From positions 3,808,001 to 3,872,000 of the forward strand of contig OZ241875.1 of assembly GCA_965203325.1 (NCBI GenBank): a DNA stretch of 64,000 bases, given 5' to 3'. Of this stretch, positions 1 to 64,000 are shown piece by piece; positions within the stretch are counted from its first letter, which is position 1; the number at the start of each line of letters is the position of its first letter. The translations under genes were made by a program, and so were the position numbers. The notes under the pieces are model-generated. The model saw only the letters and a program-made list of their open reading frames with translations. It made no database searches and was not told the DNA's origin. The stretch is from a bacterium. GTDB lineage: Bacteria > UBA8248.

Positions 1-2
1 AG

Positions 3-677
3 ATGCAGGAGGGCCTCGAAGTGATGACCCGCCTGCTGGAGGGGGAATGCCTCACCTATCACGGGAAGCACTACAGCTGCGTCGACGCGGAGATTTTCCC
101 CAAACCCATCCAGAAGCCGCGCCCCCCTATCTGGCTGGCCGGCACGAGCCCTGAAACCTACGTCTTCGCAGGCCAGAGGGGATACAACATCATGGCGTCG
201 GGAACCTTCAAGGGGCCGGACGTGTATCTCGAGAAAATGGCGCTCTTCCAGGAAACCGTGCGGGGCCGGGGCGGCGACCCGAACGATTATCCCTCCCTCA
301 TGGCGCATCACGTCCACGTGTGCGACGACCCTGAACATGCCTGGAGGCAAATCGAACCCTCCGAATCCTGGTACCTCTCCTACCGAAGTGCCGTGAATTC
401 CATCGAAATGCCGCTGGAGGAGAAAGAGGCCCTCAAGCGCAACTGGAGCTACGACGTCGACATCCGCCAGGTCATCGAGGGCGGCGGCGTCATCGGCCCG
501 CCCGATAAGGTGATCGCCGATCTCAAGCGGCTCCAGGCGGAGTTTCAGGTGAATCACATCATGATCTTCGTGCTGCGCGGCATCGCCCAGGACGAGGCGA
601 TTGAATCCATAGAGCGGTTCGCGAAAGAGGTGATGCCCGCGTTCGCAGAAGAGCGCGCGGCGAGTTCGAGCGATTAA
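3..677 (+). CDS. LLM-class flavin-dependent (luciferase-like) monooxygenase, 5'-truncated by window edge
   Basis: PKPIQKPRPPIWLAGTS and IGPPDKVIADL...SIERFAKEVMPAF motifs typical of the LLM C-terminal half. Confidence 0.85.
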   Translation: MQEGLEVMTRLLEGECLTYHGKHYSCVDAEIFPKPIQKPRPPIWLAGTSPETYVFAGQRGYNIMASGTFKGPDVYLEKMALFQETVRGRGGDPNDYPSLMAHHVHVCDDPEHAWRQIEPSESWYLSYRSAVNSIEMPLEEKEALKRNWSYDVDIRQVIEGGGVIGPPDKVIADLKRLQAEFQVNHIMIFVLRGIAQDEAIESIERFAKEVMPAFAEERAASSSD

Positions 678-701
678 CATCGGTATCGAGGAGAGAGGAG
701 A

Positions 702-1301
702 ATGTGGATATCCCCATTAAGGCTGAATGACGCCGAAGAACCCGCGCGCGGCATACTCGAAGGCATCCGGGAGAAACGAGGCGCGGTGCCCAAGCTGCTG
801 CTCACGATGGCGCGCAGGCCCCAGGTTCTGAACGGACGCCAGACGATGAACATGGCCGTCCACGGCGGCAATTCGACGCTGGGCCAGAGGCGCGAGGAGC
901 TGATCTCCTACTACGTCGCCACCATCGGCGGGTGCTATGGCTGAACGATGAACCATGGCCAAGCTTTCCGTGCTGAAAGCGGCGACGACGTAACGCTGGC
1001 CGACGTGGCCACCGTGGTGACGGACAGGGACAATTCTCCGGCCCTCGACGATGCGGACAAGGTGATGCTCGCCTTCGCCGAAAAACTCACGTTCGACCAC
1101 TACGCCATGAGCGAAGCGGACCTGGACTCGCTGCGCGAGGCGGGCTTCTCGGATGAGAACGTGCTGGACATCATCGGCTCGGTGTCGTACCGGAACATGA
1201 GTAACCGGCTGAACATCGCGCTCGGTCTGGACGCCATAGAACCCGAAGGCCCCGATGAGTTGATGGAGGTGGTGCGCTTCTCCCGAACCGCGCGGGCTTG
1301 A
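702..1301 (+). CDS. AhpD/carboxymuconolactone-decarboxylase-like peroxidase-related protein, probable selenoprotein (UGA at 942-944 read as Sec)
   Basis: ORFs 702..944 and 948..1301 are in the same frame, separated only by TGA-ACG. Joined sequence RREELISYYVATIGG-CYG(U)-TMNH matches the AhpD CxxCxxxH motif. C-terminal half has AFAEKLT...DLDSLREAGFSDE...NRLN. A hairpin follows the TGA. Confidence 0.8.
958..983 (+). promoter_or_regulatory. Putative bacterial SECIS hairpin
   Basis: GCC-AA-GCTTTC-CGTGCT-GAAAGC-GGC stem-loop starting 13 nt after the in-frame TGA, with G in the apical loop. Confidence 0.65.
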
Positions 1302-1420
1302 CGACATACATCCGTTCGCCGGCCTTTTGACGCCTGGCCGGTGATTATCAGGCGATTGCTTGCCATCGTTCATTTGCGGTCCACCCAGGCCGCGAAACAA
1401 CGCAGAAAGGAACCGTTTCT

Positions 1421-2191
1421 ATGTCAGACCTCACCATCCGTCCGCTGAACTGCGGCACCATCCATACGGATTACTCCAACATGGTGTATTGGACGAATTT
1501 CGGGACGAAACTCGAGATTCCCTCGTTCATCTACATGATCGAGGGGGCGAAGGATCACGACGGCAATGACGTGAAGGTCGTGGTCGACACCAGTTTTCTG
1601 GACCCCGAGCGCGGCGGCGCCCCCTGGCCCGCGAGCCGGGAGCCCGGCCAGGGCGTGCGCGAACAGTTGGAAGGCGCCGGCTGGAAGCCCGAGGATGTGG
1701 ACATCCTCATCCTTTCGCACCTCCACTGGGACCATTCGCAGAACTGCGATCTCTTCACCAACGCGGTCAAGTACGTCTGGGCGGAGGAGCTCCAATACTC
1801 CATGTGTCCGGTTGCGCTGCAGGCGAAGCCCTACGACGCGCCGGTCCACCCCAACACCCGCTGGCCGGTGATCGCCCAGCAGGGCATCATCTTCGAGCCC
1901 ATCTGGAAGGACAATACCGAGATCGTGCCGGGCGTCACCTATTTCCACACGCCGGGCCATACGCCGGGGCACTGCTCGGTCGCCGTGGAGACGCGCGTGG
2001 GCACCTACGTCATCGCCGCCGACGTCATCCAGATAAACGAAGGCCTCGAGCGCCGCGTTCCCGCCGGCCAGATGTCGAGCATGCGCGACGCGATGGATTC
2101 CATCCACAAGTGCATCGAGCGCGCCACGAAGGAGGAATATATCCTGCCCGGGCACGAGATTACCGTGCTCGAGAAGGAAGTGTATCCATAA
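1421..2191 (+). CDS. Metallo-beta-lactamase fold hydrolase, N-acyl-homoserine lactonase family
   Basis: SHLHWDH, TPGHTPGH, AAD and PGHE motifs. Confidence 0.85.
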   Translation: MSDLTIRPLNCGTIHTDYSNMVYWTNFGTKLEIPSFIYMIEGAKDHDGNDVKVVVDTSFLDPERGGAPWPASREPGQGVREQLEGAGWKPEDVDILILSHLHWDHSQNCDLFTNAVKYVWAEELQYSMCPVALQAKPYDAPVHPNTRWPVIAQQGIIFEPIWKDNTEIVPGVTYFHTPGHTPGHCSVAVETRVGTYVIAADVIQINEGLERRVPAGQMSSMRDAMDSIHKCIERATKEEYILPGHEITVLEKEVYP

Positions 2192-2245
2192 AAGCGGAAA
2201 ACCAGGGCGCAGCAGTTGCGCGCCTTCGTTCAGGGAGGATTCACG

Positions 2246-2623
2246 ATGGCGATGAGCGAGCGGGGCAGGGCCTTGTACGAGGAGATGAAGGCGGCGCGGG
2301 GATTCATTTATCCGGCGTACGAACTCCTGTGCGAGGTGGACCCGGAGCTTCTCGAGAACTACGAGAACTTGAAGAACCACATCATGAAGAAACAGGGCCC
2401 CTTTCACGAGAAATACAAGGAGCTCTTCATCGCCGTGGCGAGCGCCTCGCGCGACCCCTCCGATACCGAGGGCATCAAGAACCACCTGAAGAAAGCGCTG
2501 CAGCTCGGCGCGACCGTCGAGGAGGCGACCGAGGCGCTCGAATGCATGTTGCCCCCCTGCGGGATGACGGCGCTCGTGGCCGGCTGCACGCAGCTCAAGG
2601 AGGTGATCGACGAGGGGTATTAA
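2246..2623 (+). CDS. Carboxymuconolactone decarboxylase family protein
   Basis: KYKELFIAVA...IKNHLKKALQLGATVEE; GGAGG RBS before ATG 2246. Confidence 0.75.
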   Translation: MAMSERGRALYEEMKAARGFIYPAYELLCEVDPELLENYENLKNHIMKKQGPFHEKYKELFIAVASASRDPSDTEGIKNHLKKALQLGATVEEATEALECMLPPCGMTALVAGCTQLKEVIDEGY

Positions 2624-2644
2624 CTCAAAACCTATAGTGAACCG

Positions 2645-2681
2645 ACCGGGGGAGCGCGAAAACTCCCCCGGTTTTTTGTTT
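2645..2681 (+). terminator. Rho-independent terminator
   Basis: ACCGGGGGAG-loop-CTCCCCCGGT followed by a T tract. Confidence 0.85.
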
Positions 2682-2711
2682 GCGGAGATATGAGGGATAC
2701 CACGCGAACCT

Positions 2712-2739
2712 GTAGGGACAGGTCGCGACCTGTCCCTAC
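2712..2739. repeat. GTAG-type REP-like perfect 28-bp palindrome
   Basis: GTAGGGACAGGTCG/CGACCTGTCCCTAC. Confidence 0.7.
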
Positions 2740-2772
2740 GCACTACCCGGTTAAAATTGCTGAGCGCCCTTG

Positions 2773-3016
2773 AAAATCACTCCCCCCTTGAGGGTCTGGC
2801 TTCCCGAGGGGAAAGCCAGACGGTGAGGTGAGGGGGTATTTGCCCGAAACCGAACCGGTGGGGGGTTAAAACCGACCGAGGAGGGAGGTTTTGCGTGCCA
2901 TTGATTTCCTCCTCCGTAAGCAATCGCTCCTTCATCAGTCGCGATTGACCCCCCACCGAATCGGCCTTCGCCAAGGCTCGGCCTCTTCGACTCCCCCTCA
3001 AGGGGGGAGTGATTTT
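2773..3016. repeat. MITE-like palindromic repeat family A, copy 1
   Basis: Terminal IR AAAATCACTCCCCCCTTGAGGG/CCCTCAAGGGGGGAGTGATTTT, inner IR GGTGGGGGG/CCCCCCACC; related copies at 8343, 10950 and 12741. Confidence 0.85.
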
Positions 3017-3138
3017 CCTCTCTCCTTGGATTGTAATGACTCTTTCTTAAGGGGGGCGTGGATAATCTGCCCTTCGTTTTCGAATGGAAATGAATTATCA
3101 CGGTGTCATTTATTTCGGGAGTTGCGCATTTATCATAA

Positions 3139-3161
3139 AAGATGTATATAATATACATGTA
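3139..3161 (+). promoter_or_regulatory. NsrR-type operator
   Basis: AAGATGTATAT-A-ATATACATGTA fits the GATGYAT-N5-ATRCAT NsrR box, just upstream of the Rrf2 gene RBS. Confidence 0.75.
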
Positions 3162-3176
3162 TAGGAGGCGTATCCC

Positions 3177-3617
3177 ATGCGGCTGACCGTTCAGACAGAC
3201 TATGCCCTCAGGATGCTGATGCACCTGGCCTGCCACGCCGGTGCTTTGGTCACGATCCACGAGATCGCGGAGCGATACGGGATCTCGAAAAACCATTTGA
3301 TGAAGGTCGCACATGCGTTGGGCCGCGCAGGGCATATTGAGGCGATTCGCGGGCGCAACGGCGGCCTCCGGCTCGCCAGGCCGGCGGCGAAGATTCCCGT
3401 CGGGACGGTGGCGAGGCACACCGAACAAAACAGCCCCCTCGTCGAGTGTTTTCCGGGCGGAAGCGGGGGGTGCCTGGTGATGCCGCACTGCAGGCTGAAG
3501 AGCGTTCTGGCCGAAGCGCAGGAAGCCTTTTTCACCGTTCTCGATCGCTATACCATCCACGATCTGGTGAAACGCAATCCGGCGCTTCTCGAATTGCTTG
3601 CAGGAGACAGCGCATGA
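3177..3617 (+). CDS. nsrR: Rrf2-family NO-sensing transcriptional repressor
   Basis: MRLTVQTDYALRML, ISKNHLMKV, RGRNGGLRLA and three Fe-S Cys (LVECF..CLV..CRLK). Confidence 0.85.
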   Translation: MRLTVQTDYALRMLMHLACHAGALVTIHEIAERYGISKNHLMKVAHALGRAGHIEAIRGRNGGLRLARPAAKIPVGTVARHTEQNSPLVECFPGGSGGCLVMPHCRLKSVLAEAQEAFFTVLDRYTIHDLVKRNPALLELLAGDSA

Positions 3618-4063
3618 ACACCACACATCTCAACATCGTGGGAGAACGCCGGGCAGAAGTCCAGGCGAAAGCCGCCGCGATGGGGGTCGACGAGGCTTAC
3701 GTCTCTGAGCTCGTGAATGCTTTCTACAGCCGCATCCGTGAAGATCGGCTACTCGGGCCGATATTCGATGAAGCCATTCGCGATAGATGGGGGCATCACC
3801 TCGAGAAGATGAAGGATTTCTGGGCGACGGTGGCCTTGAACGCCGGGCGTTATTCGGGGGAACCGATTCAGGCCCACAAGAAACTCGTGGAGGTCCAGTC
3901 GTGGCATTTCGACGTCTGGCTGGAAATGTTCGAAGAAACCTTGAGAGACACGGCGCCGACGCCGGAGGCGGCCGCCTATTTCATGGAGTACGCCGTGCAA
4001 ATCGCCAAAGGGCTGCGAATCGCCATGTACGGCGCGGGCGGTTCCGGGCACCCGGTGGCGTGA
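3614..4063 (+). CDS. Group III truncated haemoglobin
   Basis: LVNAFYSRIREDRLLGPIF, WGHHLEKMKDFW, YSGEPIQAH, HFDVWLEMF; ATGA overlap with nsrR. Confidence 0.9.
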   Translation: MNTTHLNIVGERRAEVQAKAAAMGVDEAYVSELVNAFYSRIREDRLLGPIFDEAIRDRWGHHLEKMKDFWATVALNAGRYSGEPIQAHKKLVEVQSWHFDVWLEMFEETLRDTAPTPEAAAYFMEYAVQIAKGLRIAMYGAGGSGHPVA

Positions 4064-4148
4064 GCAATGATGCGGCATTCATCCTCGCGCCCATGTTCCG
4101 TGCCGCCGGCATTGGCGCATCACGCAACTCCGAATGGGAGGATTCGAT

Positions 4149-4430
4149 ATGATTGAGAGTGTACCGGCAGGACTCGTCAAATTCTACGAAAGCAAAGTCT
4201 TCACCGAGAAGACGGTCCCCAAAAAACTCAAGACCCTGCACGATACGAAGCCCGGCATCTGGGCCAGAATCGTGGTGCTCGAAGGCTGCCTCGACTATGT
4301 CATTCCGGATTCGCCCGAGCGGAGTCGCCGCCTGGAAAGCGGCGATTACGGCGTCATCCGTCCCACCGAACCCCACCGCGTGGAACTCCTCGAAAAAGTG
4401 CGGTTCAAGCTGGAATTTCTAGGCGCGTAG
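4149..4430 (+). CDS. DUF1971 (YeaR/TehB N-terminal-like) cupin protein
   Basis: FTEKTVP..L...HDTKPGIWARIVVLEG.LDY...PTEPHRVE; GGAGG RBS. Confidence 0.8.
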   Translation: MIESVPAGLVKFYESKVFTEKTVPKKLKTLHDTKPGIWARIVVLEGCLDYVIPDSPERSRRLESGDYGVIRPTEPHRVELLEKVRFKLEFLGA

Positions 4431-4477
4431 ACGCGTACCGGTATTCGCGCGGACTCCCGGTTTCCTCGGGCCTCTCT

Positions 4478-5686
4478 CTAACCCCCGCCGCAGTGCGCCC
4501 GGGCGGCGGTGGCGAACATGCCGGCGGCGTCGACGAGGTTCTGCGCCGGTACGCGCTCGTTCGGCAGATGGGCTTCGGAGATGAACTCGCCGGGGCCGAA
4601 GAAGACGCCCGGAATCCCGTTCTCGATGAAGAGCCTGAGTGCGCCCGGAGACTCGATGCCGGGCAGGTATTCGTTGGGCGTCCCCCGCACGGCGGGCACG
4701 ACTTGCTCCATGAGCTGCACGACGGGCTCGTCTTCTGCGATTTCGGTCACCTCGCGCGCGCCGCTCGGCATAATCTCCAACGATGCGTCGAGTTCGGGGT
4801 CGTCCGCCGCGAGTTCTGCGAGGATGCCCTCTAAAGTCTCCTTGACGCCGGCGGAGGTCTGCCCCGGCAGCATGCGCACGTCGAAGGTGGCGCTGCATCT
4901 GCCGCCCACGACGTTCACGGCGGAGCCTCCGTTGATGGTGGAAAAGGCGAGGGTGCCCGGTCCCAGGAAAGGATGCGGCGGAGGTGCGATGCGCTCGGCC
5001 CGGAAGGCGCCGATGATCTTCGCCATCTTCTCGATGGCGTTGACGCCCTTCTCGGGCACGCTCACGTGGACGGAGCGGCCGCGCACTTTTACTTCAAAGA
5101 ACACCCGCCCCTTGAAGGAGCGGATGATGTTGTTGCCCGTCGATTCGGTGTAGAGCACCATGTCGCCGCCCAGTTCCCTGAAAACGCCGTGGTTCACGAG
5201 CGACTGCGCGCCGTAGAAATCGCCCTTCTCGCCGTCTGAGAGCAGCACCCAGGTAAGGGTGCCGTTCAGCGAGATATTCTCGTCCTTGAGCGCTTTCAAC
5301 GCGCCGATGGTGGACGCCAGCGCGCCCTTCATGTCGGCGGCGCCGCGTCCCCAGATTTCGCCGTCTTTCAACTCACCGCTGAAGGGGGGGACCTCCCAGG
5401 CGTCCACCTCTTCGGGGTGAACGGGCACGGTGTCCATGTGGCCGCCGATGACGAAATGCTCGCCCGGGCCGCCGTCGCCCGTCTGGATGATGAAGTTGGG
5501 CATCCCGGCCTCGTATTCGTGTGTGGTGATGTTATCGATGCCGATGGCTTTCAGTTCCGTGAGGATGCGCTCGGCCATCCCGGAGCAGTCACCGGGCGGG
5601 TTCTCAGCCGGTATGCGGATCAACTCCTGCGCGAGGCTGACGACGTAGTCCCCGTCCACGGGAACCGGTGCGATGGCGCTGTTCAT
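4478..5686 (-). CDS. M20 family metallopeptidase/deacylase (ArgE/DapE-like)
   Basis: GHMDTVP, GRGAADMKG, GRSVH, GVNAI and AHLPNE motifs. Confidence 0.9.
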   Translation of the reverse strand: MNSAIAPVPVDGDYVVSLAQELIRIPAENPPGDCSGMAERILTELKAIGIDNITTHEYEAGMPNFIIQTGDGGPGEHFVIGGHMDTVPVHPEEVDAWEVPPFSGELKDGEIWGRGAADMKGALASTIGALKALKDENISLNGTLTWVLLSDGEKGDFYGAQSLVNHGVFRELGGDMVLYTESTGNNIIRSFKGRVFFEVKVRGRSVHVSVPEKGVNAIEKMAKIIGAFRAERIAPPPHPFLGPGTLAFSTINGGSAVNVVGGRCSATFDVRMLPGQTSAGVKETLEGILAELAADDPELDASLEIMPSGAREVTEIAEDEPVVQLMEQVVPAVRGTPNEYLPGIESPGALRLFIENGIPGVFFGPGEFISEAHLPNERVPAQNLVDAAGMFATAARAHCGGG

Positions 5687-5854
5687 GAAAACTCCTTTGA
5701 AATGTGCGTAAAAGACCTGAGTTGACGATTTCTTCCTTATGGTCAATTCATAAAAAATCCGCCGGTTGAATTCATAATTTCTCCCACTAAAACTACTCCC
5801 TCATGCTTGGGTATTTCTCACTCCTGAGAGAATTTCAAATCCACGCTCCCTCAA

Positions 5855-6075
5855 GGGGTTGTTGAAAAAGCCTGATTTCGTGATTCGGTTCGACGGATGT
5901 GAAATTGTAGGGGTCGCATATATGCGACCCTGCCTTTTCGCCTGCCGACAATGGGCCGCATATATGCGGCCCCTACACGACCAATCACACCCCCTCGCAT
6001 CAAGCCGGCTTCCCCTCAACCGCTGCGTGAGACTGCATACCGTTCGTTCACAGGACCGGGTTATTCAACAGTCTC
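5855..6075. mobile_element. Non-autonomous MITE (family B) carrying a REP doublet, with a 5-bp CTCAA flanking duplication
   Basis: Imperfect TIR GGGGTTGTTGAAAAA/TTATTCAACAGTCTC; CTCAA at 5850-5854 and 6076-6080; internal GTAG REP pair at 5907-5976. Confidence 0.7.
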
Positions 6076-6187
6076 CTCAAGGGGGGAGAGGCTACATCGT
6101 TTCCTTGCAAATCCAAAATCCGACTACCGAGTTGCTAAATAATTCCCTGTTAGACCTCAGGCGAAGAGACCGCCCCGTTGGTTCTAC

Positions 6188-7372
6188 TTACAAATTCAGC
6201 GCGAGGCGGCTGACGGTGATTTCGGTTTCTTCCAGGATTTCCGCCCGCGTTCGTTTCCCGCTCAAGACGGCTGTCAACTCCTCGTGCAGGAGGTCCACGG
6301 CCTCGTCTCTCGAGAGTTCGCCGCGCATGACGCCGCTGATGTCGAGATCGGTGTTCTCCGCCATGCGGGCCGCCGTCCGGGGATTCGCCGTCACCTTGAT
6401 GGTGGGGGAGACGGGGTGGCCGATGGGGTTTCCGTTGCCCGTGTTGAAGACGATGGCCTGCGACCCGCACGCACCAAGCGCCGTGACGTTCTCCACACCC
6501 GCGCTCGGCGCGTCCAGGAAAACGCAGCCGCGCCGGCTCGTCCGCTCGCCCGGGACGATGACGTCGGCGATGTCGCGCGTCCCCGCTTTTTTCACCGCGC
6601 CCAGGCTTTTCTCCTCAATCGAGGAAAGCCCGCCCTGGATGTTGTCCTCCGTCGGGTTGCAGCCGATGATGTCCATCCCCATCTCGTGGGCGTAGTCCAT
6701 CGTGCGCTTCACCGCCCCCAGCAGCTTCCGCCGCACCTTCGGGCTGGCCGCCCGCTTCGCGAGAAGATGCTCGGCGCCGACGATCTCCATGGTTTCAGAA
6801 AATAAAACGACGCCGCCTGCGTCCACGATCCTGTCCGCCAAGACGCCCGTGACCGGGTTCGCCACCAGGCCGCTCGTGGTGTCCGAGCCGCCGCATTCCG
6901 TGCCCAGGGTAAGCTCGGACAGATCGCACCGTCTGCGCCTCGCGGCGCTCAGGTGGCGGTAGAGCTTCTGGGCGATCTCCACCCCCCGGCTCGCCGTCTG
7001 GAGCGTGCCGCCCGTCTCGTGGACCGTGAGGGTCTCGACAGGCATCCAGGGCGATGCCTCCGCCGCCACGTCCGCCACGTCCTGCGCGCTCTTGGGCTCG
7101 AGACTCACGACGATGGCCGCGCCCACGTTCGGGTGGCCCGCCGTGCGGCCCATCACCCGGTAGTGCTGCCGCTCGTCCTCGCCGAAAAGGTTTCTCCCGA
7201 ATGTTGTGTTCACGACGACCGCCTCGCGCACGAGTTTCCCGATGCGCCGCGCGAGGGGGTTGGCGTTGTCCATCGCGCTCACGACGACGAGGTGGTTCCT
7301 CGCGCCAGGTGCTCCGCTCGGCCGCCTGTAGCCCATGAAGGTGTTGCTCGGTTTTCTTCTCGGCAAGTTCAA
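6188..7372 (-). CDS. UxaA-family dehydratase large subunit (altronate/sulfolactate lyase-like)
   Basis: FMGYRRPSG..GARNH, ECGGSDTTSGL.ANP, GGLSSIEEKSLG, FNTGNG. Confidence 0.85.
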   Translation of the reverse strand: MNLPRRKPSNTFMGYRRPSGAPGARNHLVVVSAMDNANPLARRIGKLVREAVVVNTTFGRNLFGEDERQHYRVMGRTAGHPNVGAAIVVSLEPKSAQDVADVAAEASPWMPVETLTVHETGGTLQTASRGVEIAQKLYRHLSAARRRRCDLSELTLGTECGGSDTTSGLVANPVTGVLADRIVDAGGVVLFSETMEIVGAEHLLAKRAASPKVRRKLLGAVKRTMDYAHEMGMDIIGCNPTEDNIQGGLSSIEEKSLGAVKKAGTRDIADVIVPGERTSRRGCVFLDAPSAGVENVTALGACGSQAIVFNTGNGNPIGHPVSPTIKVTANPRTAARMAENTDLDISGVMRGELSRDEAVDLLHEELTAVLSGKRTRAEILEETEITVSRLALNL

Positions 7373-7408
7373 TCTCCTGTTTTGGTGTAAGAGTCGTTTG
7401 CCGCGCTT

Positions 7409-8239
7409 TCAATCCTCAAACGGCGCGGGGCGGTGGTGGACGTTCACCTCGCGCGCCTTGATATACTCGATCACGCCGATGAGCCTTTCCACCACGGCCT
7501 CGTGGAAGGCGCGCCCTTTCTCTTCGGTCGCGGCCGTCGGGTCGCCGGATTGTCCCTGATCCCCGATTTCGGCGCGGTATTCGCCCACCGTCTTGGGGTA
7601 GAAAAAGCGCGGCGCATCCACGCCCGGATCGCTGATGTGGTGCCCCGTCATCCACTCAGGGTTCGGGTTCGAGTTCTGAGGCGTGGCTTTCTCCATGTCC
7701 ACGAGGTGGGAATACATGTGGAGCGCGTGCGAGGTTTCCAGTTCGCACGCGTGGCCCTGTCCGCCGGGGGGCGTGGTCCTGATTTCGGGAATCCTGTCGA
7801 AGGCGATGATGCCCACGTCCACGACGGCGAGCGCCGCCCCGGTTTTCTGCCGCATCTGGTTCACGGCGATCTCGAGCGGCGCCAAATTGGCCCGCCTGTG
7901 TCCGTTCACCAGGATCACCCGATTGAAGCCGTGGTAGAGGAGGCTCGCCATGATGTCGGTCACGACGGCGGTCAGAGTCTCGGGCCTCAGCGTAATCGTG
8001 CCCGTGAGCGCCATGTGGTTGTTGGTCCAGCCGTACCAGAGGGTGGGGTAGACCAGAACGCCCGCGCGTCGGCCCGCGTCCTGGGCGACGTGGTGGGCGG
8101 CGAGCGCGTCGTGGCCCATGGGCATGTGCGGGCCGTGCTGCTCGATGCTTCCCACGGGCAGGATGACCAGATCGTTTCCCGAATCCAGGTATTCGCGCAC
8201 CTCGCGCCAGCTTTTCTCATGCGCCCAGGGGGTGTCCAT
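7409..8239 (-). CDS. Creatininase/creatinine amidohydrolase family protein
   Basis: LPVGSIEQHGPHMP.G.D, VNGH, HACELETS, GDPTAATEEKG. Confidence 0.9.
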   Translation of the reverse strand: MDTPWAHEKSWREVREYLDSGNDLVILPVGSIEQHGPHMPMGHDALAAHHVAQDAGRRAGVLVYPTLWYGWTNNHMALTGTITLRPETLTAVVTDIMASLLYHGFNRVILVNGHRRANLAPLEIAVNQMRQKTGAALAVVDVGIIAFDRIPEIRTTPPGGQGHACELETSHALHMYSHLVDMEKATPQNSNPNPEWMTGHHISDPGVDAPRFFYPKTVGEYRAEIGDQGQSGDPTAATEEKGRAFHEAVVERLIGVIEYIKAREVNVHHRPAPFED

Positions 8240-8342
8240 GGCTTTTCTCCTCTCGTGTGGGGGTTATTGAAAAACCCCTCGTCGGGGCTGTTGAAAAAGC
8301 CCGGATAAACGATGGTTTGACTCGCCCGATAAATGAGCAAGA

Positions 8343-8510
8343 TTCACTCCCCCCTTGAGGGGGAGTCAGTGAGCTAAGGGCGCAAGCCCGCAAGCGAACT
8401 GGTGGGGGGATGGTTTTCAGTTATAATTTCCAAGTAAAAACTCCCCCCACCGATTCAGCCTTCGCATAAAACGCTCGGCTTCATCGACTCCCCCTCAAGG
8501 GGGGAGTGAA
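8343..8510. repeat. MITE-like repeat family A, copy 2
   Basis: Same terminal and inner inverted repeats as the copy at 2773. Confidence 0.85.
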
Positions 8511-8587
8511 GTTTCCTACCTCCCCAGTCAACTCCATATGCCAAATCACAAAATCAGGGCTTTTTCAAAAACTCCATATGGATTCTA

Positions 8588-8920
8588 CTAAAACAACAGG
8601 CTGCGCAGGCCCGGAAACAGCATGAACGCGCAAACGCCCGCGCCGAGGCCCGCGAGCAGGTTTTTCCGGGCAGCATAGAAGACGCCCACGCAGACCGCCA
8701 GCCCCGCGAGGCGGTCGATGAGGTGTGATTCCGCGAGCGCGCCGCCGGGCAGCAGGATGATCTTCATCATCAGGCCGGTGGCGATGGCGTAGGCCACGCA
8801 GGTCACCCACTCGAATATGGGGCTGTCGTCCTCGATCCGGCCCGCGATGAGCACGCCCATCCAGCGCCACGAATACGTGCAGACGATGGCGATTCCCAAT
8901 AAAGTCGCGGCGTCAGGCAT
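8588..8920 (-). CDS. AzlD-domain membrane protein
   Basis: TYSWRWMG motif, hydrophobic, overlaps the 3' end of the azlC-like gene. Confidence 0.75.
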   Translation of the reverse strand: MPDAATLLGIAIVCTYSWRWMGVLIAGRIEDDSPIFEWVTCVAYAIATGLMMKIILLPGGALAESHLIDRLAGLAVCVGVFYAARKNLLAGLGAGVCAFMLFPGLRSLLF

Positions 8921-9638
8921 TGCGCTTCCTCGCTCTGCCGATAGCGAACGCGAGCGTTCCGGCCAGGACGCCGCCCGTGAGAAGCCCCCAGTTGGTGGAG
9001 ACGAGATAGCCCGCCGGTACGAGGGCGCAGCCGAGCACCACCGACAGGAGAACCGCGCGCCGGCTGCTCTGGGCGGCCAGCAGCAGCATGAAGAGCGGCG
9101 TGATGAGCATGAGCGTGCGCGCGATGAGGCCGGGCATCCTGGCGGCCATCGTGTAGCCGAACGCCGTGCCGAGAAGCCCCATGGACATGCAGGCGGTCGT
9201 GAAGCCGAAGAAATAGGCGGCGCGCAGGTTTTTCTCCGGGACGTGGCGGCACATCTCGACGACCTGGACGAACGAGGTCACCGAGTTGACGTGGGCCATC
9301 CAGAAATGCACGTTCTCGACGCCGGGGCGTTTTCGCAGCAGCGGCATGGTGGCGATGGTGAGCGGGAACATCCGCACGTTGGCGATGGTGACCGAGGCGA
9401 TGAGCGCGACACCCCCGACGCCGGCGGCGAAAAGCTCCACGAAGGCCACCTGGCCCGGCGTGCTCCACATGCCGCCCGTCATGCCCAACGCGATCAGGAG
9501 CGAGACGCCGCTGTCCTTCGCGAGCGCGCCGAAACCCGACATGGCGGCGAAAAGCCCGATGCCGGGCGCCTGGGTGCAATGCTTCATCCCCTGGCGGAAA
9601 TAGGCGCCCCATGTCTTCTCGGTGCGGCGAAAATCCAT
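8913..9638 (-). CDS. AzlC-family branched-chain amino acid permease
   Basis: GFGALAKDSG...PGQV...ANVRMFP, multiple TM segments. Confidence 0.8.
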   Translation of the reverse strand: MDFRRTEKTWGAYFRQGMKHCTQAPGIGLFAAMSGFGALAKDSGVSLLIALGMTGGMWSTPGQVAFVELFAAGVGGVALIASVTIANVRMFPLTIATMPLLRKRPGVENVHFWMAHVNSVTSFVQVVEMCRHVPEKNLRAAYFFGFTTACMSMGLLGTAFGYTMAARMPGLIARTLMLITPLFMLLLAAQSSRRAVLLSVVLGCALVPAGYLVSTNWGLLTGGVLAGTLAFAIGRARKRNA

Positions 9639-10771
9639 CAGTTGCTCATGATCTTTTCGAGTTTGTCGGCGGCCTTCAAACCGTGGCCCGTCACCGGAAC
9701 GACCACGGTTTCAGACGGCTTGACCATACCTTGTTCCTTCAAAAGTGCGAGCGCGGCGAAGGCGACGGCGCTCGTCGGCTCCATGAGGACGCCCTTCGCG
9801 CCGAACTCCTGGAGAAGGGGAGGGATGGTTTCGTCTTGGACCGCGACGAAACATCCTCCACTCTCCCGGACGGCCTCGCGCATCTGCTTCCAGCGGACGG
9901 GCGCGGCGATGGAGATACCCTCCGCCATCGTGTCCTCCGGGATGATCTCTGGCACGGCTTCGAGATTCTCCTCCCACATCCGCACCATCGGCGCGCAGTT
10001 TGCCGCCTGGGCCGCGTAGATTTTCGGTAATTCGTCGATATAGTCCGCCCGGAGGAGTTCCGAAAAGCCGAGATAAGCGCCGATGAGCGCCGAGCCGTGC
10101 CCGGCGGGGGCGACGACGGCGTCGGGCGCACGAAAGCCCAGTTGCTCCCATACCTCGAACGCCCAGGTCTTGGTGCCGTGGTTGAACCAGGGGTTCCAGA
10201 AATGGGAGGCGTAGAAGCGCTCCTTGGCCGCTTCCATCGCGACGGCGGTGGATGCGGCGCGGGGGCCGGGGATTTTGTGAAGCCGCGCGCCATAGGCGGT
10301 GATCTGCGCGCACTTGGCCGATGAAGTGGAGGCGGGCGCGTAGATGTCGCACTCGATTCCGGCGCGCGCGGCGTAGGCGGCGACGGCGGCGGCGGCGTTG
10401 CCCGAGGAATCCATGAGCACCTGCGCGAGACCCCACTCCTTGAGCTTGCTCATCAGCACGGTGGCGCCCCGGTCCTTGAACGAGCCGGTGGGGAACAGGA
10501 AATCGAGCTTGCAGAGTATTTCCGCGCCTGAGAAAGCGAGGGGGACGAGCGGCGTCATCCCCTCGTTCATGGAGACGATGTTCTCATCTTTCTCGATAGG
10601 AATCGCCTCCCGGTAGCGCCAGAGGGTGGCGGGGCGGGCGGCCAGGGATTCGCGGGTGAAGATGCCCCTCGGCGCCACCTCCAGCGGCCCGCCGCAGCCG
10701 CAACGCCAGCGGGGTTCACTCGGGGGGTATTTCTCCCCGCAGTCGATACAGGCGAATTTCGCTTCACTCAT
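9638..10771 (-). CDS. thrC: Threonine synthase-like PLP enzyme
   Basis: N-terminal CxxC..CxC, PTGSFKDRG, DSSGNA, EPTSA, TGHGLK. Confidence 0.8.
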   Translation of the reverse strand: MSEAKFACIDCGEKYPPSEPRWRCGCGGPLEVAPRGIFTRESLAARPATLWRYREAIPIEKDENIVSMNEGMTPLVPLAFSGAEILCKLDFLFPTGSFKDRGATVLMSKLKEWGLAQVLMDSSGNAAAAVAAYAARAGIECDIYAPASTSSAKCAQITAYGARLHKIPGPRAASTAVAMEAAKERFYASHFWNPWFNHGTKTWAFEVWEQLGFRAPDAVVAPAGHGSALIGAYLGFSELLRADYIDELPKIYAAQAANCAPMVRMWEENLEAVPEIIPEDTMAEGISIAAPVRWKQMREAVRESGGCFVAVQDETIPPLLQEFGAKGVLMEPTSAVAFAALALLKEQGMVKPSETVVVPVTGHGLKAADKLEKIMSN

Positions 10772-10949
10772 TTTCCGGCGCCGATTCATCCGTTATAGTG
10801 AGGGTAAATGACGTTCAAGGCTAAATGTTCCGCGCATCGGCGTCCAGTCGCGCGGGGGAGATTCGGGTGGGAATGACCCTTTGGGGGGGGGGTATTGAAG
10901 AAAGTCTCCTTTCAGGAGGTAGGGGGGTAATGCCCCGACGAGAATTTCA

Positions 10950-11128
10950 AATCAACTCCCCCCTTGAGGGGTCTGGCTTCCCGAGGGGAAAGCCAGACGA
11001 TGAAGCCGAGCGGTTTTTGCGAAGGCTGAATCGGTGGGGGGACATGCCACAGAAAAAGCTCCCCCCACCGGCGCGACTTCGGACTACGTCCTTGTCTTGC
11101 CGACTCCCCCTCAAGGGGGGAGTGAATT
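10950..11128. repeat. MITE-like repeat family A, copy 3
   Basis: Same TIR; shares the GTCTGGCTTCCCGAGGGGAAAGCCAGAC arm with copies 1 and 4. Confidence 0.85.
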
Positions 11129-11312
11129 TCCTATCTCCTTGGGTAGTAGTGATCCTCCAGGTGGGAGTGAAAAACCCCCGAGTATCAGGGAGTGGCATTG
11201 GAGAGAGAATGATGGATTCAACTGCTGGACTCTTTACGAATTGACCGGCAAGAAGAAATCATAAATTCAGGTATATAATTCCGCTTCATCTCGATAATTT
11301 CAGGAGACATTC

Positions 11313-12614
11313 ATGGTAACGGACCCCAGGTTTTTCCCGAGAGACGGCCGCGCGGGCGACGCGGCGGCCTCGTTCTCCGCTGAGGAGCGCGACAGGCGGT
11401 GGAACGCGGTGCGCGCCGCCATGGATGCGCGCGGCCTCGACTGCCTCATCGTCATCGGGCGCGGCTCGAACGGAAGCGGCGACACCCGCTGGCTCGACGG
11501 GGGCGATTACGGGGAGCGCAGCATGGTGTTCCCCCGGAAGGGCGAGCCCGTCACCTTCTGGCTCCTGCAGAACTGGGGCAAGTGGTACACCGAATCGTGC
11601 TTCGAGGGGGTGCGCTACCGGGGGCACGAGGGGAAGGTGAGCATCGTGGCCTCAGACGCCATCAAGGAGCTGGGCTATGAGAGCGGGCGAATCGGCGTCG
11701 TCGGCCTCATCGGCGGGGGATACGGCTCTGAAGGATCGATCCCCTACATGACGTATCAAAACCTCAAGCGCCTTTTGCCGGATGCCGAGTTCGCAGACGC
11801 TTCGGACATCCTCACGCGCCTGCGCATGATAAAGAGCGCAGAAGAAATCGCGATGCTCGAAAAGGCGGCCGAGATGGTGAACATCGAGATAGACGCCGTG
11901 CTCGGCTGCTGCCGCCCGGGCGTGCGGGAGAGCGAGGTGTACGCCGCGCTGTTCGGCGCGAGCCTGCGCGCGGGCGCGGAGGAGGGCCGCGACAGCTGGC
12001 TCATCATGTGCTCGGGCAAGGGCTATCCGGTGAACAGAAGGCCCACGGACAGGATTCTGCGCACCGGCGACATGGTGTGCATCGGCTACTACGCGCGCTA
12101 CGGGGGCTACTGGAGCCACCCGCACACCTCGATGTCGCTGGGCCCGATGGATGCGGAATACAGGCCGCTGCGCGAGGCGGTGCGCGAAAGCCTCCATGCC
12201 GCGCTCGATGCGCTCAAGCCGGGCACGCCGTGGAGCGAGGTGGACCGCGCGTCGAACGAGGCGGTGCTGAGGGGCGGGTTTTATCACGAGATCCCCCAGG
12301 TGCACGGGGTGGGGATCGACGGCATCGAGCCGCCCATGACGACGATATGCGCGGGCGAGATTCCCCGGAAATTCTCCTGGCGCGAGCCTTTCGTCGAGGG
12401 GAGCCTGGCGGAGAACCCCGAATGGCGCGAACTCGCGGGTGAGCGCTACGGTTTTCTGGCGGATTTCGAGGTCGAGGCGGGCATGTCCCTCGCCGTCGAG
12501 ATAAAGGCCGCGCACGAGGACAGGATGTTCATCGTCTTCGGCCCGCAGGTGATCGTGGAGGAGAACGGCCCGCGGGTCCTCACGCCCGAGGCGATGGACG
12601 TGATCGAGTTGTAA
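11313..12614 (+). CDS. M24 family (Xaa-Pro peptidase/creatinase-like) protein
   Basis: ERDRRWNAVRAAM..GLDCL, LRMIKSAEEI, RPGVRE, HGVG; metal ligands look degenerate. Confidence 0.75.
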   Translation: MVTDPRFFPRDGRAGDAAASFSAEERDRRWNAVRAAMDARGLDCLIVIGRGSNGSGDTRWLDGGDYGERSMVFPRKGEPVTFWLLQNWGKWYTESCFEGVRYRGHEGKVSIVASDAIKELGYESGRIGVVGLIGGGYGSEGSIPYMTYQNLKRLLPDAEFADASDILTRLRMIKSAEEIAMLEKAAEMVNIEIDAVLGCCRPGVRESEVYAALFGASLRAGAEEGRDSWLIMCSGKGYPVNRRPTDRILRTGDMVCIGYYARYGGYWSHPHTSMSLGPMDAEYRPLREAVRESLHAALDALKPGTPWSEVDRASNEAVLRGGFYHEIPQVHGVGIDGIEPPMTTICAGEIPRKFSWREPFVEGSLAENPEWRELAGERYGFLADFEVEAGMSLAVEIKAAHEDRMFIVFGPQVIVEENGPRVLTPEAMDVIEL

Positions 12615-12740
12615 TCGAACACGACCGTGGAGGGGCTGTTGTATAATGCCCTGATTTTCGTGATTCGGCGTATGAAGCCAATCGAGGAGGGAGGAGACAA
12701 CACTCCCTTTTGAAGGTAGTTGCCAACCTAGGAACAAGGA

Positions 12741-12922
12741 AATTAACTCCCCCCTTGAGGGTCTGGCTTCCCGAGGGGAAAGCCAGACGGTGAGGTGAGG
12801 GGGTTTTTACCCGAAACCGAACCGGTGGGGGGAGCTTTTTCTGTGGCATGTCCCCCCACCACATCGGCCTTCGCATAAACCGCTCGGCCTCTGTGACTCC
12901 CCCTCAAGGGGGGAGTTGATTT
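12741..12922. repeat. MITE-like repeat family A, copy 4
   Basis: Same TIR; core and right flank are the reverse complement of copy 3. Confidence 0.85.
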
Positions 12923-13021
12923 GAAATTCTCGTCGGGGTAGTAACCTCCCTTACCAAGGGGGCTTTTTTGTTTTTACCCCCTGACAAGGGGGGGTAAGGG
13001 GGTGGTTTTTCGGGCATTGGT

Positions 13022-14068
13022 TCATCCTATCCGCCAGGCCGTCACGCCACCCTGCGCGTCGAGCGCGGCAAGCGCGCGCCCGTCCGGCCGCCAGTACAGT
13101 TTCGCCCCGATGCCCGCCAGAACCGCGGTCCCGATCGGACGGCCATTTCCGTCCCTCTCAAGCGACCACACCACGACGGCGCCATCCCGTCCCGCCGATG
13201 CCAGGCGCATCCCGCGGCGAGCGAAGGCAAGCGTCGTGACGGGTTGAACATGAAACTCCAGAACACCGGGCCGCGTGCCTTCGGGACCATCTCCCTCGAA
13301 GCTCCAGACCGTCACCGCCTCCCCTCCGCCGGTGGCCAAAAGGGTGCCGGTATCATCGAAAGCCAGGGCCGACGGCTTGGCGGAATATCCTGACATCATG
13401 GCGTCCCGCTCCGTGGAGCGACGCCAGAAGTGCACCGTGTTGTCCTGGCTGCCGCAGGCCACGATATCCCCGCCCGGGCTCAGTACCATCGACACCAGGG
13501 AGCCCCGCCACTCCAGCTTCTGGCGAAGCTCGCCGGTGGGCGCGTCGAAGAACGTCACTCGACCGTAACAGGCCGTCGCCAGCTCCCCTGCGCTCGACCA
13601 GGCGATCGCGCTGACCGTGCTGGGATGATCATCAGATCGCCAAACCTCCGCGCCGTCCACGCCATACGCGCGAACCTGCCGGGAGCAGGAGGCCGCCAAC
13701 CACTGGCCGTCCGGCGACCACGCCACGTTCTCCACCCAATCGCCCCCGATGTCGATAGCCTGTTTTACCTGGCCTTCGGCGATACCCCAGATAAGGACTC
13801 GTCCGTCCTGGCCGGCAGTAGCGAACGTGGTTCCGCTTGGGTGGATCGCCACCGCGAGCACACCGCCTTCATGAACCCCGCGCCGCTCCCAGGTGGTCGC
13901 GCCGGACTTGCCGTCGAATGCGTAAACGCCACCCGCAGCGTCAGCGACCATCAGCGCCTCACCACGCAGGCTCCAGCCACCGGCGATAGCGTAGTCGCCA
14001 ACCGCCGCAGACCAGCCCCGGCGAAGAACACCCTTTGGGGCGTCGACATTTTGGAGTGCCGCCGACAT
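13022..14068 (-). CDS. WD40-repeat beta-propeller protein
   Basis: Repeats ATAGQDGRVLIW, ACGSQDNTVHFW, ASAGRDGAVVVW. Confidence 0.9.
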   Translation of the reverse strand: MSAALQNVDAPKGVLRRGWSAAVGDYAIAGGWSLRGEALMVADAAGGVYAFDGKSGATTWERRGVHEGGVLAVAIHPSGTTFATAGQDGRVLIWGIAEGQVKQAIDIGGDWVENVAWSPDGQWLAASCSRQVRAYGVDGAEVWRSDDHPSTVSAIAWSSAGELATACYGRVTFFDAPTGELRQKLEWRGSLVSMVLSPGGDIVACGSQDNTVHFWRRSTERDAMMSGYSAKPSALAFDDTGTLLATGGGEAVTVWSFEGDGPEGTRPGVLEFHVQPVTTLAFARRGMRLASAGRDGAVVVWSLERDGNGRPIGTAVLAGIGAKLYWRPDGRALAALDAQGGVTAWRIG

Positions 14069-14069
14069 C

Positions 14070-14297
14070 TCAATCAGCCTTGGCAGTGGCAATCGCTGCG
14101 ATGTTGGCCAACAGCCATGCGGATGCAGCAAACAACTGCAACCAATCCCCACCGGACCTGAGCCCGTAAGTCAGCATGCTGCCAATCCAGCAAACGCTGG
14201 CAGCCGTTTGTCCGAGCCATTCGATGCTCCGCACCCTGGCGAGTCGGCTTCGCCTCGCGCCAGACGCGGCGGCCCCTTCGTCGTTTCCCGTCAACAT
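14070..14297 (-). CDS. Small membrane protein (about two TM helices)
   Basis: Fills the gap exactly between the oxidoreductase and WD40 genes, GGAGG RBS, hydrophobic segments. Confidence 0.6.
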   Translation of the reverse strand: MLTGNDEGAAASGARRSRLARVRSIEWLGQTAASVCWIGSMLTYGLRSGGDWLQLFAASAWLLANIAAIATAKAD

Positions 14298-15421
14298 ACG
14301 CACTCCTCCCCGCAATAGGAGAGGTCATCGAGATACATGCCCCACTTGCGGTACTCTTCCAACTCTTCCGCCGGCAGCCCCAACGAGGTCGCAATGGCTT
14401 TGGCGACAACGGCGAATCGCTGTCGATACTTGTAGATAAAACAGAAGACGGAATTGTCATGGCGAACTGCGGGGCCGCAGAGAAATACGCCCGGTACGAT
14501 GGTTGATTCATCGTGTTCGCTCAGAAGCGGAAAGCCATCGTCGCGTCGCTCAAACAAATCCGCGACCAACTTGTGACTCCCCTCAAATCCGCCCGCCCAT
14601 AGCGGCGGCACGCGGGTTTCAAACCGATGCCCGTCTCGAGCCGTGACTTCATACATGGCGTCCACGCGAGTGACCGATTCGATAGGTGTGTGCGGAAACA
14701 GCTCCACTTGCTCGACAAACCAGTCTTCACGCATCCGTTCGAGCGTAAACGGGGAAAGCGCGACACTGGGATCGGAACTCTCTTCCTCCCACGGGCAATC
14801 CTTGTCGAACAACCGCACTCGTTTGTCGCGAAACGCCAGGTGGTAGGCCACGTCGACACCACTTTCGTAGCCACCCACAACGATGAAGTCGTCACCGTCA
14901 AGCTCTCCATAACTGGCGATGGTCGCGGTGTGACGACACAATTGGCTGCCAACAAACCCATTCAAGCGTGGGTATTGGAACTCGCCGGCGGCCCAGATGA
15001 CGTGCTTGGCTTGCAAGGTCTCGTCGGCCGTATCGATACGAAAGCCGTCGCCAACCTTTGCTATCTGCATCACGTCGGTATCCTGGCGTACGGGTAACTC
15101 AAAGAAATGTGCGACTGCACGCAAATATATCGCGTACTCTTCACCCGTCGGATGCTCAACCTCCAAACTGAACGCGGGTGAAGTTCCAATCGCGATCGAG
15201 TTCAAATCGAGCATGCCGATCGAATTGGTTGGGTACGAGGGCGTGATGAAGCGAGTCTCGGCCGGCCATGAGGCGAACGATGCGCCGACCGTGTGACGAT
15301 CGAGAACTACGAAGTTCTCGATGCCGGCATGCCTGAGAGCCACCGCGGCGCCCACGCCTGCGGCGCCGGCGCCGACGATCACGACGTCATAGAAGATTTT
15401 ACTGCTCTCGGCGCCGCTCAT
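14291..15421 (-). CDS. NAD(P)/FAD-dependent oxidoreductase (Pyr_redox_3-like) with C-terminal CxxxCxC
   Basis: VGAGAAG, WAAGEFQYP, GGYESG, FCFIYKYRQRF; ends CGEECVC. Confidence 0.85.
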   Translation of the reverse strand: MSGAESSKIFYDVVIVGAGAAGVGAAVALRHAGIENFVVLDRHTVGASFASWPAETRFITPSYPTNSIGMLDLNSIAIGTSPAFSLEVEHPTGEEYAIYLRAVAHFFELPVRQDTDVMQIAKVGDGFRIDTADETLQAKHVIWAAGEFQYPRLNGFVGSQLCRHTATIASYGELDGDDFIVVGGYESGVDVAYHLAFRDKRVRLFDKDCPWEEESSDPSVALSPFTLERMREDWFVEQVELFPHTPIESVTRVDAMYEVTARDGHRFETRVPPLWAGGFEGSHKLVADLFERRDDGFPLLSEHDESTIVPGVFLCGPAVRHDNSVFCFIYKYRQRFAVVAKAIATSLGLPAEELEEYRKWGMYLDDLSYCGEECVC

Positions 15422-15442
15422 GCAGGCTCCTCCTGTCGGTAT

Positions 15443-16789
15443 TCAAATCAGGCATGCCTCGAATCCCTCCCGCATGCTCTGTTCATCGAGGTCGCGGCCG
15501 ATGAAGACGAGCTGATTGCGCCGGGGCGAGTCTCCCCATGGACGATCCGGCTGGCCGTCAAAGAGCATGTGAACCCCCTGGAAGACGAAGCGACGCGACT
15601 CACCCGCGAGGCTGATGAAGCCCTTCATTCGGAAGATGTCCACCCCGCGCTCACGGAGCAGTTCGCCAATCCAGGCGTCGAGCTTTTTGGGGTCGACGTC
15701 GCCGTCCCTCTCGATCGCGATCGAGCCCACCTCGTCATCGTGCTCGTGCTGTGCGACCCAGGTGCGCTCCACCTCTGGCCTGATTGCCGCTCCTTCCGCG
15801 TTCCTCAGTTGGAGGTCGAACTCCTCCGCGCCGTGCTCGGCGTAGAGGGCAACCCGCACCTGCGTGTCGACCTCGAAGAAGAACGACTTGCGCCCCGGGG
15901 AATCGAGTAAGAGGTTCACATGCTTTCCGAGTGGAATCTCTTCCCCCGGGCGAATGAGCTCCGCAGGTTCGGCGTACTGCCGCACACACCACTCCGCACC
16001 CTCACGGAGGGCAGCGTCATCCGTGCCCTGGTCGGACACGACGACGAGCGACATCGCCGGATCAGGTCCATCGGCGAGGTCGAGTTCGTAGCGGCCGGTA
16101 TCGAGCGAATAGACTCCGGTCCATTCGAACGGATACTCCGGCTCGAGGAAGGTGGGACGACGCTCGAGCACCTGGTCCAGGTCGAAGGCGCCGAGGTTGA
16201 GGACCGTGTCGACCGAAACGTCCGCCCGCTCGCTGCGCACGACGCGCGCCATTCGGTTCATGTCCCGGAGCCGGGCTTCGAGCCTGTCGAGCGCCTCGCC
16301 GTTGACGAGGTCCGTCTTGTTGAGCAACAGGACGTCCGCGAACGCGATTTGCTCGGTGCTTTCGTCGCTTCGGCCGAGCTGTTGCTCGATGTGGGCTGCA
16401 TCGACGAGCGTGACGATCCCGTCAAGCGCGAACTCCGCGCGAATCTCGTCGTCCATGAAGAAGGTCTGAGCGACCGGGCCGGGATCGGCGAGCCCTGTGG
16501 TCTCCACCAGCACATAGTCGAACTTGTCGCGGCGCTTCATGAGATTGCCGAGCACGCGAATCAGGTCTCCGCGCACCGTGCAGCAGATGCAGCCGTTCGC
16601 CATCTCGAAGATCTCTTCGTCAGCGTTGATGACGAGCGCCTGATCGATGCCGACCTCTCCGTACTCGTTCTCGATCACGGCAATGCGCTTGCCGTGCTCT
16701 TCACTCAATATCCGGTTGAGCAGGGTCGTCTTGCCAGAGCCGAGGAAACCGGTGAGGATGGAAACAGGTACTTTTCGCGGCGTGTTCAT
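15443..16789 (-). CDS. COG0523/CobW-family GTPase metallochaperone
   Basis: GFLGSGKTT, NGCICCT, ETTGLADP, NKTD; CobW_C domain RMKG...FQGVH. Confidence 0.92.
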   Translation of the reverse strand: MNTPRKVPVSILTGFLGSGKTTLLNRILSEEHGKRIAVIENEYGEVGIDQALVINADEEIFEMANGCICCTVRGDLIRVLGNLMKRRDKFDYVLVETTGLADPGPVAQTFFMDDEIRAEFALDGIVTLVDAAHIEQQLGRSDESTEQIAFADVLLLNKTDLVNGEALDRLEARLRDMNRMARVVRSERADVSVDTVLNLGAFDLDQVLERRPTFLEPEYPFEWTGVYSLDTGRYELDLADGPDPAMSLVVVSDQGTDDAALREGAEWCVRQYAEPAELIRPGEEIPLGKHVNLLLDSPGRKSFFFEVDTQVRVALYAEHGAEEFDLQLRNAEGAAIRPEVERTWVAQHEHDDEVGSIAIERDGDVDPKKLDAWIGELLRERGVDIFRMKGFISLAGESRRFVFQGVHMLFDGQPDRPWGDSPRRNQLVFIGRDLDEQSMREGFEACLI

Positions 16790-17035
16790 CTAGTTCTCCT
16801 CGAGCAGAGGTATGGGTATCGGAATTTGGACGTCGAACGTCCGCGTGATGGCCCAATGGGCTCTCATGGAACGTCTCGCGAAGCTCTTGATAGATTTGAA
16901 TCCGGCTCGACTCTCTCGTGCGGCTCACGCGGAGAGCCAGGCGCCCTGCAGGACGTGCGCACGTGAGGTGCGGATGACCGTGAGGCGCCTGAGATGTCGG
17001 TGCCCCTTTCGCCAAAACGGACGGGGCAGTTTCGG

Positions 17036-18250
17036 TCATGCCGGCTCCTCGTCCATGAGAAGCTCCGGGAACGGGTTCCGGAGCTCTGCCCAGGCCTTGC
17101 TGCCAGCGGAGGCGAGGCGCTCGTCGAGCAGGCACGCGTCGAGGCGGGCGCGTATCTCCGCCTCGTGCATCTGCTGGCCGATGAAGACGAGTTGCTGCAC
17201 GCGATCGCCGAAGCGGGGATGCCAGTCCGGCTCCTGGTCAGGTCGCTCATCCTTGGGGTGCTCCCAGTGTTCGCGAGGCACGGCCGCCCACCACATCCCG
17301 GCGGGTTTCACGTCGCTGACGCCGCCGGCCAGAGCCCACTCGTAGGCGATCCGATGGTCAGCGGCGACCCAGAAGAGGCCCTTTGAGCGGAGCACGCCGC
17401 TCCAGTTCTCGTCGTCGTGCAGGAACGCCCACAGCTTCTCGGCGTCGAAGGGCTGCGCCGTCCGATAGGTGAAGCTCGAGATACCGTACTCCTCGGTCTC
17501 CGGCGTGTGCTCACCCTGAAGCTCTCGAATCCAGCCGGCGGAGCTCTCCGCCTTCTCGTAGTCGAACAGGCCCGTGTCGAGCACGCATTCGAGCGGGACC
17601 TGTCCGTGCGTCGCCATGAGGAGCTTCGCGCCGGGGTTGAGCGCTTTCACGATAGCCTTGACCTCGAGAGCCTGATCGTTGCTCACGAGATCGATCTTGT
17701 TGAGCACGATGACGTCGGCGAACTCGATCTGGTCGATGAGCAAGTCGGTCACCGTCCGGTGATCATCTTCGCCCAGCGACTCACCGCGGTCCTGGAGCGC
17801 GTCGGCGGCGTTGTAGTCCCGCAGGAAGCTCGCCGCGTCCACGATCGTGACCATCGTGTCGAGGCGCGAAACCTGACCCAGGCTCACACCGTTCTCGTCC
17901 TCGAAGGTGAAGGTCTGCGCGACGGGAATGGGCTCGGAGATCCCGGTGGACTCGATGAGCAGGTAGTCGAAGCGTTTCTCCTGCGCGAGCCGTGAGACCT
18001 CGGCGAGCAGGTCGTCTCGCAGCGTGCAGCAGATGCAGCCGTTCGACATTTCGACCAGCTTCTCCTCGGTCCGCGAGAGTTCCGCACCGCCGCGCTCGAC
18101 GAGCGCCGCGTCGATGTTGACCTCGCTCATATCGTTGACGATGACCGCGACGCGCATGCCCTCGCGGTTTCTGAGCACGTTGTTGAGAAGAGTGGTCTTG
18201 CCTGCGCCGAGAAAGCCGGACAGGACAGTAACGGGAAGTCTCTCTGACAT
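17036..18250 (-). CDS. zigA: COG0523 zinc metallochaperone GTPase, ZigA/YciC-like
   Basis: [47 protein letters not shown]. Confidence 0.88.
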
Positions 18251-18586
18251 GGGCACTTTGGTTCCCTCACTCAAAGGGTGATGACCAGGTCGGGCGCGGC
18301 GGGGGCGAGCGCGGCCGCGGCGGACAATAACAAAACTCTTGCCTTCACGGATTTCTCCTTTCCCTTTCAGACTTCCCGTTCACGATGCGCCATGAAGCGC
18401 TGGACAGGTTCGCTTGCTTCACCGACCACACAGGTCCCCGGACAGACTCCTGCGCCTGTCCGGCTACAGAACCATCGAAACTCCCTTCGGTTCCGTTCGC
18501 CGCTGCGAAAATAGCGGGCGGCTCCCGGGGATATGCGGGGGGAATAGAGCGGGCTGGTTCATATCCCCGGGAAGCGCCGCCTCAAA

Positions 18587-19777
18587 TTATTTCCGCGAAA
18601 GACACGTTTTGAGAGATTTCGCCATGTTGCGCAGGAGGGTGAAATACGCGTCCTCACCGGCGGGAATTTCCGCGCCCAGGGGGTCGAGCACGCCGGTTCC
18701 AGCGCCCGTTCCCTCCATGACGACCTTCACCAGCTTGGGCTGGAACTGCGGCTCGCTGAACACGCAGATCGACTTCGTGTCCCTGACCTTCTTGCGAATC
18801 TCGACGAGGCGCGCAGCGCCCGGCTTTTTCTCGGGCGAGAGGGTCACCGAACCGATGGCGTTCAGCCCGTAGCGTTTCTCAAAGTATTGATACGCATCGT
18901 GAAAGACGATGTAAGGCGCGCCTTTCAGCGGCGCGAGCGTACTTACCAATTCCTCATGCAGGGCGTCCAATCGAGCCATAAGCCTCTTTTCGTTCGCCTC
19001 GTATTTTTCCCTGTTCGCAGGATCCGCATCTTCGAGCTCATGCGTGATTTCATGCACCCACTTCTTGGCGTTCATGGGGTCGAGCCAGACGTGCGCGTCG
19101 AAGTCGTCGTGATGACCATCTCCGTGATGATCCCCGGCCTTCTCGTCGTGATGATCGTCTTTGCCTTTCTCGTGTTTATGATCATCGTGGTGCTTGTCTT
19201 TGGCCATAGCGTGTTTGCGATCATCATGGTGATCGTCTTTGGCTTTTTCGTGCTCATGCTTGTGGTGGTCATCTTTGCCTTTGCCGTGTTTGTCCTCATC
19301 GTGGTGATGGTCGTCTTTTTTGGCCATGCCGCGCTTATGTTCGTTGTGGTGGTCGCCTTTTCCCTCTTCACCGTGATGATCGTCGTGCCCTTCCCACAAG
19401 CCGCCTTCTCTGATCTTCAACAGCTTCAGACCCTTTATCTCCGCCATGGCGACGACCTCCGCCCGTTTCGGCAGAACTTCGAGGGGCCGCTCGAGGCTCG
19501 GGGCGAGCGACTCGCCCACCCAGAAAATCACGCGCGCCCGCTCGATCTCCCTGGCGTCGGAGGGTTTGAGCGAAAACGTATGCGGCGAGGCTGCGCCTTT
19601 TATCAGCAGATAAGGTTCGCCGACCCCCTTCATGACGCCCGAGACCAGCGAATGAAGCGGCTTGATGGAGGCCACCACCTTGGGCGCGGCCGATGCGGGG
19701 GCGGCCAGGCGCGCAATAAACGTCATTGTCAGGGCCGCAGTGAACAACATATATTTCATGGATTCGATCCTATTCAT
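18587..19777 (-). CDS. znuA: Zinc ABC transporter substrate-binding protein with a very long His-rich loop
   Basis: Signal peptide, VVASIKPLHSLV, ASPH, DAHVWLDP, VFHDAYQYFE. Confidence 0.92.
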   Translation of the reverse strand: MNRIESMKYMLFTAALTMTFIARLAAPASAAPKVVASIKPLHSLVSGVMKGVGEPYLLIKGAASPHTFSLKPSDAREIERARVIFWVGESLAPSLERPLEVLPKRAEVVAMAEIKGLKLLKIREGGLWEGHDDHHGEEGKGDHHNEHKRGMAKKDDHHHDEDKHGKGKDDHHKHEHEKAKDDHHDDRKHAMAKDKHHDDHKHEKGKDDHHDEKAGDHHGDGHHDDFDAHVWLDPMNAKKWVHEITHELEDADPANREKYEANEKRLMARLDALHEELVSTLAPLKGAPYIVFHDAYQYFEKRYGLNAIGSVTLSPEKKPGAARLVEIRKKVRDTKSICVFSEPQFQPKLVKVVMEGTGAGTGVLDPLGAEIPAGEDAYFTLLRNMAKSLKTCLSRK

Positions 19778-19820
19778 GAATTCTTTCCTTTCGGCGTGAA
19801 ATGGGATTGAAAAAGTTTTC

Positions 19821-19843
19821 TATATGTTATATTATAACATTAT
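19821..19843. promoter_or_regulatory. Zur box between divergent znuA and zur-znuCB
   Basis: Palindrome ATGTTATA-T-TATAACAT matches the known Zur consensus. Confidence 0.85.
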
Positions 19844-19877
19844 CATTTCACTCGTCAAGGAATTTTAGGTGACATCG

Positions 19878-20357
19878 ATGAAAAAGAATTTTCCCGGCAG
19901 GGATCGCGACCACGGGGCCAGCGTCGAGAGCGCCCTGGAACAAGCCGAAGCGCTTTGCAGGGAGCGCGGCGCGAGGCTCACGCCGCTCAGGAGGCGGGTG
20001 CTGGAGATCATCTGGGAGAGCCATACGCCCATGGGCGCATACGACGTGCTCGAGCGTATGAACGAGAACGGAGGGCGAAACGCTCCGCCCACGGTCTACC
20101 GGGCGCTGGATTTCCTCCTGAAGCACGGCCTCATCCACCGCATCGAGAGTCAAAAGGCGTTCGTGGGCTGCGCCACACCGGGGAACGCCCACAAGGCGCA
20201 GTTCTTCATCTGCCGTGACTGCGGAAACGTGGCCGAGACGCACAGCGAGGAAATCGGCGAGGCCATCGAGGCGAGCGCCAACCGGGCCGGTTTTCTGGTG
20301 GAGACGCCCGTCATGGAAATCAGCGGCAGGTGCAAGGAGTGTCATGATGATGAATGA
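19878..20357 (+). CDS. zur: Fur-family zinc uptake regulator
   Basis: GARLTPLRRRVL, PPTVYRALDFL, CRDC and CKEC. Confidence 0.9.
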   Translation: MKKNFPGRDRDHGASVESALEQAEALCRERGARLTPLRRRVLEIIWESHTPMGAYDVLERMNENGGRNAPPTVYRALDFLLKHGLIHRIESQKAFVGCATPGNAHKAQFFICRDCGNVAETHSEEIGEAIEASANRAGFLVETPVMEISGRCKECHDDE

Positions 20358-21135
20358 CGCGCGGCGCTCTCTCGTCACCGCCGCGAACCTCCATCTCCGA
20401 ATCGGCGAAACGACGATACTCCACGACGTGGGCCTCGACATTTCGGCGGGTGAAATCCTGACCCTCATCGGCCCGAACGGCGCGGGCAAGACCACGCTCG
20501 TCCGCGTGTTGCTCGGCCTGCTCAAGCCCGATTCGGGAGACGTCCGCCGGAAAGAGGGACTCTCGGTCGGCTACCTGCCCCAGTCCTTCGAGGTGGACCA
20601 CTCGCTCCCGCTGACCGTGCGCAGATTGCTGCGCCTCACGCAGAAGGCATCTATCGAGGAGATGGCGGAGGGCCTTGAGGAAGTCGGCGCCGGAGACCTG
20701 CTGGATCATCCCGTCCAGAGCCTCTCCGGCGGAGAGCGCCAGCGCGTGCTGCTCGCCCGCGCCCTGCTGCGCGACCCCGAACTGCTCGTTCTCGACGAGC
20801 CCATCCAGAACGTGGACGTCAACGGGCAGAGCGAACTCTACCGCCTGATTGCGAAGATCAGGGACGACAGGGGCTGCGGCGTCATCCTGATCTCGCACGA
20901 CCTCCACCTCGTCATGGCGTTCACCGACCGCGTGGTGTGCCTCAACAGGCACATCTGCTGCACGGGGCATCCCGAAGCCGTGAGCAAAAACCCCGAATAC
21001 CTCGCCCTGTTCGGCAAGCATGCGGCCGAGAGCCTCGCCGTCTACACCCACAAGCACGACCACGTTCACGGTCCGGAAGGGGAGATACTCCCCGTCGAGC
21101 GCGAAGAAGCCCGGCACACCCACGGGGGCCGTTGA
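20344..21135 (+). CDS. znuC: Zinc ABC transporter ATPase
   Basis: GPNGAGKT, LSGGERQR, LVLDEP, His-rich tail. Confidence 0.92.
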   Translation: MMMNDARRSLVTAANLHLRIGETTILHDVGLDISAGEILTLIGPNGAGKTTLVRVLLGLLKPDSGDVRRKEGLSVGYLPQSFEVDHSLPLTVRRLLRLTQKASIEEMAEGLEEVGAGDLLDHPVQSLSGGERQRVLLARALLRDPELLVLDEPIQNVDVNGQSELYRLIAKIRDDRGCGVILISHDLHLVMAFTDRVVCLNRHICCTGHPEAVSKNPEYLALFGKHAAESLAVYTHKHDHVHGPEGEILPVEREEARHTHGGR

Positions 21136-21438
21136 AAAAGTCCCTCTTAACAGGGGACAAAGGCAACCCCCCCTACCCCCCCTTGTCAGGGGGGTATAAA
21201 AAGGCGGCGCCCGCCGATGAGGAGGTCGAAGAAAAGCCCTTTTTTCAGGGGGGTATGAAAAGGCGGTGTCCCCGCCGGGCCGAGGGGTTTTGCTTTTTCT
21301 TGCCCCCCTGACAAGGGGGGTAGGGGGGGTTGAACCCGACCGGGGAGAAAGGAATTCACTCCCCCTCAAGGGGGGAGTGAAAATGAAACTTAAGGAAGGT
21401 GTGTTTTTCCTCGTCATTGCAGGGGTTTTCACAACCCC
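21125..21438. repeat. Composite repeat cluster inside the znuC-znuB intergenic region
   Basis: Family B-like ends GGGGCCGTTGAAAAA/TTTTCACAACCCC enclose CCCCTTGTCAGGGG/CCCCTGACAAGGGG and family A-like units. Confidence 0.6.
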
Positions 21439-21450
21439 TCAAGGAGGCGC

Positions 21451-22248
21451 GTGATGGAGGATTTCATGTTCCGGGGGCTCATGGGCGGGGTGGGCGTCGC
21501 CCTGGTGACGGGCCCGGTGGGTTGTTTCATCGTCTGGCGCAAGATGGCCTACTTCGGAAACTCCATGGCCCACACGGCGCTCTTGGGCGTGGCGATAGGC
21601 TTCGCCTTCGGGATCGACTTGCGGCTCGGCATCCTCATCTCCTGCATGAGCCTCACGATCCTCCTGGTCTTGCTGCAGAGCCGGAAAACGCTACCCACCG
21701 ACACGCTGCTCGGCATCCTGGCCCACATGGCGCTTGCGGTGGGCTTCATCGCCGTCAGCTTGCTGGAGACGATCCGAGTGGACCTGATGGGCTATCTCTT
21801 CGGGGACATCCTGGCGGTCGGGGCGCTTGATTTGTGGTGGATATATCTCGGCGGGGCGGCGGCGCTGGCCACGCTCGCGTGGCTGTGGCGGGGGCTTCTC
21901 GCCGTCACGGTGAACGAGGAACTGGCGAGCGCCGAGGGGGTCCCGACCTTCGCCGTGAAACTCGTCTTCATGCTCCTGATCGCCTTCATCATCGCCGTCG
22001 CCATGAAGCTGATCGGGATTCTGCTCATCCTCTCGATGCTCATCATACCGCCGGCGGCGGCGCGGCGGTTCTCCAAAACACCCGAGCAGATGGCGGCGCT
22101 CGCCGTCTTGGCGGGGGTCGTCTCCGTCGCGGCCGGTCTTTGGGCGTCTTTGGAGTGGAACGCGCCCGCGGGTCCGTGCATCGTCGTGGCGGCTTCGGTG
22201 CTGTTCCTCTTCAGCTACGTCTGGGAGATGATCGCGGGCAGGGGGTGA
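21451..22248 (+). CDS. znuB: Zinc ABC transporter permease
   Basis: GCFIVWRKMAYFG..AH, DLMGYLFGDIL, LIIPPAAAR. Confidence 0.92.
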   Translation: MMEDFMFRGLMGGVGVALVTGPVGCFIVWRKMAYFGNSMAHTALLGVAIGFAFGIDLRLGILISCMSLTILLVLLQSRKTLPTDTLLGILAHMALAVGFIAVSLLETIRVDLMGYLFGDILAVGALDLWWIYLGGAAALATLAWLWRGLLAVTVNEELASAEGVPTFAVKLVFMLLIAFIIAVAMKLIGILLILSMLIIPPAAARRFSKTPEQMAALAVLAGVVSVAAGLWASLEWNAPAGPCIVVAASVLFLFSYVWEMIAGRG

Positions 22249-22356
22249 GCGGCGCAGCGTTCCTCGGCCCGGCGGCATCGCCTTTACCCCCTTGCCGGGG
22301 TAGTAACCCCAAACCCCCTTGCGCCGGGGGGCTTTTTTGTTTTTACCCCCTGTTAG

Positions 22357-22525
22357 GGGGTTGTTGAACAAGCTGGAGAGGAAAAATTTGATTGTGTGTA
22401 GGGGTCGCATATATGCGACCCTGTTTTTTCACCCACGACAAGGGCCGCATATATGCGGCCCCTACAAAAACCGCTTCCTCCCCGGTCGCATCAAATCCTC
22501 GCACCATCGCTTTTTCAACAACCCC
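22357..22525. mobile_element. MITE family B copy with REP doublet
   Basis: TIR GGGGTTGTTGAA/TTCAACAACCCC; flanks GTTAG/GTTAA; REP pair at 22398-22465 nearly identical to that at 5907. Confidence 0.7.
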
Positions 22526-22943
22526 GTTAAGGAGGGGCAGGGGGGTGGTTTTCAAGTCGAGAGAGAGGCGAGCCGGGTCTGCGCCCGCATTTCCCCGCAG
22601 TTGGCGTTACCGGGCATGCGCCCGCTCCGGGCAGACTCGGGCGCGCGAACGGGAGGAGTTCCGATGGACTCGGGCAAGATGGGCTTTCACAGGGCAAAGC
22701 AGACGGACCCGGCGCTTCGCGCGCGCGGAATTACTGAAAAATACGATTAATCATTGTCATAAACCCGGTGTCGGCGCGATAGTATGATTGGCTCCGTTTG
22801 TCTACGATAACTGATTGTTTATAATACCATATTTCTGCTATTTCCTTCCCCGATGCCCCTTGCACTTTCGCCATACATATGCTTGAATAGCCTCCAGTTT
22901 GATGTCGCACGTATGCGGTTTGATTACAGATTCAGGAGGGAAG

Positions 22944-24128
22944 ATGCCGAAGCGAAGCGATCTGAAACTCACCAAGCGCACCGTCGACGCGCTCGCGGTC
23001 GACGGGAAGGACGCTCTCTTCTGGGACCGGGAGCTGGCGGGCTTCGGGGTGCGCGTCCACGCCACCGGCCGGAAGACCTGGGTGGTGCAGTCCCGGGGAC
23101 CCGGGGGGCCGAAGCGCTTGACGCTCGGCCGTCACGGGGAGCTGGCCGTCGACGAGGCCAGGAAACAGGCCGCCCTCATTATCGACCGCATCAAGCGCGG
23201 CGAGGAGCCGGTGGCGCAACCGCCCGAGGCGGAGACCACCGTGGCGGGACTCGCCGAACGCTTCATGCGCACCCACGTGGAGAAACACCTGAAGCCCGCC
23301 AGCGTTGCTGCGTACCGCACCACGCTCGACAAACACATCCTGCCGGCCATGGGCGGGATGGGGCTGGAGGAGATCGGCGGGGCGGAAGTCACGGCGCTCC
23401 ATCACGGCCTTCGCGATACGCCGGTCCTGGCGAACCAGGCGGTACACCTGCTCTCGCGGATGTTCGTACTTGCCGAGGCGTGGGAACTGCTACCGCCCGG
23501 GCGGAACCCCTGCCTCGCCGTGCGCCGCTACAGGACGCGGGCGCGCGAGCGGTTCCTGACGCCCGAGGAATACCGGAGGCTGGGCCGTGCGCTCAGGCAA
23601 GCGGAGGCGGAGGGCGGGATATGGCCGCCCGCGGTGGCGGCCATCCGGCTGCTCGCACTTACCGGATGCCGCAGGGGCGAGATATTGAACCTGCGCTGGG
23701 ACGACGTGGACCGCACGTCGGGGGATCTGAGGCTTCAGGACGCCAAGGCGGGTCCCCGCATGGTCCCCCTGACGAAGCCCGTTCTCGGGATACTGGACGC
23801 CATCCCCCGCTCCGGGGAGAACCCCTGGGTGATAGCGGGCCAGAGACCCGGAAAACGCCTGACGGGCCTGCACCACTACTGGCGGCCCGTCCGGGAGCGG
23901 GCGGGGCTTCATGACGTGCGCATTCATGACCTCCGGCATTCTTACGCCAGCCGGGCGCTGGCTCTGGGCGAGAGCCTCTACACGATCGGGAAACTCCTCG
24001 GGCACACGAGCGTGGCGACGAGCGCGCGCTACGCGCACCTGATGCGCGAGGCCGAGAGGGAGGCGGCGGTGCGGGTGGGCGGGAGCATCGGCGCCCACGT
24101 CGCGAACGGGAAGGTCGAGCACGGATGA
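22944..24128 (+). CDS. Tyrosine recombinase/integrase with N-terminal arm-binding domain
   Basis: WDRELAGFGVRV arm domain; TGCRRGE, HDLRHS, LLGH, ARYAH catalytic residues. Confidence 0.92.
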   Translation: MPKRSDLKLTKRTVDALAVDGKDALFWDRELAGFGVRVHATGRKTWVVQSRGPGGPKRLTLGRHGELAVDEARKQAALIIDRIKRGEEPVAQPPEAETTVAGLAERFMRTHVEKHLKPASVAAYRTTLDKHILPAMGGMGLEEIGGAEVTALHHGLRDTPVLANQAVHLLSRMFVLAEAWELLPPGRNPCLAVRRYRTRARERFLTPEEYRRLGRALRQAEAEGGIWPPAVAAIRLLALTGCRRGEILNLRWDDVDRTSGDLRLQDAKAGPRMVPLTKPVLGILDAIPRSGENPWVIAGQRPGKRLTGLHHYWRPVRERAGLHDVRIHDLRHSYASRALALGESLYTIGKLLGHTSVATSARYAHLMREAEREAAVRVGGSIGAHVANGKVEHG

Positions 24129-25294
24129 AGCAGCCCGTCATGAAAACGCTGTCGAACCGCGCGGTCGCGAAACTGAAAGTGGCGAAAGACACCGTCTTCT
24201 GGGACGGGGAGCTCACGGGCTTCGGCGTGAGGGTCTATCCCACCGGGAGCAAGGTTTACGTCGCCCAGGCGCGGGGGCCGGAAGGGCCCAAACGCGTGGC
24301 GGTGGGCCGCCACGGCGTGATCAACGCCGATGAGGCGAGGAAGCGCGCCGCCCACATCATCGCGCGCATCAAGGCGGGCGAGGAGGCGGTGCCCGAACCG
24401 ATGAAGCCGGCGGGAGGCCCCACGGTGGCCGAGCTGTGCGCGCGCTATCTCACGGAATACGTCTCGGTGCGCTGCAAGCCGGGCACCGCCGCGCTCTACC
24501 GCTCGGTGATCGACCGCCACGTCCTGCCCGCCTTGGGCAGGGCGCCGCTGGCCGCGCTCTCGCGCGCGCAGGTGGCGGAATTCCACGAGAGCCTCTACGA
24601 GACGCCCGCGGTGGCGAACACGGCGCTCCGCATCCTCTCCTCGATGCACCGCCTGGCAGCGGGCTGGGGAATGGTTCCCGAGGGAACCCCGAATCCCTGC
24701 AAGGCGCTCGTCAAATACCCCGAGCGCAGGCGTGAGCGGTTCCTGACGGATTCGGAGTTCACCCGCCTGGGAGAGGCACTTGACGAGGCGGAGGCCCGGG
24801 GCGGCGCCTCCGCGTCCGCGGTGGCCGCTATCCGGCTCCTGGCGCTTACCGGGTGCCGCAGGAGCGAGGTCCTCAAACTGCGCCGGGAGGACGTGGCGCT
24901 CGAAGCTGCCGAGCTCAGGCTGCCCGATTCCAAGACGGGCGCACGGGCGGTCCCGCTCCCGCCGCAGGCGGTCGAGCTTCTCGCGAGTCTCCTCAGCGCC
25001 CACGACGGTCCCTGGGTCATACCGGGGAGGAAGCCTGGGACGCCCTTGAGGAACATCGACGAGGCCTGGCGGGCGATAAGGAAGCGCGCGGGCCTGGAGG
25101 ACGCAAGGCTGCACGACCTGCGCCATTCCTGGGCCTCGCGGGCGCTTGCGCTCGGCGAGGCGCTCCCCGTCATCGGGAAGCTCCTGGGCCACAGCAAGAT
25201 GGAGACGACGGCGCGCTACGCGCACCTCGCGCGCGACTCGGCGCAGGAGGCGGCCGGCCGGGTCGCGCAGAGCATCGCCGAAGACATGCTGTAG
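24125..25294 (+). CDS. Second, paralogous tyrosine integrase
   Basis: WDGELTGFGVRV, TGCRRSE, HDLRHS, LLGH, ARYAH; ATGA overlap with the first integrase. Confidence 0.92.
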   Translation: MKQPVMKTLSNRAVAKLKVAKDTVFWDGELTGFGVRVYPTGSKVYVAQARGPEGPKRVAVGRHGVINADEARKRAAHIIARIKAGEEAVPEPMKPAGGPTVAELCARYLTEYVSVRCKPGTAALYRSVIDRHVLPALGRAPLAALSRAQVAEFHESLYETPAVANTALRILSSMHRLAAGWGMVPEGTPNPCKALVKYPERRRERFLTDSEFTRLGEALDEAEARGGASASAVAAIRLLALTGCRRSEVLKLRREDVALEAAELRLPDSKTGARAVPLPPQAVELLASLLSAHDGPWVIPGRKPGTPLRNIDEAWRAIRKRAGLEDARLHDLRHSWASRALALGEALPVIGKLLGHSKMETTARYAHLARDSAQEAAGRVAQSIAEDML

Positions 25295-25426
25295 GGTCGC
25301 AGCAGGCGCGCGCCGGCCAGGTGTTTGCCCGCGCCCGGAGCCGGTGATAGATTTCATTCCATCCAACAGGTTATACGAATCGTTCATATCAGGTTTTTCA
25401 CCCGGAAGGTGCGCGGGAGGAGTCCT

Positions 25427-25720
25427 TTGCGGAAGATCGACATCATCAACCTCGTGTCCGACGATACGGGCCTCAGCCGGGTCAAGGCCGAAGAGGCCGT
25501 CGATGCCATCATCGACGCCGTCAAGGAATCCCTCGCGAGGGGCGAGTCCGTCACGTTGAGGCGCTTCGGCTCCTTCAGTGTGAGGGAGAAGAACGCCCGG
25601 GTGGGGCGCAACCCGAAGACGGGCCTGGAAGCGCCCATCAGCGCCCGCAGGGTCGTGAGGTTCAAGGCGGGACAAAACTTCAGGGATGCGGTGAACGGGG
25701 CCGGGGTGAGATTCCATTGA
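25427..25720 (+). CDS. HU/IHF-family DNA-bending protein
   Basis: FGSFSVREKNARVGRNPKTG...VVRFKAG; GGAGG RBS with TTG start. Confidence 0.88.
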   Translation: MRKIDIINLVSDDTGLSRVKAEEAVDAIIDAVKESLARGESVTLRRFGSFSVREKNARVGRNPKTGLEAPISARRVVRFKAGQNFRDAVNGAGVRFH

Positions 25721-25857
25721 TCCGCCGGTTCCGGGGTCGGGAAGAACCAGGCCGGCAACGTCCGCATCGGCGCAGGGCCCCGCGCCGCAAGACGGCGGGA
25801 AAAGCCAATACACCGCCTTCATGACGACCAATGGATTCGCGGGCGGAACCCGGAACG

Positions 25858-26460
25858 CTATTCCGAATCCCGGGCAGGCGAAGGCAACAGGGCCCCGGCC
25901 TGCCCCACGACGGATTCCGGAAAACTCTCATCGGGAGAAACGCACGCCAGCACCCTGAGGCCGAGAAACAGACCGAGCAGAGACTTCGCTGTCTGCTCCG
26001 GATCGACTTCGGGGGAAATCTCTCCGCAAGCCTGGCCCCGCTCGATGGAAGCGCAAAAGAACTCCGCCATGCCGGCGAAGGCGCCGGCAACCAGGGAAGC
26101 CACCTCCTCATCGTGCGCCCCGAGCTCCAGGGCGGCGTTGACTTCGAGACAGCCCTCCCGCGAACCACCTCCCGGCGCGGCGGAGGCGGCAGCGTCGAAA
26201 ACGGCCAGTACCGCCCCGCGCGGCGAGTCGCCCTTTTCGAGTTCCGCAATCGGATCCGCGCGATGGATGCGGCCATAATGGCGGAGCGCCCGGAAGAACA
26301 TCTCACGCTTGTCGCCGAATGCGTGGTACAAGCTGCCCCGAAAGAGACCCGTCGCCTCCTCGAGATCCCGAATCGACGTCGCCGAATAGCCGTGACGCCG
26401 GAACTGCCTCATGATTTTCGTCAGAACCTCGTCCATCTCGTACTTCGGCGTTTTCCCCAC
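25858..26460 (-). CDS. TetR/AcrR-family transcriptional regulator
   Basis: FRRHGYSATSIRDLEEATGL.RGSLYHAFGDK; GCLEVN. Confidence 0.88.
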   Translation of the reverse strand: MGKTPKYEMDEVLTKIMRQFRRHGYSATSIRDLEEATGLFRGSLYHAFGDKREMFFRALRHYGRIHRADPIAELEKGDSPRGAVLAVFDAAASAAPGGGSREGCLEVNAALELGAHDEEVASLVAGAFAGMAEFFCASIERGQACGEISPEVDPEQTAKSLLGLFLGLRVLACVSPDESFPESVVGQAGALLPSPARDSE

Positions 26461-26667
26461 GGGTCCTCTCCTCGTCCGCCCGGTGAAGCATGGAATACAT
26501 CATGGCGGTTTGGCGGTTCCAGTCATCACCACGAGTCGAAACTTATCACACGGAAATTCCGCTTTCACAAAGAATTGCACCCCATCGGAGCTGTTGCCCC
26601 CCTTGGGCCCCGTTTTCAGGTGGGGGGCTTTTCCAGTCGAGAAGGGCGCCACTCCCGGGGAATCGAC

Positions 26668-29505
26668 CTATAACTCCAACCCCCGATCCGATCGGGTCTT
26701 CTCCATCGCCGGCGCCCGCCTCTCCATTGCCTGGGTCGCCTCGTTCGACCTCTCCGCCCCGATGCTCTCCGCCTTGCCCGCTCCTATCGCCTCGAGCGCC
26801 GCGATGCGCTCCCCCGTCGCGGCTTCCAACCGCTCGCGCAGCGCTCTCGCGTCGTCGGTCACGAGTTCCGCCCGGTCCCGGGCGCGGCTGATCTCGACGT
26901 ATAGCGTCTTCTGGTTGGTGAGCTCGGGGTGGTTCGCCTCCATCGCGGCGATGACGGTATCGACCGTCCGGCCCTGGAAGGCGTGGACGGTCGAGGCCCA
27001 TGCGCGGTCGATATGGCGAAGCTGCGGAACGCCGGCGGTCATGCCGATCGTGCGCCCGTCCTCGACCCGGAAGGTGACGCGGCCGTTCCTGACGCTCGTC
27101 ACCTCGGCGGCCTGGCTGTTGACCAGGCCGAGGTCCTTGTCGTTCCGGGTCCAGCGGACCTTGTCGCCGATGCGCAGTTCCATCCGCTCGACGCGGTATA
27201 CCTCGACACCGCCGCTTCGCGCCGCGAGGCGGCGGGGCTCCCAGCGGACTTGCCCTCCGTCCTTCCCTTGCAGGATGACCGCGCGGCCTTCGTGGTCGAC
27301 GCCCGTCACGCGAAGCTCGTCCCCCTTCTCGACGCCGAGGCGCTTGTAGGGGCGGTGGAAGGCGACGACGTCGCCGGGTGAATAGTTCGCGGCGAGCGAT
27401 TTCTCGGGGTTCGTGTAGCCGCGCGAGACGAGGCGATTCGTGAGGAAGGCCGGGCCGCAGACGGCACCCTCCCGGATCAGGCGCTCTCTGACGATGGCGT
27501 TGATCTTCTCGCGAATCTTATGGCTCGGCGCCATGAGTCCGGCGTTTGCGCGTTCTTCAGGGGAAAGCGCCAGCCAGCGCGCGGCGGCGGCGCCCGCGAG
27601 GTTGTCGGGCTTGACCTCGGCCACGTTCGAGCCCAGCTTCTCGAAGGCGCTCTTCACGTCGCCCGCGAGCGTGGACTCGACGGCGGCCTTCAGGTCCTGG
27701 TCGCGCTGGCGCATGATTTCTTCCATCACGGCCGTCTTCATGCCGGCGGCCTGCAACTGCGCGAAGGGTTTCCCGGCGTCGACGGCGTCCAGCTGTTTCG
27801 CGTCGCCCACGAGCACGACCCGGGGCAGGCGCAGGACCTCCGAGATGCGGAGCAGTTCACGCACCTCGCGCGTGGAGGCGAGAGATCCCTCGTCCACGAC
27901 GAGAGCGGTCTTCGCGTAGCCCGCGCGCAACTGTTTTTGCGCCTTTCTGGTGAGGCGGCCATCGGCGACGTCCGCGTTTCGCGTGAGGAAGCGCTGGAGC
28001 GTCTCGCTCTCGATCCCGGCCTCCGCTTCCAGGGTCCGCGCGGCCGAGGCCGAGGGCGCCAGGCCCCGGACCTCGTAGCCGCGTTTTTCGAATAGCGCGC
28101 GGGCGCGCTTCAACATCTTCGTCTTGCCGGTGCCGGCGTAGCCCTGTACCCCCACCACGCGGTCCTTTTCCGAGAGGATCAGCTTGACCGCCTCCCTTTG
28201 GCCATGCGTCAGCGGTCCCTTGCGCAGGTGCGCGCTCACCATCCAGCCCCGCATGGCGGGCGCGCCCCGCCCGCGTCCTGCCTCCACCAGGGCGATGGTC
28301 TCGCGCTCCGCCGCCGCGGCCTTCTCCGTCGTGAGCATGTCCCTGTTTCCCGGCAAATCCGCCGCGTGCAGGACGCCGGTTTTTTCGAGTCTCGCCACCT
28401 CGCGCTCCGCACCCGCCATCGACACGGCGCCGGGCCGCCAGGCGAGCGCGCCCGCGAGCAGGGCCGCGCGGTCGAAGACGGCCTCCCGCTCCGCGAGGTG
28501 CGCCACGGCCCATTCCACGGCCTCGCGGGCGGGTTCGACGACAGCAGCACTTCGGCCGGCATCGCGGGACAAGCCGCTCCTCGCCTTCGCCCGGTCCTTG
28601 AGGCCAGCGGCGTCGAAGTCGAGATCGGCGGCCTGCTTCTGCCAGGCGGCCATGAGGGTCCCCTTGTCGGCCTCCCGCTTGGGGTCCCGCGTCATGAGCG
28701 TGACCCGCTGGGCGGCGCGCTGGTTCCCCGCTGTCTTGCCCAGTCCGCGTTCTTCCATCGCCTTCTCGATCTCGGCCCGCCTGGTCGAGAACGCCTCGAT
28801 CACCTCTCTCGATACGCCCGCGATCTCGAAGCGCCCGTCGGCGTGGGTCTTCTCCACCCGGTAGCCGAACCCTTCGAGACCGCGGGCGAGTTCGGCCCGG
28901 TAGAGGGCGCCGATCAGCATCTTGTTCGCATAGAGCTTCTCATTCGACATGGTGCGCCATTTATCGTCGGCGCCACGAACCATGTTGGCGATGACCGCGT
29001 GCGTGTGGAGCAGGGGGTCGAGGTTGCGCGAGGTGTCGTGCCGGAAGGTCGCGACCACGCTCTTCTGGTCCCCGGCACGGACCATCTGTCCGGTCGCAGG
29101 GTCGCTCATCCTGGTCTCGGCGACGTTTCGCTCGACCCAGTCCAGGGTGCGCGCCACGGCCACCTCGTGGGCCCAGATCGCGCGACCGTCGCCGCCGACG
29201 TAGGCGAGCAGGGAGACGGACTTGGGCGCCGAGAGGGTCAAGTCGCGGCCGGGGCGGTGATGGATCACGCCGTCCTTGCCCCTCTTTCCGAGCCTGCGGC
29301 CCGAACCGTCCGGCACATGCCCCTCGAGCACCGCGCGGAGGGTATCGGGGTCGACCGGGCCCGACAGTCCCAGGTCCTCAGCACCCCTGCCGCGCCAGGC
29401 GCTCGCCGACCGGTGGTTCGGGTCGTCCTTCGCGTAGTAGTCGTCGCGCTCGAAGTAGGACGCGCACTGCGCGGGGGAGACTACGGCTCCTATCGACGCG
29501 ACCAT
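26668..29505 (-). CDS. MOBF (TrwC/TraI-like) relaxase-helicase
   Basis: N-terminal YFERDDYY, DLTLSAPKSVS, HDTSRNLDPLLHTH (HUH), FSTRR; helicase GYAGTGKT, VVDE, TVHAFQG. Confidence 0.93.
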   Translation of the reverse strand: MVASIGAVVSPAQCASYFERDDYYAKDDPNHRSASAWRGRGAEDLGLSGPVDPDTLRAVLEGHVPDGSGRRLGKRGKDGVIHHRPGRDLTLSAPKSVSLLAYVGGDGRAIWAHEVAVARTLDWVERNVAETRMSDPATGQMVRAGDQKSVVATFRHDTSRNLDPLLHTHAVIANMVRGADDKWRTMSNEKLYANKMLIGALYRAELARGLEGFGYRVEKTHADGRFEIAGVSREVIEAFSTRRAEIEKAMEERGLGKTAGNQRAAQRVTLMTRDPKREADKGTLMAAWQKQAADLDFDAAGLKDRAKARSGLSRDAGRSAAVVEPAREAVEWAVAHLAEREAVFDRAALLAGALAWRPGAVSMAGAEREVARLEKTGVLHAADLPGNRDMLTTEKAAAAERETIALVEAGRGRGAPAMRGWMVSAHLRKGPLTHGQREAVKLILSEKDRVVGVQGYAGTGKTKMLKRARALFEKRGYEVRGLAPSASAARTLEAEAGIESETLQRFLTRNADVADGRLTRKAQKQLRAGYAKTALVVDEGSLASTREVRELLRISEVLRLPRVVLVGDAKQLDAVDAGKPFAQLQAAGMKTAVMEEIMRQRDQDLKAAVESTLAGDVKSAFEKLGSNVAEVKPDNLAGAAAARWLALSPEERANAGLMAPSHKIREKINAIVRERLIREGAVCGPAFLTNRLVSRGYTNPEKSLAANYSPGDVVAFHRPYKRLGVEKGDELRVTGVDHEGRAVILQGKDGGQVRWEPRRLAARSGGVEVYRVERMELRIGDKVRWTRNDKDLGLVNSQAAEVTSVRNGRVTFRVEDGRTIGMTAGVPQLRHIDRAWASTVHAFQGRTVDTVIAAMEANHPELTNQKTLYVEISRARDRAELVTDDARALRERLEAATGERIAALEAIGAGKAESIGAERSNEATQAMERRAPAMEKTRSDRGLEL

Positions 29506-29689
29506 ATCAGCAGCTCCTCGGGCGGTTGACTTCCGGACCCGCGTGTCCGGGCGCTTCTGTTTCCGCACCTCCCGCCTCGCCGCTCACGCGGCGGCGCTCC
29601 CGTGCGACCTGATCGTTCCCGCCGTTCCCGTTCATATCCGTCTCTCCTTCGCGTTCGAACCTTTCGCCCCGATCGATCCTCCGGCGTCA

Positions 29690-29850
29690 TGCGGGCGGGG
29701 GCGTCCATCGCCTGCATGTGAGACATAAATAAAGCGAAAACAACTCGTCTGCAAGAGTTTTCGATAGCGTATTTCCAACGCCTGCGCGCCATGCGCGGTC
29801 ACGCATGCGACCGGCTGCGCAGGGGTGCGATATTTTTTTCGGCCGGGCCC
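29690..29850. other. Candidate oriT region
   Basis: Non-coding, locally AT-richer, with short inverted repeats (CGGTCACGCATGCGACCG) between the relaxase and the divergent leading region; nic site not identified. Confidence 0.35.
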
Positions 29851-29962
29851 CGCCCTGCGCCTGCGAGAGGCCGAGCCGGGCCGTCAGGGGGCGCGGGAGC
29901 CTGGGCCGGAGAGGCCGGACGGCGCCCGCGATCCCTTCACCCGCAATCCCGGAGGCACGGCC

Positions 29963-30304
29963 ATGACGAAGAACAATCCATCGTGCGGCGCGAGGCTCCT
30001 CGTGCTGGCGGGACCCGCTCTGGCGCTCCTCGCCACAATCCTGTCTCTCGCGGCAGGCATCGGCCTCCGCCCCCTGGGTGCCGTCTGGGCCTGTTCGGCC
30101 CTCTGGAGCCTCCTCACGGCCTTATCGTGCGCCCTGTGGCGGGGGTTCCGCCGCGGGGACTGGTCCGCCTTCGCTCGCTACGAACTGCCCGACGGGAAAG
30201 AGGAGGACTTCGAGTGGTCCGCCCGGACGGGACGCTACGCCTGGCGCCGCGATGCCGAGGAGGAGGAACTGTTCGGCCAGGACCCGGACATCCCCTTCCC
30301 CTAG
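29963..30304 (+). CDS. Small membrane protein, unknown function
   Basis: GGAGG RBS, two hydrophobic helices, acidic tail ending DIPFP. Confidence 0.55.
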   Translation: MTKNNPSCGARLLVLAGPALALLATILSLAAGIGLRPLGAVWACSALWSLLTALSCALWRGFRRGDWSAFARYELPDGKEEDFEWSARTGRYAWRRDAEEEELFGQDPDIPFP

Positions 30305-30478
30305 AAGGCGCCCCCGAGCCGAACGAAGACTCCCCTGAACGCACCGACCGACTTCTCATGGCCGACTGCGCGGCCCGCGCCCGAAAGAGGCGGAGTCCGG
30401 CCTGGAGGGGGCGTCGGCGGGACGTCCGGGAGAGGACGTTCTTCGCCGCCATCATCCACCCACCCAAGGAGGCGCGCG

Positions 30479-30775
30479 ATGCGGAAACCCGGACCCGAAG
30501 CGAGTACTTTCCTCACCCACCTGTTCGGCCGAGGCCTTGAGGACGAGCGCTACGAAGTGAAACGCTACAAGTCCGCCGATGGCGACATCAGGCCCGTGCC
30601 CGACAGGGAGAGCGGGAGGCGCAAGAAGAAGAGAGCTACGGCCTCGCGGAAAGCCGTACGCGAGATGCGGCCCGCGCGCGACGAACTCATCGTCTGCACG
30701 GGGATCAGGGTCCCCGGCAGCGGGCTGCAGCTGTGGGGCGAGCACCTCGTGTGGGCCCGGATGCTCACCCGGTGA
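30479..30775 (+). CDS. Hypothetical protein
   Basis: AAGGAGG RBS, co-oriented with the leading-region genes. Confidence 0.45.
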   Translation: MRKPGPEASTFLTHLFGRGLEDERYEVKRYKSADGDIRPVPDRESGRRKKKRATASRKAVREMRPARDELIVCTGIRVPGSGLQLWGEHLVWARMLTR

Positions 30776-30869
30776 GGAAGTCCCCCCCGGAAGGACTTCC
30801 GCCCGCCAGACGTCTCGCCGGCCAGGCGCCGGCCGCACGGATTCCATCCACCCCAGGGAGGGAGGCGGG

Positions 30870-31679
30870 ATGCCCTACAAGGACCTGGAAAAAGCCCGAG
30901 CTTATGAGCGCGAGCGCCACCGCAAACGCACCGCCGAGCGACTCGCGCGCGGCCTGTGCCCCAAGTGTGGAAAGAATCCTCCCGCGCCCGGGCGCAGTCT
31001 GTGCGAACCCTGCCTCGAGAGGGACCGGGAGACCCGACGCGCCCGATACGCCGAAGCCCGGGCGGGGGGAGCCCCATATGGTGGACGCGACCCCGAGAGC
31101 CGCCGCCGCATGGCGCGGGAGAGGGCGAGGAAGCGCAGGCGCGAGCGGGTGGAAGCCGGCTTGTGCCCGCGCTGCGGACGCGAGCCCGTCGCGGCTGGCG
31201 CCGTCTGCGAACCCTGCCGGGAGGCGAGGCGCGCTGAAGAGCGAAAGCTCTACGCCGCCAGGAGAGCGAAAGGGCTTTGCGGACGGTGCGGTGCGGAAGT
31301 CGTCGATGAGGCTTCGACGTGCGCTTCGTGCGCCGCAAAAGAAGTAAAACGCCGTCCGCGCAAGAACACCGCGAGCAGGAAGCGCTATCGCGACAGGCGA
31401 GCCCTCGGACTTTGCGTCGACTGCGGCGCCAATGCGGACGCAGGGGTGAGATGTACTCCCTGCGCGCGCCGGTCGTACCACTCCTCGGGCGAGCACAAGG
31501 GGATGCCCGTCTATCCGCCGCGCTACACCGTGGTCGAACTCGCCACCGGCATCGAGCACGGACCTCTCGACTCCTGGGAGGAGGTCGCGATGTGCCTCGC
31601 CTTCGCCAAGCTCTCCCGGGAGGAAGTGGAAGTCATCGAAGACGCTCCCTTGATGGCAAACTTGACAGCTTGGGAGTGA
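30870..31679 (+). CDS. Arg-rich protein with four tandem C4 zinc-ribbon repeats
   Basis: GLCPKCG..CEPC, GLCPRCG..CEPC, GLCGRCG..CASC, GLCVDCG..CTPC; GGAGG RBS. Confidence 0.75.
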   Translation: MPYKDLEKARAYERERHRKRTAERLARGLCPKCGKNPPAPGRSLCEPCLERDRETRRARYAEARAGGAPYGGRDPESRRRMARERARKRRRERVEAGLCPRCGREPVAAGAVCEPCREARRAEERKLYAARRAKGLCGRCGAEVVDEASTCASCAAKEVKRRPRKNTASRKRYRDRRALGLCVDCGANADAGVRCTPCARRSYHSSGEHKGMPVYPPRYTVVELATGIEHGPLDSWEEVAMCLAFAKLSREEVEVIEDAPLMANLTAWE

Positions 31680-32433
31680 GCGTCGGCGGCCGCGCCTGCA
31701 CGTGCCGCCGTCCGCCCGCCGGCGGGGGGCAGACCCGGCCGGGGGGAGGGTTTGACGCTGCCCTGCTGCGCAGCCGGCCTGCCGCCGGGGGGTCGCCGCC
31801 CAGCCTCGCCGCCGCCCGTCGGATACGTATCGCCTCCCGAAACCCTCCGGGTTCCTTCCCGTCGAGGGCGGAGAGATTGCCACCCCGCTGCGCCGCCAAC
31901 CGGACCCGGGCGCGCCGCGCAGGACGGCGGGCGGGGGCCTGGCCGCGAGTCCGGATACGACCACACGGGGCGGACGCGACCCGGCAGAGCAGTCCCGCCA
32001 TCGGTGACGAAGGAGCCGACCACAATCCCGACCCCCCAGGCGGCGCGGAGCTAACCCGGCAACCCTGCCCCGGCAGCATCAACGCCGACACCCCGGTCTG
32101 CGGCGCGGGACCATCGACGATAAAGCTCAACGGCGGTGACAGGAACGTCGCCGCCCCGAACCCCGCCCCACTCGATACGTCTCCGTTCGCCCATCCTCGT
32201 CCATCCGAATCCCGGACCAGGGGCGCGCTCGCCTGGTTCCCGCTCCCGTTCCGCCTCCGGGACTACCCGGTCGGGACGGAGGCCGCTCACGCTCCGTGGG
32301 CGGTCCTCACCGGACGTGAACCTTCCCGGGGGAGAGGTGGAGCGAAGCGGGGAGCCGGGCAAAGGCCCGGCAGGGGAGAGGGAGACGGTCTCCAGCTCCC
32401 GCCGCCGGGGACAACCCGATAGGAGGCTTGGCC

Positions 32434-32565
32434 ATGTACGAGAACGACTTCGACGTCGATGTTCCCACCACGGACGAACTGCTCGCAGAACTCGGACTCG
32501 ACGCCTACACGATCCGCAAGATTCGCGACGAGGCGGGGGGCGAGGAGGAGTTCAGGAGGGAATAG
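32434..32565 (+). CDS. 43-aa acidic small protein (below the ORF-track cutoff)
   Basis: AGGAGG RBS; MYENDFDVDVPTTDELLAELGLDAYTIRKIRDEAGGEEEFRRE. Confidence 0.55.
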   Translation: MYENDFDVDVPTTDELLAELGLDAYTIRKIRDEAGGEEEFRRE

Positions 32566-32645
32566 GGCAGATCGGGGGATCGGGGAGAGAGGCTCCCCGG
32601 CCCTTCCACTTCATCATCCACACCACACTGTGAAGGAGTATTACA

Positions 32646-33086
32646 ATGGCATTCGGACTCAACAGAGCGGAACTGATCGGGCGTCTCGGCGCCGACGTCA
32701 CCGTCAACCATCTCACGAGCGGGGGGCGCGTCGCCAACCTCTCGATCGCCACAGACGAGGGCTACGTCGACAAGCAGAGCGGCGAGCGGGTGGACAAGAC
32801 CGAGTGGCACCGGGTCGTGACCTTCCAGCCCGGCCTGGTGGACATGTTCGAGAAGCACGCGAAGAAGGGCCGCCTGATCTACGTCGCTGGCAAGCTCCAG
32901 ACCAGGCGCTGGAAGAAGGACGGGGAAGACTCGGACCGGTTCTCGACCGAGATACTCATCGCCCCGGGGGGACGCGTGCAGTTCCTCGACAAGGTGAACG
33001 GGAACGGCAATGGCAACGGCAACGGCGCGCACCCCGAGACGACGGCGGTGGCGGCTGGCGTAGCCGGGGACGACATCCCGTTCTAG
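32646..33086 (+). CDS. ssb: Single-stranded DNA-binding protein
   Basis: LNRAELIGRLG, TEWHRVV, GKLQTRRW, C-terminal DDIPF. Confidence 0.95.
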   Translation: MAFGLNRAELIGRLGADVTVNHLTSGGRVANLSIATDEGYVDKQSGERVDKTEWHRVVTFQPGLVDMFEKHAKKGRLIYVAGKLQTRRWKKDGEDSDRFSTEILIAPGGRVQFLDKVNGNGNGNGNGAHPETTAVAAGVAGDDIPF

Positions 33087-33093
33087 GCTCACC

Positions 33094-33128
33094 AGGGGTC
33101 GGCGCTTCGGCGTCGGCCCCTTTTTTTC
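33094..33128 (+). terminator. Rho-independent terminator after ssb
   Basis: AGGGGTCGGCGC-TTCG-GCGTCGGCCCCT followed by a T tract. Confidence 0.85.
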
Positions 33129-33426
33129 TGCTCCTTATCCAGAGGAAGTCCGCCCTGCCTGCTCTCTCATCTACCGGGAGCACCCGGTAAATCTCCGGTT
33201 CCGTGAACGATAAACCGTGTTCCCGGAAGATCGGCATGCTCCTGCCAATCATCCCATAATTCCAGACAGTGGCTCAGTCCACCCCCCGCTGCGGGAATTT
33301 CGGGCCGGAAAAGACGGCCCGAAATGACCCTTTCCGCAGCATGAGAGACTGTTTCCCGATGAGCTTCGCCTTCATCGTGAAACACCAAAGGCTCTTGTGT
33401 CCCGGTGGCGGTACTACCCTCTCTCT

Positions 33427-33616
33427 CTTAGCGCTCCCATTTTAGCACGCACGGCGCGGGGTCAAGGGTGCTTTTGCCAAAAAACGCAAAAGCATCTTTT
33501 TTCAGAAAAAATCGGTGAAGCGTGGATTTTTTCCGCTGCGCGCCCTCCGGGTGAAAAAAGACTGGAAACCGCCCCTGACGCCCACGCCTACCACGTGCTG
33601 AAAATGGGGCGCTAAG
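33427..33616 (+). promoter_or_regulatory. Long stem-loop, Frpo/ssi-like single-strand promoter candidate
   Basis: CTTAGCGCTCCCATTTTAGCACG pairs with CGTGCTGAAAATGGGGCGCTAAG; inner GTCAAGGG/CCCCTGAC; directly upstream of leading-region genes. Confidence 0.55.
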
Positions 33617-33652
33617 AAGCGCATCCGTTAACTCTCTGGAAAGGAGAAAGGC

Positions 33653-34027
33653 ATGGAAACCACCGTGGTGAATCTGAACGACTACGTTGCTCCCCAGTTC
33701 GGCGGCGGCTTGCTGGTCAGGATCGACCGCATGACCAAGTGGGGAAACCCCTTCCGCATCGGCCAGGACGGCGAGCGCGACGAGGTGATCGAAAAATACC
33801 GGCGATGGCTCTGGGAAAGAATCCAGCGCGAAGAGCAGGACCTCTACGAACTCGCCGACCTGCAAGGCTGCGAGCTCGGCTGCCACTGCCATCCCCTTCC
33901 GTGCCACGGCGACGTACTCGCACGCGCCGCCGAGTGGGCCGCCAGGTATCTCGACGAGATGCCGAAAGAAGTGGGGCGCAACGAGCGTGGCTACGCTCTT
34001 CCCGAATTCAACCATCCCCTCGCTTGA
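33653..34027 (+). CDS. DUF4326-domain protein
   Basis: RIDR.TKWGNPF...RDEVIEKY...L.G.ELGCHCHPLPCHGDVL. Confidence 0.85.
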   Translation: METTVVNLNDYVAPQFGGGLLVRIDRMTKWGNPFRIGQDGERDEVIEKYRRWLWERIQREEQDLYELADLQGCELGCHCHPLPCHGDVLARAAEWAARYLDEMPKEVGRNERGYALPEFNHPLA

Positions 34028-34057
34028 GGACAACCCAACCACTGAAAGGAGTGAACG

Positions 34058-35017
34058 ATGACTGCCACCGCGACACACGACCACAAGGAGAGCATCATGC
34101 ACGAGGTTGACAACATCGAAGCGCAGAACGAATCCTTCACCGCCATGGTCTGCGAACAGGCCGCGCTCTTCGGCGCGACCCCCGGCCCTGACGAGTTCGA
34201 CAACCGCCCCGTGTGGGGCGAAGCGGAGTCCACCGCCGCCGTCCTCAAGGCATTCCACCTGCTCGCCGAGGCCGCGCCCGACGGCACGCAACTGGCCGAC
34301 GAGCGGGCGAGTCTCCTGTGGGGCTTCGTCAACACCTTGGACGCCCAGACACAGCGCCTCGACCGCGCCGCCGACAAGCTCATCCCCGGCATCCGTGAAC
34401 TGCAGCGCGAACAGGACGGCTCCGAGATCCGCTCCCGCGAACTCGAACTCGCCACCGACCGGGCCGAGAACCTCACCGCCCGCCGCGACGCGTTCGAAGG
34501 ACTGCGCGACACGGCCGCCGAGGCCTACCGCGTCGAGACCGGCGAGGTATGGCGGCCACGGCGAGGATCGCACGTCTCGCAGACCGGCAAGCTCACATCG
34601 GCGGTGATCGAGGCGCGTGACTTCCAGCGCGCGAAAAAGGACCGCGAGAGCACGGCCCACCTCCCCCAGGGAACACTCGTCGCCGTCGCGGGAGGCAAGG
34701 AAGCCACCGACGCCGGAAAAATCATCGGCCAGCTCGACAAGCTGAAAGCCAAGTACGCCGACGTCGTCCTCGTCCACGGCGGCGGCCCCGGCGCGGAGAA
34801 GGTCGCGGCGGGATGGGCCGAGCGCAACGGCGTCCACCAGATCGTCTGCAAGCCCGACTGGGACGCCCACGGCAGGGCGGCTCCCTTCCGGCGCAACGAC
34901 GAGCTGCTCTCCCTCCTCCCCAAGGGCGTGATCGCGTTCCCGGGTTCGGGCATCACCGACAACCTCGTCGACAAGGCTCGAAGCCTCGGCATCCCCGTGC
35001 AACGCGTGGCCGCCTGA
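34058..35017 (+). CDS. DUF2493 / SLOG (YspA-like) domain protein
   Basis: C-terminal VAVAGG, LVHGG.PGAE, PDW..HGRAAPFRRN, IAFPGSGIT. Confidence 0.8.
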   Translation: MTATATHDHKESIMHEVDNIEAQNESFTAMVCEQAALFGATPGPDEFDNRPVWGEAESTAAVLKAFHLLAEAAPDGTQLADERASLLWGFVNTLDAQTQRLDRAADKLIPGIRELQREQDGSEIRSRELELATDRAENLTARRDAFEGLRDTAAEAYRVETGEVWRPRRGSHVSQTGKLTSAVIEARDFQRAKKDRESTAHLPQGTLVAVAGGKEATDAGKIIGQLDKLKAKYADVVLVHGGGPGAEKVAAGWAERNGVHQIVCKPDWDAHGRAAPFRRNDELLSLLPKGVIAFPGSGITDNLVDKARSLGIPVQRVAA

Positions 35018-35685
35018 TGCGAACACTCCTCGGGTCGCGTCGCCACCCCGGCGGCGCGGCCCGTCGCTTCCCGTGTCGTTCGTCTGCTTGTGATTAAAAG
35101 CGCAAAATACAGCGCCCCGTGCGTCCGCCGCTTGTGAATCCAGGCACAAGATTCAGCACCCCCACACCCTTTTGCCCCTCGCTCTGTCCGCTCAATCGCC
35201 GCGGCGGCTCCCGCTCGCCATTCTCTCCGGCGAAAATTCCCCTGTCGTTCGTTCCCAGGAATCCGCCGCTAGCCGCCCTTAGGCGCTTCGGGTTGTACAC
35301 CGGACGCATCGCTGATGCGGGTGTCGCGTAGGTGCGGCTGCCTGCGATGTGCCGTGACAATTCGCATTCCTGTAGGTTTCTGTCATGCCGAAAAAAGCAA
35401 TACCATTCTGGTATCATTCTATCTCTTTGAAATCCCTGCACTTAAAAATGGCGTATGCTCATTGTAATACGATGTAATACGGGGATTTCCTGTGAGATAC
35501 CAAATTGGTAGTACACGGACGTGCGCTGCGTTATGATGGCTACCAATATGGTAGTTCGTGAAACGGCGTCGCGGGCATGATTTTTGGGCCCGAGGTGGAT
35601 GCGTTTGGTGCAAGAAATGAGAATTCTTGTGGTCGTTTTGCGACCGGAACGAATGAAGATTTTCTCGAAAGGAGCGGCGAAACGT

Positions 35686-36000
35686 ATGGTTCAGACGATA
35701 CAGAAGAACATCAGGGTCACGCCCGAACAGTGGAAACGAATTGAAAATGAGGCCGAAAAGCGCGAAATGTCGCCCAACCGACTGGTGGTAGAGTTCGTGA
35801 TGGAAGCCCTGGAGCGCCGCGAATGGCCCCGAACCAAAGCGGAAATCCACCTATTGCGCTCTGCGATGTTCGTCGCACAAGCAATAATACGTGACATGGA
35901 GAAGGACGGACGAGAGGAGGAGATCGAGCAAATCAGCCGAACCATATCCGAAGTCGCGCCGGAATTGCCAGTGAATCTTTCGAAATCAGACACCCCATAG
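35686..36000 (+). CDS. Ribbon-helix-helix-like DNA-binding protein
   Basis: IQKNIRV beta strand followed by helices (PEQWKRIENEAEKREMSPNRLV); AAGGAG RBS. Confidence 0.55.
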   Translation: MVQTIQKNIRVTPEQWKRIENEAEKREMSPNRLVVEFVMEALERREWPRTKAEIHLLRSAMFVAQAIIRDMEKDGREEEIEQISRTISEVAPELPVNLSKSDTP

Positions 36001-36190
36001 CTTGATTCTTTGGACGACTAGGTGTGAACATAGAGTGGAATGTCCGTGGTGTTGGTCGTGTCAAAACCTAACCTTTCTGTAATCTGGAACTAATAGGGGG
36101 CTACGCGCTAACTCAATCCCGCACTTGACTATTTTTACATCTTCCTTCGTGGCAAACAGAACATGGCAAAACAATTGAAAGGCAACCGAT

Positions 36191-39100
36191 TTGCACGACT
36201 CAATCCGTGAGCTTCAATCAATTTTTCTTGAAGCAGACTCCGCTTGTCTTGAACGTTTGGCCGCCCATGCTCTCGGCTCTTTGCTCGGTGTACCCGTTCG
36301 GGTTGCCCGCTCCGGCGACCAGAGGGGTGGAGATGGTGGCACTTCAGGCATCGATGGCCGTGAACTCGTCTTCGAAACGCGTCGCTACAGTGACAAAACA
36401 AGGATTGACGAGCGCGGCATTCTCGGGGAGATCGAACAAGCAATAGACAGAAAGCCAGATCTTGAAGCCTGGATTCTGGTGACCACAAGGGAGGTTCGCG
36501 AACAAACCGAACAGGCGATGACACGGGCGGGACTGAAAAACGGGGTGGCTACGGTCATTATTGATTGGCTACAACAACCGTTGCCGAAACTTGCTGCACT
36601 CGCTGCCAGTTGTCCGGAGTGTTTCAGGGCCGAGATTGGTGAAGGGTATGATCATCTTCTGACAGATATCGCTGCGATGCAGGGATACAAAAGGACGCTA
36701 AATGCCATCGAATCTGAACTCAATGGCTGGTTATTAGGTTACCAGGCAGTTCGTGACGCAAGTCATGCTCAAGTACGGGAGATTTGGGAATCACGTCAAA
36801 AAGCCAACGCAAGATTCGGGCAAAACGTAGCCGGTGGCACGAAAGAAGCGCACCACGTTCGCCGATCCGGACTGATAGATCGTCTGGATGCTTGGTCTAA
36901 AGCCGCCACTGGCGGCGAAGTGGGTGCATTGGTCGGTCTTGACGGCATGGGCAAGACCTGGGTTGCTATCGATTGGCTTCAGTCGAGACTTAATCAGCTA
37001 CCGATAATTGTACTCGTTCCCTCATCCGCGCTCGGAAACGGGATTGCCAGTCGCACCGATCTAATCAGGTTTATCGCACGCTATCTGCACGATATATCAG
37101 GAGTGCGCAACGAACCGTTCTGGGAGCAACGTGTTCGTCGGCTTTTGGCGCGTCCTCCGGAAGAGGGGCCCGCTTTCTTCCTGTTCTTCGACGGCCTTAA
37201 CCAGCTTTCATCTTTTGACTGGCTTGGAATTTTCCGCCAACTCGAAGATGAGCCTTTTTACAAACGAACTCTTACTTTAATTTCCTCGCGCACTAGTTTC
37301 TACGAAGAGCGTTTGAACAAATTACGCGCTCTGGTTGCAAATCCGGTTCGTATCGATATTGGCAAATACCATCTGGCACCCGACGGCACTTTTGACCAGA
37401 AATTGGAACTAGCTGGCCTGTCCCGCGAGGAACTGTCCGATGAACTGATCGAACATGCGGCAGTGCCGCGATTATTCGACTTGGTAATTCAACTAAAAGA
37501 CTCCCTTGGCGATATTTCCGCAGTGACTGTAAATCGTCTTCTCTGGGCTTATGGTGCATCGACCGATGGCGCATTCAGTGAGGATGACTGGCGGCGGTTT
37601 ATCATAGAACTTGCCAAAGAGCATCAGGACGCCAATCGGGTCTCCACGGTTCAACGCGTCACGGATTTGAGCGAAGATGCGACCCTGACGCCGGATCGCA
37701 TATATCAACGTGTCTCTAGCGTGATCGACGGCATCTTCACGGAACTCAGCGGAGAAGGTGAACTCCATTTCCAAGAGGATTTTGTACACCACGCTTTAGG
37801 TCTTGCTTTGGTGAAGCGCATGGAGCAGACCGAGTCTGACGAAGACGTCACAACTGTTCTTGAAAAATTTCTCGACCCCATTGCGGGCTATGACGCCCGA
37901 GCTGAAACCCTTCGCGCTGCCGTAAACATTACACTTCTGCGAAGTACTCCCCAACAACCGAAATGGCTGAGTACGCTATGCACTTTCTGGATCCAGACAC
38001 AGAACCTGCCCGACGAACATATAAAGGAATTGGAAGTCTTCGCTCCGGAACTTGTCACGCCCTTACTGGATGTAATTGAAGCATCGTATGGACATGCGCT
38101 CACCACGCCGAGACATATTGGAATCAATGCGCTCGCCAGAGTAGAAAAAAGCAACGGGCTCGTTGCCCGGGAGATCGCCGAGCGTGGGGAACAGTGGCAC
38201 AGGTTCATTTCTCTCGAGAAGCACGGTACCGATCTCGGGGAAAACTCGTTCTACGCCTATCGATGCAAACGCCTCAAGGAACGCATAGGCGTAACCGAAC
38301 CAGGCCAAGTAACCGTCACAGGGCGGGTTTTCGAGATCGTGGACTATAGAGGTAATGACCTTATTATTGCGGCATCGCAGCTTCTCCAGGGACGTCCTCT
38401 AGCAGGAGCCATTCAATTCTTCGAAACAGGCGCAATTCATCATGCGATTGTCGGCGGCGGAACAGGACACGAATCCCAATCCTGGCTTAACACTCTCAAT
38501 ACGGTCGATCCGGTGGAAACGGCGGAAGGATTGAGGCGCGCATCGGAAATCGTGCATGAACGTACACCCGAACCTGAAGTTCATAGCGATCTCAACAAGC
38601 GGATTGCATCGCTTCTGCTTCAGTGGACCGGCTATGAAAATGATGACAAGGCGGCGCGGAAGATTGACCCGAAGATCGAGCACTTGCAGCGTTACGAGAC
38701 GGACTATCTGACTAATCCTTCTCGTTCTTTCTTCCGTCTTGAACGGCGGCACACTACTCTTGCGCTCTGCGACACCGAGCTCTCTATCATTCACAGGATC
38801 GGGCGGGCCAAGGACGCTTTGCTTGATCCAAGCTTTGAAGTTCCGCCGGGATTCGTTGATGAATTGATCTCAACTGGAGAAAGTTTTGATTTCTCACAGA
38901 CAGCCACCGGACGTGGTCATACGCGCCACGATCATGAATGGGAACTACTCTCTCTCGCATTTGCACGTTGTGCGCCTGAAAAACTTGCGGACCTCGAACG
39001 CAAGCGCCTGCTTGGTTTTGCCGACCGGCCCATAGATCAACAGTTCGGTTCGTCTCTCGTAGCGCCTGACGCCATGCTTCTCGCAGGAAAGGGAGAAAGC

Positions 39101-40828
39101 ACAGCCATTCAGACTTTACGGGAGCGGGGAGATAGAAGACGAGACAACGCCGAGTATACAACGCAGACCAGCTTCCTGATCTCGGAAATCCAATGCAAAC
39201 CGCCCTTAGAGCAGATCCGAAAGATAATGAAAGCGGAACTCGCTCATATCGACTGGTATTTAGCCGGTGCCTGTGATCCGCCTACTGAACATGAGATAGA
39301 TCTCCTCCTAGACGAGTACGGCGATGATGAAGAACAGCTAAGACGGCTTGCCAGTATCCTCGGTGCCCATGACCTGACCTTGAGCGCTCGCGCTTTTAAT
39401 ACCTTCTCCGACCTTTTGAAACCCGGTGCCACCGACCCCTCATCAGGGGCGGCTTGGGAGCTTTTGGCGTCGAACGAACCAGCGCGCCTGGGTGCCATGC
39501 TCGATAATGACGCCTGGAGTTGGTCGTACGAAAGACACATCATGGAAAATCTTATGGGCTCCGTTGCGATTGCTGAATCGAACCGGGGCACCCCGTTTAC
39601 GGAATATGCACAACGGGTCGCTCCAGCCCAGTTGCTCGAGACATTGTCGCAGGAAAAACGGTCGCGCGAAGATGTGGAACTTGCGGTCGAATTGTTGACT
39701 GGAGTTCTCTTCGGCGATTCCATAGATCCGCCGGAAGCCGGCGTCGCTATTTCTCACGAGCAGGAAAAGGTGCAATTGAGAACCTACCAATGCACCATTG
39801 GGGATGTATACGAGGAAGGAGAAAATCAGGAGAATTTCGTGCGTTTCGTTGAAAGATTCAATTCCCCCGAGAAACATGAAAAAAGAAGGCGCGAGATCGT
39901 CGATGCTTATTTGATTAAGGTCAAGGAAGCGAGACAGTCGGGCGCTCAACTCTATCTCGTGCATTTCACGGCAGATAATTTCGAACCCGTATTGAAACAC
40001 TGTCCAGACGCTGTCGAAACGTGGCTGGCAGGTCTCGAATCTTCGTCGCCGGACTTCATAAGGCGCGTTCGATTGGCGGAAGGATTTTTTGTAGCTCTGT
40101 GCGAGGCGCTTTTGAAGAAAGACCCACCACGCGGCATATCCCTGTGGCGTACCTTGAGGAAGTACCTGGTGACCAAATTCATTGGTCACGCCAATATCGA
40201 TAGATTGGTATATGCCCTGTTTACCGCAGCATCTCACGAAGAAGTGGACACCGCGCTGGAAGAAATTTACGGCATCAACGAAGCTCGAAGCGACGAAGAA
40301 CTGATAAATTTAGTCATAGCGGCTCGTTTGTCGGGTCGAAATGATTGGCTGCGGCGAATGGTGAGTCGTGACGCGGAGTCTTCCTGTCCGGTACATCGGC
40401 AAAGAGCAACCTTCCTGCAACCGTTGTTGACCCGGCCTGATATCGCCGGAGCCAAACATTGGCCCGAGGGTGAAGCCGCGAGCATATACGACTACATTCA
40501 CGAGACCTCTTGGATGCTAGCTCAACGTGAAGCCTTTGCCGCTCATTGGTTACAGAAATTTACCGAAGCGGACACGGTCGAGACTGCCCATGCATGCTGG
40601 CGCCTGTTCAAGGCTTGCGGTGATCGGCGCGCCTGGATTTGGAGGAGGAGCATATGTGAGTCTCACGCAACGCAGAATGAACTTTTGGAAACGGTCAAGA
40701 AAAAATTCATCGAACAAGAAGAACACAATCTGAAGAGCGCGATATCGGAAAACGAACGGTCCTGGTCCGATCATTTCGCGAGGCGCAGATACCCCAACTC
40801 ACTTGTGCCATGGCGTTCAACACCTTAG
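36191..40828 (+). CDS. Large restriction-endonuclease-like + STAND/NACHT NTPase protein (Avs-like defence candidate)
   Basis: N-terminal GDQRGGDG...VFETRRY; Walker A GLDGMGKT; Walker B FLFFDGLNQ; long helical C-terminus; 1545 aa. Confidence 0.7.
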   Translation: MHDSIRELQSIFLEADSACLERLAAHALGSLLGVPVRVARSGDQRGGDGGTSGIDGRELVFETRRYSDKTRIDERGILGEIEQAIDRKPDLEAWILVTTREVREQTEQAMTRAGLKNGVATVIIDWLQQPLPKLAALAASCPECFRAEIGEGYDHLLTDIAAMQGYKRTLNAIESELNGWLLGYQAVRDASHAQVREIWESRQKANARFGQNVAGGTKEAHHVRRSGLIDRLDAWSKAATGGEVGALVGLDGMGKTWVAIDWLQSRLNQLPIIVLVPSSALGNGIASRTDLIRFIARYLHDISGVRNEPFWEQRVRRLLARPPEEGPAFFLFFDGLNQLSSFDWLGIFRQLEDEPFYKRTLTLISSRTSFYEERLNKLRALVANPVRIDIGKYHLAPDGTFDQKLELAGLSREELSDELIEHAAVPRLFDLVIQLKDSLGDISAVTVNRLLWAYGASTDGAFSEDDWRRFIIELAKEHQDANRVSTVQRVTDLSEDATLTPDRIYQRVSSVIDGIFTELSGEGELHFQEDFVHHALGLALVKRMEQTESDEDVTTVLEKFLDPIAGYDARAETLRAAVNITLLRSTPQQPKWLSTLCTFWIQTQNLPDEHIKELEVFAPELVTPLLDVIEASYGHALTTPRHIGINALARVEKSNGLVAREIAERGEQWHRFISLEKHGTDLGENSFYAYRCKRLKERIGVTEPGQVTVTGRVFEIVDYRGNDLIIAASQLLQGRPLAGAIQFFETGAIHHAIVGGGTGHESQSWLNTLNTVDPVETAEGLRRASEIVHERTPEPEVHSDLNKRIASLLLQWTGYENDDKAARKIDPKIEHLQRYETDYLTNPSRSFFRLERRHTTLALCDTELSIIHRIGRAKDALLDPSFEVPPGFVDELISTGESFDFSQTATGRGHTRHDHEWELLSLAFARCAPEKLADLERKRLLGFADRPIDQQFGSSLVAPDAMLLAGKGESTAIQTLRERGDRRRDNAEYTTQTSFLISEIQCKPPLEQIRKIMKAELAHIDWYLAGACDPPTEHEIDLLLDEYGDDEEQLRRLASILGAHDLTLSARAFNTFSDLLKPGATDPSSGAAWELLASNEPARLGAMLDNDAWSWSYERHIMENLMGSVAIAESNRGTPFTEYAQRVAPAQLLETLSQEKRSREDVELAVELLTGVLFGDSIDPPEAGVAISHEQEKVQLRTYQCTIGDVYEEGENQENFVRFVERFNSPEKHEKRRREIVDAYLIKVKEARQSGAQLYLVHFTADNFEPVLKHCPDAVETWLAGLESSSPDFIRRVRLAEGFFVALCEALLKKDPPRGISLWRTLRKYLVTKFIGHANIDRLVYALFTAASHEEVDTALEEIYGINEARSDEELINLVIAARLSGRNDWLRRMVSRDAESSCPVHRQRATFLQPLLTRPDIAGAKHWPEGEAASIYDYIHETSWMLAQREAFAAHWLQKFTEADTVETAHACWRLFKACGDRRAWIWRRSICESHATQNELLETVKKKFIEQEEHNLKSAISENERSWSDHFARRRYPNSLVPWRSTP

Positions 40829-40829
40829 G

Positions 40830-41160
40830 CTCGTTGGTGTCTGGCCATCCTGAATCCAGCGGCCCTCCTGCCGTGTTTTTTTCGTCTATCCCATCGATGA
40901 ACCTCACGTCGGCCAGATGACGGAAGCTGCGTAGCCGGTGCCATCGATTCTCAGCGCTCATGGCGAACTGATGCACGAGACTCAGCGCCGTCTTCTCGCT
41001 CAGGCAGTTCCTGGTCTTCGCCGTTCGCAACTGGATGATGGCGAAGGTTGACTCGATAGGGTTCGTCGTCCGCAGACTCCGCCAGTGCGCTGCCGGGAAG
41101 TAGTAGAAGGCGAGCAACTCCTCCCCGAATGCCACTGCCATAGCCTTCCTCCTTGCTTTC
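40830..41160 (-). pseudogene. IS256-family transposase 3' remnant
   Basis: ELLAFYYFPAAHWRSLRTTNPIESTFA...RT.KT.NCLS; homologous to 47730-48010. Confidence 0.85.
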
Positions 41161-41193
41161 GCATGATTCTCGCTGGCTCGTTCCCCAGTTAGG

Positions 41194-42681
41194 CTAAGAC
41201 ACCACGCCATATTTCTCTCGAAAAGCCTCGACATAGTCTTTGTCCTGACAGATACAATTACCTTTAGAGTCTTTAGCGACTGGATACACTTGAAACCGTT
41301 CCTGCGGCTTGAGTACGTCGAGTTGCGCGATTGTGCTGTGTTCCGGTTCACTCTGACCCAGCCTCACCGCAGCGGCAGCGAGCAGGACGCCGGCCAAGGC
41401 GGACTGGTGGGCTAGTGGGACATGAACATCATCGGCGGGAACACCGATTTCATCCAGCGCAATTACGGCACCACCGCAAAAGCCCTCCGAATACAGATCA
41501 CGCAACGACCGGCCCTCGAAGGGCAAGAGTTTCTCGAGCGCAACGCCGCGCGCTACCGCTATCGCCTCCAGCAAACTCCTTGTTGCACCCTCTTTCTTGT
41601 GAAGCATGTTCCGTACCTCCATCAACTGGTCCGAAACGCCAAACGACTCGGCAATGATTACATCCTCGCTTCTTTGCTGACCATTCGGCTGGTACAGGCA
41701 GTTCACGCACGCACCGTTCGTGAAGTTGTGGACGGATACACCCAAGTCACCTGGCTGAGTCCATGCGTTGGCGATGCGACGGGGCAACGATGCCTGCGCT
41801 GCGCGACGATCATTCGCCGAGTCCAATGCCAAAAGGAGGACATCAGTCCTGCAACTTTCCCTCTCGAGGAATTCTGCCAAGCTGCATCCGTATGCTTCAG
41901 CTTTCAGTGGGCCGGCGAACTTTGCGGCCAAGAACTCTGCCTTAGGCTTGTTCTCTGCGTCTCGTTCGGCCAATACGTAGCGTTGAAGATTGCCTAGGTC
42001 GATCGATTCGTTATCCACAATCTCGATTGCTCCACTAACCTGAGCGCGAGACAGGGCCCAAGCTGTCGCGTTGCCGACGGCACCCGCGCCGGCGAGAACA
42101 AGGCGGCCAACGTCGCCCTTGACGTTGGGGTCGTCCGCAGCCGAGCCACATTCAACCGGAATTGCTAACTCCAGATCATGTTCGAGTTCAACTCCCTGCA
42201 AGTACAGGTGCCTGAACACATCCGCAGCAGCTAGACACGCCGCTAGTCCTGCACCAAACGGGTTATTGCTTTCCCCGCACATCTGCGGGTTACTACTCGA
42301 CAGTTTTGCAGTCCACCCGCTACAACCCACGAAAAGAGTTCGGGGCGCCTTCCGTATTCCGCTCACCGAACCAACGACCACCTCTACCGTCGGCGTCTGC
42401 GACAAGTCGACCCTTGGATTCACTCGCCTCGCCAACTCGGCAGCTTCGCGGCCAGCGCCGCCATTCGACTCATCACGAACCGCTATTGCCGGATACAGAC
42501 GAGCGAACAGCCGTACTAGGAGGTCTACGGCTGCACGACCCTCACTTCCGCTAGCGCTTGACCCTAGGGTCACCCCGACGCATACGTCTCCCAACATCGC
42601 CTCTAGACGCTTTTCGTCCAAACCGGAGATAGCTTGTGCAATAGCAACGGCGTTGCGTCGAAAGTAGTCAGGTGTTGCCAC
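41194..42681 (-). CDS. bilD: E1-like ThiF/MoeB ubiquitin-activating enzyme (type II Bil BilD-like)
   Basis: LAGAGAVG, D..NLQRY, ALDS, Zn ligands CVNC and CIC, candidate catalytic Cys in GFCGG. Confidence 0.8.
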   Translation of the reverse strand: MATPDYFRRNAVAIAQAISGLDEKRLEAMLGDVCVGVTLGSSASGSEGRAAVDLLVRLFARLYPAIAVRDESNGGAGREAAELARRVNPRVDLSQTPTVEVVVGSVSGIRKAPRTLFVGCSGWTAKLSSSNPQMCGESNNPFGAGLAACLAAADVFRHLYLQGVELEHDLELAIPVECGSAADDPNVKGDVGRLVLAGAGAVGNATAWALSRAQVSGAIEIVDNESIDLGNLQRYVLAERDAENKPKAEFLAAKFAGPLKAEAYGCSLAEFLERESCRTDVLLLALDSANDRRAAQASLPRRIANAWTQPGDLGVSVHNFTNGACVNCLYQPNGQQRSEDVIIAESFGVSDQLMEVRNMLHKKEGATRSLLEAIAVARGVALEKLLPFEGRSLRDLYSEGFCGGAVIALDEIGVPADDVHVPLAHQSALAGVLLAAAAVRLGQSEPEHSTIAQLDVLKPQERFQVYPVAKDSKGNCICQDKDYVEAFREKYGVVS

Positions 42682-42684
42682 GGA

Positions 42685-43170
42685 TCACCCCTCCATTTGC
42701 AGGATGTGCCGAGAATCAGTTGGTGATAGCTCCTCCCATCCATCACGGGACAAACGATATAGCGCGGTATCAGGTCCTCTCACGCCGTACCGGCAGAAGT
42801 CCGGAACCACCAAGGACAAGCCGCCAAGCGTGGTCACCATTGGAAACGCGTCATCCGTATCCGAGTGAAAAGCTTCGGTCGGGTGGGAGTGCACTTGTAC
42901 CGCAAGCCATTCGCCATTCTCGTACAACCACCGATTTAGTCGATCGAGCTCATCCCCCTCCACACAAACACAAAGTCCACTCGCGAATTGGTAAGCGGTT
43001 TGACGGGGATTATGAAACGTCCTGACAAGAAAGCGCTCCTTATCGATAACGCCGCTCCACAGCACGAAATGCTCATTCCGGCCAAGTCCTGCTTCGCGTA
43101 GTACTCGGTCTGTCTCATCACAGATGTGTTCCGGAACAATGAACTCGCAGATTGAACTGAAGGTCTTCAT
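42685..43170 (-). CDS. bilC: JAB/JAMM metallopeptidase (BilC-like)
   Basis: E..VLW...QVHSHPTEAFHSDTDD JAMM motif. Confidence 0.85.
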   Translation of the reverse strand: MKTFSSICEFIVPEHICDETDRVLREAGLGRNEHFVLWSGVIDKERFLVRTFHNPRQTAYQFASGLCVCVEGDELDRLNRWLYENGEWLAVQVHSHPTEAFHSDTDDAFPMVTTLGGLSLVVPDFCRYGVRGPDTALYRLSRDGWEELSPTDSRHILQMEG

Positions 43171-43775
43171 TCTGGTGCCACGCCGAAGTGGAACCCCACC
43201 TGCGGGATCATTTGCACATTGAATCCTACGATTGGTTCCAAGCCGTACTTGGAAACGATTTCCAATAGCCGTATTAGTCGCCCACCACCAGAGGGTCGAT
43301 ACAGTTCCCAGTGGTCTCCGCTATGCGCCGGGTGCTCGTGATACTCCCGGACGCCTGCAACACAAAGAAACGGGATGTCTTCCGGCCCGTACGCTTGCAT
43401 GAGTGGTTGCTGCGGCTGCACGTGCAATTGCACGTTTCCCTGGATCATTGCCGGCGCTTCGCTCCCTGGAAGTGACCGCAGCAACGGCGTGGGTAACTCG
43501 TCACTTCTGTACGGCACACAGGTCAACGGATGCACGAGCCGTACCGAGGGCGGTGCTGCGTCATAGTTCGTGTAGTCGAACCATACCCCGCACACGATCG
43601 CGATTGGTTGCGTCTTCGCAGTTGCGAGAATCACCAGCGCACACGGGAAGTCAGCTCGGACGAGAAACCATCCGCGGCGTCCATACTCTTCGGCCTGCGA
43701 CCGGAATTCGGCTATCTCTCGGTCGAATTTCCGGCGAGAGACAGCTGGGTCTACGAACTGCGCCTTATCCCACAC
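43167..43775 (-). CDS. bilB: Prokaryotic E2-like conjugating protein (BilB-like)
   Basis: DYTNYDAAPPSVRLV and PFLCVAGVREYHEHPAHSGDHW with a candidate catalytic Cys; lies between the Ubl and JAB genes. Confidence 0.78.
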   Translation of the reverse strand: MWDKAQFVDPAVSRRKFDREIAEFRSQAEEYGRRGWFLVRADFPCALVILATAKTQPIAIVCGVWFDYTNYDAAPPSVRLVHPLTCVPYRSDELPTPLLRSLPGSEAPAMIQGNVQLHVQPQQPLMQAYGPEDIPFLCVAGVREYHEHPAHSGDHWELYRPSGGGRLIRLLEIVSKYGLEPIVGFNVQMIPQVGFHFGVAPE

Positions 43776-44034
43776 AGCTGCCGCCCACGCCGGCTTTCAG
43801 GTTCAGAAATAACGTCGCCCCTTCCTTAATGCCGGATTGCGATATCTTTGTCCCCATGTCTATGATGGTTCCAGAACCGTCCCGAAGTTCCCAATTTTCT
43901 ATCGGTTGGCCCGAATTGCCCGACTCCTCCAGTGCTTTCGCAGCGGCTTCCCGGAACTCCCACCCTAAGTGGGCCGCCACAGGAACCGGCTGTCCATTGA
44001 CGATGAATTTCAGATCAACGTAATTGTCGCTCAT
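43765..44034 (-). CDS. bilA: Ubiquitin-like protein (DUF2604 / BilA-like)
   Basis: IVNGQP...ALEESGNSGQPIENWELRD..G...LFLNLKAGVGG plus a 4-aa extension; AGGAGG RBS. Confidence 0.82.
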   Translation of the reverse strand: MSDNYVDLKFIVNGQPVPVAAHLGWEFREAAAKALEESGNSGQPIENWELRDGSGTIIDMGTKISQSGIKEGATLFLNLKAGVGGSCVG

Positions 44035-44111
44035 CACGATTTCCTCCTAGATGATGTTCAAGGTGCTCAAGTTGCACACGTCGTACACGTTGCACACGTC
44101 GTACTGTGGGT

Positions 44112-44140
44112 ATTATGCACACTTGCCGCCTCGATTTCAA
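44112..44140 (-). promoter_or_regulatory. Sigma70-type promoter of the bil operon
   Basis: Minus strand TTGAAA-N17-CATAAT, about 75 bp upstream of bilA. Confidence 0.6.
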
Positions 44141-44469
44141 GAGGGAGGCGCAATGGCCGTCAGATTTCGTGGTCGCGACCCCACAACCGTCCCGGATCCC
44201 ACGACGACACTGCACGGACAGACCCCGCTGCAACAAACGCCCTGCGTTCGCCAGAACGGTCCGTTAGGGCGCATGCACAGGGGACCTCGACTGAACCAGA
44301 TGCAGCAACGCTAGAAGCGTCGGTGCCGTGACCGATCACAGGCTCTGTAATGAAAACAAAACCGCTGCTGATAAGAACGATGCGCCCCGTTTCCGCGTCC
44401 GCGATTTCTTGGGCACGGCGTGGCGGTTCCCGCTCACAGTCGGCCACCTGCGCGCTCTTCACCGTAACC

Positions 44470-45112
44470 CTGCTGGAAAGACGACAGAGCGCTCCGGTTC
44501 GACCCCTACACCTACATTCCCGTCCAGAAGGGCTTCCCGTACCTGGTGGCGGTGATGGACTGGACCATCCGCCGAGTGCTCTCCTTCAGACTCTCCAACA
44601 CCCTCGATGCCCGCTTCAGCACCGATACCCTCACAGATGCCTTGGAGCGCTACGACCCCCTCGAGAAATTTAACACTGACCAAGGCAGTCAATTCATTAG
44701 CCTAAAGTTCATCTCCGTGCTCAAGGACTCCGATGTTGCCATCTCCATGGACCGCACGGGCCGGTGAATGGACAACATCTTCATCGAGCGTCTGTGGCAC
44801 TCCCTCAAGTACGAGGCCGTCTACCTGCATGAGCTCTCGGACGGCTTCCAACCCAAGGAGGTGATTTCCCGGTGGGTGGCGTTTTACAACTACCAGCGCC
44901 ATCACTCGGCCTTGGGGCGTTCCGCCCCTGCCGAGGCCTACGACCGTGGGCTGCCGGCAGATACCCGCAAGAAACCTTTTCGCTCCACCCCCTCTCTCCC
45001 GCTTCCACCGGAACATGACGATGTGTTAAACAGAACCATGGCGGCATGACTTGCTATCCGAAATATACCTTGTTTTTGCCGCCATCCTGTCCTACGATTC
45101 AGAATCACCTCA
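44470..45112 (+). pseudogene. IS3-family OrfB remnant with right end
   Basis: YLVAVMDW..R.VLS, FNTDQGSQF, ISMD..GR*MDNIFIERLW.SLKYE, YN..RHHSALG; ends ...CACCTCA. Confidence 0.85.
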
Positions 45113-45137
45113 CTATTCCGTAGGAGGAAAACGGCAA

Positions 45138-45857
45138 ATGTCCGACGCAGTCAATTTTGACGTCAAATTCGTACCCGCCGGCACGGGACCGGCCGTCTGG
45201 GACGACCCTTACGCCGACCATGTCGTCCACCGGTTCATGCCCCCGGAGCGTAAGCATCCCCCGATGCTCGGCGTCATTCACATGGACGCCGTTCGCCCGA
45301 CCCCGGCGGTCCTGCGAAATGTCGTCGTGACCCTTGCCGAAGATGTAAAAGCAGGCCGATACGGTAGCTGCTCTTTGTTCATTTGCAGCCAGGACGAGGA
45401 CACGCGAAGCGTGATCGGCGATATTGCCGCATCCCAAAACATTGCGGTGTTCCTATGCTCCACTTACTCAGACCTCAAGTATGCGGAACCTGTTGGTGTT
45501 TTGACTGCCAAGGAGCACGAAACTCTCAGTCTAGTCTTCGAAGCCGGTGGGACCGTAAACGCATTGGACCTTGCCAAGCAGATCGGTATCGAGAAAACGG
45601 CTGCGAGCAACCGGTTGGTCTCGCTTCAGAAGAAGGGATTTGTCCTACGTGTCGAGCGTCCACATCCCGCCGGGGACCTTTTCGTTGATCCCCGCGCGCT
45701 CATCGGAGGGGAGACCGAAGCGGGCCCCCAGCTGGACAGCAGGGCGCTGGTCCCTAACCGCACCACCGTCGAGGCCATCGAGGCGGCGCGTCGGGGCGAC
45801 GTCGTGGAACTCGGCAGTCCGGCGGATGCGCTCGCCGATCTCAATAGCGACGATTGA
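45138..45857 (+). CDS. STAS-like + winged-HTH regulator (CapS-like) with a C-terminal DinJ/RelB-like antitoxin tail
   Basis: AGGAGG RBS; wHTH NALDLAKQIGIEKTAASNRLVSLQKKGFVLR; tail PNRTTVEAIEAARRG...ALADLNSDD; N-terminal alpha/beta domain assigned by inference. Confidence 0.6.
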   Translation: MSDAVNFDVKFVPAGTGPAVWDDPYADHVVHRFMPPERKHPPMLGVIHMDAVRPTPAVLRNVVVTLAEDVKAGRYGSCSLFICSQDEDTRSVIGDIAASQNIAVFLCSTYSDLKYAEPVGVLTAKEHETLSLVFEAGGTVNALDLAKQIGIEKTAASNRLVSLQKKGFVLRVERPHPAGDLFVDPRALIGGETEAGPQLDSRALVPNRTTVEAIEAARRGDVVELGSPADALADLNSDD

Positions 45858-45872
45858 AGAATCCGGTCGGCT

Positions 45873-46172
45873 GTGGCCAGGAACCAGAAAGTCCGTACGG
45901 TCAAACGAACCGCTCAGTTCAAGAGAGATTTCAAACGTGCCAAGCGTGGCGTGCACGGCAGTCATCTTGACGAGACCCTTCTCGAAGCACTCGAACTGCT
46001 GGCGGCGGATGCGCCGCTACCAGATCGCTACGTCGACCATCAGATGAAAGGTCAGTTCAAAGACTGCCGGGACTGCCATCTGCGACCCGACCTCGTGTTG
46101 ATCTACCGAAAACGGGATTCCGACGTTCTGGAACTAGTTCGGCTCGGGTCCCACGCACAACTCGCGATCTGA
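45873..46172 (+). CDS. yafQ: YafQ-family (RelE superfamily) mRNA interferase toxin
   Basis: RTAQFKRDFKR...YVDHQMKG...RDCHLRPDLVLIY...LVRLGSH. Confidence 0.9.
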   Translation: MARNQKVRTVKRTAQFKRDFKRAKRGVHGSHLDETLLEALELLAADAPLPDRYVDHQMKGQFKDCRDCHLRPDLVLIYRKRDSDVLELVRLGSHAQLAI

Positions 46173-46177
46173 GAACA

Positions 46178-46335
46178 CCCGAACACATGCACTGACAGGG
46201 CAACTCCGGGCTACGCGAGAGTTTGAATTCATCCGCTTCCGATTTGATTACGTATTGCAGATAGGTAAATCCCCAACGAAGCTTAGAAAAACAAATACCT
46301 GCAACAGTTTCAACAAATTACAAGGATTTTTCGGC
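46178..46335. repeat. att-like dispersed repeat, copy 1
   Basis: GGCTACGC..GTTTG.ATTC..CCGCTTCCG.TTTGATTAC...AAATCCCCAACGAA...AACAGTTTCAACAAA.TACAAGGA shared with the copy at 51040-51200. Confidence 0.75.
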
Positions 46336-46402
46336 TGTTGGAAAATCCCCATTGCCTGTAAACGGGCATATAGCACGAATGAACGCACCTAAGGGACGGC
46401 AT

Positions 46403-46648
46403 TCATTCTTTTAAACGATATCTCCCAGGACCTTCCTTGATGAATCGCTCTTCTCCTTCGAATTTACTAGATGATTTGCAATACCTGGAAATAGTGCCTC
46501 TCACAGTTGCTTTAAATTCTTTGGGAATGTTTATCCTTTCTTCCTTACATATTTTGAGAACTTCATCGTAAATTTCCTTAAGGTCCGCTACTAGTTTTAA
46601 CCTACGAAGTGCTTTTGCAATAATAATTGCCCACTTGACCCAACTCAT
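46403..46648 (-). CDS. Small winged-helix (HARE-HTH-like) protein
   Basis: W..IIAKAL......LKEIYDEV...FKATVRGTISRY...F...GPGRYRL; AAAGGA RBS. Confidence 0.55.
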   Translation of the reverse strand: MSWVKWAIIIAKALRRLKLVADLKEIYDEVLKICKEERINIPKEFKATVRGTISRYCKSSSKFEGEERFIKEGPGRYRLKE

Positions 46649-46692
46649 TTTCGTCCTTTCTTTATGGGAAAAAGAAAACCCCCGACCGAAGC

Positions 46693-48036
46693 GAGTTACT
46701 CTCAGATCTAGTTTATGGCCTGAATTGAAGAAGGCGGCACATTCCTGCTGAACCAGTGTTGTCAGAAGCCCGTACATTCAGCACATAGGAAATGCTCCAC
46801 CATACACAAAGATACGACGCTTCCCTTTACGAATCCAGCCTTTCGAAACGAGTTGAGCGAACTGGTGCGCGAGGGCGCGCAGCGAATCATCCGCCAAGCT
46901 GTGAAAGCGGAGTTGGAGGCCTTTCAGGAAGAGCATTCTACCAAGCAAGACACGCGAGGCCGTCGCAGGAGGTTTTGGCGGGTGTCGGTCCAGTGCGGTT
47001 TCGTGTTCCCCGGACGCGGGACAGGAGCGGGGCGGGCCGGTGTTTCCGCTCGGAGTTGTTGCCGCCGTATTTGAAGAATACGAGGCGGGTGGAGGCGGTT
47101 TTACCGTGGCTGTACCTGAAGGGGATATCGACGATCGACTTCGGTGAGGCGCTCACGGCGCTGCTCGGTGAGTCGGTGAAGGGTTTGTCTGCGGTTACGA
47201 TTGCGCGGCTCAAGGGCGGCTGGGAGCGCGACTACACGCAGTGGCGCGAGCGGGACTGGTGCGGGGAGGAGTTCGTGTATCTGTGGGCGGACTGCATCTA
47301 CGTGAACGTGCGCAGCGGGGAGCAACGTTGTCTACTGGTGGTTGTGGGCTGCCACGCGCGTGGCCACAAGCACTTCCTGGCCCTGGAGGCAGGGTTCCGT
47401 GAATCGAAGGAGAGTTGGAAGGCGGTGTTGTTGAGTTTGCGGGACCGGGGCGTGAAGGCGGCGAAGCTGGCGGTGGGCGACAGAGGGCTGGGGTTCTGGT
47501 CGGCACTGGCCGAGATGTATCCCGAGACGCGGGCGCAGCGCTGCTGGGTACACAAGACAGCGAACGTGCTCGAGAAGTTTCCCAAACGCATTCAGGACGA
47601 AGCGAAGACGATGCTGCACGAGATATGGCGGGGCCAACACCCGGATGAATGCACACAAGGCGCTCACACGCTTCCTCGCCATTTGGGAGGCGAAGTACCC
47701 GAAAGCCGCCGAATCCCTGGCGAGGTACCAGGAGGAACTGCTCGTCTTCTACGACTTCCCGGCGGCGCACTGGCAAAGCCTCCGGACGCCGAACCCCATC
47801 GAGTTGACCTTCGCCACGATACGTTTGCGAACGGCGAAGACCAAGAATTGTCTGAGCGAGAAGACGGCGCTGAGCATGGTTCACAAACTCGCCATAAGCG
47901 CCGAGAAGCGATGGTGCCGGCTACGCGGCTTTCGTCATCTGACCGACGTGAGGTTCATCAATGGGGTGAACGAAAAAGAACGGGCAGGAGGACCGCTGGC
48001 TTCAGGACGGCCATACACAAGATTTGACCGTAACTC
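46693..48036 (+). mobile_element. IS256-family element with a frameshifted transposase
   Basis: Imperfect TIR GAGTTACTCTCAGATCTAGT / ACAAGATTTGACCGTAACTC; LYLKGIST, QRCWVHK, RTPNPIE spread over three reading frames. Confidence 0.88.
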
Positions 48037-48040
48037 ACCA

Positions 48041-50458
48041 TCAATCTTTTGGTGCCATAGCTATACTAGTTTCGATGCGACGTTCGTAGTAGGCGATTTG
48101 TCGACTGATATCGGGATCTCCTACATTTTCTTCGGCTGTTTTCATTTTTTGTATCGCATCGTTAAATGTATCCAAATCTTTCTTTCGTTTGAATATTTCA
48201 ATTCCAATGTCACAGTAAGTAGATAACATATGCTTGTTTCCTGGATACCTATTCACACCGCTCACCGCTAATTCTCGTGCTCGATCAAGAATTACTAGAC
48301 GATCTTCATCCATAAGACCAGGCGCGTTTTTCGCACGCTCAAGAAAAAGGATTATCCGGTAGCGGTACACTGGCCCATCTTCACCAAAATCCTTGGAAAA
48401 AAGTCTAATCTCAGCTTCCGCTTCCTCAAATTGCCTCATGTCAATTAGGTTCTGAATCAAACGATGACGTGGTACTCTTTCCCCTGGAGCAACGGAGATC
48501 ATTTTTGCGAGCAAGCGATTTTGCTTGTGGCGATCTGCTATACGTCGGATACCAGTATTAACGCTGCAGAGTTGACGAAGTGTTCTCACTTCTATGTCAT
48601 AAATTGGATTAAGTGCACTAATAACCTGTTCGTATAAGTCAAAATAATTTTCCGTTTCGGCAAATTTATAATCGGCTATTATTTCCATGATTACACCGTG
48701 ACGCCCTCGCCAGCCGTAAATACCATCCCGCTCATTGACCACATACTCGCGGACGATTCCGTCCAAATGATCGAGAACAGCTGATATAGTTGTCATGTTT
48801 ATTCCTAATAAGCGAATTATCAACTGCCTGTGGACTCGTATTCCAGAACTTTCGAGTGCAGCCACGATCTTGTATATATCTTGATATTCTGAAGCGAGTA
48901 ATGCGTACTCACGCAAAAGAATGTCATCGAATTTCTCGGTCGCAAAAATGTTTTTAAGGCAGACAAACACATCTCGCTCACACCGTTCTTCAAGGCGGCG
49001 GCGCTGCTCTCCGGCAGAGAAATCCAGAAAGCTAGTATGAACGAGTTCTCGAACTGGAGTGCTGGTCTCAACCAACCGCAAAAGTTCAGTGATTTCATTC
49101 GCATTTAATTTTTCTAGCTCATAAATTTTTGAATTCGAGAATAATGCCGCTGATTTTATTCGGTGGTTCCAGCGATTTCGAGCTGACGAAACAACCACTC
49201 TTAAGTTCTTTATATCTGCGGCCGAAAGGGACTCAAACAAAATGTTGATTTCATGTAAGTGGCTATCACTGTCATCAATAAAGATAGCGCCATTTTTTCC
49301 TTCTTTCTCCAAATTCTTAGCTACATTAAGCCATTCATTGTGAAGAAGTTTATGATCTGACTTGTGTTCCCATAAATAGAAATTTCTCTTGGCTAAACTG
49401 TGCATGATTTGGCGCGCTGTAGTGGTTTTTCCAACGCCACCTGCTCCTAAAATAATTACTCCAAAGTGTTCGTTTTCGATAAGTTGCTTTTCTGCAATCT
49501 GTACTAAAGATCGCATGAACGTATTTCCAGAGGCTATGTCGCCGTAACTAGCCGGCCACCCGTTAAACATTTCACTTACGCGTGGAGGAAGTTGCGAACT
49601 ATGATGTACGTCTATTGTAATTGGAGAGAGGTAACGAGAGGCATCAAGCGGATCACTAGATTCTTCATATGCCGTGACTAAGTCAGGACCATGTTTAGTG
49701 AGGGATGCCGCAAATTCATCAATCCCAGCAAAGCACACTTTGAGTCCACGGATTTCATGCAGTTCAGCCCTTTCTTTGTTGGGAGTGTACATAAAAAGGT
49801 AAGTTGAACGGATGTTCATTGCCTGTTTACTGATAGATAATGCACGATTTACAATCTCTCTGATATATGGATCTGCCAAGGAATATCCGATAATAATTAA
49901 ATCCGCCCCTGCCAAATCTCGTTTTAATGAATCATAAAGATATTCTCGATATTCTTCGGTCAAGCTATAATCATTCTCGGTAATAATTAGCCGTGTCTTA
50001 CTTCCATCAGAAACGTCTTCTTCAATGCTGCCATGCAGTTTCATAAGCCGTAGTGAATTAGGCAACTTATCGGCATCGAAATCAAAATTTGATGCGTATA
50101 CTGCCAATGGTTCATTAAATCGCCCAAACGCTTGCTCAAGTAAATTGTCATAATTTGTTGTATAAATACTCTTCCATTTGAAGCGCGGAATAGTGAGTAA
50201 ACCACCAGTAGGCTCAATCCCAACAAAGAGTTCGCGCACGGCCTTAATCAAGTCCACTCGATTTCGACGTCTCTCTATAATGGCTGAAAGTTCGGGCAGA
50301 TTCAGGTCACTCGATTCGAGATCAAAATGTTGGGCAAGATGGTCACAGATTTGCATTGTACTTGGGGCACCAGATGGGATTGAAGAACCAGAGCCAAAAA
50401 GGAGTACTGTTTGTTCTGGATTGATTTCACTAACTAGTTGATCAATGGGAATTGGCAT
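48041..50458 (-). CDS. SIR2-like NADase + STAND NTPase + helical sensor (Avs5-like) defence protein
   Basis: LLFGSGSS, IYTTNYD, KLHGS, IIGYSLAD; Walker A GAGGVGKT; Walker B IFIDD; AT-rich. Confidence 0.8.
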   Translation of the reverse strand: MPIPIDQLVSEINPEQTVLLFGSGSSIPSGAPSTMQICDHLAQHFDLESSDLNLPELSAIIERRRNRVDLIKAVRELFVGIEPTGGLLTIPRFKWKSIYTTNYDNLLEQAFGRFNEPLAVYASNFDFDADKLPNSLRLMKLHGSIEEDVSDGSKTRLIITENDYSLTEEYREYLYDSLKRDLAGADLIIIGYSLADPYIREIVNRALSISKQAMNIRSTYLFMYTPNKERAELHEIRGLKVCFAGIDEFAASLTKHGPDLVTAYEESSDPLDASRYLSPITIDVHHSSQLPPRVSEMFNGWPASYGDIASGNTFMRSLVQIAEKQLIENEHFGVIILGAGGVGKTTTARQIMHSLAKRNFYLWEHKSDHKLLHNEWLNVAKNLEKEGKNGAIFIDDSDSHLHEINILFESLSAADIKNLRVVVSSARNRWNHRIKSAALFSNSKIYELEKLNANEITELLRLVETSTPVRELVHTSFLDFSAGEQRRRLEERCERDVFVCLKNIFATEKFDDILLREYALLASEYQDIYKIVAALESSGIRVHRQLIIRLLGINMTTISAVLDHLDGIVREYVVNERDGIYGWRGRHGVIMEIIADYKFAETENYFDLYEQVISALNPIYDIEVRTLRQLCSVNTGIRRIADRHKQNRLLAKMISVAPGERVPRHRLIQNLIDMRQFEEAEAEIRLFSKDFGEDGPVYRYRIILFLERAKNAPGLMDEDRLVILDRARELAVSGVNRYPGNKHMLSTYCDIGIEIFKRKKDLDTFNDAIQKMKTAEENVGDPDISRQIAYYERRIETSIAMAPKD

Positions 50459-50678
50459 TCTAGTTGTTGTCCTTTTATCCTCGTGCCCACGCCTAGAATA
50501 GAAAAAGGGGATTGAAGTACGTGTGCAAGTTGCTTCTTCATTCAATGCCCATCATCAATTTAATCCATTTTCAAACCAAGTCCAAGTCACACCGTTATTT
50601 GCCATTTTTTGGTTTCACATGCCAATTCAATTGAGCAAGTGATGTATATAATTCCCTAAATTTTTCTTAGTCAATGGA

Positions 50679-50760
50679 ATGGCCGAGAGCTTCTTCGCCA
50701 CGCTGGAGTAAAAACTCATCGATCGAAGTTCGTTCTACACTTAGGCCGAAGCGCGTATAA
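50679..50760 (+). pseudogene. Tiny IS3-family transposase fragment
   Basis: MAESFFATLE*KLIDRSSF.T*AEAR. Confidence 0.6.
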
Positions 50761-50955
50761 GGGTATCCACACTGCTAGCCTCGTGTCTCGTTTATAAGTT
50801 CATCGTCGCTGTGATCGACTACGCCGCACGTGCGAATGAGAAGCGAACCCTTGGTGCCTGAATGAACGTTGCCAGACACTGGAACGTAGTCATGATTAAG
50901 CCGCTTCGAGCTGGATTTTAGAGGTCGATCCGACAGAAGTATACGTTCGGTCGCG

Positions 50956-51240
50956 GGGTGATGAGCATCAAAAATCCACCGACCCAAACCGGATACCACG
51001 TGCCATACCAACAACTGCCTCTGAGTCTTGCTGCATTATCACCCCACCAGCGAACGGTTACCGACAGAAACGTACCAGGCTACGCAGAAGTTTGGATTCG
51101 CCCGCTTCCGTTTTGATTACTTATTACAGAAAACAAATCCCCAACGAAACTCGCAAAAAACAAACTATCCATAACAGTTTCAACAAACTACAAGGACTCC
51201 ACCCCCGCTGAAAACCCCCCACCGCCTGAAAACACGCGAA
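50956..51240. repeat. att-like dispersed repeat, copy 2
   Basis: 50956-51063 matches 63377-63487; 51078-51197 matches 46209-46326. Confidence 0.8.
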
Positions 51241-51458
51241 ATCTCTTGTCGATGTCGGTTCCACCGGAAGGACTCCCGCGGCCGTACACGCCACCACGGC
51301 ACCGACGCACGGCGACCCCGCCCGCTGCACCACCTGGCCGATAATGCGAGTGCCGCAGTATCGTCGTTCACCCTAGGGATGCGCAGGTTCGCGTGCTCCT
51401 CGCCCTGGGCGTTACGATGCGTCACACGGAAAGGGTTGCCGACCTCCGCTGACCATCC

Positions 51459-51770
51459 CTACCAGCGCATGGTTCCGCGCAGCGCAACCCCGACTACGGG
51501 TTCATCGCTGTTATCTGTCTCGCGCAAGTTGCCCTCGATGCTCATGGTAAGATGTCGCCCGAGCCTGAAGCGTCCGACGGCGCGGTACGTCCGGCCGCCC
51601 TACGATACCGAGAGGCCGCCATAGGGCGTTAGCACACATCGGTAGGCGTCCAGGCCGTAGCCGACTTCCGCTTCTAGACTCGCGCCGGGGTCGAACGCCC
51701 CTCGGGAGAGGCCCGCCACTTGCACCGAGCAGAGGCGCTCCGCACTGTCAGAAACCGCGCCCAAGCGGTC
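51459..51770 (-). pseudogene. Autotransporter beta-domain C-terminal remnant
   Basis: Reads SAERLCS..GLSRGAFDPGASLEAEVGYGLDA..LTPYGG..*...LRGTMRW*, paralogous to the C-terminus of 56465..61399. Confidence 0.75.
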
Positions 51771-51822
51771 CACCTATTGTGGCTTTCAGGCCCGGCTATT
51801 CGACAGGGACTCGATTTGGTCC

Positions 51823-52980
51823 TCATCCATTGAGGATCTGACCAATGTTTTCACCTTCGAACCAATGAATTTCATTCTTATGCGCTTTCGCGTGCCGCAA
51901 CCGATACAGAACCTCCGGTAGATTCGTATCCCTCGCGAACGGATTGACGTATAAACAGTTGTGTACGTGATGCAAGTTCCACGGAGCGAGGTCCCGAAAC
52001 ATCAAGACGGCGGAAAGCCGTTTGTAGCGCGGTTGGTATCCGCCCCGGATCCAGACTGCGTCCGGCTCACGACCAAGTTCCGGCGAGAGATCAGGGCGGC
52101 CTTCGAAATAGACGATCTGCTCTTTGCCGAACAACGTCTCCAATTCATCGTCTTTATCAAAAAAGGGATCGCATATATTCACCGCCACCACAAGCGGCGC
52201 ATCAAGTTGGCCGTATTTACTTGCCTTATCCAGTATTGCATGCCGAACTGGAGTGGAGTCGTCGGTTACTTCAGTGCGAGCGGGGCCTTTGACGAGCGGT
52301 CGGGACTTGCCATCACCTCGCTTGCCAGGAGCTATCGGTTCAAGCCATCCTCTCAAGCTCCAGGATCCGGACTGAATCGTTCGAAAAGGCGCGGCAAATG
52401 GCCCTGCCACGTCAATCAGGCGTTGAACTTCGTCAGGGTCGTGGGCCGCAAGCAGGTCGATGAACGGCTGAACCACTTGTTTCCGGCTCAAGGCGGTCGA
52501 TAGCTTCCCCTCTACTTGCGTAAAGATATGGAAGTGCGGAGAACTCAGGCTATTGATTTTCGCCACAACGTCTTCTTCCAGTGGATTGCGGGCAAAAGGA
52601 CTCGAGCTGAGATCAATGGCTTTTGTTTCAACATAGAAAGTAAAGTCGCCGTGACGAACCAAAAAGTCCGGTCGCGAGCCCGTGCAGGAAACGTCGGGAT
52701 GCACCTTCACCTTACAATCTAAGCGAGTGAGCAATTCATGGATGAATAATTCAAAAATTGATCCTCGATGACCTCGATCATCTTTTGCGCGAAACCTTCC
52801 CCGAACATCATCGCGAGCCTCGACCGGGAATCGCTGAAACCACGATTCGAGTCGAGCGCGAATCTCGGTTGCCTTGTGATGCGCAGATCGGTTCAGATAT
52901 GAAAAAAACCTTTCATTTTTTTGTCTTGAACTCGTGTCTGTTCGCTTTATGTCATCGAAGAGAGAGAGGCGAGTGGTCAT
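51823..52980 (-). CDS. Hypothetical protein with a PD-(D/E)xK-like motif
   Basis: FELFIHELL...RPDFLV....FYVETK. Confidence 0.6.
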   Translation of the reverse strand: MTTRLSLFDDIKRTDTSSRQKNERFFSYLNRSAHHKATEIRARLESWFQRFPVEARDDVRGRFRAKDDRGHRGSIFELFIHELLTRLDCKVKVHPDVSCTGSRPDFLVRHGDFTFYVETKAIDLSSSPFARNPLEEDVVAKINSLSSPHFHIFTQVEGKLSTALSRKQVVQPFIDLLAAHDPDEVQRLIDVAGPFAAPFRTIQSGSWSLRGWLEPIAPGKRGDGKSRPLVKGPARTEVTDDSTPVRHAILDKASKYGQLDAPLVVAVNICDPFFDKDDELETLFGKEQIVYFEGRPDLSPELGREPDAVWIRGGYQPRYKRLSAVLMFRDLAPWNLHHVHNCLYVNPFARDTNLPEVLYRLRHAKAHKNEIHWFEGENIGQILNG

Positions 52981-53120
52981 GATTTGGTCTTTCCAATGAA
53001 ATGCTCAGCATCATTCACCCGCAATTCTACCGACACGAGTTTCGGCAGCAGGGTATCACGCAGGGCGGTGAGGGCACGATATTCCGCAATGTTGGACTTT
53101 ATTACAGCATCAAAGGACCG
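52977..53120 (-). pseudogene. hsdS: Type I R-M specificity subunit (HsdS) C-terminal remnant
   Basis: LTALRDTLLPKLVS.ELRV is the conserved HsdS C-terminus; cut off at the IS110-type end. Confidence 0.75.
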
Positions 53121-53345
53121 TGAATGGACGCGCCCCAAAATGCAAGCCTTGTCTTGGACAGTTCGGCGCAATACAGTCTGGCTCAGTCGTGTATTCGGCC
53201 TCTCGATTGCGGTGCTTCATCCTGGCCGCGGTCCCGTATGGAGATGCGAGGACCGGGGCCATATCGCTTACGCGAACTTGAAAGGTCTCCGTTCAGCTCT
53301 TGGTTTGCTTGCTCCCGTCTCGATGACCGTAAGTGGACGTACATG
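53121..53345 (-). mobile_element. IS110/IS1111-type non-coding right end (bridge/seek RNA-like region), no transposase, copy 1
   Basis: CAAGTTCGCGTAAGCGATATGGCCCCGGTCC..ATCTCCATACGGG..GGCCGAATACACGACTG..CTTGCATTTTGGGGCGCGTCCAT. Confidence 0.65.
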
Positions 53346-53452
53346 GACACCCACATAGGCTATATATACCCGCACTCGGCGAGTCGATGCAGACGAGCGT
53401 GGCATGATAGGATATATGGCCCGTGATCGGGAGCGGGTGAATCAGGGACAAC

Positions 53453-54505
53453 ATGAGGGATTCGTCGTCCATGATCGTGCCGAACAACGAGGGTAGGGTG
53501 TGCGACGCAGTCCTCAGGACCCTCGAAAAATGGACACGCGAGACGCGCTCGGATGTCCGTCATCCCGATAAGGAGGGAGACACTCCTCCCGTCGATCTGC
53601 GTCTGAAGCTCGGCTCCCGGGAATATGCGATTGAGCACACTCGGGTAGAGTCGATCGAAAATCAGATTACGACCGTGGTCGTCGCGAACCAAATCATCGA
53701 GCACATCAGAAAAGCTATCCCGGAGCCATTCTCAAGCCTGGCCTACTACGAACTGCAATTCCCAACCGACGTTTCCCTGCCCAAAGGCCGAGTCAAAAAA
53801 AGAGAACGAGCACTTGGTGATCTCGTCGAATGGCTCCACGCGAGCGAGAAAACCCTGCACGAGCGGAACTCCGGCCAAATCTTATCAATCCGCAATCCTT
53901 ATCGGTCCGATGATCGTATCCATGGAACCCCGCCGGGATTTGAGTGTGAATTCGAACTGCTGCAATGGCCGAGTGCACGGCTCGTGCAACGAAAGCCAGG
54001 CTCACTCTCGTTCAGGTTCATTCCTCCGGACGATATGGAGGGTCCGCGAGTGGGCAGTCTCCGGCATGCCTTGTCCAGGAAATGCCCCAAGCTTCAGGCC
54101 TGCAAGGCGGACGGCGCGCGTACCGTTCTGGTTTTGGAAAGCGGTGACCCGGGCCTTACGAGCTTCGAATTCCGCGAAGACCTTCTTCCTTCACTGCTAT
54201 CAGCGTGCACAAATACGCCGGACGAGATATTCCTGGTGGAAACCCGCAGAGAACGCTGGTCGGTGCAGTTGCTCAAGCGTGACGAGGCCCATTGGCCTGA
54301 CACCGGAATGCCCGAAATGGGCGGTCTCTACTACGACCCCGCTCCATCGCCCCTGCCGGGTATACCCGAATGGCTTGACAGCTTTCCCCAGGGGATGCGC
54401 TACGCCTTGCAACTGGACCACATGTATACGCCCTTCTTGCCGGGGTGGGCTCCTAAAACCTTCGAGAAAGGCGAATTGTCCGATCTGACGGCAACACCGG
54501 CGTAA
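53453..54505 (+). CDS. Hypothetical protein with a PD-(D/E)xK-like motif
   Basis: NEGRVCD...PVDLRLKLGSREYAIEHT...KCPKL...RTVLVLE. Confidence 0.6.
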   Translation: MRDSSSMIVPNNEGRVCDAVLRTLEKWTRETRSDVRHPDKEGDTPPVDLRLKLGSREYAIEHTRVESIENQITTVVVANQIIEHIRKAIPEPFSSLAYYELQFPTDVSLPKGRVKKRERALGDLVEWLHASEKTLHERNSGQILSIRNPYRSDDRIHGTPPGFECEFELLQWPSARLVQRKPGSLSFRFIPPDDMEGPRVGSLRHALSRKCPKLQACKADGARTVLVLESGDPGLTSFEFREDLLPSLLSACTNTPDEIFLVETRRERWSVQLLKRDEAHWPDTGMPEMGGLYYDPAPSPLPGIPEWLDSFPQGMRYALQLDHMYTPFLPGWAPKTFEKGELSDLTATPA

Positions 54506-54529
54506 CCACCATGCCCGAACAATCATCGA

Positions 54530-54755
54530 AAGACGTGTAAGGGAAAATGGTCAATCAGACAGGAACGGGAAAATCCGGGCATACGAAGAACTCTCAAGCT
54601 CGCGTAAGCGATATGGCCCCGGTCCGCGTATCTCCATACGGGCTCGCGGCGAGTAAAAAAACGTAAAAGAGAAGCCGGACATACGGCTGTACCTGATCAC
54701 CAACCTCGAAGTTTTCAAAAGACTTGCTTGCATCAACTGGCGCGTCCACATATGG
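54530..54755 (+). mobile_element. IS110/IS1111-type non-coding right end, no transposase, copy 2
   Basis: CAAGCTCGCGTAAGCGATATGGCCCCGGTCC..ATCTCCATACGGG..AGCCGGACATACGGCTG..CTTGCATCAACTGGCGCGTCCAC; inverted relative to copy 1. Confidence 0.65.
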
Positions 54756-54929
54756 TTTGTTCTACTTGTCGAGAAATGGTGCCCCAAACTTCTTCACGGG
54801 ATTGGAGACAAACTTGATCGCGGTCGGAAACATGGGCATCGCCGAGCGTGTCACGATATCTTGTCAAAGTTGGCAGACACGAGTAAGGACGAATCGTAAT
54901 TCAACAGTACGATCTGGAGCGGAGGACAA

Positions 54930-55943
54930 GTGAAGCCGAAGTTTGATCCTGCTGAATTTGTTCGACGCGTTGGGCGCGATTTGGTGAGTTCCTTTGAGTC
55001 TGCACGTGAAGCCACTACACCTGGGCTTGTCGGGGGCGCAATCGAAAATGCGGTTCGGAACCGACTAGAGCAGATACTACCGAGAGGAATCGGCGTAGGC
55101 ACCGGCTGCGTGATTGATATTCACGGAGGCACTAGTCGTCAAATAGACGTCGTTTTGTACGAGAAAGAACTGTGCCCAAGATTCTCCGTTAATGAGAATT
55201 CAGAGACAAGTTATTTTCCTGTGGAATCTGTGCTCGCCGTCGGTGAGGTCAAGAGTGTTATCGGGAAAGTGGAACTTAATGACGCTTTCAAGAAAATCGC
55301 TTCCGTGAAATCGCTCTATAGATCATTTGAGAAGATGGATGGCAACGTGTATGTAGGCAGGCGGTATAGCGATAGTGGTTCTGCAACAGCACTTGGGTTT
55401 TATCGAGATAATACCAACTTGGGTGATGTCCTTGGATTCGTACTGGCAGAGAGATCTAATATCACCATAACCTTGCCCGACCCCTCGAAGACACACAAGT
55501 CCGCTCCGAAGGCAACACTCTTGGGGCATTACGTTGAGAATGTAACAACGCTAAACAACGATGTGCTGTGTCCTGATACGGTAGTCTTTCTTGATGGTAC
55601 TGTTTTGGTTCCTTATGCGGCGAACGGATTGACTCCTTATGTAGCCGCCAGAGTGCGAAATGTGCTGCCACATCTTATTCATCCAGTTAAGGCCGATTCG
55701 CCATTCGGAGAACTCATCAAGACAATTTGGAAGCGACACCGGGAAGGAATTACAGCACACATACCACTAGAGAGATACCTGCACTTCGAAGCTAAGACGG
55801 AACCGAAATTGACGTGGGCCGTGATTGCCAATTTTCACCAACCGGACCAAAATGAACTGAAGGTGGGGGAGCGATTAGAAATCACGACACCGACCGACCA
55901 CCTTAGAAGTGATTTGCAGTATCTGGCGAGAAATAGAACATAG
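54930..55943 (+). CDS. DUF6602-like PD-(D/E)xK nuclease-fold protein
   Basis: GGAIE..VR..L..ILP...G.VID...SRQIDVVLYE...FPVESVLAVGEVKS. Confidence 0.7.
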   Translation: MKPKFDPAEFVRRVGRDLVSSFESAREATTPGLVGGAIENAVRNRLEQILPRGIGVGTGCVIDIHGGTSRQIDVVLYEKELCPRFSVNENSETSYFPVESVLAVGEVKSVIGKVELNDAFKKIASVKSLYRSFEKMDGNVYVGRRYSDSGSATALGFYRDNTNLGDVLGFVLAERSNITITLPDPSKTHKSAPKATLLGHYVENVTTLNNDVLCPDTVVFLDGTVLVPYAANGLTPYVAARVRNVLPHLIHPVKADSPFGELIKTIWKRHREGITAHIPLERYLHFEAKTEPKLTWAVIANFHQPDQNELKVGERLEITTPTDHLRSDLQYLARNRT

Positions 55944-56171
55944 CCGAGTTTGTACACCGACTTTGTAAGCGGCGGCAGTTTGATGGTCGTGCCAAAACCA
56001 GTGCAAGCATGAAATCCTGACCGAAAGGAGTTGGACCAAACCCGTGTCCTCAGCACATCGGTAGTAACAGGATATACAAGAAATCCCGATGAATAAGTAG
56101 CATTCTCACCGACCCTAGCGAGACATTGGCCCACATCGTTAACTTTGACTCAGGAGAGCCTGTGGTCCGCT

Positions 56172-56345
56172 CTATCACCTCACGAGCGAACGCTTATCGA
56201 CAAACACCCGCCGGGATACGCAGGAGTTGTAATTCGCTCGCATTCGTTTTGATTACTTGTTGCGGGAGGTGGATTCCGAACGAGACCCGGGGGAAATGAA
56301 TGCTTCTCAATGATATCAACGGGATCAGGGGATTTTACTACCGCC
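56172..56345. repeat. att-like dispersed repeat, copy 3
   Basis: ATCACC.CAC.AGCGAACG.TTA.CGACA...TACGCAG..GTT..ATTCGC.CGC.T.CGTTTTGATTAC shared with copy 2. Confidence 0.7.
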
Positions 56346-56464
56346 GGAAGTCCTCCACCCTCTGAAAACACGCGGGAGAGCGGGATGCGCGCCCCCTCCC
56401 GCCGGGAGGGGGACCGCGATGAAGCGGGCCGGGAGGAACGGCCTGCGCCACCCCCGGTCCGCCC

Positions 56465-59400
56465 CTACCACCGCTTCGAGCCTTTGAGCAGGAGGCCGCC
56501 TTCGGGTCTCCCGCCGCCGGCCTGTTCGGTGAGGCTCGCCTCGAGGCTCACCTCTGTGGCCGCCCCGGGCTTCCACCGCGCGCCAGCGCGCCAGGTCTCC
56601 CCGGACCCTGTGACCGCCACGCCCGTATAGGGCGTCAGCAGCCCCCGCGGGGCGTCCAGACCCCAGGCCGCCTCGGCCTCGAAACCCGCGGCGCCCGGCT
56701 CGAACGCACCGCCCGGCGAGAGGCCCGCCGCCTGCGACCAGAGCCGCTCCGCACCGCCGGTGGAGGCGCCCCACGAGGAGCCCGCCCGAAGCGTGAGGCC
56801 CCGTCCCCCGGAGCCCGGAGCGTACGCCACCGAGGCGCTCACGCCCCATTCCTCATAACCGCTCTCGCCGTGGGAGAGCAGGCTCCGCGCGCGCAACTCC
56901 GTCGTCAGGGCCCCCGAGGCCCAGCGGACCGAGCCGCCGGCCTCCACCCCGCCGCCCGTCTCCGCGTCGCCCGAATCGTTCCGGAACCCTATCTCCAGCG
57001 AGGGCGTCAGCACCGCATCGCCGAACCTGAGCGAGCGCGAACCCTCCAGCACGAGGCGCACGCGGCTCGTCTCCGCCTCGGTCTCCGCCAGGCCCGCCGC
57101 AGCGTCCGAGCGCGTGTTCGTCACCAGGACGTCCGCGCGAAGCGCGAGCTCGAACCCGCCCGCCTCGCGCGCGGGCAGAACGACCCCGCGCGCCCCGGCC
57201 GCCGCCATGCCCATCGCCACGTCGGCCTCCACCGGGGACGACCCCCCGGGCGTGAGCGTCATCTCCCCCTGCCCGTGGCCCACAGCGCCCCAGAGCGAGA
57301 ACGTCCCGCTCACACGGTAGCGCGCGTAGGGGTAGACGCCCGTCAGGGCGCTCTCCACCTCGCCCGCGCAGCCCGTATCGCACGCGCCGCCCGCCTTGTA
57401 CGAGCCGTCGCCCGAACTCCGCGAGAGCGCCACGCCCACCAGCCAGCGCGCCCGCTCGTAGTCGAAGCCCACGGTCGCCGTCGTCACGTCGCCCTCCAGC
57501 GAGAGATCGCCCTCGGCGCCCTCGAACGAGGAGCGCGCGCCCCGGCCCCACAGCGACCAGCGCGAGCCGGCGTCCCCGCCGCCGGCCGAGGCCATATGAA
57601 ACGAACTCGCGAGGAGGAGGTCGGACATCGCGACCTCGCGCACCGAAGGCGCTTGCGCCTCCCCGCCGCGCCCGAGCCGGACCTCCCTCTCCTTGAGGAG
57701 GGCCTCGGCGAGGCGCGACTCGATGGCCTCGCGCTCCGCCTTGCCCGTGAGGCTGTGGCCGCCCAGCACGACGCCCGCGGCGGCGCCGCCCGAAAGGCGT
57801 CCGTCAATCGCCTCGGCGACGTGGCCCGCCGCCGCGCGCCCGAACCGCGCCAGCCACATCGCCTGCAGCGGGTCCTCGTTGCGGATGACCCCCTTCGCCT
57901 TGCTGTGCACGTTCCTGAGATACGCGCCCCGCGGGTTCGAGAGCAGAAGCCGCATCGTCTCCTTGCCCTCGTCGATGGCGTCGTCGAGCACCGGCACCGA
58001 GACCGTCTTCGCCGTCTCGCCCGCCGCAAAGGTCAACGTGCCCGAGGTGGCCGTGTAGTCCGCCCCCGCCGTCGCCGTGCCGTCCTCGGTCGCGTAGTCC
58101 ACCGAGACGTCATGCGCCGCCGCGCGGTTGAGCGTCACCGCGAAGTCGAGCGATTCGTCCTTGCCCTCCTTCGCCCTGGCGCCCTCGATGCGGATGCGCA
58201 CCGGGCCGCCGATGGTTGCCGACGCACTGTTCGACAGCGCCCGTCCGTCGGCGGTGCAGATTGCCCCGGACACGGCGCAGTCCGCCGGCTGGAGGAGCGT
58301 GATCGTCACGTCCTTCCAGGCGTTGGCCTTCTTCGGCGTCACAGTCACGGTGTACCGCGTGCCCGACCCGCTGACGCTGGCTTTCCCCGGCGCCACCTTG
58401 AAGGAGGCCGCCACCGGCAGGTTGCCGGCGCCCGGCGCCTCGCTCAGCGTGAGGTCGAAGGTGAACGCCGTGCCGTCATGCTCCGAAGGAACGTTCTCGA
58501 ACGCCGCCGTCAGCGGCTCCGTGCGCTGCTGCTGTTGTTGCTGCGCCTGCTGCTGCTGCGCCGCCTGCCGCGTCACCGTGACCTCGTAGGTCTTCTCCAC
58601 GCCCGTCCCCGCCGTGGTCTTCACCACGAGAACGTTGGCGCCGACCGCCAGCGCGACCGCGGGACCGGACCCGCCGCTCCGCACACGGGTCAGCGCCGTG
58701 CCGCTGCCCGCCCGGAGCGTCAGGTCCTCGTCCGCCGTCGCCGGCACAAGCCGCGCATGCGTCGTCCCGTGCGGCACCGTCACCGCATACGCCGTCGTCT
58801 CCGCCGCGAACGCGCCGAGGTCCAGCTTCGCCCACGGCCCGCCGGCGCCCGGGGCGCCCTCGACCGACAGCCCGTCCAGATGCGCCTCGTCGTTCAGGAT
58901 CTCGACCACCGCCCGGCCGTAACCCGGCGCGATGGTTGCGCCCGACGGGTTCGACAGCACCACATAGAACGTTTCCCCGCTGTCCTCCACGTCGTCGTCG
59001 AGGACGTAAAACTGCACCTGTTTGCGCGTCTCGCCCGGCGCGAAGGTCACCGTCGAGGGAGCCATAGAGTAGTCCGCGTCCAGCGTCGCCGTGCCTTCCT
59101 CCGACGTGTAGTACACCGACACCGGGCTTGTCGACGAGCGGCTGAGCCAGAACGTAATGTCGTGGCCAGAGAGGAAATTATTGTCATCCTCGCGCCCCGC
59201 GGCGGGCCACGCGCCCACCTGCACCGCGCCGCCGTCGTCGCTCACGGTGACGAAGACGCCCTCCGTCCCGTCCGCGCTCCCGTAGTCGGTGTCCGTGCTC
59301 GAGACCAGGGCCAGGATCATCAGGTGCTCGTGGTCGCCGTCGCTGTCCTGCACCCCGGTGACGGTCACCGTCTGGGCTTGACTCCAGTTGGTCGACGTGA

Positions 59401-61399
59401 AGGTCAGCGTCGCCGGGCTCACCGTGGCGGCGTTCGCGTCGCCGGACGCCCCCTGCAGGACCGATTTCACCAGGTTGACGGTCACGTTTGCCGAGGGCGC
59501 CCTGGACAGCTTGACCCCGAAGGTCGCGGAGCCGCCCTCCGGGACGATCAGATCGTTCCGTCCCGTTTCGGAGCTGGGCACGAAGCTGGTGCTCTCGAAC
59601 TCCACGCCGGTCCACGGCGTGGCGGTCAGGCGGACCTGGACCCGCTGGCCGGCGGACCAGGTGAGACCTGTATTGGTCCACTCCGTTGCTAGATTAGTGA
59701 GGTAGTTCCCCTTCGCGAGAGGAAACGACTTCCCGTCGACATACAGCGTCAGCCTTCGCCAATGCCCGGTGGCCTGTCTTATCGCTGTGCCATATTCCAG
59801 ACTCAGTTCCACGTTTGCGTCATCAGTATCAATGTAGAGCCGTTCGAGCGTATTCGCAGTTCCCTCATGCGTAAAGCTGTTGGTCGTCAGCGCAGCACTG
59901 CAGTTGGGCACAGGAGCGTACGTGTTATCGCAACCGAAGAAACGCCCGGTTCCGCCCACCGTCAGCGTGGCGGTCAGGAGTGTCTGCTCGCCGAACGACC
60001 CAAGCCTCGACGGCCCGACGGGGTGCGGCCCCGTCGGTTCGGCCGTTGTCTCCGGCTCGGGCTTCGTGCCCAATGTCGTGGCCCGTGCCACGGCCGACCA
60101 CTGGCCGGCGACGCCGCTGGTCATCACGCGCAGCCGCACGTCGTACGAGGTGCCGCGCTTCAGGCCCTTCGGCTTGTCACGCAGATACGGGCCCCTTATG
60201 ACCGCGCTTTTCTTCCTGATGTCCAGCACGTAGCTGTGCGGCGCGAGTCTATGCTCGTAATCTATCCAGCCCCGCGCCGGGTCGGCCCCGGTCAGCCGGT
60301 CCTCCTGGTCGGGGGCGTCCGATTCCTTGTACTGCAGCTCGTAGCTGTTGCCGGGCGTCGACCACGATGCCGTCAGACGTTGATCGCCCGGCACCAGCGT
60401 CGGTGCCGGCGGCGAGGTGCCCGGCTCCAACCTGGTTATGGTCACGGTGTAGTCCATCATCGATATCAAGTCATCGGCGACCACCCGCACCGGGATGACG
60501 TTGGCCCCCACGCTGAGCGCGATGGCCGGGCTCGCCGAGCCGCTAGCCACACCGTCCGTCGACACCAGGGCCGTCGGCGCCTCGCCTGCTATGCCCACCA
60601 ATATATGCGCGAAATCACCTTTATCCTTCTGGGTTGGCGTGAGCTTCACATGGGTGATCGTGTTGGCCACCGTGGCCATGTAGCTGGTCGTGGCCGCCAA
60701 GAAGCGCGGCGTCAGCGTCAGAGCCGTAAACGTGCCCGAGGCGCTCGTGGAGCTGCTGGCCGTCAGCCCGGTCAGATCCGCGTCCGTGGACCGAGCTGCC
60801 GGCGCCTTGTTGGTCACCGTGACCCACGAGCTAGCCCGGACGTCGCTTTGGCCGGGTCCTTTGGAAAATGCCTGTATGCGGAGGTCGTAGGAGGTCCCGT
60901 TGGTAACCGTATGGCTTGAGCCGCCGGCGTCAGACTGCAGCCCAGTGAACGTTAACTGAGTGTCGCTGTGGACGGGCTCCCGAATTGTACCACTGTCCTG
61001 TACTGGTGCCCAAGCGGTTGCTTGGGCAGTGCTAAGCTTCCACTCGACTCGATAGCCAAACGCTGACCAAGTGCCCCAGGAACTGGGGGCCTGCCAATTC
61101 AGGATGAGCTGTCCGTCGTCGGCGGTGACGCTGACGTTTCGCGGCACCGAGGGCGAGGTCACCTGTGCGGCGGCGGGGTCGGCGGCGAACGGCGAGAGCG
61201 CGCCGAGCAGCAGAGCGAAGACGGGAAGAAGGGAGAGGAGGCGGGCGCGGGCGCGCCCGGTGCGGGCGTCAAGCCTGCGCGGGCCTGCCGATGTCGAGGG
61301 AGCCGGCGTGCGCGCCCCGGCCGGGCGCACTTCACGCCGCCGGGCCGCGACGCAGAGCGCCGCCGCGAGTAGCATCGGAATTCGTGCAATGTTCTTCAT
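56465..61399 (-). CDS. Large surface adhesin/autotransporter (FN3, cadherin-like beta-sandwich, Calx-beta, C-terminal beta-barrel)
   Basis: FN3 PSVPRNVSVT..LNWQAP; cadherin-like TTSYMATV..LSVGANVI; Calx-beta VSVDYATEDGTATAGADY..GTLTFAAGET; barrel WSLWGRG...KRW. Confidence 0.85.
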   Translation of the reverse strand: MKNIARIPMLLAAALCVAARRREVRPAGARTPAPSTSAGPRRLDARTGRARARLLSLLPVFALLLGALSPFAADPAAAQVTSPSVPRNVSVTADDGQLILNWQAPSSWGTWSAFGYRVEWKLSTAQATAWAPVQDSGTIREPVHSDTQLTFTGLQSDAGGSSHTVTNGTSYDLRIQAFSKGPGQSDVRASSWVTVTNKAPAARSTDADLTGLTASSSTSASGTFTALTLTPRFLAATTSYMATVANTITHVKLTPTQKDKGDFAHILVGIAGEAPTALVSTDGVASGSASPAIALSVGANVIPVRVVADDLISMMDYTVTITRLEPGTSPPAPTLVPGDQRLTASWSTPGNSYELQYKESDAPDQEDRLTGADPARGWIDYEHRLAPHSYVLDIRKKSAVIRGPYLRDKPKGLKRGTSYDVRLRVMTSGVAGQWSAVARATTLGTKPEPETTAEPTGPHPVGPSRLGSFGEQTLLTATLTVGGTGRFFGCDNTYAPVPNCSAALTTNSFTHEGTANTLERLYIDTDDANVELSLEYGTAIRQATGHWRRLTLYVDGKSFPLAKGNYLTNLATEWTNTGLTWSAGQRVQVRLTATPWTGVEFESTSFVPSSETGRNDLIVPEGGSATFGVKLSRAPSANVTVNLVKSVLQGASGDANAATVSPATLTFTSTNWSQAQTVTVTGVQDSDGDHEHLMILALVSSTDTDYGSADGTEGVFVTVSDDGGAVQVGAWPAAGREDDNNFLSGHDITFWLSRSSTSPVSVYYTSEEGTATLDADYSMAPSTVTFAPGETRKQVQFYVLDDDVEDSGETFYVVLSNPSGATIAPGYGRAVVEILNDEAHLDGLSVEGAPGAGGPWAKLDLGAFAAETTAYAVTVPHGTTHARLVPATADEDLTLRAGSGTALTRVRSGGSGPAVALAVGANVLVVKTTAGTGVEKTYEVTVTRQAAQQQQAQQQQQQRTEPLTAAFENVPSEHDGTAFTFDLTLSEAPGAGNLPVAASFKVAPGKASVSGSGTRYTVTVTPKKANAWKDVTITLLQPADCAVSGAICTADGRALSNSASATIGGPVRIRIEGARAKEGKDESLDFAVTLNRAAAHDVSVDYATEDGTATAGADYTATSGTLTFAAGETAKTVSVPVLDDAIDEGKETMRLLLSNPRGAYLRNVHSKAKGVIRNEDPLQAMWLARFGRAAAGHVAEAIDGRLSGGAAAGVVLGGHSLTGKAEREAIESRLAEALLKEREVRLGRGGEAQAPSVREVAMSDLLLASSFHMASAGGGDAGSRWSLWGRGARSSFEGAEGDLSLEGDVTTATVGFDYERARWLVGVALSRSSGDGSYKAGGACDTGCAGEVESALTGVYPYARYRVSGTFSLWGAVGHGQGEMTLTPGGSSPVEADVAMGMAAAGARGVVLPAREAGGFELALRADVLVTNTRSDAAAGLAETEAETSRVRLVLEGSRSLRFGDAVLTPSLEIGFRNDSGDAETGGGVEAGGSVRWASGALTTELRARSLLSHGESGYEEWGVSASVAYAPGSGGRGLTLRAGSSWGASTGGAERLWSQAAGLSPGGAFEPGAAGFEAEAAWGLDAPRGLLTPYTGVAVTGSGETWRAGARWKPGAATEVSLEASLTEQAGGGRPEGGLLLKGSKRW

Positions 61400-61826
61400 T
61401 TGAAATGCCCCCTGTTCCGAGATTTCGGGTTCAAGCTGACGCAGCCGGTCGTGAATCTTTCCGCGAGAGGCGGATTCCTGCGGTATGCGCCACCTCGAAC
61501 CCCGGCTGGTGTCCGCTAATTGACGTTATCGGACAACGTAACACCTCTCACGGCCATGTCAAGCCCGATTCCAGGGTCCCCGGAGGGGTTTCGGGCGCCG
61601 TTTTGCGCCTTTTTTCGCTTATATTTCGCTCATTTGCGGCCCGAATGCGCCCCGAAACGGGTTTTTCAGCGGAAAACGGGGCTTCTGGGGGCCAATAACG
61701 TCAATTATCGGACCCCAGAAACCCGCCGTTTCGCCGGTATTCGCCTGCGAAACGGCTTTTTTTGTGGAAATTCCCCGTCGTCGTCCATACTCGGCAATCA
61801 AGGAGGCGCTCGGGCGGCCCCAAGGA

Positions 61827-62030
61827 ATGGAAACGGCCGCCGATCTGGCGAAGGCGTCGATGTCTGAGAACACGCGACGGGCGTACGGGACGGCGCTCAG
61901 GGTATTCGAGCGCTCGGGAAACCCCGAGACCGACGCCGGGATAGCGGCGTACCTGGGGGATCTCTACGAGGGGGGCACTCAGCGGCTGTGGCCGCGATGG
62001 CGAGGCTGCGCTACGGGCGGTGAGGTCCGC
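61827..62030 (+). pseudogene. Cre-like integrase N-terminal (SAM-like) fragment
   Basis: ASMSENTRRAY..ALR.F....P.TDAGIAAYLGDLYE.G, then loses coding character. Confidence 0.55.
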
Positions 62031-62034
62031 CCGG

Positions 62035-62100
62035 CGTTTCGTCGTGAGCATGTCCTTCGCTGCGGGCAGGTCCGCCGCGTGCAGGACGCCGGTTTCTCCC
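62035..62100 (-). pseudogene. Fragment of a second MOBF relaxase
   Basis: TGVLHAADLP...DMLTT, near-identical DNA to 28328-28385. Confidence 0.75.
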
Positions 62101-62110
62101 GAATATCTCT

Positions 62111-62830
62111 CTACCGCCTCTTCTTTCTCCGGGCGGCTCTCTCCTCGGACGTGGAGGTCCACCTCCGGGCGGAGGCCCACTTCTCGAGGTCTTCGAGCAG
62201 GTAGCGCACCCGGGCGCCTAACTTGTGGAAGTCCGGCCCCTCTCCGCTCACGCGGTAGCGCTCCAGCGTCTTGGGCGAGAGGCCGAGCCAGGCGGCCGCC
62301 TCCCGCGTGTCCAGGCGGTTCTCCTCCGCAAGTTCATCGACGTCTCCCGCGGCCCTAGGTTCCCCGGCGGCGTCCCACGTCCCGTCGAACGGGTCGGGCA
62401 AGTCCGCGAGCCTCTCGCGTATGGCGCGGATCTCCTCTCCCGTCGCGTTGGCCGCCATCCAGGCGCGCACCCGGTCGAAGGTCTTGAGATACGGTGAGGC
62501 GCCCCGGCGCAGCCTTCCCACGAAAGAGGGGTTCCCCACGGTCTCCTCGCCCAGGATCGAGACCTTGGTCCCGCTCACCGCGAGAAACGCCTCGACCTCG
62601 GCCCGCAGGAGCGGTCCCAGCGGCGGGTACCCCATGAACGCCAGCACCCGGTCCGCCGTGTCGACCCGCAGGGGCCGCCCCCGGGCCTGCAGTCCCACGA
62701 AGCCGGGAATGCCCAGCGCGCCCACCCCGAAGCGCCTCGCGCTCATCCCGCGGCGCGCGCGCCAGAGCGCAATGCTCCGGCGCAGCCGCTCGTCCAGCGG
62801 GGCGCCGGTATCGTCGTCGAACGCGGTCAT
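62111..62830 (-). CDS. Tandem small HTH-like domains fused to an HTH_17/AlpA excisionase-like domain
   Basis: Two ~50-aa repeats ending DRVLAFM and DRVRAWM; then LDTREAAAWLGLSPKTLERYRVSGEGP.F.KLGARVRY. Confidence 0.75.
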   Translation of the reverse strand: MTAFDDDTGAPLDERLRRSIALWRARRGMSARRFGVGALGIPGFVGLQARGRPLRVDTADRVLAFMGYPPLGPLLRAEVEAFLAVSGTKVSILGEETVGNPSFVGRLRRGASPYLKTFDRVRAWMAANATGEEIRAIRERLADLPDPFDGTWDAAGEPRAAGDVDELAEENRLDTREAAAWLGLSPKTLERYRVSGEGPDFHKLGARVRYLLEDLEKWASARRWTSTSEERAARRKKRR

Positions 62831-63376
62831 GGCGCGCGAACATAAGGAAAGGACGAGCGCCCGTTCAATCGTTGTTTCTAGCGCGGAAGGTACACCCGTG
62901 AAGAGTCCGCGACCGCGTCCGTGCGCGGATCGCTCATCGGTTCAGCCTGAAATCAAGGGGGTTTTCCGGAAAACGAGGGTCGCCGGAGAACGCGCAGCGA
63001 GGCGCTGCGGAAAAAAAGGAAGGACGCCGCCCCCTGGGCGAGAGCTCGAAAGCCTCTTTCGTTCACGCCGCGGCGCCCGGCGAATTGCATCTCGACCGGA
63101 GAAGCCCCTTCCGCGGCAAGGCGCTGCGCGCTGCCCGTGCGCAGGTCGAAACGGCGCCGATTCCCTTGTTTCATTCGTTTTTATCGCATCGTATGCTGAT
63201 GTTCCGGGTCGTCCGCCAAATACAATACGGCCAAGCCGAAATAGGCGGACATTCCTTCGTGGATTGTATGCCAACGGCCCGGATTCTGGAGGACATATAA
63301 AATATTCGGCCGGGCAGGCGGGGCGCAGCAATGCCTCCGCCTACCCGGCCTGCCACCCCAGTAATCATTCTCTCAT

Positions 63377-63620
63377 GGGGTGATGAGCATCAAAAATTCG
63401 CCGACCCGAATCGGATACGCCGTGCCATACCAACAACTGCCTCTGAGCCTTGTGGTATTATCACCCTGCCAACGAACGATTTACCGGTCTTCGACGACTC
63501 GCGCCCCTTGGAATGCTCCGGGGTTGTAATGAGTCCGCTTGCGTTTTGATTACATTTATTTCAAGGAATTTATAACTGGTTTGAAAACAATGATTTAATT
63601 TTCATATTCTGGATAATACG
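63377..63620. repeat. att-like dispersed repeat, copy 4
   Basis: About 110-bp match to 50956-51063 plus CCGCTTGCGTTTTGATTAC. Confidence 0.8.
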
Positions 63621-63936
63621 ATAAATTCACGGGGTTTTTCGATAAATTCCTGAAAAATAATGTACAGATAAATGATTGTAATCAAAAGGGTTATCAATTA
63701 AATCTGAGCGTCTCGCACTAAGATTCAGGGGCAAAAAAAGTTTTTCCGCCGCCCCCGCATTTCCCCGCAATTGCCCGCATTCGCCCCCGGCGCCGGCTCT
63801 GAACGCAGACAAGCGGGAATCGTTCCGCCCGGCCGCGCAAACAGAGTCGGAATTTGTTACAATGAACTTTTGACGACAATGGAAAAATACAGATATATAA
63901 CTGAAAAAGAAGAGTTTTCAGCTTGGAGGACAAAGC

Positions 63937-64000
63937 ATGGGTTATGCAGAGGTTCACGGCCGCTCCCTCTCGGAGGCGGAGGCCTTTTGGGCGGAAGCGG
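63937..64000 (+). CDS. N-terminus of an acetyl/propionyl-CoA synthetase (runs off the window)
   Basis: GGAGG RBS; MGYAEVHGRSLSEAEAFWAEA matches the Y...RSL..PE.FW.E.A start of the family. Confidence 0.6.
   Translation, partial: MGYAEVHGRSLSEAEAFWAEA

Follow-up and report, generated by a model that had tools for sequence, protein, structure and literature searches.

In the CapK+CapS pair described by Chambers et al. (EMBO J 2026, PMC13373217), CapS is a repressor in which a STAS domain (residues 1-111) is joined to a winged helix-turn-helix (wHTH; residues 112-184), and CapK is an HTH-STAS-GHKL kinase encoded immediately upstream of capS. The same paper, in its passages on the VapKSC system, presents VapS as a STAS protein with a short region at its C terminus, and as the antitoxin to an adjacent RNase toxin; deletion of that C-terminal region abolished protection. 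Other regulators accompany Type II BilABCD operons, a class (CEHH/6C) defined in PMC10557695, where the CEHH protein is the E2 enzyme BilB; CapH/CapP are reported from 25 of 162 such operons (PMC10557695, PMC13373217).

Here, we followed up a sequence-only reading of 64,000 nucleotides of bacterial DNA (lineage UBA8248; contig OZ241875.1, positions 3,808,001 to 3,872,000), a stretch that we call the window and in which all coordinates below are given. Because a regulator encoded in the window appears to have taken over the toxin-binding tail of DinJ just ahead of yafQ, one protein probably controls both a defense operon and a toxin. We found no description of such a fusion in the literature on CapS/CapK, DinJ/YafQ, and BilABCD, although the supplementary datasets of PMC13373217 and PMC10557695 could list it. 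Nor, those supplementary datasets aside, did the literature on CapS/CapK and BilABCD yield a kinase-less STAS-wHTH regulator of Bil.

Results

The regulator-antitoxin fusion gene (45138..45857, plus strand) encodes 239 aa plus a stop codon, and a GGAGG ribosome-binding site lies 9 nt 5′ of its ATG. Only one Pfam family matches the protein significantly, the winged helix of MarR (25.8 bits against a cut-off of 24.6; E = 9.6e-6), which spans residues 122-175, and nothing matches over the N-terminal domain. The MarR-type winged helix-turn-helix as a whole (residues 122-190; 45501..45707) is modeled with a pLDDT of 90-94, and MarR-family structures are among the Foldseek matches of the full-length model. 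It is preceded by a domain that is STAS-like by predicted fold (residues 1-120; 45138..45497) and followed by a linker that is predicted to be disordered (residues 191-203; 45708..45746), with a pLDDT below 50 over residues 191-204 and variable columns in alignment A1. The last segment, a DinJ-derived and putatively YafQ-binding tail assigned by its identity to PF04221 antitoxins (residues 204-239; 45747..45854), forms two short helices in the predicted model. The yafQ toxin gene (45873..46172, plus strand; 99 aa, GTG start) begins after a gap of 15 nt (45857 to 45873). Both the spacing and the winged helix had been read correctly from the sequence alone.

Searches of Pfam and NCBIfam with the 239-aa protein or its tail gave no RelB/DinJ match at E <= 0.1. 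When residues 196-239 were compared with shorter proteins, 16 were found to be 75-86% identical, and several of these are 85 aa long and carry a precomputed PF04221 assignment; the part of these stand-alone DinJ/RelB antitoxins that aligns with the 36-aa tail is their C-terminal half, at the same 75-86% identity. One stand-alone antitoxin, P0129, matches Pfam RelB (PF04221) at E = 2.2e-5 (24.7 bits; cut-off, 22.4) and, at E = 1.6e-6, two chains of DinJ from E. coli (4ml0_A and 4q2u_A), with the tail motif inside the aligned part. In two stand-alone pairs (L037 and L038), the antitoxin tails are 78% and 71% identical, and the adjacent YafQ proteins 76% and 80% identical, to those of the window. 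On sequence grounds, the tail of the regulator is DinJ-derived, by a homology that is transitive via the stand-alone antitoxins; the likeness to the DinJ/RelB C terminus that was noticed at the outset is thus borne out. The companion remark, that no separate dinJ is visible, extends to the whole genome of the window, where P0129 matches only the fusion. With the same query, and the fusion aside, a stand-alone dinJ was not found in 51 genomes of the window's phylum.

The product of yafQ is a clear family member: it scores 96.2 bits with Pfam YafQ_toxin (PF15738; E = 1.5e-27), where the cut-off is 30, and passes NCBIfam RelE_StbE with 81.8 bits against 27.9, whereas with the stricter NCBIfam YafQ model it reaches 70 bits, under the cut-off of 87.25. 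It also matches HP0892 (E = 4.6e-16) and E. coli YafQ (4q2u_B; E = 7.5e-11). Across 51 homologues, His56, His69, and His94 occur without exception, and the protein of the window retains the invariant His and Asp residues. YafQ is a ribosome-dependent mRNA endonuclease of the RelE superfamily. A complex of YafQ with residues 186-239 of the regulator, a check that the sequence-only reading had proposed, was predicted with an ipSAE of 0.88 (runs of 0.88, 0.87, and 0.89), against 0.02 for the best control; the ipSAE mark applied is one that 116 of 157 solved complexes reach and that 2 of 215 mismatched pairs reach. The runs share at least 93% of contacts, the pLDDT of the partners is at least 75, and the predicted interface involves regulator residues 203-236 and includes His94 of YafQ. 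Since DinJ-YafQ complexes have been solved (4q2u and 4ml0), this score may reflect likeness to them and is not proof of binding in the present pair.

The N-terminal domain had been called STAS-like, a label that one structure comparison upheld and another did not. The domain-only model of residues 1-120 (pLDDT, 78.7) was compared with 48,161 chains in a wide VIA-align search, in which STAS domains made up 19 of the 20 top matches (Z of 9.1 to 6.8); the best was 4xs5_A (rmsd, 2.8; 102 aligned residues), whose Z of 9.1 only modestly exceeds the typical background best of 7-8, and SpoIIAA (1tid_B) reached 8.6. Foldseek, by contrast, returned nothing at E <= 0.001 for this model alone. A profile search with the domain retrieved 89 representative clusters; in a Pfam scan of 64 distant relative clusters, winged helices were present and a STAS family was found in none. 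A Pro-Thr-Pro motif (residues 54-56) is near-invariant and directly precedes helix 56-71, with Thr55 invariant in 34 of 34 sequences of one alignment and 21 of 22 of another. By its predicted fold, we class the domain as STAS-like. A separate Atlas search with residues 1-121 scored no higher than 0.79, DUF4325 being assigned to 11% of a single cluster, and we treat it as a lead only.

The related label, CapS-like, held for architecture, that is, a STAS-like fold and a winged helix. Kinship in sequence is less certain: the family profile matched the E. roggenkampii CapS structure (9Z71, chain 9z71_A) at E = 0.52 and over the winged helix alone. 9z71 was absent from the Foldseek and VIA-align matches, in libraries (entries to 2026-04-08) that may not include it. 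As to the partner kinase, the absence of capK first noted in the window proved general: no capK-like gene is adjacent to the regulator in any of 29 loci. Upstream lies the bil promoter or an insertion sequence (IS) remnant; what follows the regulator differs between loci, and a scan of 19 nearest downstream open reading frames (ORFs) found a kinase domain in none. At L002 and 17 full-length tail-less loci, the regulator sits directly by the bil promoter or by unrelated genes. The window's genome has four HATPase_c_2 matches, all outside the window.

The Bil genes lie on the minus strand in the order that marks a Type II BilABCD operon: bilA, encoding a ubiquitin-like protein (43765..44037; Pfam DUF2604, E = 1.1e-22); bilB, a CEHH-type E2 (43167..43775; Pfam Metal_CEHH, 1.5e-51; PADLOC BilB, weak at 8.2e-4); bilC, a JAB deubiquitinase (42685..43170; PADLOC BilC, 2.2e-12; Pfam Prok-JAB, 9.9e-4 and below the cut-off); and bilD, a multidomain E1 (41194..42681; Pfam Prok-E2_C, 7.8e-22, and ThiF, 7.2e-12; PADLOC BilD, 8.5e-14). 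The regulator is thus divergent from a Bil operon, as had been read from the sequence, and this neighborhood recurs: Bil genes adjoin the regulator in 21 of the 29 loci, 19 of them divergently and in several phyla, and across these phyla, the 191-aa core without a tail is found as a dedicated neighbor of Type II Bil operons. In the L004 genome, another contig begins with bilD, so the apparent separation of the regulator-yafQ pair from Bil at that locus could as easily be an assembly break.

A predicted bilA promoter (44112..44140, minus strand; TTGAAA, 17 nt, CATAAT, with 10 of 12 positions matching) is the only sigma-70-like site that a consensus scan found in 43900-46500. Related loci have a promoter of the type TTGACA-17-CATAAT at the equivalent position, followed immediately by a CCAC-N8-GTGG repeat with co-varying flanks. 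In the window, a putative operator (44093..44109, minus strand) abuts the -10 box as a degenerate inverted repeat with a CCAC-N8-GTG core; its pattern occurs once, with 1.41 matches expected by chance. Among 7+8+7 inverted repeats, CCAC-N8-GTGG ranks first in 11 of 21 upstream regions, per-locus shuffles being mostly unimpressive, and the repeat is degenerate in the tailed clade. An 18-bp tandem duplication (44071..44106) spans the distal operator half-site; alignment shows one copy of the unit in L001 and L002, and 18 nt are missing at 44071 from a DNA contig of run X4.

In the window, about 0.9 kb of a decayed IS remnant (approximately 44150..45053, plus strand) parts the regulator gene from the bil promoter. 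It contains integrase-core fragments at 44546-45049 (Pfam rve, rve_3, and rve_2), and its junctions were set against the uninterrupted intergenic region of L002. The right end is common to the window, L001, L003, and L004, and the L001 copy is longer and likewise decayed. The sequence-only reading had seen an IS3 remnant where capK would be expected, a placement that has to be given up: because the remnant is a shared insertion into an intergenic region, it does not mark the site of a lost capK. Loss of capK to the IS was itself ruled out by the kinase-free relatives together with this sharing. Between the remnant and the gene lies a leader of about 85 nt (45054..45137, plus strand) that is conserved in the window and L001-L004; it likely holds the regulator's own promoter, and a consensus scan of it found no sigma-70-like site.

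The 239-aa protein has 231 homologues. The tail is present in 21 of 121 sequences (the window protein plus its 120 best homologue clusters), and tailed sequences as distant as 57% identity keep the tail motif intact; they form a single bipartition (support, 0.998) without exceptions, and the fusion evidently arose once. The same 239-aa architecture is found in four other genome assemblies (L001-L004). A yafQ match lies directly downstream in all five loci whose regulator reaches residue 238-239 (full length in four, truncated in L018) and in none of the 23 tail-less loci. Given that the tailed loci descend from one fusion, this co-occurrence counts as one evolutionary event and not five; those of known context are close kin, at 83-89% identity. 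The chimera first read from one contig is therefore real, is shared with other genomes, and is kept by full-length homologues along with yafQ. Metatranscriptome contigs from two libraries of two studies span the regulator and bridge its stop codon and the yafQ start, a weak hint of regulator-yafQ expression. Contigs from RNA libraries reveal neither where a transcript starts nor whether there is just one, and they are uninformative over uncovered parts, including most of the bilA side.

Discussion

We think it likely that the 239-aa protein is a bifunctional repressor-antitoxin whose core regulates the Type II Bil operon and whose DinJ tail holds YafQ inactive. From the features described above, we infer DNA binding, repression of bil, neutralization of YafQ, and a trigger common to both activities. 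Most likely, a dimer of the core (residues 1-190) would bind the inverted repeat abutting the bilA -10 box and so repress the operon. A dinJ-yafQ pair may have landed downstream of the regulator in a single lineage, after which the ribbon-helix-helix head of DinJ would have been lost and its C-terminal half joined to the regulator's C terminus via a flexible linker. The tail would wrap YafQ and keep the toxin inactive, such that removal or inactivation of the regulator would both derepress bil and free YafQ. As a trigger, one might consider proteases attacking the exposed linker and tail, a halt in synthesis under phage-induced shut-off, or modification of the conserved Thr55 in the STAS-like domain.

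Other readings of the locus differ widely in how seriously they need to be taken. That the fusion is an assembly or deletion artifact peculiar to this contig can, for practical purposes, be dismissed, given that the architecture recurs in L001-L004, in 20 further protein clusters, and in contigs of independent sequencing runs. It is also very improbable that the tail is vestigial or yafQ inactive and the arrangement a decaying remnant devoid of antitoxin function. Decayed relatives do exist (L018 has a truncated regulator and a truncated yafQ, and L026 is frameshifted and lacks yafQ), and an IS remnant disrupts the locus in the window; however, neither ORF is broken in the window or in L001-L004, YafQ retains its family-invariant residues, and 21 clusters preserve the tail motif. 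A question of a different kind is whether the N-terminal domain might instead be a ligand-sensing, Rossmann-like domain of the CARF/Csa3 type, responding to a small molecule (e.g., a nucleotide signal) and hence neither by phosphorylation nor by partner switching. The lack of a kinase in the regulator's vicinity would suit this idea, and Csa3, itself a CARF domain with a winged helix, tops the Foldseek matches of the full-length model (E = 3.6e-4 and 9.3e-4), but with a TM-score of 0.27 and an rmsd of 12. Weak matches to NCBIfam cas_HTH and PADLOC CasR/CARF3 essentially concern the winged helix (residues 122-175 in the former, from about residue 110 in the latter), and no CARF protein is among the 50 VIA-align matches listed for the domain-only model, whose top ranks are held by STAS domains. 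We consider a CARF-type sensor quite improbable.

The alternative that deserves most attention is selfish capture, in which an addiction module, dinJ-yafQ, would have arrived behind the regulator and had its antidote half joined to it by a deletion. The fusion would then be kept only because its loss is lethal, the toxin-antitoxin pair would stabilize the island or itself, and Bil control and YafQ release would share no meaningful signal. Addiction would retain a tail that is the antidote to an active toxin regardless of any benefit from the coupling. The fusion has a single origin; the island around the locus is mobile, rich in IS elements, and accessory, the tail being found in just one genome among 51 from the window's phylum; and at 23 loci, a tail-less regulator is paired with Bil in the absence of any toxin. 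Moreover, the adaptive logic of a joint release is not self-evident, because concurrent translation arrest by YafQ would be expected to hinder synthesis of the Bil proteins. Against selfish capture, the fusion has persisted through divergence to 57% identity with its tail motif intact. Since the winged helix would be the sole DNA-binding domain left to autoregulate the toxin-antitoxin pair, regulatory cross-talk with bil would also be hard to avoid, and a distant relative with a different conserved tail, beside another Type II Bil operon, hints that tails recur on this scaffold. On balance, we regard selfish capture as possible but on the unlikely side, and favor the bifunctional repressor-antitoxin.

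That distant relative, the actinobacterial L059, has a conserved tail of about 55 aa, with a GNAT-like gene 19 nt after it and a Type II Bil operon beside it. The 161-aa ORF that follows this second tail has no match in Pfam, NCBIfam, or PDB sequences, and language-model features alone suggest a GNAT (0.96). The locus was found in 1 of 401 sampled genomes of its phylum and 1 of 264 of its order, the same genome in both cases. One speculative, and in our judgment rather doubtful, extension is that STAS-like, winged-helix regulators of Type II Bil are a general scaffold that repeatedly gains toxin-neutralizing tails, with a labile protein serving as a two-layer switch and the toxin as co-repressor. 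If so, loss or modification of a single labile protein would switch on ubiquitin-like tagging of phage; should the regulator not be replenished, a translation toxin would be released as a second, abortive layer, and the toxin would, in addition, tune bil expression as a co-repressor.

Research on anti-phage systems has mostly concerned how phage are killed or blocked, and how the systems are silenced and released is less understood. In the fusion, one polypeptide would unite a putative dedicated repressor of Bil, a STAS-type sensor domain for which no kinase is visible, and a presumed antidote to a ribosome-dependent RNase. If both halves work, a toxin-antitoxin switch is built into the transcriptional control of an immune operon, and the locus offers a simple system in which to ask whether toxin-antitoxin modules back up or guard other defenses. 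The analysis also defines a previously unnamed family of kinase-less regulators of Type II Bil operons, along with a candidate operator, and shows that regulators belonging to unrelated systems can receive the toxin-binding tails of antitoxins.

Among described systems, CapS, as presented in the available account, resembles the core most closely. The two share domain order and are nearly equal in size (residues 1-120 and 122-190 here, against 1-111 and 112-184); both are found beside immune operons, including Bil, and both are proposed to act at palindromic operators at the operon promoter. CapS has a conserved phospho-acceptor, Ser54, just before the second STAS helix, to which the conserved hydroxyl residue Thr55 may correspond here, with its position taken from the model and in a Pro-Thr-Pro motif. 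However, CapS is described as lying upstream of its operon in the same direction, whereas the core is divergent, and CapS as described has no toxin-binding tail. VapS, in the same account, lacks a DNA-binding domain, binds VapC mainly via its STAS domain, and needs the kinase VapK. The present locus has YafQ as its toxin, a transplanted DinJ module as the tail, and no kinase. CapH+CapP and CapW (the latter from Bil, CBASS, and Bub operons), insofar as they are described, likewise share a promoter region with a divergent Type II BilABCD operon, but they belong to unrelated protein families and have no toxin-antitoxin component. With DinJ-YafQ (4q2u and 4ml0), the locus shares the toxin family, a homologous C-terminal antitoxin segment, and the order of antitoxin then toxin gene across a short gap; where DinJ/RelB antitoxins have an N-terminal ribbon-helix-helix domain for DNA binding and dimerization, the fusion has a 190-aa STAS-like and winged-helix regulator in its place. 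The locus is, in short, a variation on the known themes of CapS, VapS, and DinJ-YafQ.

Results

The regulator gene (45138-45857, plus strand; a 239-aa ORF) has a GGAGG ribosome-binding site, and 15 nt past its stop codon lies the intact yafQ that the sequence-only reading had placed there (45873-46172, plus strand; a 99-aa ORF with a GTG start). By homology, this ORF can be assigned to the YafQ toxin family: it matches Pfam YafQ_toxin at 1.5e-27, exceeds the cutoff of NCBIfam RelE_StbE, aligns with two toxins of solved structure, HP0892 (4.6e-16) and E. coli YafQ (7.5e-11), and carries every His and Asp conserved without exception across 51 homologues. The divergent operon on the minus strand (bilA to bilD, 41194-44037) encodes, in order, a DUF2604 ubiquitin-like protein, Metal_CEHH, JAB, and a Prok-E2_C+ThiF E1, which is the gene order and content given for Type II BilABCD (CEHH/6C) in the relevant passages of PMC10557695. 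Bil genes adjoin the regulator in 21 of 29 genome loci (record titles: Acidobacteriota, Gemmatimonadota, Proteobacteria, Actinobacteria, and Chloroflexota) and are divergent from it in 19; its other flank holds mutually unrelated genes, e.g., Mrr, XhoI, HNH, integrases, RadC, and HSP20. Judged by this linkage, the core of the protein (residues 1 to 190) is a Bil II regulator.

Every locus has a TTGACA-17-CATAAT-like promoter upstream of bilA; the window's copy (44112-44140, minus strand) agrees with it at 10 of 12 positions, with no other such site in 43900-46500. Directly after the promoter comes an inverted repeat built on a CCAC-N8-GTGG core, whose flanking bases co-change across loci and which outranks every other 7+8+7 inverted repeat in 11 of 21 upstream regions, with weak per-locus shuffle statistics. 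In the window this candidate operator is degenerate (44093-44109), and an 18-bp tandem duplication (44071-44106), missing from loci L001 and L002 as well as from a run X4 DNA contig, doubles the distal half-site of the putative operator. A repressor on the repeat would be expected to cover the −10 box and the transcription start.

The C-terminus of the regulator had been likened to DinJ/RelB antitoxins, and the likeness was borne out. When residues 196 to 239 were searched against proteins shorter than the query, 16 proteins were found with 75 to 86% identity; several are 85 aa long and carry PF04221, and one of them, P0129, lies above the Pfam RelB cutoff and matches E. coli DinJ (4ml0_A and 4q2u_A) at 1.6e-6 in an alignment spanning the segment common to the tail. 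We identify the tail (residues 204 to 239) as DinJ on this homology. A metagenome scan seeded with the tail motif returned 20 loci, in all of which the regulator match was restricted to the tail region, with none to the core, and in 11 of which a yafQ match lay directly downstream. Closest to the window are L037 and L038, at 78% and 71% identity for the tail and 76% and 80% for YafQ. Since such stand-alone pairs resemble both partners, we infer that tail and toxin derive jointly from an ordinary dinJ-yafQ pair in which the regulator took the place of the ribbon-helix-helix head. A further protein, P0122 (99 aa, on a 514-bp contig), is 75% identical over its residues 40 to 99 to regulator residues 180 to 239, a segment comprising core end, linker, and tail; its first 39 residues are unrelated to the regulator and have no Pfam match. 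Either the tail was here reshuffled onto a different head, or the gene call is truncated.

Most of the 231 regulator homologues are about 191 aa long and end at the start of the linker. The tail is present, at identities down to 57%, in 21 members of the set made up of the window protein and the best 120 clusters, so that the fusion is not unique to this contig. A tree built on the shared core places these 21 in one bipartition (support, 0.998), with no tail-less member within it and no tailed member beyond it, which indicates a single fusion event followed by long persistence. The regulator reaches residue 238 or 239 in 5 of the 29 genome loci, and a yafQ match lies directly behind it in all five (intact and in the same order in L001 to L004, truncated in L018); at the 23 tail-less loci, no such match follows. 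L026, a frameshifted relic, has no yafQ. As the five tailed loci are close kin, this co-occurrence amounts to one event sighted five times.

When YafQ and residues 186 to 239 were predicted as a complex alongside controls, the ipSAE was 0.88 (runs: 0.88, 0.87, and 0.89) against 0.02 for the best control; of 157 solved complexes, 116 attain the ipSAE mark, as do 2 of 215 mismatched pairs. At least 93% of contacts agreed between runs, partner pLDDT was at least 75, and the predicted interface joins tail residues 203 to 236 to YafQ residues including His94. Because DinJ-YafQ complexes have already been solved, the score conveys likeness to the known interface rather than proof of binding. Contigs of two metatranscriptome libraries from two studies overlie the regulator, one over 45116-45775 (21 differences) and one over 45812-46003, across the regulator stop and the yafQ start (3 differences). 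These contigs are a hint of regulator-yafQ expression; such libraries can hold contaminating DNA, and contigs cannot prove a single transcript.

The claimed winged helix is present as a MarR-type domain (residues 122 to 175), the sole Pfam match in the protein. A full-length model (34 homologues; pLDDT, 76.7 overall and 90 to 94 in the winged helix) comprises an alpha/beta N-domain, the winged helix, and a disordered stretch (residues 191 to 204) followed by two short helices. Foldseek placed Csa3 (CARF plus winged helix) first, MarR proteins next; as Csa3 led at a TM of only 0.27, residues 1 to 121 were modeled separately (22 sequences; pLDDT, 78.7). Foldseek on this model gave no match at an E value of ≤0.001. 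In an exhaustive VIA-align comparison with 48,161 chains, STAS domains filled 19 of the top 20 rows, among them 4xs5_A (Z, 9.1; rmsd, 2.8 over 102 residues), SpoIIAA (1tid_B; Z, 8.6), RsbS, RsbV, and SLC26 STAS domains. The absolute Z values exceed the tool's stated background by a modest margin, and it is the uniformity of the list that persuades us that the N-domain is, by predicted fold, STAS-like, as had been claimed. A near-invariant Pro-Thr-Pro (residues 54 to 56) stands directly ahead of the helix at 56 to 71, in a modeled position that may match the phosphorylation site of SpoIIAA. Phosphorylation of STAS proteins at a position like this one is described in the CapS paper (PMC13373217).

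Among 51 genomes of the window's phylum, only the window's own has the DinJ-type tail; YafQ homologues there are distant (34 to 49% identity) and occur in five genus-mates. The closest loci (83 to 89% regulator identity) belong to records titled Bryobacterales or Terriglobia MAGs, and the island therefore looks horizontally acquired. In L001, a homologue (59% identical) of the gene at 51823-52980 sits directly behind yafQ, so that the intervening segment of the window (46173-51822) seems to be another defense gene that was inserted or inverted at a later time; it contains Mutator-family transposase fragments (46792-48226) and a SIR2_2 plus nSTAND NTPase gene (48041-50545, minus strand), and is partly low in GC (0.40 to 0.43 at 48000-50500). 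Another Mutator transposase fragment (40707-41351) flanks bilD, and just past it lies a 1,545-aa ORF (36191-40828) with no Pfam match at an E value of ≤0.01 and a marginal PADLOC match to HEC-01B (6.3e-3). Parts or close relatives of 43700-46200 occur in contigs of runs X3 to X11, labeled marine, coral, sponge, and biofilm metagenomes; four runs were aligned to the stretch.

A search with an N-domain-only profile found 89 representative clusters, and in most of the 64 scanned a winged helix follows straight behind. Many distant relatives are about 240 to 250 aa long and end in another tail, conserved among themselves (P0287, P0291, P0293, P0294, P0301, P0309, P0311, P0325, and P0334). At the one locus retrieved for them (L059:7653-9143; G412:C4), such a protein is encoded divergently from a further Type II Bil operon, and 19 nt behind it is a 161-aa ORF with no HMM or PDB-sequence match that is GNAT acetyltransferase-like by protein language model features (0.96). 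L059 may be a second regulator-tail-toxin pairing; a wider pattern of tails across these relatives is a lead only.

Discussion

We propose that the 239-aa protein would act as a bifunctional repressor-antitoxin, in which the STAS-like domain would serve dimerization and sensing, the winged helix would occupy the bilA operator, and the DinJ tail would sit on YafQ. Destroying or disabling the regulator would then both increase bil transcription and release YafQ.

The main rival is selfish capture, in which the fusion persists without useful coupling. With the antidote attached to the regulator, loss of the fusion is no longer an option, and persistence alone therefore fails to prove such coupling; moreover, translation arrest would oppose Bil synthesis. 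The other explanations are less likely: an artefact, given the tailed proteins of L001 to L004 and of 20 further clusters; a vestigial tail, as the truncated yafQ of L018 might suggest, given the intact ORFs and the invariant residues kept in YafQ; and a CARF-type N-domain, to which Csa3 points, given the STAS matches.

In the proposed repressor-antitoxin, the core has the same STAS-then-winged-helix plan as CapS. CapS, VapS, and Bil are covered by published work (PMC13373217 and PMC10557695); the literature searched gave no account of the fusion or of a kinase-less STAS-wHTH Bil II regulator. The absence of capK noted from sequence holds: none of 19 other-side neighbors scanned has a kinase domain, and the four HATPase_c_2 matches in the window's genome are all elsewhere. 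The suggestion that an IS3 remnant occupies the expected site of capK fared less well. The integrase-core fragments of a dead IS between regulator and Bil operon belong to a remnant of ca. 0.9 kb (ca. 44150-45053) that, aligned to the uninterrupted 295-bp intergenic region of L002, proves to be inserted DNA that separates the bil promoter from a conserved 85-nt regulator leader; the window, L001, L003, and L004 share its right end. The same decayed IS occupies this gap in these four related genomes, with a longer copy at L001:6137-8000; L003 has its bil operon flipped with respect to the regulator, and the L004 genome carries bilD at the beginning of a different contig. The family profile matches CapS (9Z71) no better than at an E value of 0.52. 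According to the survey section of PMC13373217, capS always lies behind a capK gene, whereas no relative of the regulator has a neighboring kinase; on these sequence comparisons, we regard the regulator as resembling CapS in plan rather than filing it as a member of the CapS family.

Follow-up and report, generated by a model that had tools for sequence, protein, structure and literature searches.

Two transposase-less IS1111-type seekRNA regions flanking a stand-alone gene are probably orphan right-end relics

The stretch of DNA analysed here (the window, 64,000 nt, in which all positions given without a contig name are counted) carries two outward-facing repeats on either side of a stand-alone gene, ORF350 (Table 1). 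These repeats, copies 1 and 2, are probably orphan seekRNA and right-end relics and not the two ends of one element, although confidence in this full account is moderate. The reading of the copies as relics draws on their homology, their guide layout, the mismatch between guides and flanks, the absence of a transposase, a 209-bp difference from a related strain, and junctions shared among copies of the locus. The modules appear to be decaying and may no longer act, and the 209-bp difference may have been made by a recombinase.

Table 1. Features of the locus and its surroundings, in window positions
Feature	Position	Strand	Remarks
SIR2 + STAND NTPase gene	48041..50545	minus	SIR2_2 E 7e-27; nSTAND_NTPase5 E 3.8e-15; PADLOC ThsA-like
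Type I restriction S-subunit gene remnant	52977..53118	minus	about the last 45 codons; right end of copy 1 abuts it
Copy 1 module: 5'-truncated seekRNA region + right end RE1	53116..53324	minus	209 bp
Copy 1 core CG	53119-53120	minus	
Copy 1 TTCA after subterminal repeat	53121-53124	minus	
Copy 1 subterminal repeat GCGTCCA	53125-53131	minus	
Copy 1 donor guide TACA+CG	53188-53193	minus	
Copy 1 left-target guide GTAAG+CG	53265-53271	minus	
Copy 1 right-target guide AGCTGAA+CG	53290-53298	minus	
Scar-stack CG leading into copy 1	53328-53329	minus	
Right-end scar stack	53330..53350	minus	contains the "left-end IR" of the earlier note
Scar TCCACTTA	53330-53337	minus	
Scar-stack CG	53338-53339	minus	
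Scar GTGTCCA+TGTA	53340-53350	minus	
Repeated stretch	53233..54580	plus	runs from about 100-125 nt of copy 1 through the scar stack and the gene to the first 50 nt of copy 2
ORF350	53453..54505	plus	stand-alone gene of an unnamed, widespread family
Copy 2: 5'-truncated seekRNA region + right end RE2	54527..54752	plus	
Copy 2 right-target guide GGGCATA+CG	54577-54585	plus	
Copy 2 left-target guide GTAAG+CG	54604-54610	plus	
Copy 2 donor guide CATA+CG	54678-54683	plus	
Copy 2 subterminal repeat GCGTCCA	54742-54748	plus	
Copy 2 CATA after subterminal repeat	54749-54752	plus	
Copy 2 core position, occupied by TG	54753-54754	plus	
DUF6602 / NucC-like nuclease gene	54930..55943	plus	PF20247 E 3.9e-22; PADLOC PD_DExK + NucC models

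Alignment of copy 1 with copy 2 revealed 79% mean column identity with variable segments between conserved blocks, and two pairs of inverted-repeat arms could be delineated, 53222-53292 with 54583-54653 (71 nt, 87% complementary) and 53125-53147 with 54726-54748 (23 nt). A 25-nt core shared by the copies occurred exactly twice in the window and not once in 100 shuffles. Both stretches, 53110-53332 on the minus and 54527-54758 on the plus strand, were homologous to an IS1111-type 3' non-coding region (NCR) with its right end. An nhmmer model of the full IS matched copy 1 at model positions 1177-1397 (53332-53110, E 1e-55) and copy 2 at 1158-1392 (54527-54758, E 1.3e-35); these two NCRs were its only matches in the window, and no transposase remnant was found there. 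The earlier note had described two transposase-less, outward-pointing IS110/IS1111 non-coding ends with conserved blocks and differing segments, and each part of this description was confirmed, the ends being IS1111-type by homology to an NCR that follows a DEDD transposase gene in the same genome and genus. The right flank of copy 2, read on the minus strand, was considered as the missing 5' part of the copy 1 NCR and was rejected, since the nhmmer match was absent there.

The resident IS is present as two identical 1400-bp copies in this genome, one of them at C1:20510-21909, and its relatives could be found in 15 of the 23 genomes of the genus. Its protein (341-383 aa) matched PF01548 and PF02371 (DEDD transposase), and the translated motif GLVPRQHTTGG fits the pattern GL-P----TG. 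The 3' NCR of this IS aligned with copy 1 over 211 nt (75%) and with copy 2 over 133 nt (71%). In 16 of 19 related loci of the genus, the NCR immediately followed a transposase of 70-82% identity to the resident one. From ten transposase-linked ISs and their flanks a guide layout was derived, consisting of a right-target guide, a left-target guide (five variable nt + CGAT), a donor guide and a CG core; guide segments matching both target strands, with the top-strand match first, were present in these ten ISs. The left guide agreed with the left flank at a mean of 4.2 of 5 nt in nine cognate pairs compared to 1.47 in 81 non-cognate pairs, while exact matches of at least 6 nt between the right guide and the reverse complement of the right flank occurred in 6 of 10 cognate pairs compared to 3% of non-cognate ones. 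In all ten linked ISs the donor guide was identical to the 4 nt that follow the right subterminal repeat. The left end of the family was CG + ATGGG + (A/G)TGGACGC, in which ATGGG and the repeat were invariant, and the sequence beside which the family inserts was a 160-bp repeat family. Five 145-nt matches in genome G013, considered as MITEs starting at the left guide, turned out to be full ISs with an upstream transposase.

All guide segments of this layout were kept in copies 1 and 2. The left guide GTAAG is common to both; each copy has a right guide of its own, and neither equals that of the resident IS. Because the copies differ in one guide, the sequence agrees with the suggestion of orphan guide RNAs whose target loops differ; this holds for the right guide, the left guides being identical. 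The donor guide of copy 2 matched its own right end at 4/4 nt, and a loose contig end in X3 departs from copy-2-like sequence exactly after 54752 and continues with CG+TTCGCTGG. Complementarity of the variable loops to the flanks, envisaged in the earlier note, did not extend to the right flanks; in register and counted by eye, the right guide matched its own right flank at 3/8 nt in copy 1 and 1/8 nt in copy 2, and the putative left flank of copy 2 matched the left guide at 5/5.

Such RNAs could have been kept for action in trans, either as extra target specificities or as decoys that damp transposition. The persistence of every guide segment and the divergence of the right guides speak for this, and seekRNAs are seemingly not rigorously confined to transposases of more than 70% identity, according to part of the text of PMC11187229. 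However, the predicted 15-nt targets of the two copies had no site in this genome at ≤1 mismatch, and the sites at ≤2 mismatches, 4 and 2 in number, all lay outside repeat families. Copy 1 is also dispensable in the strain X6 described below. Further, both copies carried an excess of changes, which also affected the stem around the target loop: at 113 family-invariant columns 16 changes were counted in copy 2 and 9 in copy 1, against 1-3 in nine linked ISs and 11 in L064 by leave-one-out, and 8 (copy 2) and 5 (copy 1) of 33 predicted pairs were broken, against none in seven linked ISs, one in two and three in L064. A role in trans is thus very improbable. The excess may be due to lineage divergence instead of decay, and L064 is the linked IS closest to copy 2.

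Among the 33 pairs of the RNAalifold stems on which the broken-pair count is based, 2 were changed on both sides, a number reached by 36 of 500 shuffles and therefore of little covariation support. One compensatory pair change (C-G to U-A) could be seen in copy 2 and, like its matched donor guide, counts against the relic reading. Single-sequence folding z-scores were -0.58 for copy 1 and +0.53 for copy 2; as the score was weak even for the transposase-linked NCR of the resident IS (+1.14), folding energy is uninformative here. Comparison with the covariance models of Rfam, which contains curated families only, gave no match at E ≤ 1 within 50000-58000, and across the whole window nothing reached the gathering score. 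A promoter scan returned no site.

A possible left-end inverted repeat had been placed at 53343. The motif ATGGACACC is present at 53343-53351, but its spacing and first 5 nt differ from the family left end, and in a MAFFT alignment of 53330-53460 with family left ends the homology was confined to the repeat motif. The overlapping 15-mer GTCCATGTACGTCCA (53334-53348) recurred exactly in every cassette copy and also in L096 (genome G005) and L070/L091 (genome G012), where genuine NCR 3' ends precede it. With this 15-nt match in two genomes, the motif is better explained as part of a stack of right-end scars on the minus strand. The scars and copy 1 are all joined at CG dinucleotides, which suggests repeated recombinase events at one spot. 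The right subterminal repeat is carried by both copies, and no convincing left end of the family type was found.

These observations bear on the proposal that ORF350, together with copy 2 or with the pair of copies, forms an RNA-guided, non-autonomous cargo transposon served in trans by the resident transposase. As had been noticed earlier, the gene lies where the recombinase would precede copy 2; it ends 21 nt before the copy 2 homology and is followed by an NCR and a right end with a matching donor guide. The pentamer GTAAG, the left guide of both copies, occurs at 53329-53333, just before the scar stack, and TG occurs at both borders (53334-53335 and the core position of copy 2), an arrangement compatible with the insertion of a plus-strand element into a half-matching target. 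Moreover, the gene is found three times in this genome and twice in G012, and a cargo bearing 84 bp of left and 71 bp of right ISEc11 end was moved in trans, as reported in a part of PMC11187229. Against the proposal stand the missing left end, whose candidate motif matches right-end scars elsewhere, and the poor fit of the right flank of copy 2 to its guide.

The further copies of the gene also argue against a cargo transposon. The stretch from copy 1 into copy 2 was repeated at 87.5-88% at C1:1997821-1999189 (reversed) and C1:4227855-4229215 in this genome (copies B and C), and at 90% twice in G012. The same cassette could therefore be found at other loci, where the earlier note had suggested looking, but the four copies agree in their right junction and in the repeat families that flank them, and the left junction is identical in three of them, L016 keeping slightly more of copy 1. 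All four lack the right end and have both NCRs truncated, copy 2 being a 50-nt stub, and they appear to derive from one event. The junctions of B and C revealed 4-nt and 9-nt microhomology and the replacement of approximately 75 nt of chromosome. The flanks of the gene with copy 2 matched no DNA of the 22 other genomes of the genus, which leaves the unit without a known empty site. Copy 1, in addition, is a separate 209-bp segment that is absent from a contig keeping the gene and copy 2, and no ends of this kind were seen at 30 loci of distant relatives. A cargo unit mobilised in trans, as the earlier note had put forward, is accordingly improbable.

The protein of ORF350 likely starts at 53471 (MIVPNNEG), where aligned relatives without an N-terminal extension begin. 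It had no match in Pfam, PADLOC or NCBIfam, and a protein atlas search returned unnamed clusters only; 260 relatives were found at E ≤ 0.001. The AF2 model had a pLDDT of 82.6, and its top matches in VIA-align were of restriction-endonuclease fold, the best being PaqCI (Z 8.6, 130 aligned, rmsd 3.9) followed by the XisH-like 2okf (Z 7.2), CdiA-CT (7.2), MspJI (6.3) and NucC (5.9), in a search where Z 7-8 is typical for a best match without true kinship. Foldseek gave no PDB match at E ≤ 0.001. In an alignment of 22 sequences, E61, H62, T63 and E229 were invariant and D48 and E57 nearly so; the conserved residues lie on adjacent strands, with T instead of K in the third motif position. The nuclease fold attributed to the gene is therefore matched weakly, in PD-(D/E)xK-like form, and its attribution as cargo was not supported. 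The NCR model found no match at the 30 distant relative loci (L017-L037, L039, L040, L043, L044, L046-L049), flanking inverted repeats comparable to those of the window were absent from all of them, and their neighbourhoods vary without a conserved partner. Judged from these loci, ORF350 does not appear to be a habitual IS cargo. The same results weigh on the idea that a nuclease-like protein is guided by the adjoining IS-derived RNAs as an exapted RNA-guided nuclease. Adjacency is all that favours it, the gene being linked to the first 50 nt of copy 2 in 5/5 cassettes, but in four of the five the RNA gene behind the ORF is the 50-nt stub; this reading is close to refuted.

The copy 1 side of the locus abuts a truncated hsdS, as had been recognised. 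The peptide of 52980-53120 (minus) matched the C-terminus of S-subunits with a best identity of 68% (E 8e-6); 5 proteins among 45 candidates reached E ≤ 0.01, 4 of the 5 carrying PF01420, and tblastn revealed a solid segment at 52989-53090 (70%). Searches of Pfam, NCBIfam and PDB sequences gave no S-subunit match for this peptide, and the own HsdS of this genome bears no resemblance to it. The nuclease and SIR2 + STAND genes nearby represent a defence-island context.

The borders of copy 1 are the hexamer ACGGTC (minus) at 53116-53121 and 53325-53330, with the CG core inside the hexamer. In a contig of a related strain (X6, record 23; one contig, depth 4.7, with 6 ambiguous letters), 53115 is joined to 53325 with no letter between, so that 53116-53324 is absent. 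Such a clean difference of 209 bp suggests recent action of a recombinase on a transposase-less module, and copy 1 would then not be simply dead DNA. Modules of the copy 1 type, a seekRNA with a right end, could be MITE-like hitchhikers mobilised in trans by the resident transposase, through recombination between the CG core of the right junction and the CG in ACGGTC at the NCR start. Besides the repeated hexamer, the 3' border of copy 1 coincides exactly with the junction position that the ten full ISs had given independently, and an orphan NCR beside a tRNA (L089/L090) begins at the same ACGGTC, model position 1176. A precedent can be seen in minicircles of ISPpu9 containing ssr9 only, registered as MITEPpu9, in the part of PMC12288879 concerned with them.

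However, several results count against such hitchhiking. The 5' end of copy 1 (GTCATCGAG...) is unlike the invariant left end of ATGGG + repeat, and its guides do not match its own site. Nine other orphan NCR loci of the genus begin at six different model positions, 1046, 1116 (two, one locus in two genomes), 1176 (two, one locus), 1220, 1232 (two) and 1251, so that L089/L090 are the sole sharers of the copy 1 start and five positions differ from it. Replication slippage at the 6-bp direct repeat could yield the same deletion in that single low-depth contig. Copies B and C also have copy 1 at this junction, so the module predates the split of the strains; X6 has then lost it, and slippage accounts for such a loss just as well. 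A MITE type would have both IS ends flanking, and copy 1 has the right end only with an internal ACGGTC as its 5' border, although presence and absence between strains with a dinucleotide at both borders was seen in X6. Hitchhiking of this kind is possible but rather unlikely. Similarly tentative, and on the whole doubtful, is the wider idea that a guide-RNA gene with a right end is a mobile module of its own in this IS1111 family, that the recombinase uses CG pseudo-cores in ACGGTC (NCR start) and G-CG-TCCA (right subterminal repeat), and that it sheds, stacks and removes seekRNA modules there.

In the favoured account of orphan relics, the two copies would be separate transposase-less 3' modules, each a seekRNA/bridge-RNA gene with a right end, of an IS1111-type family resident in the genus. 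Copy 1 extends from the internal ACGGTC of the NCR to a normal right junction (subterminal repeat + 4 nt + CG) and, on the minus strand, follows two older scars of right ends. Copy 2 would be a second module, from another sublineage and truncated at a different point, that is joined to the stand-alone gene 21 nt after its end. This linkage of gene and module would have originated once in the lineage, and the linked unit would later have been copied, with both modules shortened, into the repeat family that is the usual target region of the IS.

In the two-loop model that Durrant and colleagues are said to have presented in 2024 for the IS621 bridge RNA, left and right target and donor guides surround a core dinucleotide. 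The family described here is similar in having separate target and donor guide segments that share a core dinucleotide (CG), but its RNA lies 3' of the gene, its guides come in the opposite order and it has subterminal repeats. The AT after the left guide equals the first letters of the left end and resembles the handshake guide of the IS621 bridge RNA, as far as it is described in part of Hiraizumi et al. (2026, PMC13626964). Closer likeness is seen with ISEc11, ISKpn4 and ISPa11, IS1111-family ISs with a 3' seekRNA, in what parts of Siddiquee et al. (2024, PMC11187229) describe: a long NCR behind the transposase gene, subterminal inverted repeats, target-specific insertion, an RNA in which the top-strand match precedes the bottom-strand match, and the transposase motif GL-P----TG. 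Unlike these ISs, the window copies have no transposase, no left end and guides that misfit their flanks. According to part of Pares-Guillen et al. (2025, PMC12288879), ssr9 of ISPpu9 is not needed for transposition and is flanked by both IS-end boxes. MITEPpu9/ssr9 and the present modules are alike in that a small-RNA gene which usually follows an IS110-family transposase can also be found by itself, that modules are joined at a fixed dinucleotide and that a single module may be lost or gained; copy 1, however, is the guide-RNA gene itself with a right end only, whereas ssr9 as described there is not a guide RNA and has both ends. QMITE2 of Coxiella burnetii is likewise a short repeat family linked to IS1111 biology, being, in the relevant part of Wachter et al. 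(2018, PMC5896051), an IS1111 target not derived from IS1111 ends; its parallel here is the 160-bp repeat family beside the IS insertions.

A new kind of cargo transposon is not demonstrated by this locus. The resident ISs represent a new IS1111 subfamily from an uncultured genus, compared with ISEc11, ISKpn4 and ISPa11 by description; the genus is apparently sponge-associated, going by run labels as the sole basis. The target and donor guides of this family can be read directly from natural insertions. IS110/IS1111 guide RNAs are a current genome-editing tool, which makes it useful to know how their encoding and their loss vary in nature. The ORF350 family, with at least 260 proteins in defence islands and other variable spots, may merit a test of its own. 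The locus offers natural examples of guide-RNA genes that outlived their transposase, and one contig hints at the clean removal of a guide-RNA module at the core dinucleotide. If seekRNA modules do move in this way, orphan guide RNAs with new target specificities would be scattered around genes such as ORF350.

The genome carrying the window (G000) contained two identical 1400-bp copies of an IS1111-type insertion sequence (the resident IS), whose protein matched DEDD_Tnp_IS110 and Transposase_20 and contained GLVPRQHTTGG, compatible with the IS1111-family motif GL-P----S(t)G described by Siddiquee et al. (PMC11187229). Its subterminal inverted repeats were ATGGACGCC and GGCGTCCAT, and a non-coding region (NCR) of ~290 nt lay 3' of the transposase gene. 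Copy 1 of the window was 75% identical to this NCR over 211 nt, and copy 2 was 71% identical to it over 133 nt. Of the 23 genomes of the genus, 15 contained the NCR, and it stood directly behind a transposase (70–82% identical to the resident one) at 16 of 19 related loci, the other three being fragments without transposase; no Rfam family matched. The earlier note had taken both window copies for IS110/IS1111 non-coding ends, and their homology to the IS1111-type NCR, in the genome and the genus, is well supported.

The ORF between the copies, ORF350, was enclosed by two pairs of inverted arms, and alignment of the copies revealed 79% mean column identity with variable segments between conserved blocks, in agreement with the inverted, block-conserved repeats described from the sequence alone. 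A 25-nt core of the repeat occurred twice in the 64-kb window and in 0 of 100 shuffles. The full-IS model matched the window at the two copies only, so both are NCRs that have lost their 5' part and kept a right end; no transposase remnant was found in the window with this model. The truncated hsdS claimed to abut the left end was likewise confirmed, as the peptide left of copy 1 was 68% identical to the C-terminus of a type I restriction S subunit (E 8e-6). The locus is set in a defence island, with a SIR2-STAND gene on one side and a DUF6602/NucC-like gene on the other. Adjoining the S-subunit remnant is a 385-aa ORF with no match in Pfam, PADLOC or NCBIfam, in which an E-x-K-like stretch (FYVETKAID) was seen by eye.

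Positions of the features discussed (w, window position; C1, contig of G000 on which the window occupies 3808001-3872000)
Feature	Position	Strand	Remark
Copy 1	w53332-53110	minus	full-IS model 1177-1397
Copy 2	w54527-54758	plus	full-IS model 1158-1392
ORF350	w53453-54505	plus	
Long arms	w53222-53292 / w54583-54653		71 nt, 87% complementary
Short arms	w53125-53147 / w54726-54748		23 nt
385-aa ORF	w51823-52980	minus	
Piece absent from X6	w53116-53324		209 nt
Cassette	w53233-54580		ORF350 and parts of both copies
Cassette copy B	C1:4227855-4229215		
Cassette copy C	C1:1997821-1999189		
Resident IS	C1:20510-21909; C1:1532504-1533903		
160-bp repeats	C1:4227677-4227835; 2080392-2080550; 1825017-1825175; 453856-454021		
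Widespread repeats	w56465-61399; w61695-63285		repetitive region

Ten transposase-linked NCRs were aligned with both window copies and the flanks of each IS were read; three variable NCR segments tracked these flanks. The left guide (5 variable letters + CGAT) spells the left flank, CG and then the two letters that open the left end. The right guide, ~30 nt upstream of it, ends in CG (TG in one IS) and reads as the right flank's reverse complement. The donor guide, further downstream, has 4 letters before a CG, and these equal the 4 letters that follow the right subterminal repeat. The ten ISs are mutually related, so the counts overstate independence: left guides fitted at a mean of 4.2/5 in 9 cognate pairs versus 1.47 in 81 non-cognate pairs, exact right-guide matches of at least 6 nt occurred in 6/10 cognate versus 3% of non-cognate cases, and donor guides agreed in 10/10 versus 29%. 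From these readings the left end could be deduced as CG / ATGGG + (A/G)TGGACGC and the right end as GCGTCCA + 4 nt / CG. The guide order, with the top-strand match 5' of the bottom-strand match, is the same as that reported for IS1111-type seekRNAs (PMC11187229). RNAalifold drew a large loop that contains the two target guides and is closed by a 14-pair stem of conserved complementary blocks with little covariation. The guide layout of the family is well supported.

All three guide segments are kept in both window copies. Different target loops had been suggested as one possibility, and the right guides do differ (AGCTGAA-CG in copy 1, GGGCATA-CG in copy 2), though the left guide GTAAG is shared. 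The donor guide of copy 2 fits its own end (CATA, 4/4), and that of copy 1 is one letter off (TACA vs TTCA). Neither right guide fits its own right flank when compared in register by eye (copy 1 3/8, copy 2 1/8). Among the linked elements, copy 1 was closest to an IS with five copies in G022 (84%) and copy 2 to the IS of G016 (81%). Of 113 columns that never vary among the ten linked NCRs, copy 2 deviated at 16 and copy 1 at 9, compared with 1–3 in leave-one-out comparisons of the linked NCRs, but 11 in L064; of 33 predicted pairs, 8 were broken in copy 2 and 5 in copy 1, against 3 in L064 and 0–1 in the nine remaining linked copies. On this sequence comparison the excess changes look like relaxed constraint; deep lineage divergence may also lie behind them.

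A possible left-end repeat had been noted at w53343. The motif ATGGACACC is present there, but beyond it the region showed no homology to the family left ends. The minus strand of w53350-53328 reads GTGTCCA-TGTA-CG-TCCACTTA-CG. It begins with a resident-IS-type right end; after a CG come the final 8 nt of a right end of the copy-2 type (in the other cassette copies, TCCACATA), and a second CG leads into copy 1. Exact matches to the 15-mer GTCCATGTACGTCCA lie behind true NCR 3' ends in G005 (L096) and G012 (L070/L091). Because of this recurrence and the missing left-end homology, we infer right-end scars stacked at CG, with the CG within the subterminal repeat acting as a putative pseudo-core. 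Two details would fit a rival reading, a plus-strand element inserted at a half-matching target: the pentamer GTAAG immediately to the left of w53334, and a TG at w53334-53335 as well as at w53753-53754. At one chromosomal site shared by two genomes, L095 (G022 C1:~1192600) has a simple right end, GTCGTCCA-CATA, without the 10-nt insert TCCATGTACG that L096 (G005 C2:~56650) carries inside the subterminal repeat; the insert resembles what an insertion at the CG of the repeat itself would leave after imprecise removal.

Contigs of four public runs were compared with w52400-55600 and showed copy 1 to be a piece of its own. A contig of X6, a related strain (2114 nt, depth 4.7), matched w52411-53115 and continued directly at w53325-53536, without the 209 nt between. 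Six ambiguous letters at the joint, GACCGT (minus: ACGGTC), fit either side. The missing piece is bordered on one side by the ACGGTC conserved at the NCR start; its other border coincides exactly with the right junction (repeat + TTCA + CG) that the ten ISs predict. Copy 1 was kept in the contigs of two further runs (X3 and X4), and copy 2 was present in all three. Given only 6 shared letters, an assembly artefact of the 31-mer graph is unlikely. Copy 1 has the junction seen in the window in the other cassette copies too, so the module predates the split of the strains, and X6 has probably lost it; recombinase excision at the two CGs or slippage between the hexamers could account for the loss. 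On the left side, the window match of the X3, X4 and X6 contigs ends at w52411, a strain-level breakpoint in the island within the 385-aa ORF; 1466 nt upstream of this limit, X4 has a right end like that of copy 2.

The cassette was sought at other loci, and four copies were found: B and C in the same genome (87.5–88%) and two in G012 (90%). The four have their right junction and flanks in common, and their NCRs are cut short. The right NCR ends after ~50 nt, where 9 nt (AATCCGGGC) are identical to a chromosomal repeat of many copies, and the left NCR after ~100–125 nt beside a 160-bp repeat (slightly longer in one G012 copy). B and C were 91% identical over 2988 nt, flanks included. The copies go back to a single event and later segmental copying, not to repeated transposition. 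The conserved 160-bp repeats, for which no Rfam match was found in locus L014, lie just upstream of sites used by the IS1111-type family and by B and C; full ISs of G022 and G013 stand directly behind the same repeat, and an empty example of the site has the sequence GGGGTAAG-CG-TTTATCC. The site of B and C is the usual target region of the family. Both are embedded in the repeat family of the region upstream of a 1644-aa surface-protein-like ORF, which occurs at 88–95% identity in at least six places; the genome is highly repetitive.

ORF350 had no match in Pfam, PADLOC or NCBIfam, and none of its 260 relatives (E<=0.001) bears a name. Among 61 related genomes, this one included, 3 contained it, one of them only at E 8.9e-4. 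Relatives occurred at 44 loci in many phyla, with varying neighbours (restriction, PIN, RES, AbiEii-type and HEPN genes, integrases, transposases), and neither NCR nor comparable flanking repeats were found at the 30 of these loci examined. At L049 (OZ241374.1), the relative lies between dnaN and gyrB, an odd place for an accessory gene. The best alignments of the AF2 model (pLDDT 82.6) were to restriction-endonuclease-fold proteins (PaqCI, Z 8.6; XisH-like protein, 7.2; CdiA-CT toxins, 7.2; NucC, 5.9). The nuclease fold proposed for this gene is consistent with these middling values, plausible but unproven.

Coordinates of NCR and transposase matches were compared across the genus, and nine loci without full transposase were examined. 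The NCRs started at model positions 1046, 1220 and 1251 (one each), 1116 (one locus, two genomes), 1176 (one locus, two genomes: L089 in G011, L090 in G010) and 1232 (two loci); transposase loss with the 3' module retained is therefore common in the IS1111-type family of this genus. L089/L090 consist of a decayed NCR and right end that immediately follow a tRNA gene (57.4 bits to Rfam tRNA) and alone among the nine share the ACGGTC start of copy 1. In L063 (G018), L067 (G004) and L073 (G020), a full NCR is followed in tandem by a partial second one starting near the donor-guide segment (NCR-only model ~168–250), which suggests recombination at the guide-encoding DNA itself. A literature search of limited coverage for orphan or non-autonomous IS110/IS1111 guide modules found no orphan IS1111 seekRNA modules described; the nearest case that it yielded is ISPpu9/MITEPpu9 (PMC12288879).

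At this locus, seekRNA/right-end modules of an IS1111-type family, all without transposase, are piled up around a stand-alone nuclease-like gene. The non-autonomous cargo unit put forward in the earlier note is not supported: the other cassette copies share one event, ORF350 relatives at the 30 other loci examined lack the NCR, and the right flanks do not fit the guides. Of more interest is a possible action of the recombinase on the guide-RNA module itself, which is suggested by one contig and by the exact agreement of the module's borders with the core positions of the family.
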